NCBI GenBank assembly: GCA_965228875.1
Contig: OZ245843.1
Location: 3,206,616 to 3,270,615, forward strand
Reading direction: 5' to 3'
DNA length: 64,000 nt
DNA from: Thalassobaculaceae bacterium
Lineage (GTDB): Bacteria; Pseudomonadota; Alphaproteobacteria; Thalassobaculales; Thalassobaculaceae
Shown: positions 1-64,000 of the stretch, piece after piece
Numbering within the stretch: the stretch's first letter is position 1
How the letters are laid out: the number at the start of each line of letters is the position of its first letter
Notes under the pieces: model-generated
What the model was told of the DNA's origin: nothing
What the model saw: the letters and a program-made list of their open reading frames with translations, nothing else
The model's database searches: none
Made by a program: the position numbers and the translations under genes

Positions 1-1764
1 CTGGACCGGCTGCGCGGCGCCCTGGCGGATGCCGGCGTCGACGGCTTCATCCTGCCGCGCGCCGACGAGCACATGGGCGAGTACATACCGGCGCCGGCCC
101 AACGTCTCGCCTGGCTGACCGGCTTCACCGGCTCGGCCGGCGTCGTCCTGGTGCTGCCCGACGTCGCGGTGATCTTCGTCGACGGCCGCTACACCCTGCA
201 GGTCGCACAGCAGATCGATACCGGGCGCTGGACCGTCGAGCATCTGGTCCGCACCCCGCCGGCCGACTACGTCCGCGATCATCTTGACGGCCGGCGGCTC
301 GGCTTCGACCCGAAGCTGCACTCGATCAGCGCCGCCCGGAGGCTTCGGGACGCCGCGACGGCAGCCGGCGGCACGGTGGTCGCGCTCGAGCGCAACCCGA
401 TCGACGCGCTGTGGACCGACCGGCCGGCGCCACCGCTCGGCCCGGTCGAGCTGCTGCCGGCGACGCTCGCCGGCCTGGACCCGGCCGCCAAGCGCGAACG
501 GATCGCCGCCGACCTCGTCGCACGCGGCGCCGACGCCACCGTGCTGAACCAGCCGGAGTCGATCGCCTGGCTGCTGAACCTGCGCGGTGCCGACGTGCCC
601 TATACCCCCCTGCCCCTGGCCTACGCGACGGTCGACGGGGCGGGCATGGTCGAGCTGTTCCTGGACGAGGCGAAGTGCACCGACGCGGTCCGCTCCGGCC
701 TCGGCAACGGCGTCACCCTGCGCCCGTTCGAGGCGGTCGGCGATGCGCTTGAGGCCCTCGGCCAGGCCGGCGCGACCGTGTCGATCGATCCCGACGCCGC
801 CACCGAATGGATGCGCGACCGTCTGGAGGCGGCCGGTGCCACGGTACGCCTGGACACCGATCCGTGCGTGCTGCCGCGGGCCCGCAAGAACGCCGTGGAA
901 CTCGCCGGGACCCGGGCCGCCCATGTGCGCGACGCCGCCGCCATGGCCCGCTTCCTGAAATGGATCGACGACACCGGCACCGCCACCACCGAACTCGGCG
1001 CCGCCGAGGCGCTCGAAGGGTTCCGCGCCGAGATCGCCGACTGGCGCGGGCCGAGCTTCCCGTCCATCTCCGGTGCCGGCCCGGATGGCGCCATCGTCCA
1101 CTACCGGGTGACCGAGGAGACGGACCGACCGCTTCAGGACGGCTCGCTCTACCTGATCGACAGCGGCGCGCAGTATCTCGACGGCACCACCGACATCACC
1201 CGCACGGTCGCCATCGGCACGCCGAGCCGCGAGATGAAGGAGCGCTTCACCCTTGTCCTCAAGGGTCACATCGCCCTCGCCACGGCACGGTTCCCGGCCG
1301 GCACGACCGGCGGGCAGATCGACGCGCTGGCGCGGCAGTTCCTGTGGAAGGCGGGGCTCGACTTCGACCACGGCACCGGTCACGGGGTCGGCGTGTTCCT
1401 CGGCGTGCATGAGGGACCGCAACGCATATCCAGCGCCAGCCGGGTGCCCATCGAGGCGGGTATGATTCTCTCCAACGAGCCCGGCTACTACAAACCCGAC
1501 GGCTATGGCATCCGCATCGAAAACCTGCTGGTCGCGGTCGAGGCGCCGCCGCAGGAGGACAACGGCCGGGCGATGCTCTGCTTCGAGACCATCACCTTCG
1601 CCCCGATCGACCGGCGCCTGGTCGAGCCGACGCTGATGACCGCCGAGGAGATCGACTGGCTCGACGCCTACCATGCCCAGGTCCGCGACCGCGTGGCGCC
1701 GTCGCTCGCGGAGGATGACAGGACCTGGCTGGAAGCCGCGACGGCGCCGACCCTCCAGCCGTGA
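1..1764 (+). CDS. pepP: Aminopeptidase P (Xaa-Pro aminopeptidase, M24B); 5' end lies outside the window
   Basis: Frame is open from base 1 (LDRLRGALADAGVDGFILPRADEHMGEY). Metal motifs DSGAQYLDGTTDITRT, HGTGHGVG, VHEGP, NEPGYY, GIRIEN. Confidence 0.93.
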   Translation: MDRLRGALADAGVDGFILPRADEHMGEYIPAPAQRLAWLTGFTGSAGVVLVLPDVAVIFVDGRYTLQVAQQIDTGRWTVEHLVRTPPADYVRDHLDGRRLGFDPKLHSISAARRLRDAATAAGGTVVALERNPIDALWTDRPAPPLGPVELLPATLAGLDPAAKRERIAADLVARGADATVLNQPESIAWLLNLRGADVPYTPLPLAYATVDGAGMVELFLDEAKCTDAVRSGLGNGVTLRPFEAVGDALEALGQAGATVSIDPDAATEWMRDRLEAAGATVRLDTDPCVLPRARKNAVELAGTRAAHVRDAAAMARFLKWIDDTGTATTELGAAEALEGFRAEIADWRGPSFPSISGAGPDGAIVHYRVTEETDRPLQDGSLYLIDSGAQYLDGTTDITRTVAIGTPSREMKERFTLVLKGHIALATARFPAGTTGGQIDALARQFLWKAGLDFDHGTGHGVGVFLGVHEGPQRISSASRVPIEAGMILSNEPGYYKPDGYGIRIENLLVAVEAPPQEDNGRAMLCFETITFAPIDRRLVEPTLMTAEEIDWLDAYHAQVRDRVAPSLAEDDRTWLEAATAPTLQP

Positions 1765-1768
1765 TCGA

Positions 1769-2257
1769 TCAGTCGCGGCGGCGGTCCGGGCGCGGCTTGA
1801 TGGGAACATCCTGACGGCGTCGGTCGGGTCCGACATAGGAGCGGTTCATGATGAACTCGCGCCGTTCGTGCAGCGCCATGTCCAGGCGCTTGCGCAGTCC
1901 GTCCAGGGTGAACGGTTTCGCCATCAGCAGGTTCACCCCGGCATCCCGCGCCGCGCGGACGGCGAGCCGGTCGGCGCTCGCGGTGACGAGGATGATCGGG
2001 ACGTACGGATTGTAGGATTCCGTGTCCCGGCGCACCCGCTCCACGAAGGTGAGACCGTCCATCGGCTCCATCACCATGTCGCAGATGATGATGTCGGCCG
2101 GGAACCCCCGCAGGGTGCGCAGACCCGCCTCGCCGTCCCCGGCCTCCTTGACATAACCGACGCCGATCTCCTCCAAAAAGGCGGAGACCATCATCCGGCT
2201 GGACAGGTCGTCCTCGACCACCAGGACCCTGAGTTCGCCATACGCTTCTTCGGCCAT
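1769..2257 (-). CDS. Single-domain response regulator (receiver) with C-terminal YVGPDRRR tail
   Basis: LVVEDD, IICDMVM (phospho-Asp), LVTA, AKPF receiver motifs. Confidence 0.9.
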   Translation of the reverse strand: MAEEAYGELRVLVVEDDLSSRMMVSAFLEEIGVGYVKEAGDGEAGLRTLRGFPADIIICDMVMEPMDGLTFVERVRRDTESYNPYVPIILVTASADRLAVRAARDAGVNLLMAKPFTLDGLRKRLDMALHERREFIMNRSYVGPDRRRQDVPIKPRPDRRRD

Positions 2258-2272
2258 CCCGAATCTCTTCCG

Positions 2273-5365
<3,093 letters not shown>

Positions 5366-5576
5366 GGCACCGTTCGGGTATGCCCTGTTCCGGCTCCGGG
5401 GCCCGGAACCCACTCGGGCGATTGTAGAACGTGAAAGCCCTTCCCGATATCGCTTTGCGGCCTCGCGGCAGACCAATATCCCCGCCGATCGGGCGTGAGA
5501 GAAAGCACAGGACACCGGTCCGCCGCGGGTCGCGGAAGCGGTTGCGGCATCCCCGTCCCGGTGGCCGGCAGGTCGG

Positions 5577-6335
5577 TCAGATGATCTCGAAGTTCGAGGT
5601 CGAGAGGTCGGACGTGCTGACGCCGACCAGGGTCACGGAGTTGCTGGAACCCAGCGAGATGACCGCGTTGCCGCTGGAATCCGCGGTCGCCGCCAGCGCC
5701 GTCGAGGCCGAAGTGATGCTGCTGCCGTTGACCCCGGACTGGATCTGGATCACATCCTCGGCGGTGCTGAAGTTGAGGATGAGGTCGTTCGACGAGTCCG
5801 CCTCGAAGACGAAGCGGTCCGCGCCGGCGCCGCCGTCCAGGGTATCGTTGCCGAAAGCCCCGATGATCGAGTCCGCCCCCAGGTTGCCGTAGATCAGGTC
5901 GTTGCCGATCCCGCCGCTCAGCGTGTCGTCGCCCTGGCCGCCATAGACCGTGTCGTCGCTGCTGCCGGCGCTGATGAGGTCGGCGCCCTGGTTGCCGTAG
6001 ACGAGATCGTTCTCGCTGCCGGCGACGATGATGTCGTCGCCGCGGTTTCCGAACAACGAGTCGGCCCCGATACCGCCGTGCATCGTGTCGTTGTCCTGGC
6101 CGCCGTAGAGGATATCGTCGCCGTTGGCCGCCGAGAGCCGGTCGTTCCCCCGATTGCCGTACAGGATGTCGTCGTCGGTACTGGAGTAGATCTGATCGTT
6201 GCCGGCGCCGCCGGACAGCGTGTCGTTGCCTCCGATCGCCGACAGGGTGTCGTCGCCGTCGGCACCGAACATGAAGTCAGACGAATTGGTGCCGAGCAGC
6301 AAGTCGTTCGACGAAGTTCCACCGATCGAAGCCAT
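5577..6335 (-). CDS. Small RTX-repeat Ca-binding protein, probable T1SS substrate (~252 aa)
   Basis: Tandem GGxGxDxUx-type nonapeptides; no signal peptide; C-terminal DRFVF...DLILNF...VTLVGVSTSDL..NF secretion-signal-like region; GGGAGG RBS before ATG 6335. Confidence 0.88.
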   Translation of the reverse strand: MASIGGTSSNDLLLGTNSSDFMFGADGDDTLSAIGGNDTLSGGAGNDQIYSSTDDDILYGNRGNDRLSAANGDDILYGGQDNDTMHGGIGADSLFGNRGDDIIVAGSENDLVYGNQGADLISAGSSDDTVYGGQGDDTLSGGIGNDLIYGNLGADSIIGAFGNDTLDGGAGADRFVFEADSSNDLILNFSTAEDVIQIQSGVNGSSITSASTALAATADSSGNAVISLGSSNSVTLVGVSTSDLSTSNFEII

Positions 6336-6401
6336 GACCGTCCTCCCTTGCACAACCCGGAGCAGGGTAACCCGACAGCCCCGCGGGCGGCAAACGCCGG
6401 T

Positions 6402-7684
<1,283 letters not shown>

Positions 7685-7688
<4 letters not shown>

Positions 7689-8533
7689 CGCGTCTCCTCC
7701 CGGGCGAAATCCCCGAGCGCCGTCGCCGTGTCGCGCGGTGCGAAGCCCAGCGCCTCGGCCGCCGCGATGTCGATGGTGAAGGACGCTTTGTCCGCCGGTC
7801 CCTCCTCCACCGTCGCGTCAACGCCGCACGCCCGCGCCAGAACGGCGACGACCTCGCGCACCGGGATCGGATTCCGGCTGGCCACCGGCACGGCCGCGAA
7901 GCCGTCCGGCGGCGCGGTCAGGGCGTGGGCGGCGAAAGCCGCGACGTCCTGGACATGGACCACGTTGTTGAAGGCGGCGCCGGCATTGAAGATCCGGACC
8001 CTCTCGCCCGCCTTCAACCGGGCGAGCACCTGGACCGGCCAGTTCCGGGCGGCGGCGCCGCCGATGACCGCGGGCAGCCGGATCGCCAGCGCCGGGCCGC
8101 CCCGTTCGACCAGCACCCGTTCGCCCAGCAGTTTGGTCATTCCGTAGGCGTCCGGGTTCGTCACCGGTGTGTCCGGCGTGACCGTGGCGTCGTCGATCCG
8201 GCCGTGGATGGAGAGGCTGGAGAGGTAGACGAACAGCCCGACCTCAGCGGCGGCGAGCCGCGCCGTCGCCTCGGCGTTGTCGCGGATCATCCGGGCGGCG
8301 GCGACATGCCCGCCGGTCGCAGGCGAGGTGGCGGCGGTGTGCACGATCGCGTCGAGACGTCCGGGCAGCGGCTCCTCGCCTGCGAGGTCGGCCCGCCAGA
8401 CCTCGCCATCGGCCAGGTCCGCCGGCAGCGGCGAGGCCCGGTGATGGGCGATCACCTCGTGCCCCTCGGCCTTCAGCCACCTGGCGATCGCGCGGCCGGA
8501 GAACCCGGCCGCCCCGGTGACCAGGACCCGCAT
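7685..8533 (-). CDS. NAD-dependent epimerase/dehydratase (extended SDR)
   Basis: VLVTGAAGFSG, YLSS, YGMTK. Confidence 0.85.
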
Positions 8534-8536
8534 CGC

Positions 8537-9457
8537 CTACCTTCGGACCGTGGCGAGGATGCGCTCGGTCGACAGGCCGTGGGCCGCCAGGATGTCCTCG
8601 TGGCTGCCGTAGCAGTGCACGAACTCGTCCTTCAGGGTGAAGGTATGGAGATCGCAGTCGGCGCGGATGTCCCAGGCGATCTGCTTTGTCTGGGGCGCGA
8701 GGCCGCCCTGGGGCGCATGCTCCTCGACCACGATGACCCGCTTGTGGCGGCGCAGCAGGTTGGCGATCCCCTCGGTGTCGAGCGGCTTCAGCGTGTGGCA
8801 GACCGCGAGCGAGACGGAGTTGCCGTCGGCGGTCAGCGCGTCGGCGACCTCGGCCGCCATCTTGGTGACGACGCCGTAGGACAGGACCGCCACGTCCTCG
8901 CCCTTGCGCAGATAGCGCAGCTTACCGAATTCCCACGGGTCGCTATCGGGGCCGGTCAGGGTCGGCTCGCCGGCCTTGCCGAAGCGGAAATAGACCGGTC
9001 CGCCGCCCTCGCGGTTGACCAGCCACTTGGTCGCCTCGGTCGCCTCGACCGGATCGCAGGGGGCGATGATCGACATGTTGGGTATGGCGCCGGCGATGGC
9101 GATATCCTCCTGGGCGTAGTGGGTGCCGCCCAGGGTCGAGTAGATGACGCCGCCGCCGATGCCGACGACCGTCACCGGCAGGTTCTGGTAGCCGAGATCG
9201 TCGCGCACCATCTCGAACGGACGGTACAGCGAGAAGGTGGCGATGGTGTAGGCGAAGGGGCGCATGCCCTTCAGCGCCAGGCCGGCGCAGATGCCGATCA
9301 TCGCCTGCTCGGCGACACCGACATTGATGAAGCGCTCGGGAAACTCCTCGCGGAACTTGCCCATGGAGCCGGCCGGCGAGATGTCGGCGACCACGATATG
9401 GATGCGCGGGTCGTCCTTGGCGAGATCGTAGAGAACCTCGGCGAAAGTGTTCCTCAC
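8537..9457 (-). CDS. Transketolase-like protein, C-terminal (pyrimidine-binding/C-term) subunit
   Basis: FPERFINVGVAEQAMIG, GGTHYAQED, GPVYFRFGK, VEEH. Confidence 0.9.
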   Translation of the reverse strand: MRNTFAEVLYDLAKDDPRIHIVVADISPAGSMGKFREEFPERFINVGVAEQAMIGICAGLALKGMRPFAYTIATFSLYRPFEMVRDDLGYQNLPVTVVGIGGGVIYSTLGGTHYAQEDIAIAGAIPNMSIIAPCDPVEATEATKWLVNREGGGPVYFRFGKAGEPTLTGPDSDPWEFGKLRYLRKGEDVAVLSYGVVTKMAAEVADALTADGNSVSLAVCHTLKPLDTEGIANLLRRHKRVIVVEEHAPQGGLAPQTKQIAWDIRADCDLHTFTLKDEFVHCYGSHEDILAAHGLSTERILATVRR

Positions 9458-10287
9458 GACGCGATCTCCTTCAGCTCGGCCAGGGCCTGGGCGTATTCCT
9501 CGGGGTTCGGCGAGCGGTAATGCCAGATCGGCACGTTCTCCATGTAGGACACGCCCTTGCCCTTGGTGGTGCGGCCGATCAGGCAGAACGGCTTGTCGCC
9601 CTTGCGGTTGGCGACGGCGTCGTAGACCGCGCCGGCATCGTGGCCGTTGACGATCGCCGTCTCCCAGCCGAAGGCCTCCAGCTTGCCGTCCAGCGGATAG
9701 AAGCTCGGATGGGTCTCGGAGGTCCGGCCGAGCGACTGGAAGTCGTTGTTGTCGATCAGCGCGACCAGGTTGGTCAGGCCGAGGGTGGAGGCCATCATGA
9801 AGGCCTCCCAGGTCGAGCCTTCCTGCACCTCGCCGTCGGACAGCACGCAGTAGACCGCACCGGCATCGGCGGCGCCGCCGGCCTTGTTGCGCTCGGCGAC
9901 CGCCATGCCGACCGCCATCGCCATGCCGTGGCCGAGCGACCCGGTCGACGCCTCGATGCCCGGATTGCCGTAGTCCGGATGGGCGCCGAGGATGCCGTGC
10001 GGGGTGCAGTACTCGTCCAGGTGCTTCTTATCGAGGACGCCGCGATCCTCCAGGATCACGTACTGCGCCATGCAGCCGTGGCCCTTGGACATCAGGAACG
10101 TGTCCTGGCCGTCCGGGCGCATCAGGCCGTGATAGCAGGCGTCGGTCAGTTCCATGCAGGAGAAGGCGCCGGCCGCATGCAGCGCGCTCACGGTCTGGGA
10201 GATGTCCAGGATCCGCTTGCGGTAGCCCATGCAGCGCTTGCGCGACTCGGCGGGATCGAAACTGTTGTGTCCGGGCTTGGCCGTCAT
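9454..10287 (-). CDS. Transketolase-like protein, N-terminal ThDP-binding subunit
   Basis: LMSKGHG, STGSLGHG, LSDGEVQEGSTWEA...DNN ThDP motif, TTKGKGVSYMEN..WHY. Confidence 0.9.
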   Translation of the reverse strand: MTAKPGHNSFDPAESRKRCMGYRKRILDISQTVSALHAAGAFSCMELTDACYHGLMRPDGQDTFLMSKGHGCMAQYVILEDRGVLDKKHLDEYCTPHGILGAHPDYGNPGIEASTGSLGHGMAMAVGMAVAERNKAGGAADAGAVYCVLSDGEVQEGSTWEAFMMASTLGLTNLVALIDNNDFQSLGRTSETHPSFYPLDGKLEAFGWETAIVNGHDAGAVYDAVANRKGDKPFCLIGRTTKGKGVSYMENVPIWHYRSPNPEEYAQALAELKEIAS

Positions 10288-10306
10288 GTGCCTTGGTCTC
10301 CGGCTA

Positions 10307-10969
10307 TCAGGAAATGAGCGTCCAGTTGTAGTCGCCGGTGTAGCCGGCTTCCTCGAAGATCGCGACCCACTCGTGCGGGTAGCCGTGGGTATAGGCGGTC
10401 AGCACCCAGTCGAGGAAGATCTCGCGCTCCTCTTCGGTGCGGTAGCTGTCGACCTGGACGTAGGCCTTGCCGTCCCGGGTCACCCGCATGATCTCGCGAA
10501 GCGCCGCGATCAGTTGCGGCTTCTCCAGGTTATGCAGGGTGTTGAGCGAGATGACGGCGTCGAAGCTGTCGTCCGGGAACGGCAGGCTCTCCGCGCTGCC
10601 GAGGTGCAGGCGGCCGATCGCCTCCGGCTGGCAGTTCTTGAGCGCGTACTCCGAGACGTCCAGGCCGAACGCCTCCAGCCCCGGGCAGGCGATCATGAAG
10701 TCCTTGACCAGGAAGCCCTTGGCGGCGCCGATATCGAGCACGCGCATGCCCGGCTCCAGGCCGAAATGCGCGACCATGTCCCGGGCGACCGGCACCCAGC
10801 GTCCGTCGTAACGGTAGCCGCCGTAGCCGTACTCGCGCGGGCCGTCAAAATAGGTCTCGCCGTATTCCCGGCTGATGCGGATGTGCTCGTCGGTCTTGGC
10901 GTGCTCACGCGCCTTGACGTTGCGCTTCGACTTCGGCAACGCGTTCAGCAGGTTGATCTCGCGGCCCAT
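10307..10969 (-). CDS. Class I SAM-dependent methyltransferase
   Basis: VLDIGAAKG motif I, GLDVSEYA, LPFPDDSFDAV. Confidence 0.85.
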   Translation of the reverse strand: MGREINLLNALPKSKRNVKAREHAKTDEHIRISREYGETYFDGPREYGYGGYRYDGRWVPVARDMVAHFGLEPGMRVLDIGAAKGFLVKDFMIACPGLEAFGLDVSEYALKNCQPEAIGRLHLGSAESLPFPDDSFDAVISLNTLHNLEKPQLIAALREIMRVTRDGKAYVQVDSYRTEEEREIFLDWVLTAYTHGYPHEWVAIFEEAGYTGDYNWTLIS

Positions 10970-10972
10970 GGG

Positions 10973-11854
10973 TCAGCCTCCGGTGACTTGGCGATGGACC
11001 TTGGCCAGGCCCTCGGCCAGGGGGGTATAGCGGAAATCCGGGAAGGCATGGAAGGTCGCGGACGGGTTGAACGGCCGGTAGCCGTTATGCGGCATCGGTC
11101 CGGACCGCGGCGACCCCTTGATCATGATCCGCCGTTGCACGTGGGAGGTCACCATCTCGGCGACCTCGCGGAAGGAGTGCACCTCGCCGGTGGCGCCGTT
11201 CAGCACGCCGGTCGAGCGGTGCATGACCATCCGCTTCAGCAGGTCGCCCAGATCCTCGACCAGCACGTGGTCGCGCTTCTCCTCGCCCTCGCCGAACAGG
11301 GTGATGTCCTTGCCGTCGATGGCGAGGCGCCGGAACCGGTTTGGACCGTAGCCGTTGTGCGGGTCGCTGGCGCCGTAGACCAGGGTCGGACGCAGGATGC
11401 CGACCGGAAGGCCGCTTTCGTCGAGCAGCATCCGCTCGCGCGCCAGGTGCATGACCCCGTGCAGGGCGCCGGGCTCGGCGCAGTCGTCCTCGTTCAGCGG
11501 ACCGTCCTTGTCCTTGTAGACCGCGTCGGAGGAGACGTAGACCACGTGCGCCACCGGCTGCTTCTTCAGCGCCGTCACGACCGTGTTCATCATCGCGATG
11601 TTGCGCTCGAGCATCTCGCCGTTCTTGCAGGGCGCCTCGGCGGAGACCACGACCAGCACGTCCTCGGCGCGAAGCTGTTCGGCCAGAAATCCGGCGGCGT
11701 CATCGGCCAGCAGGTCGACCTGGGCGCGGCCGATCCGTTCGACCCGACCGCCGGCCGCCTCGAGGGCATCGGCCGCCGCCCCGCCGACGAAGCCGGCGCC
11801 GAGCACGACCGTGCAGGGCGGCAGGGCGGGCTTGTCGAGGCGATGGTTGAGCAT
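10973..11854 (-). CDS. NAD-dependent epimerase/dehydratase-like SDR with HxxxH in place of YxxxK
   Basis: VVLGAGFVGG, YVSSDAVY, LHGVMH, LRPTLVYG, RDHVLVED. Confidence 0.78.
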   Translation of the reverse strand: MLNHRLDKPALPPCTVVLGAGFVGGAAADALEAAGGRVERIGRAQVDLLADDAAGFLAEQLRAEDVLVVVSAEAPCKNGEMLERNIAMMNTVVTALKKQPVAHVVYVSSDAVYKDKDGPLNEDDCAEPGALHGVMHLARERMLLDESGLPVGILRPTLVYGASDPHNGYGPNRFRRLAIDGKDITLFGEGEEKRDHVLVEDLGDLLKRMVMHRSTGVLNGATGEVHSFREVAEMVTSHVQRRIMIKGSPRSGPMPHNGYRPFNPSATFHAFPDFRYTPLAEGLAKVHRQVTGG

Positions 11855-11863
11855 GGGAACCTC

Positions 11864-13135
11864 CTAGATCCGGGTAACGCCGAGGGTGACGTAATCGAGA
11901 CCCGCGGCCAGCGCCGCCGCCTCGTCCAGCACCCGGTAGGGGTCGAGCACGGTGGTCCCGCGCATGGCGGCGGCGATCGCCGCCGGCTCGAGCGCCTTGT
12001 ACGGACTCCACGGCGTCATGATGCACAGCGCGTCGGCGCCGGCGACGGCCGCCATCGGGCCGTCTGCCGCCTCGGCCGGAACCGGCGCCGCCGAGGCCGG
12101 AACCACCGGATCGTGGACGACGACGTCGACGCCTTCGAGTTCCGCCAGCAGCGCCAGCGAGGGCGAGTTCTTGGTCGAGTGGGTGTCCTGCTTGTAGGCG
12201 AGGCCGAGCACGGCGACCCGCGCCGCGGGATTGCCGTCCAGCACCCGCGTCTTGAGCGTGCGGGCCGCCCAGCCCTTGCGCCAGACCGAGTTCTCGACCC
12301 AGGCCCTGACGATGCCGGTATCGGTCCCGTGGGCCGCGCCCAGGCGCATCACCGTCGCCAGGTCGCGCTCCAGATTGCCGCCCGCCAGGCCGAGGCCGGG
12401 GGCGAGATAGCTGTACTGGCCGATGCGGCGGTCGAGCTTCAGGGCCGGCGCGATCTCCGACCAGTCGGCGCCGACGTTCTCGCAGATCTCGGCCATGGTG
12501 TTGGCCACGCCGATGGACGCGACCAGGCACATGTTGATGGAGATCTTGGCCAGCTCCGCGCTCTCGTAGCGCATGGACAGGATCGGACAGCCGAACGCCT
12601 CCAGATAGGCGCGGAACGGCCCAGGCAGCGGCGCCGCCGGATCGGCGCAGCCGACGATGTAGCGCTCCGGCTCCAACGCGCGCTGGAGCGCGATGCCGAA
12701 AACCAGGGTCTCGACCTGATAATGCAGGGTGCAGCGCACGCCCTCGAGGGCGCGGGTGAAGCCCGGCGGCACCTGACTCAGGATGACCAGCGTCGCATCC
12801 TCGCGCAGCGCGGGGGCGACCACTGCCAGCAGCTGCTCGACGGCCGACAGGTCGCTTGCCCCGGTGTCGTCGGTCGGTACGTCCGGCGCCAGGTAGATCA
12901 CGTCCGCCCTGGCCAGTTCGGTACTGTCGGCGGTCACCGTGATCCGGCCGCGGCTGGCTGCGTAGGTCGCGTCCAGATCCGGTTCGGACACCGGAAGATC
13001 GGCCCGTTCCAGCCGGTCGATCAGCTCGGCATCCGGGTCGAACAACACGGTCTCGAACCCCTTGGCGGCGGCCGCCGTCCCCGACACCAGACCGAGATGG
13101 GTCATCCCGCAATAAGCGATGACGGGCGCGCTCAT
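11864..13135 (-). CDS. UDP-glucose/GDP-mannose dehydrogenase-family protein lacking the catalytic Cys
   Basis: SAELAKISIN, LDRRIG, GLGLAGGNLERD, GLAYKQDT. Start ATG 13135 overlaps the upstream stop. Confidence 0.83.
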   Translation of the reverse strand: MSAPVIAYCGMTHLGLVSGTAAAAKGFETVLFDPDAELIDRLERADLPVSEPDLDATYAASRGRITVTADSTELARADVIYLAPDVPTDDTGASDLSAVEQLLAVVAPALREDATLVILSQVPPGFTRALEGVRCTLHYQVETLVFGIALQRALEPERYIVGCADPAAPLPGPFRAYLEAFGCPILSMRYESAELAKISINMCLVASIGVANTMAEICENVGADWSEIAPALKLDRRIGQYSYLAPGLGLAGGNLERDLATVMRLGAAHGTDTGIVRAWVENSVWRKGWAARTLKTRVLDGNPAARVAVLGLAYKQDTHSTKNSPSLALLAELEGVDVVVHDPVVPASAAPVPAEAADGPMAAVAGADALCIMTPWSPYKALEPAAIAAAMRGTTVLDPYRVLDEAAALAAGLDYVTLGVTRI

Positions 13136-14076
13136 GCGGTCACTCCGAACCGGTCGTAGGCCTGCCGCGCCAGGTCGCGCAGCGTGCGGTTGAGCCAGAG
13201 GTCGTTGTCGATCTCGGTGCCGTAGCCGGTCTCGCACAGGGTCTTGAAATGCGCATACTCGGCCTCCCAGGTCGGGTCGGCCTGGACCAGCGTCACCGAC
13301 TCCTCCGGCGGCCGGCCGGAGGGGAGGACCCGGGTACGCTTCGTGAAGGTGCTCGGCCCCCACTTGCACAGCGATTCGATATGCGCGGTGCCGTTCTCGG
13401 CCAGCACGTCGCAGGTGAAATGGTTGCGCCAGGACAGAAGCGTCATCTCGAGCTGGATCGTCGGCCCGTTCTCGGGATCGGCGGCGATCACCACCTGGTC
13501 GAAGGCCCGGTTCTCATGGCACCGCGCCACCCGTGTCTCGAACGACCAACCGCCGGCGTCCGGCAGCCAGAACTTCAGGGTGTCCAGCAGATGCGATCCG
13601 AGGTCCGGCAGCACCCCGGCCCCCTGGTCGCGCCAGGCGCTGTCGCGGACCAGCCGCGCCGTCCCGTTGCCGTAGAACATGCGCAGGCTGTAGATCCGGC
13701 CGAGCTCGCCCGAGTGGATCAGGTCGCGCATCCGCACATAATGGGGCTCGAAACGGTGGTTGTACGCCGTGACGCAGACGGCCCCGGTGGAGCGCGCAAC
13801 CTCCGACAGCTCCTCAAGCACCCAGTCGTCCTCGGCCACGAGCGGCTTCTCGACCAGCACATGCTTGCCGGCGCCGAGCAGGGTCTTCAGCAGGACCGGC
13901 TTCGGCGCGTCCGGCGTGCAGACCACGGCGGCGTCGAAGTCGTGGAAGGGGATTTCGGAGAGGTCCCGGTAGTCGGCCTCGTTCGACACCGGATCGACAA
14001 CGGCGACGCAGTCCGCGCCGGCCACCGCCTTGCGCTTGTGACCCTGCACCCCGTAGCCGACGACGATCACCCGCAT
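13132..14076 (-). CDS. Gfo/Idh/MocA-family oxidoreductase
   Basis: VVGYGVQG, GKHVLVEKP, YNHRF, GVLPDLGSHLLD. Start ATG 14076 with GGAGG RBS; the 996-aa ORF call is an upstream shadow extension. Confidence 0.88.
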   Translation of the reverse strand: MRVIVVGYGVQGHKRKAVAGADCVAVVDPVSNEADYRDLSEIPFHDFDAAVVCTPDAPKPVLLKTLLGAGKHVLVEKPLVAEDDWVLEELSEVARSTGAVCVTAYNHRFEPHYVRMRDLIHSGELGRIYSLRMFYGNGTARLVRDSAWRDQGAGVLPDLGSHLLDTLKFWLPDAGGWSFETRVARCHENRAFDQVVIAADPENGPTIQLEMTLLSWRNHFTCDVLAENGTAHIESLCKWGPSTFTKRTRVLPSGRPPEESVTLVQADPTWEAEYAHFKTLCETGYGTEIDNDLWLNRTLRDLARQAYDRFGVTA

Positions 14077-14099
14077 GTCCCGATCCCTCCCGGTACCCG

Positions 14100-15641
14100 T
14101 CAGTCCTGGAACCGGGCGCGGCGCTCGTAGGTCTCGATCTTCTTGAGCACCATGGCCGGCTCGACCGGGATGTTGCCGTCCATCTCGCACTCGGCCGCCG
14201 CCGCCATGGCCCCGAGGATCGAGGCGACCACCTCGTCGCCCGTCGCCTTCAGCGCCAGCGTGGCGTAGGCCAGCAGCGCGTCGCCGGAACCGACCGCGTC
14301 GATCACATGGTCGGCGAAGCTGTCGAGACCGAAGAAGGTGCGCAGTTCGCCGCCGCTCTCGCGGAACGTCATCGACCCGCGCGAGCCCAGCTTGAGGATC
14401 AGCACCCGGCACCGCGCCTCCTCGAATAGGCGGGTGCCCAGCGGGCGGATGACCGTGTCCTGGTCGCCGAGGGAGAACCGCGCCTCCTTCTCGTTCGGCG
14501 TGATCAGGTCGAAGCCGGCGAAGTCCAGGATGTTGCCCCAACGGCTCGCGACCTGGCTGTCGGCGACCTTGAATGTGCCCTCGGGGATCGCGGCCGACAG
14601 CGCGGGAATGCTCTCGCCGTTGAACAGGCCGTGGCGGAAGTCGCTGAACACCACGGCATCCGACGGAGTCTCCTTGATCGCGCGGACGATGCGCTTGGTG
14701 ATCTGTTCGGAGATGCCGCGGTTGTCGAGGGTGTCGATCTTCAGCATGCGGTAGCCGCCGGCGACGATCGCGTTCTTGTTGATGGTCGGCCGGGTTTCGT
14801 CGACGATGTCGTTCAGGCGGATGCCCGACCTGGCGATGTCGTCGCGCACGAACTGCGCCAGCGCGTCCTCGCCGAGGACGGTGGTGAAGGTGACGTCGGC
14901 CCCGGCCGCCTCCAGGTGCTTGGCGACGATGCCGGCGCCGCCGACGTAGTCGCGCTTGTCCTCGTAGCGCACGCTGAGCGTCGGCGTCTTGCCGCTGGCC
15001 CCGATCATCGAGGTGATGGTCAGGGAGTCGACGATGGTGTCGCCGACCACATGGACCTTCAGGCCCTGCACCGCCTTCAGTGCGTTCTTCAGGTCGTCGA
15101 AGCTGCGCTTCTCGCCCTCGAGAAGGTTCATCAGCTTCTCGACGGCGATGTCCGGCGGGCCGGACTCGATGATCGCCGAGGACGAGTAGACGATGTCGCC
15201 CGGGGTGAAGATCACCTCGCCGCCATAGCTCTCGACGGCGGCCTTCTCCTCCGCCGTGCGCGGATGCAGGCCGCCGCGCTGGTACTCGTAGCCCTTGACG
15301 AAGTAGTCGGGCTTGATCGTCAGGATGTTCTCGATCGGCGTCGGGTTCGGATCGACGGTGACGTAGTCGACCGTCTCCAGCGCCGCCAGGTTCAGCGCCC
15401 GCAGGTCCTCCGGCACGAAGGGCCGGTGATCCGCCTTCTTCACATGGGCGTCCGCGGTCACGCCGACCACCAGCTTGGCACCCTTGGAGCGGGCATAGAC
15501 CAGGTGGCGGATGTGCCCCGGATGCACCAGGTCGAAGGTGCCGTGGCACATCACGATCTTCTGCTTTCGCGGCAGATCGCCGAGCAGCTCCGCCAGTTCG
15601 GCCGCGGTCTTGATTTTGTGTTTGTAGGTGCTCTCGATCAC
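14100..15641 (-). CDS. Bifunctional nucleotidylyltransferase / PfkB sugar kinase (HldE-like, reversed domain order)
   Basis: N-terminal GTFDLVHPGH (HxGH), KGYEY, SSSAII; C-terminal VGDTIVD, GGAGIVA, ITPNEKEA, DAVGSGD. AAGGAG RBS. Confidence 0.88.
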   Translation of the reverse strand: MIESTYKHKIKTAAELAELLGDLPRKQKIVMCHGTFDLVHPGHIRHLVYARSKGAKLVVGVTADAHVKKADHRPFVPEDLRALNLAALETVDYVTVDPNPTPIENILTIKPDYFVKGYEYQRGGLHPRTAEEKAAVESYGGEVIFTPGDIVYSSSAIIESGPPDIAVEKLMNLLEGEKRSFDDLKNALKAVQGLKVHVVGDTIVDSLTITSMIGASGKTPTLSVRYEDKRDYVGGAGIVAKHLEAAGADVTFTTVLGEDALAQFVRDDIARSGIRLNDIVDETRPTINKNAIVAGGYRMLKIDTLDNRGISEQITKRIVRAIKETPSDAVVFSDFRHGLFNGESIPALSAAIPEGTFKVADSQVASRWGNILDFAGFDLITPNEKEARFSLGDQDTVIRPLGTRLFEEARCRVLILKLGSRGSMTFRESGGELRTFFGLDSFADHVIDAVGSGDALLAYATLALKATGDEVVASILGAMAAAAECEMDGNIPVEPAMVLKKIETYERRARFQD

Positions 15642-15652
15642 CGCGCCGCTCC

Positions 15653-16684
15653 TTATGCCGTCGCGTTCTTCTTGTCGTCGCCCCCCCGGCCGTCACCGAG
15701 GTAGTCGAACCAGGTCTTGGTCGCCTGGGCGATGCTGTCGGGCGTCCACAACGGCGCCTCGCGCCAGTAGTCGAGCTGCGCCAGCATCCGGCCGACGCCC
15801 TCCTCGAACGACACCTCCTGCTTCCAGCCGAGATCGCGGGTGATCTTGGCGATGTTGGCGAAGGTGCAGTCGGGTTCGCCCGGCCGCTTGGGGATGTTGA
15901 CGTGCGCGCTCTCCAGAAGCTCGACGAGCTTGGTGACCGGCTGCGGGTTGCCGGCGCCGAGGTTCCAGACCTCGCCCACCTTGTCGGTCTCGGCCGCCGC
16001 CAGGAAGGCGCGGGCGACGTCGGTGACGAACAGGAAATCGCGGCTCTGGCTGCCGTCGCCCACCACCGTGAGCGGCTGTCCGGCGATCTTCTGGCGCAGG
16101 AACACCCCGAACACCGCCCCATAGGCGCCCGAGGTACGCGACCGCGTGCCGTAGGCGTTGAAGATGCGGACGGAGTTCACCGGCAGGCCGTAGACCTGGT
16201 GCCAGTGGAACGCCGCCTGCTCGCCCTGGTATTTCGACAGGGCGTACGGATACTGCGGGCGGATCGGGTGGTCCTCGTCGGTCGGCACGTCGGCCAGGCC
16301 ATAGCAGGACGAGGACGCGGCGTAGACGAACCTTTTCACGCCGGCGTTGCGCGACGCCTCCAGCACGCAGGCCGTGCCCTGGACGTTGACCGACATGTAC
16401 TCCAGCGGCCGCTCGATCGACGGCACGATGTCGCCGATGCCGGCAAAATGGATGACGATCCGAGCGCCCTCGAACGCGGCGTCGTCCGGCGTGATCGAGC
16501 GGATGTCGCGGAAGTCGCGGATCAGGTCCGGGGTATCGCCGTGATGCGCGAGGTTAAGCTCGCGCCCGCCGGTCAGGTTGTCGATCGCGCGCACGCGATA
16601 GCCGCGTTGCAGCAGCAGGTCGACCATATGCGACCCGATGAACCCGGCGCCGCCGGTGACGATGGCGTAAGGCTTGTCCGCCAT
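15653..16684 (-). CDS. NAD-dependent epimerase/dehydratase (UDP-sugar 4-epimerase-like)
   Basis: VTGGAGFIGSH, ASSSCYG, YALSK, RIFNAYG, GDGSQSRDF. Confidence 0.9.
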   Translation of the reverse strand: MADKPYAIVTGGAGFIGSHMVDLLLQRGYRVRAIDNLTGGRELNLAHHGDTPDLIRDFRDIRSITPDDAAFEGARIVIHFAGIGDIVPSIERPLEYMSVNVQGTACVLEASRNAGVKRFVYAASSSCYGLADVPTDEDHPIRPQYPYALSKYQGEQAAFHWHQVYGLPVNSVRIFNAYGTRSRTSGAYGAVFGVFLRQKIAGQPLTVVGDGSQSRDFLFVTDVARAFLAAAETDKVGEVWNLGAGNPQPVTKLVELLESAHVNIPKRPGEPDCTFANIAKITRDLGWKQEVSFEEGVGRMLAQLDYWREAPLWTPDSIAQATKTWFDYLGDGRGGDDKKNATA

Positions 16685-16708
16685 GGGAAGCTCCGCTGCT
16701 GAGGCCGC

Positions 16709-17437
16709 TCAGGTCGCGATGGTGAAGCCGGCGGCCGAGGCGTCGCCCTCGAACATCTTCACCGTCTCCAGGCTGAACTGGTCGAGGTCCTTGCCGAGCC
16801 CGCCGAGTTTGCCCAGCAGGTCGTTGGTCACCGTGATGATGTGGCAGCCCATCGCGTCGGCCTGGATGATGTTCAGAAGCTCGCGCGGGCTGGCCCAGAG
16901 CAGCTCCGCCTTCGGACGGGCTTTCAGGATCTCCAGGCACTCGGTCATCATCGGGATCGGATCCCGGCCGGTATCGGCGACGCGGCCGGCGAAGACCGAA
17001 ATGATCGCCGGGGTCGCCGGGTCGAGTGCGTCGGCGATCGCCTGAACCTGGGCCGGGGTCATGATCGCCGTCACGTTCACCACCACGCCGTCCTTGGACA
17101 GAGTGGAGATCACCTCCCCCATGAACGCGCCCTTGGTGTTGGTCACCGGGATCTTGACGTTGACGTTCGGTCCCCAACTCCCGATCACCCGGGCCTGGGC
17201 GATCATCGACGCGGCGTCGTCGGCGAACACCTCGAAGGAGACCGGCTTGTCCGTGATGGCCGCGAGCACGTCGCGGGCGAAGGCGGCGTAGTCGGTCACG
17301 CCGGCCTTGCGCATCAGCGTCGGGTTGGTGGTCAGCCCCTTGATGTAGGGCCTGGCCGCCATCGTCTTCATGCCCTCGAGATCCGCACCGTCGGCGAAGA
17401 TCTTGATCTTCAGGTCATCGACAGAGTTCACGCTCAT
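16709..17437 (-). CDS. tal: Transaldolase / fructose-6-phosphate aldolase family
   Basis: IFADGAD, GLTTNPTL, NVKIP (Schiff-base Lys), VNVTA, SVFAGRVAD, WASPR. Confidence 0.87.
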   Translation of the reverse strand: MSVNSVDDLKIKIFADGADLEGMKTMAARPYIKGLTTNPTLMRKAGVTDYAAFARDVLAAITDKPVSFEVFADDAASMIAQARVIGSWGPNVNVKIPVTNTKGAFMGEVISTLSKDGVVVNVTAIMTPAQVQAIADALDPATPAIISVFAGRVADTGRDPIPMMTECLEILKARPKAELLWASPRELLNIIQADAMGCHIITVTNDLLGKLGGLGKDLDQFSLETVKMFEGDASAAGFTIAT

Positions 17438-17508
17438 GCTGTCCCTCCAGCGGATCCCGACGCTGTGACGCGCCGGCTCAGGTGTGACGCGGCTTCGCGC
17501 CGGTTGGT

Positions 17509-18057
17509 CTACGACGCGCGCTCCCGCGCCAGGATCAGTCGGGCCGCTTCCGCCACGTCGGCCACGGTGAAATCCGGGATCTCCCGTTCCGGCTCGGTGT
17601 AGCCGCGGTCGATCAGGATCGTCCTGCAGCCCGCCGCCCTGCCGGCTCCGACGTCGCGCCAGCGATCACCGATCATGTAACTCGTTGCGAGATCGAGGTC
17701 GAGGTCACGCGCGGCCCGCAACAGCATTCCGGGCGCCGGCTTGCGACAATCGCAGCCTTCTCCCGAGTCGTGGGGGCAGATCCGCACATCGTCGAGCGGC
17801 ATTTCCGCCCGCAGCCGGTCGTGCATCGCCGTCATCGTGGCCGAATCGACGTTCCCGCGGGCCAGTTCGGGCTGGTTCGTCGTCAGCACCGTCACGAATC
17901 CGGCCGCCTTCAGCGACCGTACCGCGCCCGGCGCCTCGGGCAGGATCTCGAACGCATCGAGGGTCAGCGCGGCATAGGGCTTGCCGTTGCGGACCTCCGT
18001 GCGCACCAGAACGCCGTCGCGGTCCAGGAACACGGCTCTGCGCGGCACGCTCACCAT
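17509..18057 (-). CDS. gmhB: GmhB-type heptose-bisphosphate phosphatase (HAD IIIA)
   Basis: FLDRDGVL, TNQP, CPH...CDCRKPAPGML, IGDRWRD. Confidence 0.88.
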   Translation of the reverse strand: MVSVPRRAVFLDRDGVLVRTEVRNGKPYAALTLDAFEILPEAPGAVRSLKAAGFVTVLTTNQPELARGNVDSATMTAMHDRLRAEMPLDDVRICPHDSGEGCDCRKPAPGMLLRAARDLDLDLATSYMIGDRWRDVGAGRAAGCRTILIDRGYTEPEREIPDFTVADVAEAARLILARERAS

Positions 18058-18079
18058 CCGGCTCTCCGGATCCCGGCCC

Positions 18080-18682
18080 TCATGCGCGGGCGAGACCCTC
18101 CCACTTGTTGGCCTTGGCCATCAGGTCCGGATGGCACACCAGACCGTGCCAGACCACCGCCTGGAAGGCCTCCGAATGCGGGGTGATGTGGTTCGCGTCG
18201 ACGACCGGCACCACCATGACGTGGTCGCCGACCTGCTTGGTGTAGCCGCCGTCGCGGCCGACCACGCCGAGAATCGTCAGGCCATGCTCCCGGGCGTATT
18301 CCAGCGCCAGAACCAAGTTCGGGCTCACGTTCTTCTCGCGCGAGCCGCCGCCCACCGAGAACACCAGCACCGCGTCGTTCTCGTTCGCCTTGGAGACTTC
18401 GAGCCAGCCGGCGAACACGCTCTCCCATCCCTCGTCATTGGTGCGGGCGGTGAGTTCGGCGACATTGTCGGTCGGCGCGTAGGCCTCGATCGCGCAGAGC
18501 TTGCGGAAATCGTTCACCGCGTGGCCGCAGTTCGCCGCCGAGCCGCCGACCCCGAGGATGAACAGCCGGCCACCGCGGGCGCGCAGGTCGACCAGCGCCT
18601 TGACCATCGCCTCCATCTCGGCGGTGTCGAGGCTGCGGCAGATCTCCGCCGCCTGGGCGAGATAGGTCTCGGCGTGCGACAT
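18080..18682 (-). CDS. gmhA: SIS-domain phosphosugar isomerase (GmhA-like, divergent)
   Basis: GVGGSAANCGHAVND, LTARTNDEGWESVF, GRDGG; differs from canonical GNGGSAADAQH/STSGNS/IQE.H. Confidence 0.78.
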   Translation of the reverse strand: MSHAETYLAQAAEICRSLDTAEMEAMVKALVDLRARGGRLFILGVGGSAANCGHAVNDFRKLCAIEAYAPTDNVAELTARTNDEGWESVFAGWLEVSKANENDAVLVFSVGGGSREKNVSPNLVLALEYAREHGLTILGVVGRDGGYTKQVGDHVMVVPVVDANHITPHSEAFQAVVWHGLVCHPDLMAKANKWEGLARA

Positions 18683-18710
18683 CGCGCGATCCTCCCTGAA
18701 ACGGCGCGCC

Positions 18711-19727
18711 TTACGCGGCCGTCAGCTTCTGCATGGTCTTGACGTTGAAGTACCTGTCGTCGGTCATCGAGTTCGGCAGCTTGCCGTCCCGGAACGCCTT
18801 GACCAGGCCGCGGACCGCGTCCTCGACCGTCAGCTTCGGCTCGAATCCGAGGGTGTTGCGGATCTTGTCGGAGTTGACGTGGTAGGAGCGGATATCGTCG
18901 GTCGGCGTCGTGACGATGTCGATCGGCGCCTTCTCCGGCATCTCCTCCTCGACGACCTTCTTCACCACGTTGGCGATCTCGCTGATCGCCATGTTCTGGT
19001 AGCCGGCGTTGAAGGTGCCGCCGTTGATCTTGTCGGCGTCGTAGCTCAGCAGCTCGACATAGAGCCGGCTGACGTCCTCGACATGGATGTTCGGGCGCAG
19101 CTGGCTGCCGCCGAACACGGTGATCTTGCCGTTGTTGACCGCGTGGTTGGTCAGGATGTTGACCGACAGATCCAGACGCATGCGCGGGGCGTAGCCGCAG
19201 ACCGTCGCCGGGCGGATGGTGACGGCGACGAAGTCGTCGTCGTTGTGCTTCCACAGCAGCGGCTCGCACATGCCCTTGAACTTGTTGTAGTCGGTCAGCG
19301 GGACCAGCGGGTGGTCCTCGGTGACGTCCGGCGCGTCGGAGACGCCGTAGACCGAGGAGGTCGAGGCGTAGACGAAGCGCTTCACGCCGGCTTTCTTGGC
19401 GGCGACGACCATCGGCTCGAAGCAGTCGAAGTTGATCGACTTCGACAGGTTCGGGTCGAGGATGAAGGACGGGTCGTTGGAGATGCACGCGAGGTGGATC
19501 ACCGCGTCGCAGCCGGCGACGGCCCGGGCGAAGGCGTCGGTGTCGCGCAGGTCGCCCTTGATCGAGTGGAGCTTCGGGTTCGACAGCGGCAGGTTGTCGT
19601 CGCCGAAATACTGGATGTCGAAGACGACGACCTCGTAGCCGGCGTCGAGCAGCTTCGGCGTCAGCATGGAGCCGACATAACCGGCCCCGCCGGTCACGAG
19701 AACGCGCTTGATGGTCTGATCGGTCAT
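18711..19727 (-). CDS. NAD-dependent epimerase/dehydratase (extended SDR), first gene of sugar operon
   Basis: VLVTGGAGYVGS, HLACISND, STSSVYG, YNKFK, RPATVCG. Confidence 0.9.
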   Translation of the reverse strand: MTDQTIKRVLVTGGAGYVGSMLTPKLLDAGYEVVVFDIQYFGDDNLPLSNPKLHSIKGDLRDTDAFARAVAGCDAVIHLACISNDPSFILDPNLSKSINFDCFEPMVVAAKKAGVKRFVYASTSSVYGVSDAPDVTEDHPLVPLTDYNKFKGMCEPLLWKHNDDDFVAVTIRPATVCGYAPRMRLDLSVNILTNHAVNNGKITVFGGSQLRPNIHVEDVSRLYVELLSYDADKINGGTFNAGYQNMAISEIANVVKKVVEEEMPEKAPIDIVTTPTDDIRSYHVNSDKIRNTLGFEPKLTVEDAVRGLVKAFRDGKLPNSMTDDRYFNVKTMQKLTAA

Positions 19728-19802
19728 GGGTCGTTCCTGCCTGGCCTTGGCTGAGACTGTCGCGGTGCGGCGCCGACGCGGCGGCCGCGCGAAGTTGCGC
19801 GC

Positions 19803-19831
19803 GGTATAGCCGAGATGACCCAGTGCAGCAA
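19803..19831 (-). promoter_or_regulatory. Putative sigma70 promoter of the 19727-6402 sugar operon
   Basis: Minus strand TTGCTG-N17-TATACC in the intergenic gap, followed by a CCGCGCG/CGCGCGG hairpin. Confidence 0.45.
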
Positions 19832-19872
19832 GGACGTGGACGGCCCGGATGTCAGCGGCACGGACACCGGCG

Positions 19873-21540
19873 TCACGCCCCCGCGCGCCAGGCGGCCATG
19901 GCGGCCGGCGGCAGCACCGGCGCCGGGTCGATGCCGAGCGCCGCGAACGCCGCCGCCTGGTCGCGCACCAGCGACTCGGGCAGGCGCAGCCGGTCGCCTT
20001 CTAGGGCCGCCATCAGGAATCGGGTGGCGTCGAGGATCTCGGCCTCGGAGTTCTCGCGGAAGTACAACCCGTCGGGCTCGACATGTTCGGTCTGGATCGC
20101 CTGGGCGTAACGCCGGCACTGTGCCTCCAGCGGCACCCGGCCGCCCGTCGCGTCGATCAACGCCTTCGGCAGGTACAGGGTGTTCGGCGTCGCCACCACA
20201 TGCGCCAGCGTGATCCAGTTGGTGAACAGCACGGGCCGGCCGAACAGCAGCGGCACGAACGACATGCCGGAGGCCGAACCGATGTGGAACCGGCAGGCAG
20301 CGGCCAGGGCGATGTCGGTACGGGCGTCGCGGGCGGGCGAATGCGCGTAGTCGATGACGTTGTCGCGCGGCCGCATCACCGTCATCGCCGGATCGCCGAG
20401 CCGGACGACGATGCCGCCGGCGGCGATCACCGCGTCGATCGCCGCGTCGTAGCGCTCGATCGTTCCGTCGCGCTGGCCGTCGGCGTAGCTCGGGCCGCGG
20501 TAGCCGCTGTCGCGCACGTGCAGGGTCACGAGGAAGCGCGCCGGATCGCCGCCCTGGTCGGTGAGGAATCGCCGCGCCTCGGCCCGCAGGGCCGCGACCT
20601 CCGTGGACGCCACGGGGCCGCGTTCGATCCAGCGCGCCGCCGCCCAGGACATGACCCCGGTCGCAGACCTGGTGGCACCGATCGACCGTTGAAACCCGCG
20701 CCGGTCGGCCACCGGCACCAGGGCGTCTGCCATGGCGTTGAGCGTCATCGGAGCCGGCGAGGAGGGTTCGGGCGGCCGCACCGGCGACGTGTCGGGACCG
20801 AAATCGGCGGTCAGCGCCCGGGCCAGCCACGGGTTGGCCGTCGCGCCCTCGGTGACGGTCAGCACCAGATCGTCGCCCCGAAGATCGCGCAGCAGATCGG
20901 CCATCGCCCGGGCGACGACCATGTGGCCGATGGCGCGGAAGAAGTTCGGACTGAAGCGGACCGACGGCGCCGCCGCCAGCGCCGCCCGGTCGATCTCCGC
21001 GATGATCCGCCGCAGCGCCAGCACATCCCGCGGCCGGGCGAGCACGTGGACGAGCTTGGCGGCCCGGTCGAGCAGGACCCGAGCCGGCGCGGCGCCGTCG
21101 GCCGGCCACCGCGCCGCGGCCGCGACCGGGTCGTCCGCGCGCAGCAGTCGCTCGGCCGCGGCCAGGATGACGAGGCGCTGCGACCGGGGCCGACCATAGC
21201 GCGCTGCCACCTCGAGCACCGATGCCGCCTGGCCGGAGACCGCCGACAGGAACGCGACGAAGCCGAACTGCTCCGGGTCGGCGCAGACCAGGGTCCAGCG
21301 TTCGAGCGGCGGTTCCTCGTCGGGCCGGATGCCGTGGCGGATCAGGATCGCCGCGCAGACCGACGGGCCGTCATCCCTGTCCAGGTGGTGCAGCACCAAC
21401 GCGCGAACCGCCCGGCGTCGGGCGGCAGGGTCGTCGAGTCCCCGCAGCAGCCGGCGGACGGCCGCGGCGTTGCGGCGATAGCCCGCTTCGGCCGGTGTCT
21501 CGTCGGTGGCGCCGGGCAGCGCCCCGTGCCGGCACGTCAC
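19873..21540 (-). CDS. Putative glycosyltransferase, TIGR04372-like, with N-terminal extension
   Basis: AIGHMV, VTLHVRDSGY, VVRLGD, VIDYA, FHIGSASG, FGRPVLFTNW, ENSEAEI. GTG start overlaps the upstream TGA. Confidence 0.72.
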   Translation of the reverse strand: MTCRHGALPGATDETPAEAGYRRNAAAVRRLLRGLDDPAARRRAVRALVLHHLDRDDGPSVCAAILIRHGIRPDEEPPLERWTLVCADPEQFGFVAFLSAVSGQAASVLEVAARYGRPRSQRLVILAAAERLLRADDPVAAAARWPADGAAPARVLLDRAAKLVHVLARPRDVLALRRIIAEIDRAALAAAPSVRFSPNFFRAIGHMVVARAMADLLRDLRGDDLVLTVTEGATANPWLARALTADFGPDTSPVRPPEPSSPAPMTLNAMADALVPVADRRGFQRSIGATRSATGVMSWAAARWIERGPVASTEVAALRAEARRFLTDQGGDPARFLVTLHVRDSGYRGPSYADGQRDGTIERYDAAIDAVIAAGGIVVRLGDPAMTVMRPRDNVIDYAHSPARDARTDIALAAACRFHIGSASGMSFVPLLFGRPVLFTNWITLAHVVATPNTLYLPKALIDATGGRVPLEAQCRRYAQAIQTEHVEPDGLYFRENSEAEILDATRFLMAALEGDRLRLPESLVRDQAAAFAALGIDPAPVLPPAAMAAWRAGA

Positions 21541-21986
21541 GTGAAGCTGTCCACTCCCTCGATCGGCGGCAGCATCGCCCGGTCGATGGACTGCGGCGAC
21601 CGCTCGAGGGCGGCGTTCAGCAGCAGCAGTTCCTCCGCCGCCTGGACGCCCGCCTCGTCCTCGACGACCAGCGTCTCGTAGATGAAGTGCATCGATCCGC
21701 CGGCGGCCAGCAGTTGGTCGAACACCTCGCGCCGCTTCTGCGGCGTCTCCGGCAGCATGAACAGACTGCACATGACGATACCCTCGATCTGATCGAGGTC
21801 GCGCAGCATGGCGTAGAGCTGCAGGTAGCAGCCGTCGAAGAAGTACTCGCCGCGCGACAGGCGGAACACCTTGCCCTTGGAGCGGACGTAGTCGCGCATG
21901 ATCAGGTTCTGCGACGTCGCCGGGATGCGCAGTCCCTTGAAGGACTGGTGGGTGACGTAGCCCTGCAGGCCTTCCCTGTTAGCCAT
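21537..21986 (-). CDS. Sporadic carbohydrate cluster protein (LIC12192/TIGR04323-like)
   Basis: GYVTHQSF..LRIP...QNLIMRDY, LS..EY, GIVMCSLFMLP; adjacent to its usual oxygenase partner (recognised from memory). Confidence 0.75.
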   Translation of the reverse strand: MANREGLQGYVTHQSFKGLRIPATSQNLIMRDYVRSKGKVFRLSRGEYFFDGCYLQLYAMLRDLDQIEGIVMCSLFMLPETPQKRREVFDQLLAAGGSMHFIYETLVVEDEAGVQAAEELLLLNAALERSPQSIDRAMLPPIEGVDSFT

Positions 21987-22803
21987 CGAAGCCCTCCGGC
22001 TCCTGGTAGTTCATGCCGACCCGGCTCAGCACCTTCGGCGTGATCGGCGAATAGAACCGTCCGAGACACTTCTCCTCGCTGGTGTAGGGCGTGAACAGGC
22101 CGGTCAGTCGGCAGTTCAGCGACCAGCGGGTCTCGTCGGTGACGTTCATGATGTTGCCGTGCAGCAGCAGGGGCGAGAACACCAGCACCTTGCCATAGGG
22201 GACGGAGACCCAGTGGAAGTCGTCCTTGAACTCCTCGAACAGGTCGAAATCGCGCCCGCCGTTCGGCAGGTTGCTCATCTTGCCGCGCACCGTCCGGTTG
22301 ATCTCCGGTGCGAGGATGAACATCGCCTTGGTGTCGTAGACGTCGACCAGGGGCATCCACTGCACCACCTCGAACGGCGTCTCGGCCGACCACGGATCCG
22401 CGTGCACCGGCAGGACGGAGGTCGGGTCGTTCGGCATCTGGATCGACAGGTTGACCTTGTTCTGCATCGCCAGCTCGTTGCCGACGATCGCGTCGACGGT
22501 CGAACGGGCCAGCGACAGGTAGGTCGGCCGCGCCCAGGCGCGGTTGTTGAGCTGCTGAAACACGTGCAGCCGCAGGGCGTTGACGTCCTCGACCGCCACC
22601 CGCTCGTGCACCGTATTCAGGAAATCGCCGTCATCCTCCGGCAGGTCGCAGCCGATATGGCCGCAGGCGAACCTGACGAACTCGTGACGGAACGCGTCCA
22701 GCCGTTCCCGGTCATCGACGTCGACGACCACGTAGCCCTGGTCCAGGAATTCGCGGGACAGGGCGCTCTCCCGCGCGTCGGTAAAGCTCTCGATCAAGGC
22801 CAT
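21979..22803 (-). CDS. Sporadic carbohydrate cluster 2OG-Fe(II) oxygenase (TIGR04324-like)
   Basis: VGNELAMQNKVNLSIQMP, HAD (HxD), LLHGN, ETRWSLNCR. Confidence 0.8.
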   Translation of the reverse strand: MALIESFTDARESALSREFLDQGYVVVDVDDRERLDAFRHEFVRFACGHIGCDLPEDDGDFLNTVHERVAVEDVNALRLHVFQQLNNRAWARPTYLSLARSTVDAIVGNELAMQNKVNLSIQMPNDPTSVLPVHADPWSAETPFEVVQWMPLVDVYDTKAMFILAPEINRTVRGKMSNLPNGGRDFDLFEEFKDDFHWVSVPYGKVLVFSPLLLHGNIMNVTDETRWSLNCRLTGLFTPYTSEEKCLGRFYSPITPKVLSRVGMNYQEPEGFDG

Positions 22804-22866
22804 CGCCGGTCTCCATAAAGGTCCGCTGCACGGGACTTAATGCCTCCGGACCCGCCGGCCAAGGGG

Positions 22867-24345
22867 TCAGTTCCCGCCAAACGGCTTTGCGCCGTTGCGG
22901 CGAACCCGCTCCACCGCCGACGTGACCACCGCGTCCCATCCCGCCTCTCCCTGACGCAGGATCGTCAGGGACGGGTACCAGGGCACCGCCTCCCCCTCCG
23001 CGAACCAGAACCACAGCGGGTCGCGCTGCATCAGGATCAGCCCCGGCACCCCGAGCGCGCCGGCGAGATGGGCGGCGACGCTGGAGATGGTGACGACCCG
23101 GTCGTAGGCGGCGATCTGGGCCGCCAGATCGTCGAGCCCGTCGCGCAGGTCGGTGGCCGGATTGTCGAACGGCGCCGGCAGCCCGGCAGCGCGGGCCTCG
23201 GCGATCTCCTCGGGATCGGGATCGTATTGCAGGCTGACCACCGTGCCGCCGAGCGCGTCGAGCAGCGGTGCCAGCAGCGGCAGCGGAACAGACTTGCGCC
23301 CGCCGGTACGCCGATTGCCGCTACGCCAGGCGAGGCCCGTATACGGGGCCGGCCCGAGAGCGGCCAGTCGGTCCCGCCAGTACGCGACGCGCCCAGGATC
23401 CGGCACGAGGTAGGGGACGGCCGGCGCATATCCCTGGGTTCCCGGGCCGACCAGCACCGGCAGGCGGGGCAGCGCGCTCTGCGCCGCCGCTCCCCGCGCG
23501 AGGACGGGCGCCGGTGGATCGGTCCGCGCGGTCACGAGGACGTCGGGGAACGATCGCTGGAAGAGCGGAACCAGACGCGGGTCGGCCTCCAGCACGGCGG
23601 CACCGCCGGCCCGGCGCACCGCCGCCGGCACCAGACCGGCGAACAGGATCTCGTCGCCGACTCCGAACTGCGCCGTCAGGGCCAGGTGACCTCCCGCCAC
23701 CGCGCCCCCCTGCCACAACGGCGCGGGGATCAGCCGCGAGCGGGCATCCGGATCGGGGTCGCGCCAGCGGGCATCGTAATCGGCATAGCCGGACCAGTCG
23801 CGCCGGGCCAGCCGCAACCATCCCCGCGCGTATCGCGCCCGCGCCTCGTCGGGCGCGCGGCGCAAAATGTCGTCGATCCTGGCCTCGGCCCGGTCCCGCT
23901 CGCCGAGTTCGATCTCGGCCAGCGCCAGGTTCACCGCCGCGTCGGTATCCGCCGGGTCGAGCGCCGCCGCCCGGGCGAACAGCGCGCGGGCGACGTCGGC
24001 CCGGCCGCGCTTCTGCAACCGCGCCCCCATCACCTTGGCGGCGAGGAGGTGATTCGGATTGGCGCAGGCGAGCCAGGACCAGCGCGGATCGTCGAGGCCG
24101 CCGGCGGCCGCGGTCGCGAGATCGAGCGCCGCCACGCCGTCGGGCGCCAGAATCATCGCCCGGCGCAGCGCCGACCGCGGCTCCCCGCCGGCCTTGATCC
24201 GGGCCCGGGCCACGTTCGCCCACGCCCTCGCCTCGCCGGGCCGGAGCCGGGCGACCTGCGCCAGCGCAGCCGTCGCGCCCTCCCAGTCGCCGGCGGCGAT
24301 CGCCGTGCGGGCCCGCCCTTCCAGCGCGGCGAGGCCGCCGCTCAT
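22867..24345 (-). CDS. TPR + GT-B glycosyltransferase (FlmG-like subtype)
   Basis: N-terminal Ala-rich TPRs; PLWQG...QFGVGDEILF, RLVPLFQRSFP, GLAWRS, SLQY, AHLAGALG, PWYPS. ATG 24345 overlaps the upstream TGA. Confidence 0.8.
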   Translation of the reverse strand: MSGGLAALEGRARTAIAAGDWEGATAALAQVARLRPGEARAWANVARARIKAGGEPRSALRRAMILAPDGVAALDLATAAAGGLDDPRWSWLACANPNHLLAAKVMGARLQKRGRADVARALFARAAALDPADTDAAVNLALAEIELGERDRAEARIDDILRRAPDEARARYARGWLRLARRDWSGYADYDARWRDPDPDARSRLIPAPLWQGGAVAGGHLALTAQFGVGDEILFAGLVPAAVRRAGGAAVLEADPRLVPLFQRSFPDVLVTARTDPPAPVLARGAAAQSALPRLPVLVGPGTQGYAPAVPYLVPDPGRVAYWRDRLAALGPAPYTGLAWRSGNRRTGGRKSVPLPLLAPLLDALGGTVVSLQYDPDPEEIAEARAAGLPAPFDNPATDLRDGLDDLAAQIAAYDRVVTISSVAAHLAGALGVPGLILMQRDPLWFWFAEGEAVPWYPSLTILRQGEAGWDAVVTSAVERVRRNGAKPFGGN

Positions 24346-25646
24346 CCCGCCGGCGGCAGCGTTCCGTCGGCCGCCCGCTCGGGAGGTGCGCCCGGGAATC
24401 CGTCGGCTTCGGCGGTCGAAGCGAACCGCGGCAACCGCCCGGCCGCCACCCGCTCGATCAGCTCTAGATGCTGGGGCAGGCAGACGGTCTCGAGATCGTA
24501 GGTCCTGACCGCGAAATCGCGGGCCGCTGCGCCGAGCCGAGCCCGGCGGTCGGGATCGTCGAGCAGCTCGCAGATCTTGGCGCACAGCGCCTCGTGGTCG
24601 AAGAAGTCGACCAGCACGCCGGTCTCGTCGTCGAAGATCGCCTCCTCGAGCGGCGGCGTGTTGGAGGCGACGATGGTGCAGCCGACCGACATGGACTCGA
24701 GCAGCGACCAGGACAGGACGAAGGGGAAGGTCAGGTACATGTGGACCCGACTGACCTGCAGAAGCTGGAGGTAGTGGGAATACGGCACGCGGCCGACGAA
24801 ATGGACCCGGTCGGGATCGAAGGCGACCTCGGCCTGCATCTTCTCGCGCCAGTTGGGATAGTCGCCGGGCTTGGAGCCGTAGCTGGTTTCGTCTCCGCCG
24901 ACGACGACGACATGGGCGTTCGGACGCTGCTTCTGGATCAGCGGCAGCGCCTTCATGAACACGTCGAACCCCCGGTAGCGTTCGAGGTTGCGCGAGAGGT
25001 ACGTCACCACCTCGTCGTCGCGGGTCAGCACGGTGCCGTCCGGAAGCGGGCACTTCACCGCCGGATCGGGGACGCAGATGTCGGTGCGCACGCCATCATG
25101 GATGATCGAGGTGCGCGGCTGGTAGGCGAGCGGAAGCTGGCGCCACTGGAAGCGGGTCGGCGTCACGTTCCAGTCGGCCGACTCCATCGACATCAGCAGA
25201 TGGATGTTGCGCATGCGGGTCCGGCACAACCGGTCGATGTCAACCTCCTCGCCGCCGAACCCCACATCGGCGCCGGTGCCGTGGTAGTAGTACTCCGCGA
25301 AGTTCAGGACCGGCACGTCCGGATAGACGTCCTTGAGGAACAGCGACTCGCCCCAACCGGAATGGGCGCAGATGATGTCGGGGACGAACCCCTCGTCCTT
25401 CAGCTTCAGGCAGGACCGCACGACCGCCTGGCCGTACAGCAGCTGTTCGTCGAGGTTGCGGACGTAGCGGTGCGAATCGTTCCGCGGCTCTCGCTGCAGT
25501 TCGTAGCGGACCTTCCGCACACCGGGAATCTCCAGCTTCTGCCGTCGGGTGACGAACACGACCTCGTTTTTCGGATCCTCGGCGAAGTGTTTGACGAGGT
25601 GCGCGTACTGCGCCGGCATGTTCTGGTGAACAAACAAGAATCGCAC
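24342..25646 (-). CDS. GT4 glycosyltransferase (HQN-type N-terminus, DUF3495-like)
   Basis: FLFVHQNMPAQY, HSGWGE, RNLERYRGF, YLTFPFVLSWSLLESM. Confidence 0.88.
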   Translation of the reverse strand: MRFLFVHQNMPAQYAHLVKHFAEDPKNEVVFVTRRQKLEIPGVRKVRYELQREPRNDSHRYVRNLDEQLLYGQAVVRSCLKLKDEGFVPDIICAHSGWGESLFLKDVYPDVPVLNFAEYYYHGTGADVGFGGEEVDIDRLCRTRMRNIHLLMSMESADWNVTPTRFQWRQLPLAYQPRTSIIHDGVRTDICVPDPAVKCPLPDGTVLTRDDEVVTYLSRNLERYRGFDVFMKALPLIQKQRPNAHVVVVGGDETSYGSKPGDYPNWREKMQAEVAFDPDRVHFVGRVPYSHYLQLLQVSRVHMYLTFPFVLSWSLLESMSVGCTIVASNTPPLEEAIFDDETGVLVDFFDHEALCAKICELLDDPDRRARLGAAARDFAVRTYDLETVCLPQHLELIERVAAGRLPRFASTAEADGFPGAPPERAADGTLPPAG

Positions 25647-25744
25647 GTCGCGCGCTCCGCCGTCTCTGGACTATCGCGGGTCTGATTACAGCGTCGCCCA
25701 GGCGGATGCAAACGGCAGAGCGCCGGACGGCCTCGTTGCGCCGT

Positions 25745-27004
25745 TCAGGTCCGCCGGGCGTCACGCCACCGTTCGAGACTGGCGGCGACACGCGGCATGA
25801 TGTCGGACCAGCTCTCGGCATGTCCCCGGCGCTCCAGCGTCAGCGACGGATACCAGCCGGTTGTGCTCCCACTCTGTCCCCATCGCCAGTCGGCGACCCC
25901 GTGCAGCAGAACCCAGCAGGGCTTGTCGAGCGCGCCCGCGACATGCGCGACGGCGCTGTCGATGGAGATCACGAGATCGAGCTGATCGATCAGCCCGGCG
26001 GTGTCGGCGAAATCGTCGATGTGAGCGGACAGATCGACGATGCGCGGGTCCTCGGCGCAGTGCTCCGCTCCGGGACCGACCTGAAGCGAATAGAAATCGA
26101 TGCCGTCCACGTCGAGCAGGCTCGACATCACCTCGTAGGGGCAGCTGCGCTGAAGGTCCCGCCGATGCTTCGGGTTGCCGGCCCAGCACAGACCGACCCT
26201 GGGCCGGCCGGAGGTCACGGGGAGCCGGTGGGGATGCGCCGGCGGCTCCAGATAGCGACCCGGCGCCGGGAGCGCGTCGGGGCGCGTCGCGAAACGGTAC
26301 GGCAGGCTCATCATCATCTCGGCCGCGTCGACCAGACCGACACGCATCCTGGTCACGGCGCGCGTCACCCCCGCCGCGGTGGCCAGCAGCCGGGCGAGCG
26401 GATCCGTGCAGTAGACCACGACGTCGACACCGGCGCGGTCGAGATCCATCGCGTAGCGCACGAACTGGATCGCGTCGCCGGCCCCCTGCTCCATCACGCA
26501 GACCAGGGTTCGGACCGAGGCCGGGTCGCCATCCCATGTCGGCACGTCGTACTGCGAGAGGGCGGCCAGCGCCTTGCGGCGCGACCACCGTCGCTCATAG
26601 AACGCGAAGCCGCGCGCGTAGTCGCCGAGGGTCAGCATCTGCAGCGCGACGGCGGTGTCGATCTCCGGATCGTCCGGACGCACGATCTGCGCCTTGCGGA
26701 ACAGGTCGAGCGCTTTCGCGTGGGAGCCGCGCATGCGCGTCGCGTTTCCCCGGTTGATGAGCAGGTCCGCGGCGCCCGGCTCGATCATGGCGGCGATCTT
26801 CATCGCCTGATGGGCACCGACGAAGTTTCCGCACCGGGCCTCGAGCAGGCCGTATTGGTTCCAGCCGCGGGCATCCAGCGGGCGTGCGGCGATCACCTTT
26901 CTCGCCCAGACCCGGGCAATGTCGAGCTTGCCGTTCTCGATCAGACTGGGGATCAGCCTGAGCGCCTGTTCGTAGTCGATTTGGTCGAGGGAGCGGTCGC
27001 TCAT
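25745..27004 (-). CDS. TPR + GT-B (GT9-like) glycosyltransferase
   Basis: TPRs; WDG...EQGAGDAIQF, GLCWAGNP, SLQVG, DFADTA..I.QLDLVISID, HVAGAL, DWRW, WYPS. Confidence 0.83.
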   Translation of the reverse strand: MSDRSLDQIDYEQALRLIPSLIENGKLDIARVWARKVIAARPLDARGWNQYGLLEARCGNFVGAHQAMKIAAMIEPGAADLLINRGNATRMRGSHAKALDLFRKAQIVRPDDPEIDTAVALQMLTLGDYARGFAFYERRWSRRKALAALSQYDVPTWDGDPASVRTLVCVMEQGAGDAIQFVRYAMDLDRAGVDVVVYCTDPLARLLATAAGVTRAVTRMRVGLVDAAEMMMSLPYRFATRPDALPAPGRYLEPPAHPHRLPVTSGRPRVGLCWAGNPKHRRDLQRSCPYEVMSSLLDVDGIDFYSLQVGPGAEHCAEDPRIVDLSAHIDDFADTAGLIDQLDLVISIDSAVAHVAGALDKPCWVLLHGVADWRWGQSGSTTGWYPSLTLERRGHAESWSDIMPRVAASLERWRDARRT

Positions 27005-27016
27005 ACCGGAACAATC

Positions 27017-27994
27017 CTACCTGGCGATCTCGCGATCCCAGTAAGCGACAACATCCGCCTCCATGCGCTCCAGGGTGTATTCGGATCCCGTCGCCAGCGC
27101 GTGCCGCACCAGTTCGGTCCCGCCGTCGGCATCGAAGGCGTCGATACCGGCCGCCAGGCCGTCCGCCGCGGCGAACCAGTCCTCGGCGTCGCACCAGATG
27201 CCGTTCTCCGGCGTCGCATAGGAGCGTCCGCCATCTCCCCGGAAGCCGACGACGATGCAGCCGCTGGCCATCGCCTCGATCGGCGGCAGGCCGAACCCCT
27301 CGAGGCGGCTCATCGCCAGGAAGACCGCGCTCTCGCCGAGAATCTCCGCGGTCTGCGCCTCGGTCATGCCATCGATCACGACGACCGGGACATCGGCCAG
27401 CCGCGGATGCGTCCGCTGAAAGGTTTCGATGATGAAATTGGCCTCGATTCGCATCTTCCGCGGCATGACCGCGATCTGACGCTTCTTCGTCAGCGGCCGG
27501 AACACCGAATGATCGATGCCGTTATGGATGATCGGGACCTCCGCCAGGCCGAAGGTGCGGGTAATGTAGTCGGCGATCACCTCGCTGCAGCAGAACACAC
27601 CGTCCAGCTTGCGGTCCTCGAACGTCTTTCGCGGACCGAGCCCGTGGTACAGATAGAAGTGGTTCTGGCAGAACATCACGCGGCGGACCTTGTACGGCTC
27701 CAACCGCTTGAGGAGGTCGCCCCACGGCTCGGGGACGACGAAGATGTCGCTGGCCTTCATGCGAAAGTTCGGTCCGAGGACATCCATGGGGATGTCGGCG
27801 TCGAAAAACGAGTCCCGGTTGTTGTCGACCAGGACGATCCGCGCGTCGAAACCGTTGCGGTTGAGCATCACGACATGGTGATGCGCGATTCGCACACCGC
27901 CGAGCGGATAGCCGAAATGCTTCGACAGATACAGGATCCGTCGGCGTCCGCGGCCCTGCGCGGCGCCCGTCTGGGAGTCGGTCGTGGACATCAC
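27017..27994 (-). CDS. GT4-like glycosyltransferase
   Basis: PLGGVR, VVPE, IIHNGID, EGFGLPPIEAMASGC. Confidence 0.85.
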   Translation of the reverse strand: MMSTTDSQTGAAQGRGRRRILYLSKHFGYPLGGVRIAHHHVVMLNRNGFDARIVLVDNNRDSFFDADIPMDVLGPNFRMKASDIFVVPEPWGDLLKRLEPYKVRRVMFCQNHFYLYHGLGPRKTFEDRKLDGVFCCSEVIADYITRTFGLAEVPIIHNGIDHSVFRPLTKKRQIAVMPRKMRIEANFIIETFQRTHPRLADVPVVVIDGMTEAQTAEILGESAVFLAMSRLEGFGLPPIEAMASGCIVVGFRGDGGRSYATPENGIWCDAEDWFAAADGLAAGIDAFDADGGTELVRHALATGSEYTLERMEADVVAYWDREIAR

Positions 27995-27998
27995 GCGA

Positions 27999-29375
27999 TC
28001 AGGGCTCTCGCAGGGCTCTCTGGAAGCTGCGGATCAGCGGATCCAGCAGATAGGTCAGCAGGGTCCGTTCGCCGACTCCCAGCATGGCGAGCGCCGGCAT
28101 GCCCGACACCAGCTGCTGATCCTCGAGAATGTGCTCCAGCGACGTCTTATCCAGGCGGATATCCACGCGGTAGAACGACGCGCCTTTCCCCGACTCGATC
28201 ACGTCGGGTGACACCTGAATCAGTTCGCCTTCCACCGGATGGGTGAAGCGCTGGCTGAACGCGGTCAGGCGCACCGTGACCTTGAGGTTGCCCAGGCCCG
28301 CGTTGAGGGCGTCGATGTCGGTCGGCTTGACCCGGGCGACGACAACCAGATCCTCGTCGTCGGGCACGATCTCCATCAGCACCTGACCGGCGCCGATCAC
28401 CGCCCCTTCGGTGTTGATCGCCAGGCGCACGACCCTGCCCGAGACCGGGGCCCTGATGTCGAGTTGGCTGAACATCTTCTCGGTCACCGGGAGCTGCTGG
28501 CCGGCCTCGCGGACCTGCCGACCGATCATGTCCAGCTGGCCCAGGACTTCGGCCTGGAACCTGCGCTCCGACTGGAGGATCCGCAGTTCGTACTCGCCGA
28601 GCCGCTGGCGCTGGGTGGCGATATCCCCCACCAGAGCGCTGCGCGACCCCATCAGGCTCGCCCGTCCCCGCTCCAGCTGGCGCAGCCGGGGAAGCCGCTC
28701 GAGGCCCTTCTCGTAGAGCTCGCGAACGCTTTCCAGCTCGTCGTTGATGAGGCGGACCTCCTCGTCGAGGGTGGCCAGCCGCTCCTCGGAGGCACGGATC
28801 TTGGTGTGGGTCTGCTCCATCAGCTCGCGCACGAGTTGGGTCTCGCCTCTGCGCGCTGCCTGCCGGGACTCCAACAGGGCCTGCTCGGACTCGATCATGT
28901 CGGCGATGTCGGGATCGGTCGCCCGGTCCAGGACCTCCGGCGGCAGGGTGATGCTGTCCTCGCCGTCACGCTCCGCCTGCAGACGGGCCTGGGTGACCAG
29001 CCCGCCGAAATAGCGTTTGCGCAGGATGTCGCGCTCGGCGATGCCGCGCGTCTCGTCGAGCACGATCAGCTTGTCGCCCTTGTTCACGTGCTGGCCTTCG
29101 CGCACCAGCAGGCTCTTCACCACGCCGCCGCTCGGATGCTGAATGACACGAGGCTCGCGGTCGACGCGGATCGTCCCCGGCGCCATGACCGAACTGGCCA
29201 GCGGCGCGAAGGCGGAGAAAACGCCGAACACGCCGAAGAACAGGAACATGATCGAATAACCGAGGGTCATTCCGCTGCGCCACCTGGGAACAGCGGCGGC
29301 CGCGATCTTCTCGTACGGATCCAGTTCGATCAGTCCGGCCCTACCGGCCGCCGCACCTTGCTCGACGATGCTCAT
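27999..29375 (-). CDS. prtE: Type I secretion membrane fusion protein (HlyD/PrtE/AprE family)
   Basis: N-terminal TM, IQHPSGGVV..LLVREG, coiled coil, IRAPVSGRV, LMEIVP, GMP...GERTLLTYLLDP. Confidence 0.92.
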   Translation of the reverse strand: MSIVEQGAAAGRAGLIELDPYEKIAAAAVPRWRSGMTLGYSIMFLFFGVFGVFSAFAPLASSVMAPGTIRVDREPRVIQHPSGGVVKSLLVREGQHVNKGDKLIVLDETRGIAERDILRKRYFGGLVTQARLQAERDGEDSITLPPEVLDRATDPDIADMIESEQALLESRQAARRGETQLVRELMEQTHTKIRASEERLATLDEEVRLINDELESVRELYEKGLERLPRLRQLERGRASLMGSRSALVGDIATQRQRLGEYELRILQSERRFQAEVLGQLDMIGRQVREAGQQLPVTEKMFSQLDIRAPVSGRVVRLAINTEGAVIGAGQVLMEIVPDDEDLVVVARVKPTDIDALNAGLGNLKVTVRLTAFSQRFTHPVEGELIQVSPDVIESGKGASFYRVDIRLDKTSLEHILEDQQLVSGMPALAMLGVGERTLLTYLLDPLIRSFQRALREP

Positions 29376-31144
29376 CAGGTTCTCCCGGCGATCTTCGGTT
29401 CCTGATCCTGATCGCGGGCGGCGACCTGGGGCTTCGTCGGAACCGGGGCGATGACGGCGTCACGCGGCGCGAACTTCTGCACCACGCCGTCGCGCAGCAC
29501 CAGCACTTTGTCGACGTGCTGGAGCACGTTGATCCGGTGGGCGATCAGGAAGACGCTCGTCCCCTGGGCCTTCATCGCGTGGAGGGTGTTCTTCAGCGCC
29601 TCTTCGCCCTCGCTGTCGAGGTTCGAGTTCGGTTCGTCCAGGATGAGGATCAGCGGGTCGCGATACAGGGCGCGGGCCAGGGCGATGCGCTGGCGCTGGC
29701 CGCCCGACATCAGCGAGCCGGCATCGCCCACCTGGGTGTCGTACTCCTTGGGGAAATGCTGGATGATCTCGTGCAGGCCGGCAAGCTTGGCTGCCCGGAT
29801 GATCGCCTCGGCGTCCGGGTTCTCGTCCAGCCGGCTGATATTGTCGCGGATGGAGCCGTCGAACAGCTCGACGTTCTGGGGCAGATAGCCGAAATACCGT
29901 CCGAGATCCTCCGCCGGCCACGCGTAGACGTCGGTCCCGTCGAGCCGCACCGCGCCCGAGGTCGGCTGGACGAGCCCGACCATGATCGAGGCCAGGGTCG
30001 TCTTGCCGGCGCCGGACGGACCGATCACGCCGATGATCTCGCCGGGCGACATCTCGAACGACACGTTGGACAGGATCGGCCGGTTAAACCCCTTGAGATC
30101 GTAGGTCACCCCCTCGACCGTGAGGTGGCCGCTCGGCCGGGGCGGCACGATGGTCAGACGCGGCTTCTCGTCGGTCGCCTGCAGCGCCGCTTCGACCGAC
30201 CTGTAGGCGTCGCGGGCATCCAGCAGGCTGCGGTAGCTGCCGATCAGGGACTCGAGCGGCATCAGCGCGCGGCCGACGAGGATGACCGCGCCCATGATGA
30301 CGCCGGGCGACATGGTGCTGCCCGGCTGGATCATCTGCAGGACCGCCACCGTCATGATGCCGATCTGCACCACCATGCGGCCCCACTTCGTGATCGCGCT
30401 GATGATCGCCGACCGGCGGGAGGCGATGCTGAGGAAGTGGCGATACTCCTCGGTGTCCGCATGCCAGCGCCGCACGATCGTCGGCGTCATGCCCATGGAC
30501 TCCACGACCTCGGCGTTGCGCGCCGCCACCGACGCGAGCTTGCTCGCCGGCCCGGCGGAACGGATGGCCTTGGCCATCGGCTCCTTGGACCAGCGGTCGT
30601 TGATGATCGCGCAGGTGAACAGGAACACCGCACCGACGAGGGCGACGACGCCGACCCAGAAATTCAGCAGGAAGAGGACCGCGACGAAGAGCGGGATCCA
30701 GGGGATGTCGAGGACGTTGAAGATCGACTGGCTCGTCAGGAAGGTCTTCACCTGCTCGAACTGCCCCAGCACATGGGCGGACCGCGCGACACCGCGACTC
30801 ATCGAGCGCGCGATGGAGAGGTCGAGCAGGCGGGCCGACAGCTTGCGGTCGAGATAATTGCCGACCTCGATCAGCGTGAAGGAGCGGGCGATATCGACGC
30901 CGGCCTGCACGCCGAACGCCATCACCGCCATGAAGAACAGCATGCCCAGCGTGGCCGTGCTGTAGCTGGACAGCACCTTGTCGAACACGGTGAACATATA
31001 GATCGGCAACGTCAGGATCATGGAGTTGACCACGAAACTGAACGAGAAGATGGCCACGAAGGCGCCGCGACAGGACCGGAAGGCCTCTCCCAGGGCGTCT
31101 TTGGAAGCCACATGTTTGCGGATGCCGCTCATCTCTGTATCCAT
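29375..31144 (-). CDS. prtD: Type I secretion ABC transporter (PrtD/AprD family, no C39 domain)
   Basis: TM domain with DIPWIP; Walker A GPSGAGKT, YLPQNVELF, MSGGQRQRIALARA, LDEPNSNLD, AHR. Confidence 0.93.
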   Translation of the reverse strand: MDTEMSGIRKHVASKDALGEAFRSCRGAFVAIFSFSFVVNSMILTLPIYMFTVFDKVLSSYSTATLGMLFFMAVMAFGVQAGVDIARSFTLIEVGNYLDRKLSARLLDLSIARSMSRGVARSAHVLGQFEQVKTFLTSQSIFNVLDIPWIPLFVAVLFLLNFWVGVVALVGAVFLFTCAIINDRWSKEPMAKAIRSAGPASKLASVAARNAEVVESMGMTPTIVRRWHADTEEYRHFLSIASRRSAIISAITKWGRMVVQIGIMTVAVLQMIQPGSTMSPGVIMGAVILVGRALMPLESLIGSYRSLLDARDAYRSVEAALQATDEKPRLTIVPPRPSGHLTVEGVTYDLKGFNRPILSNVSFEMSPGEIIGVIGPSGAGKTTLASIMVGLVQPTSGAVRLDGTDVYAWPAEDLGRYFGYLPQNVELFDGSIRDNISRLDENPDAEAIIRAAKLAGLHEIIQHFPKEYDTQVGDAGSLMSGGQRQRIALARALYRDPLILILDEPNSNLDSEGEEALKNTLHAMKAQGTSVFLIAHRINVLQHVDKVLVLRDGVVQKFAPRDAVIAPVPTKPQVAARDQDQEPKIAGRT

Positions 31145-31249
31145 CTTTCGGGTATCGTGGGCCCGCCGACGCTCGGCCTCGGGAGAATTTGACCACCCGC
31201 CGGTGATCCGCTAAAGCGAGGCATCCTCAGCCTTCTCAATGTGACCTCT

Positions 31250-31981
31250 ATGTCAAAGCAAGACCAGCGCGACACGCAGTTTCGGGTCTTCGTCGGCTAC
31301 GACACACGCGAGGACATCGCCTACCAAGTCTGCCGCTCCTCGATGCTGCGCCACACGGCGCTCGGGCTCCATATTGAACCGATCGTGCAAGAAAAGCTGC
31401 GCTCTCAAGGTCTGTTCTGGCGTGAACGGGATCCGCTGGCGTCGACGGAGTTCACATACACGCGGTTTCTTACACCCTACCTTGCCGGCTATCAAGGATG
31501 GGCGCTGTTCTGCGATTGCGATTTTCTGTGGCTCGCCGATATCGCGCAACTGTTTGAGATCATGGACCCTTCGAAGGCGGTGATGTGTGTGCATCACGAC
31601 CATCGCCCCGCCGAGGGGACCAAGATGGACGGCGCCGTCCAGACCAGCTACCCGCGCAAGAACTGGTCGAGCCTGATGCTGATCAACTGCGGCCATGCCG
31701 CCACCCGCCGCCTGACCCCGGAGATCGTCAACTCCGAATCGGGCGCCTACCTGCACCGCCTGCAGTGGGCCGACGACAGCGAGATCGGCGAAGTGCCGTC
31801 CACCTGGAACTGGCTCGAGGGTAGCATGCCCAAGCCGGCGACCGGCACCCCGAACGCCGTCCACTACACCCGCGGCGGTCCCTGGTTCGAGAACTGGCAG
31901 AACGTCGACTACGCCGACCTTTGGATCGCCGAGCGGGATCGCTACCTGGCCGAGCGCGACGCCGCGGCGGCTTCGTCTTAA
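31250..31981 (+). CDS. GT-A (GT8-related) glycosyltransferase resembling plant CDI / phage GTs
   Basis: VFVGYDTRED, STEFTYTRFLTPYL, FCDCDFL (DxD), KMDG..Q..YPRKNWSS, LHRLQW, WNWL, HYTRGGPWF. Confidence 0.8.
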   Translation: MSKQDQRDTQFRVFVGYDTREDIAYQVCRSSMLRHTALGLHIEPIVQEKLRSQGLFWRERDPLASTEFTYTRFLTPYLAGYQGWALFCDCDFLWLADIAQLFEIMDPSKAVMCVHHDHRPAEGTKMDGAVQTSYPRKNWSSLMLINCGHAATRRLTPEIVNSESGAYLHRLQWADDSEIGEVPSTWNWLEGSMPKPATGTPNAVHYTRGGPWFENWQNVDYADLWIAERDRYLAERDAAAASS

Positions 31982-32018
31982 CCCCCTTGTCCCCTTTCAA
32001 GAACGCCGGAGTGCATCC

Positions 32019-33239
32019 ATGAAGAAGGCCCTGATTATCGGCGGCGGATTCGCCGGCTGCGCCGCAGCACACCAGATGTCGCTGATCGGCGGCTGGGAGA
32101 TCGACCTGGTGGAGCGCGCACCGTTTCTTGGCGGCGGCGTGAAGACCCACTGGCGCGGCGGCCATCCGTTCACCTTCGGCCCGCGGCACTTCCTGACGCC
32201 GATGCCGGAACTGTTTGACTATCTCAACGCCATCGTGCCGATGCGCAAGCTCGACCACGAGTTCATCACCTATATCGAGGCCGACCGGAACTACTACACC
32301 TTCCCGATCCACAGGGACGACATCCCGCGCATGCCGGAGCGCGAGGACATCGAGCGCGAGATCACCGAGGCCCAGGAACTCAAGGGCTGGAACAACGCCA
32401 AGAACTTCGAGGAGTACTGGATCTCGTCGATCGGCAAGACACTCTACGGCAAGATGGTCGACAAGTACTCGCGCAAGATGTGGCAGGTCGAGAGCAACGC
32501 CATGCTCGACGACTTCGGCTGGTCGCCGAAGGGCGTCGCGATCAAGGAAGGACCGCGCGAGGGCTGGGACACCGCGATCAGCGCCTACCCGCTGGCGCCG
32601 GACGGATACGACCACTACTTCGACGTCGCCACCGCCGAGGTGAACGTCAAGCTGAAGACCGAGATCGAGGCGTTCGACATCCCCAACAAGCGGGTGCAGA
32701 TCGCCGGCGACTGGCACAGCTACGACGTGATCATCAACACGGTCTCGCCGGACATGCTGCTGAACTACGCCTATGGCGAGCTGCCCTATGTCGGCCGCGA
32801 GTTCATGACCATCGTGCTGCCGGTCGAACACGCCTTCCCGGACAAGGTCTACTTCACCTACTACGCCGGCGACGAGCCCTACACCCGGATCGTCGAGTAC
32901 AAGAAGTTCACCCAGCACAAGTCGCCGTCGACCCTGCTCGGGATCGAGATCCCGAGCCACAAGAACAAGCTCTACCCGCTGCCGATCAAGAAGCACATTC
33001 AGAACGCCTACCGCTATTTCGACGACCTGCCCAAGGGCGTGGTCTCGATGGGCCGGGCCGGCAGCTACAAGTACATCGATATCGACGACATCATCTGGCA
33101 GGCGATGAAGATGGCCGAGCAGTTGAAGGACGGCGATCTCGACCATCCGGTGCCGGTCTACGGCGCCGACCAGTCGGCACCGAACCTGCTGACCAAGACC
33201 ATGGTCGACGAGGGCGTCGTCCCCGACGGCGTCGGTTAA
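32019..33239 (+). CDS. glf: Flavin-dependent NDP-sugar pyranose/furanose mutase (UDP-galactopyranose mutase-like)
   Basis: IIGGGFAG, ER..FLGG, Y..KMW, PYTRIVEYKKF, GRAGSYKY.D; substrate-region motif differs (FGPRHF). Confidence 0.75.
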   Translation: MKKALIIGGGFAGCAAAHQMSLIGGWEIDLVERAPFLGGGVKTHWRGGHPFTFGPRHFLTPMPELFDYLNAIVPMRKLDHEFITYIEADRNYYTFPIHRDDIPRMPEREDIEREITEAQELKGWNNAKNFEEYWISSIGKTLYGKMVDKYSRKMWQVESNAMLDDFGWSPKGVAIKEGPREGWDTAISAYPLAPDGYDHYFDVATAEVNVKLKTEIEAFDIPNKRVQIAGDWHSYDVIINTVSPDMLLNYAYGELPYVGREFMTIVLPVEHAFPDKVYFTYYAGDEPYTRIVEYKKFTQHKSPSTLLGIEIPSHKNKLYPLPIKKHIQNAYRYFDDLPKGVVSMGRAGSYKYIDIDDIIWQAMKMAEQLKDGDLDHPVPVYGADQSAPNLLTKTMVDEGVVPDGVG

Positions 33240-33276
33240 GGGGAGCGGTCGCGGCGAGCGGCCGAAGAGACCGCGC

Positions 33277-33303
33277 GGCTGAAAGGCGACCGGCCTTTCA
33301 GCC
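33277..33303. terminator. 11-bp stem-loop at a convergent gene junction (possible bidirectional terminator)
   Basis: GGCTGAAAGGC-gaccg-GCCTTTCAGCC; no clear U-tract. Confidence 0.45.
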
Positions 33304-35430
33304 CGTCGACCAGTCGCGCCGGATGTCGTCCGCCAGGGCGGCCAGCGCCGTCTCCCACCTGTCCGGCCGCGGCGCCCAGGAGAACCGGACGCCGGGAAGC
33401 CAGTGCGACCGGTCGCCCTGGTGGGGGTAGCGGAAATCGTCCTGCAGCGCCCGCAGCGGCACATAGGCTGGCGTGCCGACGCCGTTGGCGATCGACACGG
33501 TCGAGTTGGCGATCGACACGACGGCGTCCAGGGACCGGACCAGCGCCGCCAGGCCGCCGATATCGTCGGTCGTGTCCACCTTCGGGTCGGCGTTCAACTT
33601 GATCCCGAACCGCTCGACCGTGCGGCGGAAGTCCGCCTCCTCGGGCGCGTACTGAAGCGAGATGATCTTCGTGTCCGGTAGCATGAAGATCGGCCCCCAG
33701 CAGTCCAGTGGCGCCTCGAAGGAACGGGTCATCGCCGCCGGCTTGATGCTGCGCCAGGAGATGCCCACCAGGCGCTTGCCGGGGAACCGTCGCGTGTAGC
33801 GTTCGCGCAGGGCGGCGGCCAGATCGGTGTTCACGGCAAGGTAGTCTGAGCGTGGCGGGTGGTCCGCCTGCAGGGCAATCAGATGGCCGAGGGGTAGCTG
33901 CAGGTCGGCCGTGGCGGCCACCGCTTCGGTCGCCGGTTCCTCCCGCGCCATGACCTCGATCCAGGGGAACGTGCGGCTCAGCAGCGCGACGAGCTTGCCC
34001 GAAACCTCGAGAACCACCCGCCCGGCGCGCCCGCGAATTCCTTCGAGAAACTGGGCGAACCAGACCTCGTCGCCGATGCCCTGCTCGCCCCAGATGAACA
34101 CGGTGGCGTCCGGGACCGGCGAGAGATCCCAGACCGGCTGCGGCAGGGACGGTTCGGGGTGAAGCCGGCGGGCCGACGAGAAGTCCTCGATCCGGAAACG
34201 CTGGAGAAAGTCGACGGCACCGCGCCGGCGGTCGCCATCCTGCAGTTCCAGACAGGCGCGGTAGTAGGTTGCCTGCGGGTGGCCGGGTTCGAGGCGAAGC
34301 AGCGCGTCGAAGTGGTCCCGCGCCGCCGTGTAGTCGCCGGCATAGCGCGCGATCAGGCCGGCATTGAGCAGAACGCTGCCGGTATCGGGCGCCATGGCGC
34401 GCGCCCGACGGATCCAGGTCTCCGCCGCCTCGAAATCCAGGGCGAACTGTTCCGCAGTGGCGATGTTCAGGGTCGTTCCGACATTCTGTGGCGCGTCCAC
34501 CAGCAGCCGGCGCAGCGTTGACCGGGCCTCCGCCCCCCGCCGCAGGCCGATCAGGGCCGCCGCCCAGTTCTGCTCGAGACTGACGCGGAAGTCCCCGGCC
34601 GCGACGCGGGCGCGGGCCAGGTTGCGCAACGCGGTCTCCGGCCGGTTGTCAGCCAGTTCGACCCGGGCGAGAGCCCCACGGGCATGCGCGCTCTCCGGGT
34701 CGAGAACCATGGCCCGTCTGAGTGCCGACTCGGCCTCTTCCATTCGGTCGGCCCGCCGCAGCAGCACGCCGAGGCGGAACCAGATCCGCGCATTCTCGGT
34801 CTGGAGCGACACCCGCTCCTCCAGACCCGCAACCGCTTCGTCGAGCCGCCCGAGGACCGTCAGCGCCTCCGTCTGCGTCTCGATCAGGTCCGGTTGATCC
34901 GCCAGGTCGACGCCATGCGCGGACCGCAGCAGATCGAGGACGCCGGGCCAGTCGCCGCCGGTCGACCGCAGCATGACGCAGGCGCGCAGAAGATCGGCAT
35001 CGCCGGGGTTCAGGAAGACGGCGACGCGCTGGGTCCCCGGGGTGGCCGCGCTTCGGTGACCGTGGACGCGCCACGCCCGGGCATCGTCCGGCTGGACGAG
35101 GAGTGTGCGGCGGAGCAGATCCTCGGCAAGCTCCTCCACGCGGAAATGCGTCGCCACGAAGCCGAGGTTCCGCAGGACCCGGCCATCGGCGCCGGCGAGG
35201 GTTCGCCCACGACGAAGCTGCGCCGCCGTATCCGGCAAGCCGGTCGGAGCGGCGCCGGCCATCGTCATGCCGAGGGCGTTGACGTATCCGGTCGCACGCG
35301 CGGGCCAGAGGATGGCGATGGAGCGACAATACCGCTCCGCCCGCTCCAGATCCCCGGCGGCGCGGGCCTGTCCGGCGAGCCTGCCCAGGGATTCCGGCGT
35401 CGGCTCGCCGTCCGGCAATCGACGTCTCAT
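33298..35430 (-). CDS. TPR + GT-B glycosyltransferase (FlmG-like subtype)
   Basis: Long TPR array; WGEQGIGDEVWF, VGISWRS, ISLQY, LDAVVSIANST. Confidence 0.8.
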   Translation of the reverse strand: MRRRLPDGEPTPESLGRLAGQARAAGDLERAERYCRSIAILWPARATGYVNALGMTMAGAAPTGLPDTAAQLRRGRTLAGADGRVLRNLGFVATHFRVEELAEDLLRRTLLVQPDDARAWRVHGHRSAATPGTQRVAVFLNPGDADLLRACVMLRSTGGDWPGVLDLLRSAHGVDLADQPDLIETQTEALTVLGRLDEAVAGLEERVSLQTENARIWFRLGVLLRRADRMEEAESALRRAMVLDPESAHARGALARVELADNRPETALRNLARARVAAGDFRVSLEQNWAAALIGLRRGAEARSTLRRLLVDAPQNVGTTLNIATAEQFALDFEAAETWIRRARAMAPDTGSVLLNAGLIARYAGDYTAARDHFDALLRLEPGHPQATYYRACLELQDGDRRRGAVDFLQRFRIEDFSSARRLHPEPSLPQPVWDLSPVPDATVFIWGEQGIGDEVWFAQFLEGIRGRAGRVVLEVSGKLVALLSRTFPWIEVMAREEPATEAVAATADLQLPLGHLIALQADHPPRSDYLAVNTDLAAALRERYTRRFPGKRLVGISWRSIKPAAMTRSFEAPLDCWGPIFMLPDTKIISLQYAPEEADFRRTVERFGIKLNADPKVDTTDDIGGLAALVRSLDAVVSIANSTVSIANGVGTPAYVPLRALQDDFRYPHQGDRSHWLPGVRFSWAPRPDRWETALAALADDIRRDWSTG

Positions 35431-35443
35431 GGCTTGGCCGCCG

Positions 35444-36508
35444 TTACGCTCCGATGCCGAGCCGCGAGGAACCGCGGCCGTCCTTGAGCGAGACCCAGCC
35501 CCCGGTCTCCATGCTCTCGTACAGGGCGTGCACCAGGCGCAGCGAGGGCAGGGCCGCGTCGACGTCGATCGGCGGCGGGTTGCCGGCCTCCAGGGCGCCG
35601 AGCACCTCGCGGATCAGCGGGCCGTGGCCGAGTCCGTAGCTGGAGGGGATCTGCTGGCTGTGCCGTTCGGCAACGCCCTCGTCCTCGGGGGTCGGCTCCA
35701 CCGGCCGCCAGAGCTCGACGAGGTTCAGCGCCCCGCCACCGATCTTGGCCAGGGCGTGCTCGCCCACCAGGTGGAGGGAGGCCTCGAAATCGAGGTCGCG
35801 GGCCGACGTCGTCGCTTCGATGGTTCCGAGTGCGCCGGAGGCGAAACGGACCACGGCAACCGCCGTATCCTCGGCTTCAAGCCGGTTGAGCACAGCCGCG
35901 CCCGCCGCGCAGACGCTGTCGATCGGCCCGCCCAGCCACTGCAGGGCATCCAGGTGGTGAATCGCCTGCTGGGCCAGGACGCCGCCATCCATCGCCCAGC
36001 GGCCATGCCAGGGATCGTCGTAGTAGTCCTGGTAGCGACACCAGTGGACCCGAACGCCGGCGGTGACGAGCCGGCCGAGCCGGCCGGAATCGATGACGGA
36101 GCGGACGAACCGCATGGCCGGGTTGTAGCGGTTCTGCTTGACCACCGCGCACATCACGCCGGCCGCCCGGGCCTCGTCGCGCATGGCGATCGCGTCCTCG
36201 ATCCGCAACGCCACCGGTTTCTCGACGAGGATGTTGCAGCCCTTGGCGATCAGCGCCCGGGCGTCGCGCGCATGGTGGCCCGACTCGGTCAGTACACAGA
36301 CCAGATCGGGCTTCTCGGCAACCAGGTCGTCGAGGGACGACACCGCCTTGCCGCCGGTCGCGGCGACGAAGGTCTCCGCCTTGGCCCGGTCAAGATCGGC
36401 GGCGGCGACAACTTCCAGGCAGTCGGTCAGTTCCGTGCCGAGCACTTCCCGGTACCGGGCCGAGACCCGTCCGCATCCCAACACACCGATTCTGAAGCGA
36501 CGTCCCAT
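35444..36508 (-). CDS. Gfo/Idh/MocA oxidoreductase, WbpB/WlbA-like NDP-sugar 3-dehydrogenase
   Basis: GVLGCGRVS, TESGHH, LVEKP, VVKQNRYN, W.R.QDYY..WHG.W.MDGG..AQQAIHHLD. GAAGGAG RBS before ATG 36508. Confidence 0.85.
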   Translation of the reverse strand: MGRRFRIGVLGCGRVSARYREVLGTELTDCLEVVAAADLDRAKAETFVAATGGKAVSSLDDLVAEKPDLVCVLTESGHHARDARALIAKGCNILVEKPVALRIEDAIAMRDEARAAGVMCAVVKQNRYNPAMRFVRSVIDSGRLGRLVTAGVRVHWCRYQDYYDDPWHGRWAMDGGVLAQQAIHHLDALQWLGGPIDSVCAAGAAVLNRLEAEDTAVAVVRFASGALGTIEATTSARDLDFEASLHLVGEHALAKIGGGALNLVELWRPVEPTPEDEGVAERHSQQIPSSYGLGHGPLIREVLGALEAGNPPPIDVDAALPSLRLVHALYESMETGGWVSLKDGRGSSRLGIGA

Positions 36509-36641
36509 GGGTGTTTCTCCTTCTTTGTCTTCTGCTGCCGGCGACGGGTCCGACATCGCATCTGCGGCTCTGCAGGTCGTGGGCCCGTTCCGGATCGTTC
36601 TGGCGGCGCGAGCATGCCGGGCGCCCGGTGAGGGCCGGTCC

Positions 36642-38975
36642 CTACGAGTCCCGCTCGATCAGTTCGGAAAGGGTGGTTCGGATACGCTCCAAAGGCCCGT
36701 CCCACGGTTCCTTCGGCGTACGGAAGAACAGCCGCAGACTCGGCTGCCACGGCACGATGCCCGTGCCGAAGCTCTGCCAGATGATGTGGTCCCAGGCCGT
36801 CCGGTTCACCAGGGTCGGACACCCCATCGACCCGCTCATCCACGCGAGGGACAACAGCGGCGTGCAGGCATAGTCGAGGACCTTGAGGATCGCGAAGACA
36901 TCCTCCAGGTCGTTGGTCAGATCGACCCCGTCGAGCGGGTCGAAGGTGAAACCGCGCTCGTCGGCCAACCGCTTCCAGATCTCCACCTCCTCGTCCTCGG
37001 TGGAGTACTGGAGGTTCACGGCGGTCGTCCCCGGCGGAATCACCGTCGCCAGTTCCTCGACCTCGAGGTACTGCAGGTTGCGCGCGCGGTTGCGGATCTT
37101 GCTGCGCCAGGACACGCCGACCCGCTTTCTGCCGGCGTGATGGGTCTCGAAATAGTCGCGCCATTTGGCGACGAGATCGGGATCGGGAACCAGATAACCG
37201 TCGTTGCGCACCGGCAACCGGTCGCGCTGCTCGGCCGGAATGCGGGAGATGTGCTGCTTCGTCTCGATCGTGTAGTGCATCGGCAGATGGCCGATCGGCG
37301 CCTTGTGCGTCAGCTTCGGATCGCGGGTCGCCGGATCACCGCGCCGGCCGCGCGGCACGAAATCCGCTTTCGGGAAGCTGCGCTTGAAGATCGGGATCAT
37401 GCGCTTGTCGCAGTCCACCGTCAGGGAGGCGACATCCCGCAGGACCCAGGGAATGTACCAGGAGAACATGACCTCATCGCCGAGACCCTGCTCCATGTAG
37501 GTCAGTAGATGGGCGTTCGGGTGGGTGGTCGGGCCGTCCCAGATCTTCTGTTTGAAGTTCCGTTTCGGCGACGGAAAGTTCTTCGTCGCCCATCGGTGCA
37601 TGTAGCCGCGAAAGCCGGTTTCCAACTCGCCGCAGCAGAAGCCGATCATCCCGATATTGAAGTGCGCGGCGGCCCGTTCCTGCGGATCGGCGGTCAGTTC
37701 GATCGCCTTCTTCGACGCCCGGACCGAATCCGCGTAGCGGTAGCGTGCCCGATAGTAGACGCCGAGATTGAGGTACAGGACGTCCTGGGCGAATCCGAGA
37801 TGCAGCCCGCGCTCCGCGTAGAAGATCGCCTCGTCGATATCCTCGTTGGCGACATAGGTGAGCGACAGGCCGTTCCATCCCTTCGCGTATTGCGGGTTGA
37901 TGCAGAGCGATCGCCGGATGTTGGTGATCGCCTCGTCCCGCCTGCCCTGACCGGAATAGGAAAGACCGCGGTTGTAGTGCAGGACCGGGATTTCCGGGAA
38001 CCGCGTTACCGCCTTGCTCCAGAGCGTGTCGGCGTCGGCGTAGAGTTCGAACTCGTTGAGGATCTTGATCGCCTCGTCCCAGACCGTGGCCTTGTCGGGG
38101 AAATCCTCGATCAGCTTGAATGCCGTCGCCTTCGCCTCGTCGACGGCGTCGAGCTGCTTGTAGAGGGTCCGCAGGCGCTCGATCGGCTCGATCGCTCCGG
38201 GGAACCGCGCATGCAGGCGAAGATTGGTTGCGATTCCATGTCGGGGCCATCGCACCCGCGCCGACTCGGCCGCGGCCGTGGTCAGAACGTCGTCACGGTC
38301 GGGCAGCAGGACCGATGCCTGACAGACCCAGGCGGCCGCACGGACCAGCGTGTTCTTGCGGTGCAGCCCGCGGGCGATCTCGACCGCCCCTTCCGCGGAT
38401 GTGGGGTTGAGGAGCTGGTTGACCTTGAGCATCCACATCCGGCGCTCTGGATCGTCCACCACATGGAGGCGATGGTCGATTGCCAGGCGCAGGGCATGGG
38501 CGAAATAGGGATTCGAAACGTCGATCAGGGTGCCGATCAGCGCCCCCGAGAGCGCGGCGTGCGCCTCATGTCGCGCGAGGGTCGCGCCGGCGACCATGCG
38601 GATTTCGTCATTGAGCAGAGCCATGCGTCCGGGCACCGCGAGGACGTCGGCGATGGCATCGTCCTGCCTTCGTCCGGCAAGCAGCCGGACCAGACGTCGA
38701 AGCGCCTTTTCGTTTTCCGGATCGGCGTCGAGGGCCTGGCGGTAGTTCCGCTCCGCGATATCGAGACGGCCGGCCGACTCGGCGGCGATGCCGAGGTTGA
38801 CCCGGGGACCCGCCTGATTGCCGGCGGAGAGCGGGATGACCCGTTCGAGATGTCGCTGGGCCTCGCCGGGATCGGTCATCACCAGCTCGAAGCCGAGCCG
38901 CGTCAGGGAGGCCCTGTCGTCGGGATGTTCAGCGATGGATCGCTTCAGGTCGGCTAACGAGGCGGTAGCGGTCAT
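36642..38975 (-). CDS. TPR + GT-B glycosyltransferase (most FlmG-like copy)
   Basis: Long TPR array; WDG...EQGLGDEVMF, FKRSFP, VGVSWRS, NLQY, DLTNDLEDV, FGT..VPWQPS. Confidence 0.82.
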   Translation of the reverse strand: MTATASLADLKRSIAEHPDDRASLTRLGFELVMTDPGEAQRHLERVIPLSAGNQAGPRVNLGIAAESAGRLDIAERNYRQALDADPENEKALRRLVRLLAGRRQDDAIADVLAVPGRMALLNDEIRMVAGATLARHEAHAALSGALIGTLIDVSNPYFAHALRLAIDHRLHVVDDPERRMWMLKVNQLLNPTSAEGAVEIARGLHRKNTLVRAAAWVCQASVLLPDRDDVLTTAAAESARVRWPRHGIATNLRLHARFPGAIEPIERLRTLYKQLDAVDEAKATAFKLIEDFPDKATVWDEAIKILNEFELYADADTLWSKAVTRFPEIPVLHYNRGLSYSGQGRRDEAITNIRRSLCINPQYAKGWNGLSLTYVANEDIDEAIFYAERGLHLGFAQDVLYLNLGVYYRARYRYADSVRASKKAIELTADPQERAAAHFNIGMIGFCCGELETGFRGYMHRWATKNFPSPKRNFKQKIWDGPTTHPNAHLLTYMEQGLGDEVMFSWYIPWVLRDVASLTVDCDKRMIPIFKRSFPKADFVPRGRRGDPATRDPKLTHKAPIGHLPMHYTIETKQHISRIPAEQRDRLPVRNDGYLVPDPDLVAKWRDYFETHHAGRKRVGVSWRSKIRNRARNLQYLEVEELATVIPPGTTAVNLQYSTEDEEVEIWKRLADERGFTFDPLDGVDLTNDLEDVFAILKVLDYACTPLLSLAWMSGSMGCPTLVNRTAWDHIIWQSFGTGIVPWQPSLRLFFRTPKEPWDGPLERIRTTLSELIERDS

Positions 38976-39047
38976 TGAGATTACCGGGAAAAGGACAGAG
39001 GCGGTTCAGTCCGATGTTCTTAAAAGGCTCGACCCGTCCAATTCCAC

Positions 39048-39078
39048 AAAAAAAGAGGCGCCCACAAGGGGCGCCTCT
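39048..39078 (-). terminator. Rho-independent terminator of the large RTX gene
   Basis: Minus strand AGAGGCGCCC-cttgt-GGGCGCCTCT followed by a T-run, 20 bp after the stop. Confidence 0.88.
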
Positions 39079-39098
39079 CCAATTTTTGCGTCTGCCGA

Positions 39099-40712
39099 TC
39101 AGGACAGGAAGTCGAAGTCGTTGATGTCGACCGTCGACACACCCTGCACCCGGATGGCGAGGTAGTCGTCGTTGCCCGAACCGTTGATCAGAACAACCAG
39201 GGTGCTGCCAACCGAGTAGTAGTTGATCGAGTTGTTCGCACCATGGCTCGCCGACAGGGCAATCGCCGGGCTGCCGCCCGAGGAGATGATGCCGGTGAGC
39301 AGCTGGATCTTGTCCGAGCCGTCCTGGAAGCTGCTGATCAGGTCGAAGACCGACACAGCGATGGACATCAGCGCCGCGGTGGTCGAGTTCGACACGATGT
39401 CGGCGATGATGAAGCGGTCATTGCCGTCGCCACCGACCAGGGTGTCGCCGCCGCCGAAGGTCGCAACTTCACCGAACAGGGTGTCGTTGCCTTCGCCACC
39501 GGAGATGATGTCAGCGATACCGTCGCTGCCACCGCCCGACAGAAGGTCGTTGCCGTCGCCACCGAACAGGGAGTCGGCCGCAGACGCCAGGGCGATGATG
39601 GTGTCGTTGCCGGCACCGCCGTTCAGCACACCACCGACGGTCAGCGCGCCAACGCCCGGAGCACCGACGATCGAGTCGTCGCCGTCACCACCGAACAGGT
39701 TGGCGGTGATCAGGGTGCCACCGAACAGGGAGTCGTTGCCTTCACCACCATAGACCACGGTCACGGTGTTGTTGGAGGCACCGAGGCCGCCCGCCGTGAA
39801 GCCGACGAGGTCGTCACCGGTACCGCCGTAGATCAGCGCGCCGCCGAGCGACAGAGCGAAGATCACGTCGTTGCCGTCACCGCCCGAGAGCGAGTCGGTC
39901 TGACCGTCAGCCTGCATCGAGTCGTTGCCGGCACCGCCGATGAGCAGGTCGTTGCCGTCGCCACCCGACAGGGTGTCGTTGCCGTCACCGCCCAGAAGCG
40001 AGTCGGCACCGCTACCACCGCGCAGCACGTCGCTGCCGAGCTGGCCGCTCAGAGCGTCGTCGCCATGGCCACCGGACAGGACGTCGTTACCCTGACCGCC
40101 GTACAGAACGTCGGAAGCCGAACCGCCGGACAGCGTGTCGGTGCCGAGGTTGCCGTAGAGCAGGTCCGCGGCGTCACCAGCGCTGATGACGTCGTTGTCC
40201 TGACCGCCGTAGATGCTGTCAGCACCGCCGCCGGCGCGCAGGATGTCGTTGCCCTGGTTGCCGTAGGCGACCACGGCCGACGAACCGGTGTCGGTCATGG
40301 TGTCGTTGCCGCTGCCGCCGAAGACGGAAACAGCACCGGTCACGGAGATGAAGGTATCCGCACCGAGGTTACCGAACATGACGTCGGCACCACCGCCGCC
40401 GGACAGGGTGTCGTTGTCCTGACCGCCGTAAATGGTGTCGTCGTTGGTGCCGCCGCTGAGGACGTCATTGCCGAGGTTGCCGTAGACAACGTCGTTAGCC
40501 GAGCCAGCCGAAACAGTATCGCCGGACTGACCGCCATACAGCGTGTCAGAGCCAGCCCCACCGAGGATAACGTCGCTACCCTGGTTGCCGTAGACGATGT
40601 CAGCGCCGTCGATTGCGCTGATCGTGTCAGAGCCAGCCAGCGCAGAGATCACGTCGGCGCTGGCGGTGCCCGTGAGTGTCTCGCTGGTGGTCGTGCCAGT
40701 AATGTCTGCCAT
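39099..40712 (-). CDS. Large RTX-repeat, Gly/Ser/Thr/Asp-rich T1SS substrate; candidate S-layer/surface glycoprotein (537 aa)
   Basis: Almost entirely GGxGxDxUx-type repeats, no enzymatic domain, no signal peptide; TAGGAG RBS; own terminator; many GGT/GCT/TCT codons. Confidence 0.88.
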   Translation of the reverse strand: MADITGTTTSETLTGTASADVISALAGSDTISAIDGADIVYGNQGSDVILGGAGSDTLYGGQSGDTVSAGSANDVVYGNLGNDVLSGGTNDDTIYGGQDNDTLSGGGGADVMFGNLGADTFISVTGAVSVFGGSGNDTMTDTGSSAVVAYGNQGNDILRAGGGADSIYGGQDNDVISAGDAADLLYGNLGTDTLSGGSASDVLYGGQGNDVLSGGHGDDALSGQLGSDVLRGGSGADSLLGGDGNDTLSGGDGNDLLIGGAGNDSMQADGQTDSLSGGDGNDVIFALSLGGALIYGGTGDDLVGFTAGGLGASNNTVTVVYGGEGNDSLFGGTLITANLFGGDGDDSIVGAPGVGALTVGGVLNGGAGNDTIIALASAADSLFGGDGNDLLSGGGSDGIADIISGGEGNDTLFGEVATFGGGDTLVGGDGNDRFIIADIVSNSTTAALMSIAVSVFDLISSFQDGSDKIQLLTGIISSGGSPAIALSASHGANNSINYYSVGSTLVVLINGSGNDDYLAIRVQGVSTVDINDFDFLS

Positions 40713-40938
40713 CGTTGTAACTCCTAAGTCTCCCTACAGAGCGTGTGTGCGTCAGAACGATGCTGATCGACCGAAGACGATCACCACCCTCCCCTGTCAG
40801 ACCGCGTTCTCACGCAAACAGCGCCAGCAGCATCCAGGGAGGACGTTTGCGTTTTACAGCAGGTGATCCGGACGATGCAAGCGGCGTAAACGAAAAATCT
40901 CCTAGTCTTTAGACGTTAGCGGCGAGCGTTGATGGCGA

Positions 40939-40956
40939 TGTGACATATTTGCCACA
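40939..40956. promoter_or_regulatory. Imperfect palindrome TGT-N12-ACA, putative regulator site upstream of the large RTX gene
   Basis: TGTGACATA-TTTGCCACA (7/9 half-site symmetry) in an AT-richer intergenic region. Confidence 0.35.
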
Positions 40957-40997
40957 AGCCGTTTTCCCCCGTCACCGCATCGCCGATCCCAGGTCCG

Positions 40998-42194
40998 TCA
41001 GGCACCCAGCAACGTCCGACACGCTACTGCGATGGTTTCTAACGCGTTGGACGGGCGTGCGGCAAGGGCCTCGGCCTTGGCTCTCGCGGCGGCCGCGATC
41101 GTCGGTCGCCCCACCGCGGCATCGAGCGCCGAAACCACGTGTGCGACCTCGAAATTTCCACCGCCGCGGAGGGCCACGGCGCACCCCTGCCCCATCAGCC
41201 GCCGCGCGTTCGACGACTGCTCGAAATGCCGCGGAACCAGCAGTTGCGGACGGCCGAGCGCGAGCACCTGCTCGCAGGTGCCGACGCCGCCGTGATGGAC
41301 GATGACCCGGCTGCGCGCCCCCTCGGCACGCATGTCGCGCGGTCCGTCATGCACCGTCAGCCCGCGGGACCGCCAATGGTCGCGCTGCTGCGGTGTCGAG
41401 TCGCGCAGGAAGAGCGACCCGCTCCGTCCGCTCTCCACCAGGCCCGCCAGGGCCCGGGGCGTGAACTCGTATGACGCTGAAAGATAACAGAAATAATCGA
41501 TCGAAGGAGCCGACTCGAGGGGACCGGGGACGGGGTCCAGCGGCCCGATCGCCGGCTGGGACCGCCCATCCGCCCAGGGATCGAGTTCCGGCAGGGTGAT
41601 GACGAAATGCCGGTCGCCCGCGTACAGCGCCGGCAGCCGGTCCGGGGCCGGCCGGCCGCGCGCCGCCTGCACGGCCGCCACGACGGCGCGCATCCCGGCC
41701 TCGTCATAGGCCGGCCGGGCGTCGCGGAAGGGCCGGAACTCGGGATCCTCGACCGGCGGCAGCGTGAACCCGTCGCCGATCACCACGACTCGGGTCGGCC
41801 CGCCATGAAGCGCCAGATTCGCCATCGGCGCGTAATCGGTGACCGCCAGGTCCGGCGCCAGGCAGTCGAACAGCGTGCCCCAGGCGTCGATCAGCGGTGC
41901 CAGGCGGTCGACCGACGCGAAGCCGATCGAACCCAGGATATCCCCGGCGCTCACCGGCTGGTTGGTGTCCGGCCCGCGAATAGGTTCCACCCGCGACAGC
42001 GGCGCCTGAAGCACCGGGTAGCCGCGCTTGCGCACATAGGCGCCGGCGACCTCCAGGTTACGGACGACGAACAGGCATTCCGTCCCGTCCGACCGCAACC
42101 GATCGGCGATCTGCAGCAGCCGCGTGGCATGGCCGAGCCCGTCTCCGAGCTCCCAGACGAAGACAGCCCGGCCGAATCCCCCCCGGCGCGTCAC
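40998..42194 (-). CDS. GT-B glycosyltransferase (GT1/GT28-like fold)
   Basis: VWELGDGLGH, DYAP, GDGF..PP, VIVHHGG.GT, PQLLVPRHFEQ. GTG 42194 overlaps the upstream TGA. Confidence 0.78.
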   Translation of the reverse strand: MTRRGGFGRAVFVWELGDGLGHATRLLQIADRLRSDGTECLFVVRNLEVAGAYVRKRGYPVLQAPLSRVEPIRGPDTNQPVSAGDILGSIGFASVDRLAPLIDAWGTLFDCLAPDLAVTDYAPMANLALHGGPTRVVVIGDGFTLPPVEDPEFRPFRDARPAYDEAGMRAVVAAVQAARGRPAPDRLPALYAGDRHFVITLPELDPWADGRSQPAIGPLDPVPGPLESAPSIDYFCYLSASYEFTPRALAGLVESGRSGSLFLRDSTPQQRDHWRSRGLTVHDGPRDMRAEGARSRVIVHHGGVGTCEQVLALGRPQLLVPRHFEQSSNARRLMGQGCAVALRGGGNFEVAHVVSALDAAVGRPTIAAAARAKAEALAARPSNALETIAVACRTLLGA

Positions 42195-43981
42195 TGCTCC
42201 CGTCCGCCGACCCGCTTGGCATGTCGATCGGCCTCGGCCCGCAGCCGCTCCGCCACCCGGGCGAAGACGCCGTCCCAATCACCGCGTTCCGATTGGCGGA
42301 ACAGCGTCGCGGTCGGGTACCAGGGGCTGTCCTCCCGCGCGATCATCCACCGCCAGTCCGGATTCCGCGACAGCACGACCCAGAACGGCCGGCCGAGGGC
42401 GCCGGCGAGGTGGGCCGTCGAGGTGCAGGTCGTAATCACCAGATCGAGCTTGTTCATCGCGATCGCCGTGTCGCGGAACGAACCGATCCGCTCGTTCAGG
42501 CGAACCACATGGTCCGGCGCCTGGGCGACGTCCTTCTCGCGCTCTCCCTTCTGCAGCGAGAAGAACCGGACGCCCGGCACCTCCAGGACGGGCGCCCAGC
42601 TGGCGAGATCGGTCGACCGCTCCCGGTCGGAGGAGAACTTCGGGTTGCCGCCGAAGATGAAACCGACGTTCATCCGCTCGCGGTCAAGTTCCGGAATCTC
42701 GAAGTCCGACCCGGGGGGAATCGACAGGTACGGCACCGATACCGGCAACTCGTCCAGCGTCTTCACGCCAAGCGCCCGCGGCACCGAAAGCAGCGGGATG
42801 TGGCAGTCGAACGGCGGCGGCGGGGTGAACCGCTCGATCACCTGGTCGACACCGTCGATCCCCTCGCACAGCGACATCAGGTCGCCATGGGCCTCCAGCA
42901 CCAGCTTGCCGGTCCGACCCTTCCTGGCAACCACCTCCGGCAGGAACCGCCAGAACTGGAGCACGTCCCCCACGCCCTGTTCGGTGTGCAGCAGCAGGGT
43001 CTTGCCGTCGAAGGAGGACCCGTCCCACTGCGGCGGCGCGAAGTTGCGGCGGCGCGACGGGAAGTCATCGTACTTCCAGCGCCACTCGTACTCCTCGAAC
43101 CCTTCCTCCAGCCGGCCATCGGCCAGCAGCGCCAGCGACAGGTTCCAATGCCGCTCCGCATGGTCCGGCTGGGCCGCGAGCGACCGGCGGTAGGTGACCA
43201 CCGCCGACTCGAGCGCGTCCTCCGCCCGGTAGAGGTTCGCCAGGTTGTAGAGGGCGCCGCTGTCGCCCGGCACCATGCACAGGGAGCGGCGGTAGTTCCG
43301 GTGCGCCTCGCCGTAGCGTCCCATCTTGCGGAACAGCGCGCCGATGTTCGAGAACAGGAAGGGGCGCACGCCCATGATCTTCTGGGTGGTCCGATAGGCC
43401 GTCAGGGCCTCCTCGAACCGCTCCTGGCGGTGCAGCAGGTTGGCCAGGTTCAGCGCGGCGTCGCCGAACTCGCCGTCGACCATGATGCCGTGGCGGTAGA
43501 CCCGTTCGGCACGCTCCAGTTCGCCGAGCGCCTCCAGCGACTGCCCCAGCGCGAGGCGGTAGGGACGCCGGTTGGCATTCAGCCGGACAGCCCGACCGAA
43601 GGCCTCGGCCGCCTCCGCGTGCTTGCCCTTGCGCTTGAAGGCGGCGCCGAGGAAACCGTGGGCCTGGTCGTTGCACGGCTGCAGGGCGATCGCCCGGTTG
43701 GCGAAGTCGATCGAATCGTCGTCGCGCCCCGTCAGAAGGGAGACCCGCGCCATCAGGGTCAGCAGGTCCGCGCTGTGAGGACGTTCGAGGTCCATCGCCT
43801 TGCGGATGTCTTCGGACGCCTCCCTCACCTTGCCCTGGTCGAGCAGACGACTCGCCCGCTCCCGCCGGAGCACGGGGTCCCGGGGCAGTTTCTCGATCGC
43901 CGCGGAGATCACCTCCATCGAGCGGTCGTAGAGCGGCCGGAGGTCGGCGGCCGAGCGCAGCGGATCTGGCAGGAGGGTCAC
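42191..43981 (-). CDS. TPR + GT-B (GT9-like) glycosyltransferase
   Basis: Canonical TPRs (ALYNLANLY, HWNLSLALL); WDG...EQGVGDVLQF, GGNP, SLQKG, LDLVIT, HLAGALG, DWRW, PWYPT. GTG 43981. Confidence 0.87.
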   Translation of the reverse strand: MTLLPDPLRSAADLRPLYDRSMEVISAAIEKLPRDPVLRRERASRLLDQGKVREASEDIRKAMDLERPHSADLLTLMARVSLLTGRDDDSIDFANRAIALQPCNDQAHGFLGAAFKRKGKHAEAAEAFGRAVRLNANRRPYRLALGQSLEALGELERAERVYRHGIMVDGEFGDAALNLANLLHRQERFEEALTAYRTTQKIMGVRPFLFSNIGALFRKMGRYGEAHRNYRRSLCMVPGDSGALYNLANLYRAEDALESAVVTYRRSLAAQPDHAERHWNLSLALLADGRLEEGFEEYEWRWKYDDFPSRRRNFAPPQWDGSSFDGKTLLLHTEQGVGDVLQFWRFLPEVVARKGRTGKLVLEAHGDLMSLCEGIDGVDQVIERFTPPPPFDCHIPLLSVPRALGVKTLDELPVSVPYLSIPPGSDFEIPELDRERMNVGFIFGGNPKFSSDRERSTDLASWAPVLEVPGVRFFSLQKGEREKDVAQAPDHVVRLNERIGSFRDTAIAMNKLDLVITTCTSTAHLAGALGRPFWVVLSRNPDWRWMIAREDSPWYPTATLFRQSERGDWDGVFARVAERLRAEADRHAKRVGGREQ

Positions 43982-45705
43982 GGCTCGGTCTTCCCCGTCG
44001 TCGTTTCGGAGGACTCGGTCGGCAGCAGGCGCAACGCACCGAACTTGGCGAACCACATGAGCGTGCGCGCGGCGTTTGAGCGGCGGGCCGGTTCGACCGT
44101 CGCGAGCAGGTCGCCGAAGCGGGCGCCGGGCGTGGCGGCGGCCGCGTCGAACAGCGCCATCGCCGAGTCGCGCGGCAGCAGCAGCTCCGGCAGGAACATC
44201 GCCGTATCGTCGTCGAAGATCGCCAGAGCCCGCGTCCGCGTCGTGGCGGCCTCCACCCGGGTGTCGACCGTCGCGTGATCGCTGGGATAGGCGCGGAACG
44301 CCACCATCGGATCGGGGATCACCGGATTCGCGGCGAAGGGCGGCGGCGGCGCGATCTCCGATCCGCTGCGCCGTCGCGCGTTGAGTTCGCCCCACAGCGC
44401 CTGGTACTGCGGGATGATCACCGACCAGTCATAGAGCGCACGGGCCCGGTCGGTGCCGGCCTGACCCATCCGCCGGCGCAGGTCCGCATCGCGGGCCAGC
44501 CGCGCCAGCGCCGCCGCCGTCGCATCGACGTCGACCGAGGTGATCAGGCAGGCGCCGCCGATATAGCGGTCGTAGGACAGCCGATCGCCGCTGAAGGCGC
44601 GGGCGAGCGTGATCCCGGCGCCGGGCATCGCCATGGTCGTGCGGATGCGGTATCCGGTCTCGCCGTCGACCACCGTGTCCTTGTAGCCGTCCCAGTCGCT
44701 GACCACGCAGGGCAGGCCAGCGGCCATCGCCTCGATCGGGGTGATGCCGAAGCTCTCCTGGATGTTGTCGGACAGCGACAGGAACAGATCGGCCGCCGCC
44801 CAGCTCGACCACGATTCGGGCCCCGGCGTGCCGTCGACGAAATGCACCGGCACGTCGGGACAGACCAGCGCCGCGGCCTTCCTGTAGCCGGCCTCGGCGC
44901 CCGGATTCGGGAACTGCCCGGTCATCAGCATGTGCAGCCTGCGACCCTCGCCGGCGAGCTGCTCCTGGGCACGCTGCATCGCCGCGTACATCGGGCTGCT
45001 GTGGGCCTTGGCGTGGAACGCCAAGCGGCCGAGGAACAGCGCCACCACGTCGTCCTCCGCGATCCCGAGCCGGTCGCGCAGCGCCTTGCGCGCCGCACCG
45101 TCGCGGCCGCGGGCGGCGAAAGCGTCGACGTCGAGGCCGAGCGGGATCACCGGCATCTGGACCGGCTGCGGCGGCCGCGCGCCGCTCCGCGCCTCCAGGT
45201 AGGCCCCGTACTCCTCGTGCACGCCGCGGACCACGTCGCGCACGGCGGTCGAGGTGCAGATCAGCGCGTCCCAAGGCTGGAGCGGCGCCGTGAGGTAGTC
45301 GGCCAGGGACTGCATGACCCCCTTGGACGACACCGTGTGGGTGAGACCGCAGAACGAGTAGGCGCGCTGACCGGCGAATCGACGGTCCCAGGCGAAGCGG
45401 CCGATCGTCGGATCCGGGCAGTAGAACACGCCCATCTCCGCGATCTCCGCCGTCCGGTCGAGGGTCACCGCCCGAGCCGAGGGCCGGCGCTCCGGCCGGA
45501 ACGTGTCCTGAACGTCGCGGATCTTGCGCCGGAAGACGTCGTGCACCTCCTGGCGGAAGGTGATGGCGACGAATTCGTCGACGTCGGCGTACCGCACGAA
45601 TCCGTCGAGGAAGCTGGCCCCGGCCACGTGCCGGCCCTTGAGCTGCTTCTGCGCCCCGTCATACGAACCGGGCTCGTACAGGATGGCGGCGTTGGCGGCG
45701 GCCAT
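43978..45705 (-). CDS. GT4 glycosyltransferase
   Basis: GRHVAGASFL, GRLAFHAKAH, SDNIQESFGITPIEAMAAGLP.VVSDWDGYKD. Confidence 0.88.
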   Translation of the reverse strand: MAAANAAILYEPGSYDGAQKQLKGRHVAGASFLDGFVRYADVDEFVAITFRQEVHDVFRRKIRDVQDTFRPERRPSARAVTLDRTAEIAEMGVFYCPDPTIGRFAWDRRFAGQRAYSFCGLTHTVSSKGVMQSLADYLTAPLQPWDALICTSTAVRDVVRGVHEEYGAYLEARSGARPPQPVQMPVIPLGLDVDAFAARGRDGAARKALRDRLGIAEDDVVALFLGRLAFHAKAHSSPMYAAMQRAQEQLAGEGRRLHMLMTGQFPNPGAEAGYRKAAALVCPDVPVHFVDGTPGPESWSSWAAADLFLSLSDNIQESFGITPIEAMAAGLPCVVSDWDGYKDTVVDGETGYRIRTTMAMPGAGITLARAFSGDRLSYDRYIGGACLITSVDVDATAAALARLARDADLRRRMGQAGTDRARALYDWSVIIPQYQALWGELNARRRSGSEIAPPPPFAANPVIPDPMVAFRAYPSDHATVDTRVEAATTRTRALAIFDDDTAMFLPELLLPRDSAMALFDAAAATPGARFGDLLATVEPARRSNAARTLMWFAKFGALRLLPTESSETTTGKTEP

Positions 45706-46784
45706 CACGGGGCTCCCGATGCCGCGTCCCGACCGGATGAGGCGAGGTCGGCGGCGGCGGTCTCGAAGGCCGCGACGATGTTCTCGAGCGTGTCCGGCTC
45801 CCACACGAAGCGGCGTCTCGGGGTCGCCCCCGGAAAATCGGCGCCGGTCTCAACGCCCAGCAGTTCGGCCATCCGATCGACGCCGCGGCCGCTGGCCCTC
45901 ACCACCTCCGGCAGCTTGTTGACCGGCAGGAAGCAGACGGCGCTGGAATCGCCCATGAAATAGTTGACGAAGGCCGGTCCGCCGTTGTCCGCCATGTTGA
46001 TCAGTCCCCGGCGATACATCGCCGCGCGCAACTCCAGATCGACGGCGCCGATGCCATAGACCGGGATGTCGCCGAAGGCGCCGACCTCCTGGCCCGAGGT
46101 CACAAGGTCCGTATCGGGAATGATGATCGGATCGAACCCGCGGTCGCGGACGTAGCGGGCCGCCGCTAGCCAGGCCGCGATGTCGGAGTTCCGCGCCAGC
46201 TCGATCAATGACGTGCGGAGGGTAAAGGTGACCGGCCGTCCCCGCGGCGCGTGGGTCGCCAGCCAGGCGTCAACCTTCCGCAGGGCCGAGGGGTGCGCCT
46301 CGAAGGTGTCGAGCTCCTCGGGCGTGGGCTTCTGATTGAAGAGGTCGGACAGCATGAAGGCCACGCGCGGCTTGTCCAGGGTATAGCCGGGCGTGACGAT
46401 CTGGCTCGGGTGGATGGCCCGGTGCAGCTGGATGAAGTCCTCCCGGCGCTCGAAGGTCAGCACGCCGAGGCAGCGCTTGGCGATGTAGCCGTGGCCGATC
46501 ATGACGTGACGCAGGCGCCAGGTCTTCTCCATGGCGTCGAGCGCCTTGTCCTTCGGCGTCACCATCCGGTAGGCGCCGCCCGGACCCTTGATGAACACCA
46601 GGTTGAACCCGGCGGCCCCCGACCGCAGCGTCCAGAGGTTGGCGAACACCAGGAAATTCATCACGTCGAAGGTGATCGGCGCCGCCGAGAGGTCGTAGAC
46701 CGCGAACAGCGCCGGCTGGAACGGCGCCCGCTGCTCCGTCGCCGTCTCGCCGGCAGCGGGAGCCGCGCCATCTGTCGTCGTCAT
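45705..46784 (-). CDS. Hypothetical protein, possibly a GT-B-like glycosyltransferase
   Basis: Coupled within the GT operon; YDL...PITFD, TFTLR..RNS, IIIPD, R.A.Y...N...NGGP pattern. Family not certain. Confidence 0.55.
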   Translation of the reverse strand: MTTTDGAAPAAGETATEQRAPFQPALFAVYDLSAAPITFDVMNFLVFANLWTLRSGAAGFNLVFIKGPGGAYRMVTPKDKALDAMEKTWRLRHVMIGHGYIAKRCLGVLTFERREDFIQLHRAIHPSQIVTPGYTLDKPRVAFMLSDLFNQKPTPEELDTFEAHPSALRKVDAWLATHAPRGRPVTFTLRTSLIELARNSDIAAWLAAARYVRDRGFDPIIIPDTDLVTSGQEVGAFGDIPVYGIGAVDLELRAAMYRRGLINMADNGGPAFVNYFMGDSSAVCFLPVNKLPEVVRASGRGVDRMAELLGVETGADFPGATPRRRFVWEPDTLENIVAAFETAAADLASSGRDAASGAP

Positions 46785-46791
46785 CGCGCGC

Positions 46792-47784
46792 TCACCCCGG
46801 ATTCAGCCAGTCGCTCTCATAGATCTCATGCCGGTCGAGCATCCGCTCGCCGAAGAACCGTTGATAGTCGGCGCGCGCCTGCTCGTAAAGCTGCGTGGAC
46901 AGGCCCCGCACCCGCCCCGCGGCGAAGGTGAACAGCTTGCGCAGGTAGCTTCGCGCCGCCGGTTCGCCCTTCCCGCCGTCGACGCCGGCCCCGTCCCAGC
47001 CGCCGCTTTCCATCAGGCGCTCCAGGCAGACGACCGAGTAGTCGGCCATGTCGTTGCGCAGGGCGAAAACGGCGAGCTTGGTGAGCCCCGCCACCGCCGC
47101 CTCGCCGCCCCAGGCGGCCACCGTCTCCGGCTTGCGCACGAACACCGCGTCGCAGCCGCACAGCGCGCCGTGCCCGCCGCCGCCAACCAGGTAGCTGAGC
47201 GGCTGTCCCTTGCCGGCGTAGTCGAGGCGCATCAGCCGGAAGCCGCGCTCGTCGATGGCGTGGCGGAAGATGTCGGAGGCCGTCTGGCTGGCGAAGGAAT
47301 CGTCGAACTGCACCTCGATGCGCATGGCCAGCACCCGGTCGAGCGCCGCGGCCCCGCCGCGCATGACCGCCAGTTCCTCGCCCTCGACATCGATCTTCAG
47401 GAAGTCGATCCGGCGGTCCCGGTCGGCGAACACCGCATCGAGGGTGGTGCTCGGCACATCGAACGACCCCTCGACCGTGCCCTCGTCCTTGCGCACCGCA
47501 CCGAACCACAGGCTGTCCGGATTCGGCTTGGTGGTGCCGACATAGCCCTTATGGGCCGTCATCCACAGGGTCAGCGTCGAGTCCGGAACCGCGCCCAGGG
47601 CCATCGGCTCGACCCGCACGTCTTCGCGCGCCGCATACTTCGCCGCGAGCCGCGCGGCCTCCTGCGGCTCCGGCTCGAACATGGTGTAGTCGAGCGGCGC
47701 CTCGTAGCCGCGCCAGGTCGGGTGGATGCCATAGCGGCCGCCGGCATCGACGACGGCGGTGGTCCAGAGATCGGGAGTCGTCAT
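46792..47784 (-). CDS. FkbM-family methyltransferase
   Basis: VVDAGGRYG, FEPEP, TLD, IDFLKIDVEGEEL.V.RG. Confidence 0.85.
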   Translation of the reverse strand: MTTPDLWTTAVVDAGGRYGIHPTWRGYEAPLDYTMFEPEPQEAARLAAKYAAREDVRVEPMALGAVPDSTLTLWMTAHKGYVGTTKPNPDSLWFGAVRKDEGTVEGSFDVPSTTLDAVFADRDRRIDFLKIDVEGEELAVMRGGAAALDRVLAMRIEVQFDDSFASQTASDIFRHAIDERGFRLMRLDYAGKGQPLSYLVGGGGHGALCGCDAVFVRKPETVAAWGGEAAVAGLTKLAVFALRNDMADYSVVCLERLMESGGWDGAGVDGGKGEPAARSYLRKLFTFAAGRVRGLSTQLYEQARADYQRFFGERMLDRHEIYESDWLNPG

Positions 47785-48944
47785 GGGGAGATCCGCTCGA
47801 TGGTGGGGCGGCCGGGATGGGTCGACCAGACGGTACCGGCGAACCCGTCCTGCCGAAGCTTTTCGGAGATCGCCGGCTCGTGGTGATAGGCGCCGATGAA
47901 GATGTCGTCGAGACCGGAGAGCAGGGATCCGGAACGCGGATGGATCTCCGCCACGCCGCCGAGGCCGTAGGCGAGGCGACCGATATAGTCCGGGTTATCG
48001 TCGACGAACCGGGTCGGCGCGCGGCCCTCGGCGAACAGATTGTAGAACGTCGCCCCCTGCGACGTCGCCGCGTAGACCGCCGTGCGCGCAGGATCGCCGT
48101 CGAAGCCGTCGATGAAGGCCTGATGCGCGGCGCGGCGGGCGGTCACCAGGTCGATGCTGGTCCTTGGCGCGTCGATCGTCTCGCCCGCCCTGGTCGACGG
48201 CACCGCGAGCACGCCGACGTCATGGCCCTGCAGGATGTCGTGGGTCCCGGTGATTTCCAGCCCCGCATCCGCCATCAGTCGCGCCCGGGCGGCGGCGTCC
48301 ATGTAGTGCAGATGCTGCACATGGATCTCCATGTAGGCTCCGGACTGCGCGATGTACTCCAGGGTCGGTACTTCCATGTAGGCGAAGCCGCCCGGCGCCA
48401 CCGCGGCCCCCAGCGCGCGCACGAACGGCCGCACGTCGAGGATGTGCTCGACCACCTGGCGGCAGATCACGCCGTCGAAGGTCTCGTCCAGGGTGTCGGG
48501 GCCGAAGAAATCATTGACCACCCGGATGGCGTCGCCGACGTCGGCCAGCAGTTCCGGCAGGTCGTCGTTCGGCTCGACCACGGTGACCTCCGCCCCCAGA
48601 TCCGCCAGCAGACGGGCCAGCGAGCCGGTGCCGCCGCCGACCTCGAGAATGCGCTTTCCGACCAGACGCTCGCGCCCGAGGAAGTCGAGCAGGGTCTGGT
48701 AGCGCTGAACCATCGCCTCGGAGACCGGCCGGTTTGTGGCGGTCTGCCGGCGATAGATCTCGGCGATCGTGTCGGGGGCGATGTCGGTGTTGAAGATGTG
48801 CCCGCAGGACCGGCACTGACGCAGGGACACGTCCTCGAACCGGTCGGTCAGCGACCGGTCGGCCACCACCCAGAACATCTGCGCCCGGGTGGAATACACC
48901 ACCGGCGCGCCGCCGGTATCGCAAAGGGGGCAGACGTCCGCCAT
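47781..48944 (-). CDS. SAM methyltransferase with Zn finger, NDP-sugar C-methyltransferase-like architecture
   Basis: CPLC...CRSCGH, LEVGGGTG, QVVEHI, EVP, QHLHY, C-terminal AVYAA...FVDDNP domain. Confidence 0.78.
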   Translation of the reverse strand: MADVCPLCDTGGAPVVYSTRAQMFWVVADRSLTDRFEDVSLRQCRSCGHIFNTDIAPDTIAEIYRRQTATNRPVSEAMVQRYQTLLDFLGRERLVGKRILEVGGGTGSLARLLADLGAEVTVVEPNDDLPELLADVGDAIRVVNDFFGPDTLDETFDGVICRQVVEHILDVRPFVRALGAAVAPGGFAYMEVPTLEYIAQSGAYMEIHVQHLHYMDAAARARLMADAGLEITGTHDILQGHDVGVLAVPSTRAGETIDAPRTSIDLVTARRAAHQAFIDGFDGDPARTAVYAATSQGATFYNLFAEGRAPTRFVDDNPDYIGRLAYGLGGVAEIHPRSGSLLSGLDDIFIGAYHHEPAISEKLRQDGFAGTVWSTHPGRPTIERISP

Positions 48945-49016
48945 GTCGTCGATCTCGCTCCTTGGGTGCCGCGTGCGCGTGCTATAGGGGCGCCGGACAG
49001 TTCGATCAAGGACGCC

Positions 49017-49964
49017 ATGACCGCGACGACCACCGCGCCGACCACCGCGACGACCGCCCGCAAGGCCTCAGCGACCATCGCCGTCACCGGCGCCGGAGGC
49101 TTTCTCGGCGGCGTGATCGCCCGCCTCCTGGCTCGGTCCGGCCACACCGTCCACGCCTTCGCCCGCACCCCACTCGACCTCGGCGTCGGGATCGTCGCGC
49201 ACGCCTGGGACCCGACCCGCGACACCGCCATGCCGGCATCGGGTCTGGCGGTCGATGCCGTGATCGACTGCGCCTCGGTCCTGCCGCAGCGCGAGCCGGA
49301 CGGGGAGGTCCTGGTGGAGGTCAATCGCCGGCTCTGCGCCGGGGCGCTGGACCTGGCGGCGCGGCGGCGCGGCCGGGCGATCTACATGTCCTCGCAGTCG
49401 GTCTACGGTCGACCGGCGGTCGCGGTCATCGGCGCCGAAACGCCGCCCCGACCCGAAATTCCCTATGGCGAGGCCAAACTGGCGGGCGAAGGAATGCTGG
49501 CGGCGGCGGTCGCCGACGGCCGGATCGCCGGTGCCGCCGCCCTGCGCCTTCCCGCCGTGGTCGGCCGCGGCGCGCACGGCAACTTCCCGGCGACCGCCGC
49601 CAGTCGGATCCTGCGTGGCGAGACGGTGACCCTGTTCAACCCGGACGGCCTCTACAACGCGGCGGTCGGCGCCGCGTCGGTGGCCGTCTTCGCCGAACAT
49701 CTGGCCCTCGGCGTCGGCGGATTTCACGCCGTCTCCCTGGCCTCGCTGCCGCCGATCAGTGTGCGCGCGGCGGTGCGGGCGATCGCCGAGGGCCTGGGAA
49801 TGCCTCTCAGCGCGGAGGAGCGCGCGGCTCCCCACGGCTCGCCGACCATCGACCCCGCGGCGGCTGTCGCCCTGGGGTTCCGGCCCGAGCGGCCCGACGA
49901 TGTCCTGCGGGAGTTCGGGCGGTCGGCCCGAGCGGACATTGCGGCTCCGCGCCCCACGCGATAA
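49017..49964 (+). CDS. NAD-dependent epimerase/dehydratase (extended SDR)
   Basis: VTGAGGFLG, YMSSQSVYG, YGEAK, LRLPAVVG. AAGGA RBS before ATG 49017. Confidence 0.83.
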   Translation: MTATTTAPTTATTARKASATIAVTGAGGFLGGVIARLLARSGHTVHAFARTPLDLGVGIVAHAWDPTRDTAMPASGLAVDAVIDCASVLPQREPDGEVLVEVNRRLCAGALDLAARRRGRAIYMSSQSVYGRPAVAVIGAETPPRPEIPYGEAKLAGEGMLAAAVADGRIAGAAALRLPAVVGRGAHGNFPATAASRILRGETVTLFNPDGLYNAAVGAASVAVFAEHLALGVGGFHAVSLASLPPISVRAAVRAIAEGLGMPLSAEERAAPHGSPTIDPAAAVALGFRPERPDDVLREFGRSARADIAAPRPTR

Positions 49965-50054
49965 GACGGGTCGCGCGCCGCCGACTTCCGCTGGCGCCGA
50001 GAATCCCTATATGCGACCAAGCCGAAGCGACCGAACAAGAGCGAGGACAGCACG

Positions 50055-50975
50055 ATGGCCGGCAACATGGGCGTCGATAACAAATTCCCGGGCAAGGACC
50101 TGAGCCAGGACGACATCGAGAACAAGATCCCGCTGGTCGCCAAGAAAAGCCCGGATCATCGAACCAAATTCACCGTCGGTGGCGTCGAGTTCGGCGGCGA
50201 CCTGGTTCCGGTGCTCGGCGGCCCGAACACGGTCGAGAACGAGGAACTGATCGTGAAGACCGCGATCGGCATCAAGAAGTCCGGCGGTCACATGCTGCGC
50301 GGCGGCGCCTTCAAGCCGCTCACCTTCCCGTACCGCTCGCCGAAATTCTTCGAACCGCGCGAGGACGGCCTGAAGTGGCTGCAGATCGCCAAGCAGGAGA
50401 CCGGCCTGCCGATCGTCACCGAGGTCATGGAGATCTCGAAGATCGATATCGTCGCGCAGAACTGCGACATGCTGCAGATCGGCACCCGCAACATGCAGAA
50501 CTACCCGCTGCTGACCGAGGTCGGAAAGACCGGCATGCCGGTGATGCTCAAGCGCGGCTACGGCTCCAGCCTGCGCGATTGGCTGATGGCGGCCGAGTAC
50601 ATCGCGCTGGAGCACGACAAGCTCGGCCAGGGACAGAAGATCGTGCTGTGCGAGCGCGGCGTGGTCTCCAACCACACCCACCGCGACACCTCGCGCTTCC
50701 TGCTCGACCTGCAGGTCATCCCGGCGGCCCAGGAAGTCACCCACCTGCCGATCATGTCCGACCCGTCCCACGCCACCTTCTGGCAGCCCTGGGTCAAGTC
50801 GATGATGCTGGCCTCGATCGCCGCCGGCGCCGACGGCCTGATGCTGGAGGTCCACCCGGACCCGAAGAACGCCGCCGTCGACCCCCTGCAGTGCTCCAGC
50901 CTGGAGCAGTTCGACGACATCATGAAGGCCTGCCGGCCGGTGGCCCAGGCGATCGGGCGCACGGTCGACGCCTGA
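50055..50975 (+). CDS. Type I-beta DAHP/KDO8P-synthase-fold PEP aldolase with non-canonical motifs
   Basis: GGPNTVE, LRGGAFKPLT, TEVM, QIGTRNMQNY.LL, LKRG, LCERG, DPSH, EVHPDP..A.VD. Confidence 0.87.
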   Translation: MAGNMGVDNKFPGKDLSQDDIENKIPLVAKKSPDHRTKFTVGGVEFGGDLVPVLGGPNTVENEELIVKTAIGIKKSGGHMLRGGAFKPLTFPYRSPKFFEPREDGLKWLQIAKQETGLPIVTEVMEISKIDIVAQNCDMLQIGTRNMQNYPLLTEVGKTGMPVMLKRGYGSSLRDWLMAAEYIALEHDKLGQGQKIVLCERGVVSNHTHRDTSRFLLDLQVIPAAQEVTHLPIMSDPSHATFWQPWVKSMMLASIAAGADGLMLEVHPDPKNAAVDPLQCSSLEQFDDIMKACRPVAQAIGRTVDA

Positions 50976-50986
50976 GGGGCAGCGCG

Positions 50987-51859
50987 ATGAGCTTCTCCGG
51001 GCCGATCGACAACGCGGTCGAGATCACCACCGGGCGCTATGCCGCCATTCTCGGGGCGACGCCGTCGAAAGGCGCGCGCTCGCCGCTGCTGTGGAACGCC
51101 GCGTTCAAGGCGGCCGGGATCGACGCGGTCATGCACCCGATGGACACCCGTCCGGAGGTGCTGGGCGAGGTCGTCGCCGCCCTGAAGGCGGACCCCCGCT
51201 ATGTGGGCGGCGCCATCGCCGTCCCCCACAAGCAGACCGTCGGCGCCTTCCTGGATCGGCTGGAACCGGAGGCGGAGCGCATCGGGGCGGTGAACGCGAT
51301 CTACCGCGACGGTGACGCGCTGGTCGGCGCCAATACGGACGGCGCCGGCGCGCTCGCCCAGATCGAGGCGCTGGTCGGTGGTGCGGACGCGCTGAAGAGG
51401 CGGCGGGCGACGCTGATCGGCCTCGGCGGCGCGGGTGTCGCGGTTGCAGCCTACCTGGCCGTGCGCACGGCATCCCTGACCCTCGCCAACCGGAGCCGGG
51501 CGGCGGCCGAGGCCGCAGCGGGCAAGCTCGGCGCGACCGCCGTCGACTATCCGCTGTCGGCCGAAATCCTCGCCGCCACCGACCTTCTGGTCAACGCCAG
51601 CACGGTCGGCCACCAGGACGGCCCGGCCGGCTCGCCGGTGGCGCAAGACCTGCTCGCCTCTCTGCCGGACGGCGCGGCGGTGTACGACGTGATCTATCAG
51701 CCGCGGGAGACGCCGCTGCTGGCGGCGGCCGGTGCGCGGGGCCTGGCCACGCTGGACGGGCTGGGCATGAACCTGGATCAGGCGGTGATCGCCTTCGCCA
51801 AGGCGGTGCCGGGCGCGCTCGACACGGATCGGATCCGCGAGGCGATGCGGGCGGCGTGA
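50987..51859 (+). CDS. Shikimate dehydrogenase superfamily protein (divergent substrate site)
   Basis: ARSP, VPHK, IGAVN, GANTD, GLGGAG, ANRS, NAST.G, DVIYQP.ETPLL, DGLGM..DQA. Confidence 0.85.
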   Translation: MSFSGPIDNAVEITTGRYAAILGATPSKGARSPLLWNAAFKAAGIDAVMHPMDTRPEVLGEVVAALKADPRYVGGAIAVPHKQTVGAFLDRLEPEAERIGAVNAIYRDGDALVGANTDGAGALAQIEALVGGADALKRRRATLIGLGGAGVAVAAYLAVRTASLTLANRSRAAAEAAAGKLGATAVDYPLSAEILAATDLLVNASTVGHQDGPAGSPVAQDLLASLPDGAAVYDVIYQPRETPLLAAAGARGLATLDGLGMNLDQAVIAFAKAVPGALDTDRIREAMRAA

Positions 51860-52392
51860 ACGGGACGGCCAAGATGAAGCGCATTCTTCTCCACGCCGAC
51901 GCCCCGGGTCTGGCGGTGGCGACGGTCGACGAAACCACGACCGAGCCGCTCGATCAGGTGGCGCGGCGCTACCACGCGGTGATCCCGGCCGATCACATGG
52001 CGACGCCGCCGGTCCTGGCGGAAGGCATCCGGGTCGCCTTCCTGACCACCGACTACGACAGTTTCGAGCGGCTGCGGCGGATCGATCTGCCCGGCGACCT
52101 GCTGTTCAAGCCGTCGGCGGTCGCCCGCCTCGACCTGCTGCGCGCCGCGCGGCGGACACTGGTCACCGCCCGCGCCATCCGCGAGGGCGAGATCATCACC
52201 GAGGCGGATATCGCCGAGGTGATCGGCGGCGACGGCGTCGGCGCCGAGATGCGCGACCAGATGGTCGGCCGCGCCGCGCTGTACGACATGATGGAGGGCA
52301 TGGCCGTCGATTTCGGCTTCCTCTCGGAGGACGCGACCGGCGGCAACCGCACCGGCCCGGACGGCCCGAAACGTACCGGAGAACTGATGTGA
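51856..52392 (+). CDS. Protein with C-terminal SAF/AFP-like domain resembling the NeuB C-terminus
   Basis: ARRTLVTARAIREGEIITEADI....G.G.....DQMVGR.A..D...G. Start could alternatively be ATG 51874. Confidence 0.68.
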   Translation: MNGTAKMKRILLHADAPGLAVATVDETTTEPLDQVARRYHAVIPADHMATPPVLAEGIRVAFLTTDYDSFERLRRIDLPGDLLFKPSAVARLDLLRAARRTLVTARAIREGEIITEADIAEVIGGDGVGAEMRDQMVGRAALYDMMEGMAVDFGFLSEDATGGNRTGPDGPKRTGELM

Positions 52393-53075
52393 TCAGCGTC
52401 GTCCTTCGCGCCAAGAACGAACGCGCCTGGATCGGGCGTTGCCTGACCGCGCTCAAGCGCCAGCGCCTGCCCGACCTGGACGTGATCCTGGTCGACAACG
52501 ACTCGACCGACGGCACCGTGGAATGCGCCGAGGCCTACGGCTGTACCCTGCGCAACATCACCCGCGAGGAGTTTTCCTACGGCCGGGCGCTGAACATGGG
52601 CATCGAGGCGGCCAGGCACGAGACCGTCGCCCTGCTCTCCTCGCACTGCGTGCCGGTGGACGAGCTTTGGGCCGACTACGCCTACGCCCATCTCGGACCC
52701 GAGGGGAACCGGAACACCTGCGGCATCTACGGTCGCCAGGAGCCGCTGCCGGAGACCAGCGCGATCGACCGGCGCGATCTCTGGACGACGTTCCGCGACG
52801 AGCGGGTGACGCAGCGGGTCGACTACTTCTTCCACAACGCCAATTCGGCGATCCGCAAGTCGATCTGGAACGACGAGCCCTTCGACGAGAAGATCCGCGG
52901 CGTCGAAGATCGGGAATGGGGCAAGCGCATGATCGGCGCCGGTCACGACATCGTCTACGAGCCCGGGATGCGCGCCTATCACCACCACGGCATCCACCAG
53001 GGCCGCGACGAGGGCCGCGCCAAGCGTGTCGCCGAGGTCATCGAGGTGATCCGCACGGGAGGGCCGATCCAGTGA
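52389..53075 (+). CDS. GT2 glycosyltransferase
   Basis: ISVVLRAKNE, VDNDSTDGT, FSYGRALN.G, YGRQ.P, FFHNANS.IRK, ED..W. Confidence 0.87.
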   Translation: MISVVLRAKNERAWIGRCLTALKRQRLPDLDVILVDNDSTDGTVECAEAYGCTLRNITREEFSYGRALNMGIEAARHETVALLSSHCVPVDELWADYAYAHLGPEGNRNTCGIYGRQEPLPETSAIDRRDLWTTFRDERVTQRVDYFFHNANSAIRKSIWNDEPFDEKIRGVEDREWGKRMIGAGHDIVYEPGMRAYHHHGIHQGRDEGRAKRVAEVIEVIRTGGPIQ

Positions 53076-53734
53076 GCGCGCCTCTCGTCGTCATTCCGAT
53101 CCTGTCCGCCGCGGAGAGCACGCCGCGCCTGACCATCCCGATCCGCGGCCGCTCCAGCCTGTGGCGCACCCTGGACAGTGCCGTCGCCGACCTGCCCGGC
53201 GCGCCGGTCGTGGTCACCACCGACGACGCCGAGATCCGCGCCTCCGTGGAACGCTACGGCGCCCCGGTCGTCGCCCACGCCCGCTCGGCCGAGGGTTACA
53301 CCAAGGCGGTGGCCGAGGTGGCGCGAGAATACGGGGCGGAGATCGTGGTGATCCTGGAGCCGACCCACCCGTTCCGGCCGCGCGGCCTGATCCGGCGGAC
53401 CGCCGACAACCTGGGCAAGCGCGCGCATCTCGACAGCGTCGTGTGCGTGCGCCGGTTCACCGCCAACCTGTGGCGCCGCACCTCCGACGGCGAGATCCTG
53501 GCGATGACCGAAGGCGGCGAGGCGCGCGACGCCGAGTATTTCCAGGAGATGGTCGGCCTCGCGCTGGCCGCGCGCCCGCACCTGCTGGACCAGGGCCGTC
53601 GACTCGGCGACGCGGTCGGCTTCGAGGTCCTGGAACAGACCTGGGCGCTGGCCGACGTGCGCGACGACGTCAGCTTCGCTGCCGCCGAAGCGCTTGCCGA
53701 CTACCTGATCCGCCTCGAGGAGATCTCCGCATGA
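53072..53734 (+). CDS. Degenerate CMP-ulosonate synthetase (NeuA-fold) paralogue
   Basis: VVIPI, VVVTTDDAEI, VILEPTHPFR, DSVVCV, DVRD..SF..AE; lacks the ARGGSKG..KN loop. Confidence 0.65.
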   Translation: MSAPLVVIPILSAAESTPRLTIPIRGRSSLWRTLDSAVADLPGAPVVVTTDDAEIRASVERYGAPVVAHARSAEGYTKAVAEVAREYGAEIVVILEPTHPFRPRGLIRRTADNLGKRAHLDSVVCVRRFTANLWRRTSDGEILAMTEGGEARDAEYFQEMVGLALAARPHLLDQGRRLGDAVGFEVLEQTWALADVRDDVSFAAAEALADYLIRLEEISA

Positions 53735-54477
53735 CCAGCCCCACGGGGACACTGCCGGACGACACCGGCGACAACGATCGCGTCATCGCCCTGATCCCGG
53801 CGCGCGGCGGCTCCAAGGGCCTGCCCGGCAAGAACGTGAAGCCGATCGGCGGCAAGCCGCTGATCGCCCACTCGATCCACCACGCGATCGAGAGCGGCGT
53901 GTGCGACCGGGTGCTGGTGACCACCGACGACGACGACATCTTCGCCGCCGCCGGCGAGGCCGGCGCCTGGACCCCGTTCAAGCGCGAGAAGTCCCTGGCC
54001 GAGGACCTGACGCCGACCGAACCGGTGCTGGTCGACGCCCTGGCCCGCGCCGAGGAGATCGACGGCCCCTTCGGCATCGTGGTGTTCCTGCAGCCGACCG
54101 ACATCTTCCGCAAGCCGGAATGGATCGCCCAGGCGGTCAACACGCTGAAGGAAAAGCGGCACCTCGATTCCTGCTTCGTCGCGAACAAGACACACAAGAA
54201 CTTCTGGACCGAGCAGCCGGATGGCACCTGGAAGCGCGTCTATGACTGGATGGGGGTCTACGGCCCGCGCCAGACACGCACACCGCTGTTCCGGGAGGAT
54301 ACCGGCATCGCCTCCGCCCTGCGCGCCGCGCTGATCCGCGCCGGCCGGCGGACCGGCGACCATGCCGAGGTTCTGCCGATCGACAGCACCGCGTCCGGCA
54401 TCGATATCCACGACGCCTTCGACTTCTACCTCGCGGAGAAGGCGCTGGAGTGGTTTGAAACCCACGAGATGAAATGA
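53731..54477 (+). CDS. neuA: Acylneuraminate/ulosonate cytidylyltransferase (NeuA/PseF/LegF family)
   Basis: ALIPARGGSKGLPGKN, GKPLI, VTTDD, LQPT, DIHDAFDF..AE. Confidence 0.88.
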   Translation: MTSPTGTLPDDTGDNDRVIALIPARGGSKGLPGKNVKPIGGKPLIAHSIHHAIESGVCDRVLVTTDDDDIFAAAGEAGAWTPFKREKSLAEDLTPTEPVLVDALARAEEIDGPFGIVVFLQPTDIFRKPEWIAQAVNTLKEKRHLDSCFVANKTHKNFWTEQPDGTWKRVYDWMGVYGPRQTRTPLFREDTGIASALRAALIRAGRRTGDHAEVLPIDSTASGIDIHDAFDFYLAEKALEWFETHEMK

Positions 54478-55586
54478 CGCTCACCGGGGCCGCCGGCGAT
54501 CCGCTGATCCACGCCATCGGCTGGTTCGACGGCCGCTACGGCTACAACGTGATGACCCGCGGGCTGTTCGACCCGCTGTCCCGCCGCCTGCCGGTCCTGG
54601 CCAGCCCGATCCGCCACAAGTCCGGCCCGGTCGACGAGGACAAGGCGGCGATCCCGCGCCACTTCCCCGACGCGACACGAATCACCGTCACGCTGCTCTA
54701 CGGCTCGATGGCGCGGGTGATGCACGACGTCGACGGGCTCCGCGTGTGCTTCACCCTGTGGGAATCGACGCGCCTGCCCAAGGGCTGGGTCGAAGCCCTG
54801 GACCGCCACACCGATCGGATCTGGACCGCCACGCCCTGGGGCAAGCGGGTGTTCGCCGCCAACGGCCTCGACCCCGATCGGATCGACGTCGTGCCCCTCG
54901 GCATCGACCCGGACCTGTTCAACCCGGACCTGGAACCCACGGGCGCGGTGCCGAAGGACGGCACCTACACCTTTCTGTCGGTCGGGCGCTGGGAGAAGCG
55001 CAAGGGCATGGCCGACCTCGTGAAGGCGTTCGACGAGGAATTCTCGGACCGCGACGACGTCCGCCTCGTCCTGGGCGGTCTGCACGCCAATCAGCTCGAT
55101 CTCGATCTGCGCGCCGTTCTGTCGCCGCTCGGCCTGCGCCGGCCCGACCGCCTGAAGATCATCCCGCCGGTCGGCCGGCACACCACCTTCGCCGGCATCT
55201 ACACCGCCTGCGACGCCTTCGTCGCCCCGACCCGGGCCGAGGGATGGGGCCTGCCGATGACCGAGGCCATGGCCTGCGGCCTGCCGACCATCGTCACGGG
55301 CTACAGCGGACCGAGCGCCTTCATCGCCGAGCATGCCTACCGCATCGACCACCGGCTGGTGGCGATCGACGAGCCGTTCTTCGAGACCGAGGATGGCGAT
55401 CTCGGCCAATGGGCGGAGCCGGACTGGCACCACCTGCGCCACCTGATGCGCCACGTCTACGAGAACCGCGACGAGGCCAGAGCGCGCGGCCTCGCGGGGT
55501 CGACGCATGTGCGCGAGCGGGTGTCCTGGGACCGGGCGGCGGACATCGCCGCCGGGCACTTGCGGGCACTCGCGAACCGCCCGTAA
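54474..55586 (+). CDS. GT4 glycosyltransferase
   Basis: TLWEST, VVPLGID, SVGRWEKRKG, PTRAEGWGLPMTEAMACGLP, WAEPD. Confidence 0.88.
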   Translation: MTLTGAAGDPLIHAIGWFDGRYGYNVMTRGLFDPLSRRLPVLASPIRHKSGPVDEDKAAIPRHFPDATRITVTLLYGSMARVMHDVDGLRVCFTLWESTRLPKGWVEALDRHTDRIWTATPWGKRVFAANGLDPDRIDVVPLGIDPDLFNPDLEPTGAVPKDGTYTFLSVGRWEKRKGMADLVKAFDEEFSDRDDVRLVLGGLHANQLDLDLRAVLSPLGLRRPDRLKIIPPVGRHTTFAGIYTACDAFVAPTRAEGWGLPMTEAMACGLPTIVTGYSGPSAFIAEHAYRIDHRLVAIDEPFFETEDGDLGQWAEPDWHHLRHLMRHVYENRDEARARGLAGSTHVRERVSWDRAADIAAGHLRALANRP

Positions 55587-55619
55587 AACGACAGGGATCG
55601 ATTGCAGGGGCGCGTCACG

Positions 55620-56336
55620 ATGATCTCAATCTCTCAGACCTGCCGGATCGACTCCGCGCCGCCAGCCGCCACACAAGATATCCGGCACGTGACGGCCGCT
55701 CTCGGCGACGCCCGGATCGAGACCTCTCCCTTTCCCCATGCCTTGGTCGAGGATTTCCTGCCGGCGGACCTGTTCGTGTCGCTGCGGGACATGGCCCGGG
55801 TCGGGACCGGTCCCGGCTGGCATGACGGGGCGACGCGCCGGTCGCTGTTCCTGACCCAATCCATCGGCGAGGCGGAGGGGATCACCGGTACCGGCCGGCG
55901 GACGCTGTCGATCCTGTCCAGCGCCGCCGTCGTCGGCGCGGCCCGCGACCTGTTCGCGGACCATCTGAGCGTGCGGGCAAAGCCGGAGGACCTGATCGTC
56001 GGCCTGGAGCTGATGCTCGACAAGGCGGGCTTCATGCTGCCGCCGCACACCGACGGCGGGCGGCGCGACATCGGCTGCCTGATCTACCTGGCCGAACCCG
56101 GCGATCCGGAGACGATGGGTACCCGGCTCTACGCCCCGATCGACCCGACCCTGCCCGAGAGGACGCGGAACGGTGTGCGTTGGGAGGAAGTGACCGAAGC
56201 GGCGTCAGCCCCCTTCCGGCCCAACCTGGCGCTGATCTGGGCGCGCTCGAACGCCTCGTATCACGGGGTGCCGTTCGACGTGGTCGACCGCGACCGCCGG
56301 GCGCTGCAATGGTGCATCGAGCGGACCGTGGATTAA
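55620..56336 (+). CDS. 2OG-Fe(II) oxygenase-fold protein (paralogue 1)
   Basis: PFPH..VEDFLP, PHTD (HxD), LIYL, GTRLY, SYHGV, RRALQ. Start uncertain. Confidence 0.75.
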   Translation: MISISQTCRIDSAPPAATQDIRHVTAALGDARIETSPFPHALVEDFLPADLFVSLRDMARVGTGPGWHDGATRRSLFLTQSIGEAEGITGTGRRTLSILSSAAVVGAARDLFADHLSVRAKPEDLIVGLELMLDKAGFMLPPHTDGGRRDIGCLIYLAEPGDPETMGTRLYAPIDPTLPERTRNGVRWEEVTEAASAPFRPNLALIWARSNASYHGVPFDVVDRDRRALQWCIERTVD

Positions 56337-56348
56337 GGAGCACAGACC

Positions 56349-57155
56349 GTGCGTTTGAACCAACCGACCGGCTTCGCCGACTTCGACGGACCGGCCGACG
56401 ATATCGAGCGGTTCCGCGCGGCGCTGAACCAGGGCGCGCTGCAGATGGAGCCGTTCGCGCACATGGTCGTGACGTCGCCGTTCCGCGAGGCGTACGTGCA
56501 GGCGCTGCTGGCCGAGTATCCCAGCGAAGACGGCATGGGACAGGTGTCGGGGCGGATCCCGGGGCGCCGATACTCCGATCGCCGGCTCTCGCGGATCCTG
56601 CCGCAACCGGACGACGACGAGATCGCGGGCCTCCCCGCCTCGCAGAGGCAGCTCTCCAGGATCCTGCGCGCACCGCACGTGGTGAACCATCTGGTGCGGG
56701 TGTTTCCGAACCGGACCCGGGAGAACCTGCTGCGCGCCGCCCGCGCCCTGGAGACCGATACCCTGAACGTGAAGGTCTCCATCGAGCTGATCCACGACCG
56801 AAGCGGCTTCGAACTCCGCCCCCACACCGACGGCGGGATCAAGCTGGTGACCGGGCTGGTCTATCTGGCCGAGCCGGGGGATCCGGAGAGCCTGGGCACA
56901 CGGATCTACCGCCCGAAGGATCCGGAGTTCTCCGATTCCGGCAACGGCTCGTTCTCGACCGACGAGATGGACGAGGTCGCGACCATTCCCTATCGGCGCA
57001 ACACGATGCTGCTGTTCGCCCGGACCAACCGGTCGTTCCATGGTGTGGCCGCCGACAGCTCCGGCGTGGCCCGGCGGTTGATCCAGTTCTCGGTGATGCT
57101 GGACATTCCTCCCGAAGTCGCCGCCGAGCTGAAACGCCGGCGGCAATCGGCCTGA
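56349..57155 (+). CDS. 2OG-Fe(II) oxygenase-fold protein (paralogue 2)
   Basis: EPFAH, PHTD, LVYL, GTRIY, SFHGV, RRLIQ. AAGGAG RBS before GTG. Confidence 0.78.
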   Translation: MRLNQPTGFADFDGPADDIERFRAALNQGALQMEPFAHMVVTSPFREAYVQALLAEYPSEDGMGQVSGRIPGRRYSDRRLSRILPQPDDDEIAGLPASQRQLSRILRAPHVVNHLVRVFPNRTRENLLRAARALETDTLNVKVSIELIHDRSGFELRPHTDGGIKLVTGLVYLAEPGDPESLGTRIYRPKDPEFSDSGNGSFSTDEMDEVATIPYRRNTMLLFARTNRSFHGVAADSSGVARRLIQFSVMLDIPPEVAAELKRRRQSA

Positions 57156-57168
57156 CCCGGCACCGGGC

Positions 57169-57990
57169 TCAACCCGCGGCGGCGCTCCCGGGTCGGGTGA
57201 AGAGGATGTTTCCGGTGTGCTTCACGCCGACATCCTTCTCGCGGACCGCCCGTTCCATGTCCTCGTCCTTGGCGAAGCCGGCGGCGACCAGGGCGGCGGC
57301 GACCTCCTGATGGAACGGCTCGTTGATCATCAGTTCGATCATGATGCTCCGCAGGCGCGGATCCCGCAGCAGACGGGACGCGCCGGCAATCACCGCGTGC
57401 TCCAGCCCGTCCACGTCGATCTTCAGGTGTGTCGGGCAGTCGAACCCGCAGGTGTAGACCAGATGATCCAGGGTGGCCGTCGCCACGCCCTGGTGGCCCT
57501 GCGGCTCCTCGACGACGACGCGCAGGCCGTCCGTGACCAGAACCTGATGACCGCTGCCGCCGACGGTGTTGCTGCGCACCTGCATGAGCCCGTAGCCGAC
57601 GGTATCGCTGATCCCCAGGCAGTACGCCGCGCAGGTCGCCGTCAGTTCGTTGACCCGAAGGTTGTCGTTCAGGACGGCATAGTTGGACGCCTCCGGTTCG
57701 AAGGCATAGACCCTGGCCCCGCGCGTCGCCGCCGCCCAGAGAGTGTAGAGGCCGATGTTCGCCCCGACGTCGTACAGGACCGCCCCCTGCGGCATGCCGC
57801 GGATCCACGCGATCGTCTCGGGCTCCTTGTCGAGCAGATGCGACACCCGCCAGGCGCACATCCGGCCCGGCACGTAGAACCGGAGGTCGACGTCCCCGCC
57901 GGCAACGTGGATATAGGGCTTGCTCGCCTCGAACTTGGCGCTGCGGGCGATGTGGCGCTTTCGGTCATCTTCGCTGAGGTCGGTCCTCAT
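57169..57990 (-). CDS. FkbM-family methyltransferase
   Basis: KEPET..WI, YDVGANIGLYT, AFEPEASN, PTHLKIDVDGLE. Confidence 0.88.
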   Translation of the reverse strand: MRTDLSEDDRKRHIARSAKFEASKPYIHVAGGDVDLRFYVPGRMCAWRVSHLLDKEPETIAWIRGMPQGAVLYDVGANIGLYTLWAAATRGARVYAFEPEASNYAVLNDNLRVNELTATCAAYCLGISDTVGYGLMQVRSNTVGGSGHQVLVTDGLRVVVEEPQGHQGVATATLDHLVYTCGFDCPTHLKIDVDGLEHAVIAGASRLLRDPRLRSIMIELMINEPFHQEVAAALVAAGFAKDEDMERAVREKDVGVKHTGNILFTRPGSAAAG

Positions 57991-58883
57991 GGCGTGGCCC
58001 GCGCCGCCGCCGATCCGCCGCCCGACAGCTCGTACCCGATGGCGGTCATCAGGGCGCCGGCATTGCGCTCGGCGATGGCGATCTCCTCCGGCGTCATCTC
58101 GTCGCGCCAGCCGCCGACCTCGCCCCGGCGGTAGTGGGAGGTCGCATCGCGCTCGCCGCGCTTGCGCCCGCCAGACAACCGCTCGAAGCTCGCGGCCTCC
58201 ATCGCCGCCCGGACCATCTCCGGATCCTCCGGCGCGCCGATGAAGCGGAAGATCTCCAGGGCGTGACGGAACGTGTCGGCATGCAGATCCTCGTAGCGGA
58301 TCTCCATGTACGCCCGTCCCTTGGCCGCCGAGCGCGCCGCCTCGATCCGCGCCACCCAGTCATGGGAATACGCCTCGACATATTCCGGCCGGGTCAGGTC
58401 GTCCGGCAGCCGCGGGCGGAAGCGGGCGAAACCCGATACCGCGCCGTCCCGCGGGTCGCGGATGATGTGCACCATCCGGGCCTTGGGATAGACCCGCCAC
58501 ACCCGCTGGGCGTGGAACAGGTTGTCCGGATTCTTCTCGCCGATCACGACCAGGTCGTCGGGGTCCTTGTCGCCGAGATTGGCGGCGGCCAGGGCCGCGA
58601 ACGCCATTTGGAACACCGGCCCCATGTGCGCCGGCTTCGGTCCGACGACACCCGGCGCCCAGGTCCGCGAGCCCTTCTCGCGCTTCTTGGTATAGTCCCA
58701 GAGCACCTTGTAGACGTCGGGAACGACATCGTTCATGAAATGCGACTCGCCGAGGCACAGCACCTTGGGATGCGCGTTCAGCATCTGCTGCAACCACGTG
58801 GTCCCGGACCTCGGCAGTCCCGCGACGAAGAACACCGGCAGGCTGTTCAGGCGGCGGACCGTGGCCTCGATCGAGTCAGGCAT
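57987..58883 (-). CDS. PAPS-dependent sulfotransferase
   Basis: 5'-PSB GLPRSGTTW, GEKNP, 3'-PB IIRDPRD..VS, RYEDL, RRG.VGGW. Confidence 0.88.
   Translation of the reverse strand: MPDSIEATVRRLNSLPVFFVAGLPRSGTTWLQQMLNAHPKVLCLGESHFMNDVVPDVYKVLWDYTKKREKGSRTWAPGVVGPKPAHMGPVFQMAFAALAAANLGDKDPDDLVVIGEKNPDNLFHAQRVWRVYPKARMVHIIRDPRDGAVSGFARFRPRLPDDLTRPEYVEAYSHDWVARIEAARSAAKGRAYMEIRYEDLHADTFRHALEIFRFIGAPEDPEMVRAAMEAASFERLSGGRKRGERDATSHYRRGEVGGWRDEMTPEEIAIAERNAGALMTAIGYELSGGGSAAARATP

Positions 58884-64000: not shown

Follow-up and report, generated by a model that had tools for sequence, protein, structure and literature searches.

We identified an operon in a marine alphaproteobacterium of the Thalassobaculaceae that probably (with a likelihood that we put at about 70%) specifies a pathway, independent of NeuB, to a CMP-activated 3-deoxy-2-ulosonic acid for incorporation into a surface glycan. 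Judged from the sequence, its product would most likely be an acidic cell-surface sugar resembling Kdo or sialic acid. A literature search found no description of such a pathway, which agrees with a preliminary description of the locus that had called the route undescribed.

Gene content and genomic context of the operon

The analyzed window comprised 64,000 nt of assembly GCA_965228875.1 (contig OZ245843.1, positions 3,206,616 to 3,270,615, forward strand). GC3 frame analysis and ORF lists placed seven + strand genes at positions 50055-55586 of this window. These genes and their neighbors are as follows.

45705..48944, − strand: 359-aa protein, FkbM methyltransferase, and class I methyltransferase (divergent flank)
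49017..49964, + strand: SDR epimerase/dehydratase-family protein, 315 aa (Pfam Epimerase, 71.5 bits)
50055..50975, + strand: DAHPSl, type I-beta DAHP-synthase-like aldolase (Pfam, NCBIfam, alignments, tree)
50987..51859, + strand: AroEl, shikimate/quinate dehydrogenase family (Pfam, NCBIfam, alignments)
51874..52392, + strand: SAF protein, 172 aa from the ATG at 51874 (Pfam, NCBIfam, structure model)
52389..53075, + strand: GT2, short soluble glycosyltransferase, 228 aa (Pfam Glycos_transf_2, 70.9 bits)
53072..53734, + strand: dCT, divergent cytidylyltransferase (Pfam CTP_transf_3, 23.0 bits; cutoff, 22.6)
53731..54477, + strand: CT, intact NeuA/PseF-like cytidylyltransferase (Pfam CTP_transf_3, 82.1 bits)
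54474..55586, + strand: GT4-family (GT-B) glycosyltransferase (Pfam Glycos_transf_1, 64.9 bits)
55602-56336 and 56349-57155, + strand: two ORFs of 244 aa and 268 aa, continuing the + strand run (GC3 analysis)
57169..58892, − strand: FkbM methyltransferase and sulfotransferase (convergent syntenic flank)

Start and stop codons overlap by 4 nt at four operon junctions (GTGA at SAF/GT2 and GT2/dCT; ATGA at dCT/CT and CT/GT4), and 11 nt separate DAHPSl from AroEl. The last of these overlaps couples GT4 translationally to CT. An alternative GTG start of the SAF gene at 51856 overlaps the AroEl stop. The single, tightly coupled seven-gene operon of the preliminary description was borne out in gene content, coordinates, and overlaps. 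The operon probably starts with the SDR gene, which lies 90 nt upstream of DAHPSl, is syntenic in Thalassobaculum-type loci (52 to 67% identity), and is missing from minimal loci. Downstream, the 244-aa ORF had no Pfam match, and the 268-aa ORF showed a faint, below-cutoff match to 2OG-FeII_Oxy_3 (18.2 bits). The divergent flank is conserved beside the operon in Thalassobaculum-type loci, most of which also have a sulfotransferase ortholog downstream. The setting is a glycosyltransferase-rich island with TPR-GT paralogs, sugar-nucleotide enzymes, a T1SS, and RTX proteins.

Whole-genome family searches located two further aroE homologs, aroB, and three aroQ genes outside the window, and the genome also carries a I-alpha AroG-like gene (GPCS, KPRTT), a separate Cys-type KdsA (GPCQ, KANRT), and kdsB elsewhere. 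A PseI locus 1.3 Mb away encodes PseI (486.8 bits; cutoff, 340) together with PseG, a methylase for Pse, and a dedicated cytidylyltransferase. The Kdo, Pse, and aromatic pathways have their own genes elsewhere, and the operon is therefore dispensable for them; DAHPSl and AroEl are extra paralogs and not housekeeping aro genes. NeuB, aroB, and aroQ are absent from the window and were placed elsewhere by these searches, so that the locus had rightly been called NeuB-less with respect to the window but not with respect to the genome, given the PseI locus. No NeuC- or KdsD-type domain was found among the ~60 GC3-supported window ORFs scanned, the sole SIS protein of the window being a GmhA-like SIS_2 protein (18080-18718). 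The cassette itself contains no phosphatase, NeuC/PseG-type aldose-forming hydrolase/epimerase, or KdsD-type isomerase.

A DAHP-synthase-like aldolase with an altered aldose site

DAHPSl matched Pfam DAHP_synth_1 (163.8 bits) and scored slightly under the NCBIfam DAHPS cutoffs (302.4 versus 335 and 259.4 versus 267.75). Scores against the NCBIfam KDO8P_synth and BagF/FevY models were 81.9 bits (cutoff, 314) and 215 bits (cutoff, 700), respectively, and the NeuB profile PF03102 matched DAHPSl alone, at 22.0 versus a cutoff of 22.1. The best solved-structure matches were 1vs1 and 1zco (213 and 192 bits). In alignments to these two structures, DAHPSl has GPNT where solved DAHPSs have GPCS, i.e., the metal Cys is replaced by Asn, and the segment KPRTSPYS-FQG is replaced by KPLTFPYRSPKFFEP. 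KPRTS, which binds the phosphate of erythrose-4-phosphate (E4P), thereby becomes KPLTF, with Leu in place of the phosphate-binding Arg and with Leu and Phe taking over both polar phosphate ligands, and a 3-residue loop insertion (PYRSPKFF) lengthens the beta2-alpha2 loop. The K of KP, GxRN, KRG, RF.LD, DPSH, EVHP, and the distal Asp are retained, which preserves the PEP-binding residues and three of the four metal-site residues (His, Glu, Asp). We take the metal, PEP, and KPRT phosphate sites to have the roles assigned to them in the structural literature on DAHPS and KDO8PS.

These replacements were shared by close homologs: among the matches listed, KPL[TS]FPY occurred in 120/120 and GPN in 113/120, and the canonical GPC plus KPR[TS] was found in 121 of 150 library representatives. 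In a 72-row tree, all 19 KP[LCA][TS]F rows formed one clade (SH-aLRT, 99), and the Asn forms made up a 14-row subclade (SH-aLRT, 98) nested within the I-beta DAHPSs. Arg94 of the new loop was nearly invariant in a 27-row alignment but missing from two of five Cys-type KP[LCA]TF relatives (P0154 and P0132); PYR[SG]xK[FY], including the loop Lys (Lys97), was conserved in the Asn subclade. By these comparisons, DAHPSl branches off from the type I-beta DAHP synthases, with a predicted remodeling of the aldose site and a retained PEP site. The loss of KPRT is no proof of a nonphosphorylated substrate, because Arg94 and the Lys of the new loop could still bind phosphate or carboxylate.

The dehydrogenase, the cytidylyltransferases, and the SAF protein

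AroEl matched both Pfam domains of its family (Shikimate_dh_N, 64.9 bits) and fell below all NCBIfam aroE/ydiB equivalog cutoffs (best score, 160.5 versus 295). Alignments to 2egg, 1nvt, and 7cok showed retention of the K of PHK and the D of NTD (the Lys/Asp dyad), the Q, and the Tyr of IYQP; the NRS/NRT motif is also kept. Ala stands at three substrate-site positions, which correspond to the first Ser of SxS and to Asn and Thr in NxTxPxK, and GARSP was present in 22 of 23 orthologs. The third-best PDB match was the 5-ketofructose reductase 7cok (96.9 bits), which lacks both the Ser pair and the IYQP Tyr, whereas in AroEl the second Ser and this Tyr are retained; their counterparts in AroE bind the substrate carboxylate. 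AroEl would be a tailoring, nonobligatory step, since one complete genome (G006) has DAHPSl and CT and lacks AroEl and dCT. To the redox role proposed earlier for this enzyme must be added that at least one natural variant does without it.

CT carries IPARGGSKGLPGKN, aligned to the NeuA structures 9ftb and 9t4z, and is conserved across 23 rows; its best NCBIfam family model was PseF (103.7 bits; cutoff, 205.7). dCT has no PARGGSKG...K CTP loop, including its Arg and Lys, and is a divergent paralog of the CMP-ulosonate cytidylyltransferase family. It had been regarded as a degenerate NeuA, yet it is no decaying gene, being conserved across 20 rows with invariant motifs of its own (iPvL..ST, thPfrPrg, YfqEmVGLALA, and D.rDD...a.Ae). 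Orthologs of the adjacent GT2 are 70 to 97% identical.

The SAF protein scored 18.4 bits for the SAF domain (Pfam cutoff, 21), and matched the NeuB C terminus (TIGR03569 positions 267-327). Its antifreeze-like (AFL/SAF) domain, of the NeuB/PseI type, comes after a small alpha/beta N-domain. In the predicted structure (mean pLDDT, 86.3), residues 93-154 gave Z scores of 10.3 to NeuB 288-349 and PseI 285-342 and of 11.0 to type III antifreeze protein, and this model assigns the domain specifically to the NeuB/PseI AFL type. The operon lacks a NeuB TIM barrel, as the preliminary description had stated, but this AFL domain gives it one part of the NeuB-like architecture.

The GT2 and GT4 families normally take NDP-sugars, not CMP-ulosonates, and no recognizable CMP-ulosonate transferase family was present among the Pfam-scanned operon and window genes. 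The glycosyltransferases had also been called FlmG-like, a label for which the support is architectural: four TPR proteins in the island are paralogs of the TPR protein adjoining pseI.

Distribution of the cassette

In the neighborhood analysis of homologs suggested in the preliminary description, DAHPSl was flanked by AroEl as well as CT at 22 of the 33 loci where it is at least 62% identical; a GT4 ortholog occurred in 9 of these 33. In each of the seven genomes tested whose DAHPSl looks like an "orphan," the AroEl...dCT-CT block lies at another site. Cassette genes were found near none of the canonical, 40 to 49% identical DAHPSs (0/46 loci). Among 400 other, evenly sampled genomes of the class (E ≤ 1e-60 for DAHPSl; E ≤ 1e-50 for AroEl and CT), 4 genomes, representing 4 families, had matches to all three proteins, and the remaining 396 had matches to none of them. 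The DAHPSl-AroEl-CT association is far above chance. DAHPSl and CT form the fixed core, to which two modules are added: AroEl and the co-inherited, optional SAF-GT2-dCT. The order flippase-CT-DAHPSl-AroEl, with two adjoining sulfotransferases, was seen outside the Alphaproteobacteria in a locus from Methylomirabilota.

One observation counts against a glycan-bound ulosonate. A 65% identical homolog bears the species name Azospirillum halopraeferens (the match is to the species name and not to a strain), and the O-antigen repeat reported for A. halopraeferens Au4, whose polysaccharide was released by mild acid, has no ulosonic acid (PMC4902059).

Proposed pathway and alternative explanations

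In the pathway that we propose, DAHPSl would join PEP to some aldose different from E4P, and the NAD(P)-dependent AroEl would oxidize or reduce a single carbon in the pyranose ring of the ulosonate, most likely C4, next to the 3-deoxy CH2, by analogy with the conversion of quinate to 3-dehydroquinate. CT, with its intact NeuA-type motif, would make the CMP-sugar from CTP, and the SAF-GT2-dCT module may tailor or channel the sugar. Attachment would fall to GT4 and/or the TPR-domain transferase paralogs of the island, and the methyl- and sulfotransferases on either flank may modify the sugar further. The earlier outline of this scheme (ulosonate synthesis by a DAHPS-fold aldolase, AroE-like redox chemistry, and NeuA activation) is compatible with the extra paralogs, the strict co-occurrence with an intact CT, and the putatively remodeled aldose site.

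An unlikely alternative, yet the strongest of those considered, is that the aldolase still takes a sugar phosphate (e.g., a C5/C6 aldose phosphate) via the relocated Arg94 and Lys97 of the beta2-alpha2 loop, giving a known or near-known ulosonate of the Kdo/Kdn type, from which a housekeeping phosphatase such as KdsC would remove the phosphate; in that case the novelty of the sugar would be smaller than assumed. The near-invariance of Arg94, the conserved loop motif of the Asn subclade, and the lack of any cassette enzyme supplying a free aldose are in its favor. So is the Cys-to-Asn exchange, which mimics metal-independent KDO8P synthases, enzymes that use a sugar phosphate. On the other hand, both polar phosphate ligands have given way to Leu and Phe, the Arg is absent from P0154 and P0132, no cassette version seen has a phosphatase gene, and kdsA and kdsB are already present in the genome.

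Far less probable is that CT merely provides extra known CMP-Kdo or CMP-Pse from the kdsA or pseI encoded elsewhere, with DAHPSl and AroEl either being passengers that have nothing to do with it or serving as ordinary isozymes of the shikimate pathway. Capsule loci of other bacteria do contain extra Kdo-pathway copies, and PseF is the best family model of CT. The preliminary description had named such a known sugar made elsewhere as its refuting case; it is argued against by the dedicated cytidylyltransferases of both Kdo and Pse in this genome, by the shared 4-of-400 pattern and adjacency in 22/33 loci, by the missing DAHPS Cys and Arg of DAHPSl, by the subcutoff equivalog scores of DAHPSl and AroEl, and by the housekeeping aroG, aroB, aroQ, and aroE located elsewhere. 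We give least credence to a soluble small molecule (a shikimate-like/keto-acid secondary metabolite or an osmolyte) that the cytidylyltransferase activates for another purpose. DAHPS paralogs are known in natural-product clusters, for which the BagF/FevY model exists, and no dedicated CMP-ulosonate transferase family was recognized; however, GT2 and GT4 overlap start to stop with the cytidylyltransferases, the surrounding island is rich in glycosyltransferases, TPR-transferase paralogs, and sugar-nucleotide enzymes, a polysaccharide flippase adjoins the Methylomirabilota version, and DHQ synthase or another cyclase is absent.

Comparison with known systems

The type I-beta DAHP synthases (unregulated 1vs1 from A. 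pernix and 1zco from P. furiosus; regulated 1rzm from T. maritima) belong to the same PF00793 TIM-barrel family, and DAHPSl falls inside their group in the tree. It differs from them by Asn for the metal Cys, by KPLTF plus the 3-residue insertion for KPRTS, and by being unlinked to aro genes and always accompanied by a cytidylyltransferase. The Kdo pathway (KdsA, KdsC, KdsB) follows the same logic, in which PEP and an aldose are joined by a DAHP_synth_1-family enzyme before CTP_transf_3 activation, and metal-independent KdsA is typically marked by Asn at the position of the metal Cys; in contrast, DAHPSl lacks the KANRS motif, and the operon has an extra dehydrogenase and no KdsD/KdsC paralog. 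With the NeuB/NeuA-type pathways (Neu5Ac, Pse, Leg), the operon shares the PARGGSKG motif of CT, an AFL (SAF) domain, and the setting in a surface-glycan island with TPR-domain transferase paralogs like the one adjoining pseI, but it has no NeuB TIM barrel, UDP-sugar-hydrolyzing epimerase, aminotransferase, or acetyltransferase, and it encodes the SAF domain as a protein of its own, of 172 aa. AroEl shares the Pfam domains, Lys/Asp, NTD, Gln, and NRS/NRT motif of the shikimate/quinate dehydrogenases and differs from them by Ala at the first Ser of SxS and at Asn/Thr of NxTxPxK; the 5-ketofructose reductase 7cok demonstrates that the fold of this family can act on a keto-sugar ring.

Gene organization of the cassette

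The window (G000:C1:3206616-3270615 of the source genome) lies within a complete 4.96-Mb chromosome of about 69% GC, and its best protein and DNA matches were to Thalassobaculum and Thalassobaculaceae. It constitutes a glycan island with several GT4 and GT1-like transferases, methyltransferases, a sulfotransferase, PhyH-type oxygenases and a UDP-galactopyranose mutase. A conserved rpoN (sigma-54)-hpf-ptsN (EIIA-Ntr) group on the minus strand, together with an Hsp20 gene, bounds the island at 60660-63999. At 58735-60783, ORFs on opposite strands overlap: the plus-strand ORF (628 aa) showed a weak trypsin-like match and the minus-strand ORF (602 aa) a strong PhyH dioxygenase match. Since GC at third codon positions favors the minus-strand PhyH gene, the plus-strand ORF is probably a shadow. 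A heptose-type sugar operon occupies 8537-19997 (minus strand). It encodes a split transketolase (two genes), a transaldolase, a SIS_2 (GmhA-like) protein, a HAD phosphatase, a PfkB kinase fused to a cytidylyltransferase-like domain, a GDP-mannose-4,6-dehydratase-like protein, other SDRs, a UDP-Glc/GDP-Man dehydrogenase-like protein, a Gfo/Idh/MocA protein and a methyltransferase; taken together, these genes seem self-sufficient for converting pentose-phosphate intermediates into a modified nucleotide-heptose.

The gene run on the plus strand was called from third-position GC analysis and ORF lists:

49017-49964, +, SDR epimerase/dehydratase
50055-50975, +, DAHP-synthase-like aldolase (DAHPSl)
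50987-51859, +, shikimate-dehydrogenase-like protein (AroEl)
51874-52392, +, SAF protein
52389-53075, +, glycosyltransferase GT2
53072-53734, +, divergent cytidylyltransferase paralogue (dCT)
53731-54477, +, intact NeuA/PseF-like cytidylyltransferase (CT)
54474-55586, +, glycosyltransferase GT4
55602-56336, +, ORF without assignment
56349-57155, +, ORF without assignment

Pfam and NCBIfam assignments bore out the gene list of the preliminary description. Consecutive reading frames overlap by GTGA (SAF protein/GT2 and GT2/dCT) or ATGA (dCT/CT and CT/GT4). A promoter and terminator scan of 48800-58200, which is uninformative at 69% GC, returned no promoter-like and one terminator-like site, fewer than in shuffled sequences.

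A DAHP synthase lineage with an altered active site

DAHPSl carries the DAHP synthase domain (PF00793, DAHP_synth_1; 163.8 bits versus a cutoff of 25.5), and the closest solved structures were the unregulated type I-beta DAHP synthases 1vs1 (213 bits) and 1zco (192 bits), while KDO8P synthase structures scored at most 64 bits. The protein stayed below the curated cutoffs for DAHP synthases (NF006421, 302.4 versus 335; TIGR01361, 259.4 versus 267.75) and below the KdsA equivalog cutoff (TIGR01362, 81.9 versus 314). The NeuB TIM barrel model PF03102 scored 22.0 against a cutoff of 22.1, over 87 residues. Alignment to 1vs1 and 1zco showed that the PEP-binding and remaining metal-site motifs are kept (FKP, GTRN, LKRG, SRFLLD, DPSH, EVHP and the distal Asp); these motifs were invariant in the DAHPSl alignment (A2). 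The metal-ligand Cys is absent, with GPNT(VE) at the position where both structures have GPCS. The Arg of KPR(T/S) is likewise absent: DAHPSl reads KPLTF, and the stretch KPRTSPYS-FQG is replaced by KPLTFPYRSPKFFEP. To our knowledge, the Cys of GPC(S/T) is a metal ligand in all DAHP synthases; metal-independent KDO8P synthases have an Asn in place of the metal-ligand Cys. Binding of the phosphate group of erythrose 4-phosphate (E4P) falls to the Arg and Ser of the KPRTS motif.

Among the homologues listed (64 to 96% identity to DAHPSl), KPL[TS]FPY was found in 120 of 120 and GPN in 113, the remaining 7 giving no match to the search pattern. Canonical GPC plus KPR[TS] was present in 121 of 150 representatives drawn from a library of 1.84 billion proteins, and KP[L/C/A/S/T]T variants were a minority. 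A quick maximum-likelihood tree was calculated from 72 rows, which included 12 of the 120 close homologues and left out representatives outside the length range of 250 to 420 residues as well as two thirds of the canonical ones. All 19 rows with KP[LCA][TS]F formed one clade (SH-aLRT, 99), and the Asn forms constituted a 14-row subclade (SH-aLRT, 98) nested among the I-beta DAHP synthases. DAHPSl fell inside this I-beta group, and the source genome's own KdsA formed a long outgroup. An inserted loop of DAHPSl contains an Arg that was nearly invariant in a 27-row alignment and a Lys that is conserved in the Asn subclade. With these two residues conserved, the substrate may still bear an anionic group.

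AroEl retains the catalytic dyad with a changed substrate site

Both shikimate dehydrogenase domains are present in AroEl, and its scores were below every aroE/ydiB equivalog cutoff (best, NF001312, 160.5 versus 295; TIGR00507, 149.4 versus 200.2). In alignments with 2egg and 1nvt, the catalytic Lys/Asp dyad (Lys of PHK, Asp of NTD) is kept, as are the Gln, the Tyr of IYQP and the NRS/NRT motif. The SxS site is changed to GARSP where both structures have HSxSP, and the NxT site reads GA(I/V)AVPHK instead of NVTxPxK; we take the SxS and NxT residues of AroE to be shikimate binding. Among the AroEl orthologues, NTD was conserved in 23 of 23 and GARSP in 22 of 23. The third-best solved match was the 5-ketofructose reductase 7cok (96.9 bits), a sugar-ring-acting member of the family that has neither the Ser pair nor the Tyr. 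In AroE, the Ser pair and the Tyr bind the substrate carboxylate. Because one Ser and the Tyr are kept, AroEl would be predicted to act on a carboxylate-bearing ring substrate. A 3-deoxy-2-ulosonic acid in its pyranose form is an oxa-analogue of quinate, from which we infer, by analogy only, that the redox site of AroEl would be C4.

Cytidylyltransferases and a stand-alone SAF domain

CT showed the PF02348 family domain (82.1 bits versus 22.6) and a CTP loop of the PARxxSxxxPxKN type, IPARGGSKGLPGKN, when aligned to NeuA 9ftb and 9t4z. NeuA structures were the best-aligning ones; CT is conserved in 23 rows and did not reach the PseF equivalog cutoff (103.7 versus 205.7). For dCT, the Pfam score was at threshold (23.0 versus 22.6); IPILSAAESTPRL stands at the position of the CTP loop, so that the Arg and Lys of the loop are missing, and neither position is conserved across 20 rows. 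The preliminary description had termed this gene a degenerate NeuA. Decay does not fit its conservation in 20 rows with motifs of its own, including a C-terminal D.rDD...a.Ae resembling the GIDIH.afDf.LAe of CT, and by this sequence pattern dCT is a diverged yet maintained paralogue. It may bind a CMP-sugar or serve as a subunit of CT.

The SAF protein was modeled from 15 orthologues (mean pLDDT, 86.3). Structure comparison of the model identified residues 93-154 as an antifreeze-like (SAF) domain, with matches to type III antifreeze protein (Z, 11.0), residues 288-349 of NeuB 4ipi (Z, 10.3; rmsd, 1.3 over 61 residues) and residues 285-342 of PseI 8h2c (Z, 10.3; rmsd, 1.2 over 58 residues; 26% identity). 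The Pfam SAF score was 18.4 versus a cutoff of 21. The N-terminal part (residues 1-92) folds as a small alpha/beta domain, whose matches, to assorted (beta/alpha) barrels or halves, are weak (Z below 4). Judged from the structural matches of the modeled residues 93-154, the operon encodes a NeuB-style antifreeze-like (AFL) domain as a separate protein. A Rosetta-stone search scored none of 5432 candidates as a longer, fused form, which is weak evidence. A complex prediction for DAHPSl and the SAF protein, run without controls, scored 0.00 and is uninformative on barrel capping as in NeuB.

Distribution and modularity of the cassette

The search for related loci kept 79, of which 33 (L014 to L046) carry a DAHPSl of at least 62% identity. 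Their flanks were searched by tblastn (E of at most 1e-8, at least half of the query covered). Both AroEl and CT were detected in 22 of these 33 loci, CT alone in one (L021) and AroEl alone in one (L032), where the contig ends; one locus on a 2.4-kb contig (L023) had no cassette partner, and nothing was detected in the flanks of the other 8. Beside the canonical DAHP synthases of 40 to 49% identity (46 loci from cyanobacteria and one Firmicutes), no cassette genes were found. Whole-genome searches of seven of the eight genomes with nothing detected (all except that of L038) revealed an AroEl orthologue (60 to 66% identity) and a dCT-CT pair elsewhere in all seven, in one of them with the block about 18 kb from DAHPSl. 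This separation of DAHPSl in some Nisaea genomes means that the cassette is not always a single operon. At L028 (genome G001, about 2.560-2.583 Mb), as in some Nisaea, DAHPSl is about 18 kb from an AroEl-...-dCT-CT block, adjoining cobalamin genes; at L030, DAHPSl adjoins metH/metF.

When 400 other genomes, sampled evenly from the class, were searched (E of at most 1e-60 for DAHPSl and 1e-50 for AroEl and CT), each of the three proteins matched the same 4 genomes, from 4 families, and none of the other 396, with the caveat that kin are not independent. A locus from Methylomirabilota (L043) comprises a flippase, CT, DAHPSl, AroEl and two sulfotransferases. SAF, GT2 and dCT were all present in 18 of the 22 loci holding AroEl and CT. 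They are jointly missing in L019 and L020, where DAHPSl-AroEl-CT remains, and the whole genomes of these loci (G007 and G008, respectively) contained no dCT orthologue. On the complete chromosome of G006 (L021), CT directly follows DAHPSl; this whole genome contained no dCT and no AroEl orthologue, the best match being of housekeeping type (39%). The reduced versions in G006, G007 and G008 argue that DAHPSl and CT, the synthase and the activating enzyme, are the core, and that AroEl and SAF-GT2-dCT are tailoring modules. These natural reduced cassettes are useful natural experiments for assigning the steps. One DAHPSl orthologue (G187:C200:4141-5028, from a 79%-complete genome) contains a single in-frame TGA, which could mean that the copy is broken, that the codon is recoded or that the sequence contains an error.

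Possible acceptors

The window encodes further proteins that may bear on the destination of the sugar:

25745-27013, TPR protein with C-terminal domain
33298-35610, TPR protein with C-terminal domain
36642-39002, TPR protein with C-terminal domain
42191-44395, TPR protein with C-terminal domain
5577-6398 and 39099-40712, RTX calcium-binding repeat proteins (273 and 537 aa)
27999-31207, type I secretion ABC transporter and HlyD

The four TPR proteins are paralogous, through their C-terminal non-TPR part (21 to 31% identity), to a TPR protein adjoining pseI elsewhere in the genome (L093, 11621-13429). This relationship points to an expansion, within the island, of a family of transferases directed at ulosonates or proteins. 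The preliminary description had likened the glycosyltransferases to FlmG, a type of flagellin glycosyltransferase defined by an N-terminal TPR region, a C-terminal transferase domain and the use of CMP-Pse. No flagellin gene was found in the window, and the RTX proteins are candidate secreted glycan acceptors. The sugar could be attached to a polysaccharide, to flagellin or to a secreted RTX protein. A homologue of 65% identity (P0099) carries the species name Azospirillum halopraeferens. The O-antigen repeat published for A. halopraeferens Au4 (PMC4902059) is without ulosonic acid, which speaks weakly against an O-antigen role in that case.

Discussion

The preliminary description had proposed a CMP-ulosonate pathway that lacks NeuB and is built from shikimate-pathway folds, and had set against it the possibility of ordinary aro enzymes alongside a NeuA acting on Pse, Leg, Neu or Kdo. 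The source genome allows these possibilities to be weighed. Elsewhere it encodes an I-alpha AroG-like protein (GPCS, KPRTT), a Cys-type KdsA (KANRT), two further aroE homologues, aroB, three aroQ and kdsB. DAHPSl and AroEl share the folds of DAHP synthase and AroE; we nevertheless rejected them as ordinary isozymes on the basis of their scores below the cutoffs and the housekeeping copies elsewhere. A pseudaminic acid locus comprises PseI (486.8 bits versus a cutoff of 340), PseG, a Pse-associated methylase, its own cytidylyltransferase and a TPR protein; PseI, at 4.56 Mb, is the sole true NeuB-family protein of the genome. Kdo and Pse each have a dedicated activating enzyme, and CT as an extra supply of CMP-Kdo or CMP-Pse was therefore rejected as well; the objection raised in the preliminary description is weakened accordingly. 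A role of the cassette in making a soluble metabolite was considered and rejected.

The cassette is real, conserved and misannotated. Most likely (at roughly 70%), it makes and CMP-activates a 3-deoxy-ulosonic acid by means of a DAHP synthase offshoot, and the sugar itself may be new. A fuller reading, which we hold tentatively and at slightly less than even odds, is that a DAHP synthase lineage lost the metal Cys and the phosphate-binding Arg and became the synthase of a novel ulosonic acid, using an aldose that is perhaps nonphosphorylated or deoxy. The product would be tailored by C4 redox chemistry through a quinate-dehydrogenase-like enzyme, CMP-activated and carried, possibly in methylated or sulfated form, on the surface of bacteria from several phyla in marine and soil habitats. 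With the natural module variants (core only, with AroEl, and with SAF-GT2-dCT), this chemistry is open to direct tests in Thalassobaculum and Nisaea strains that can be cultured. Among titles and abstract openings from searches of the open-access full-text literature, no account of this gene combination was found.

Among surface sugars, the ulosonic acids (Kdo, sialic, pseudaminic and legionaminic acids) are of key importance and are recognized by phages, immune systems and lectins. If the proposed role is true, genes annotated everywhere as "3-deoxy-7-phosphoheptulonate synthase" and "shikimate dehydrogenase" would include a third synthase lineage and point to a new sugar, metabolic reconstructions that count them as aromatic amino acid biosynthesis would have to be corrected, and the cassette would be a clean example of the recruitment of a primary-metabolism pathway. 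We know of no ulosonic acid route without a KdsA- or NeuB-type synthase. The cassette follows the same logic as the Kdo and nonulosonate pathways, namely, condensation of PEP with an aldose and then CMP activation; if the fuller reading holds, ulosonate synthases would have arisen independently a third time, in addition to KdsA and NeuB, and the sialic acid/Kdo class of sugars would gain a new member.
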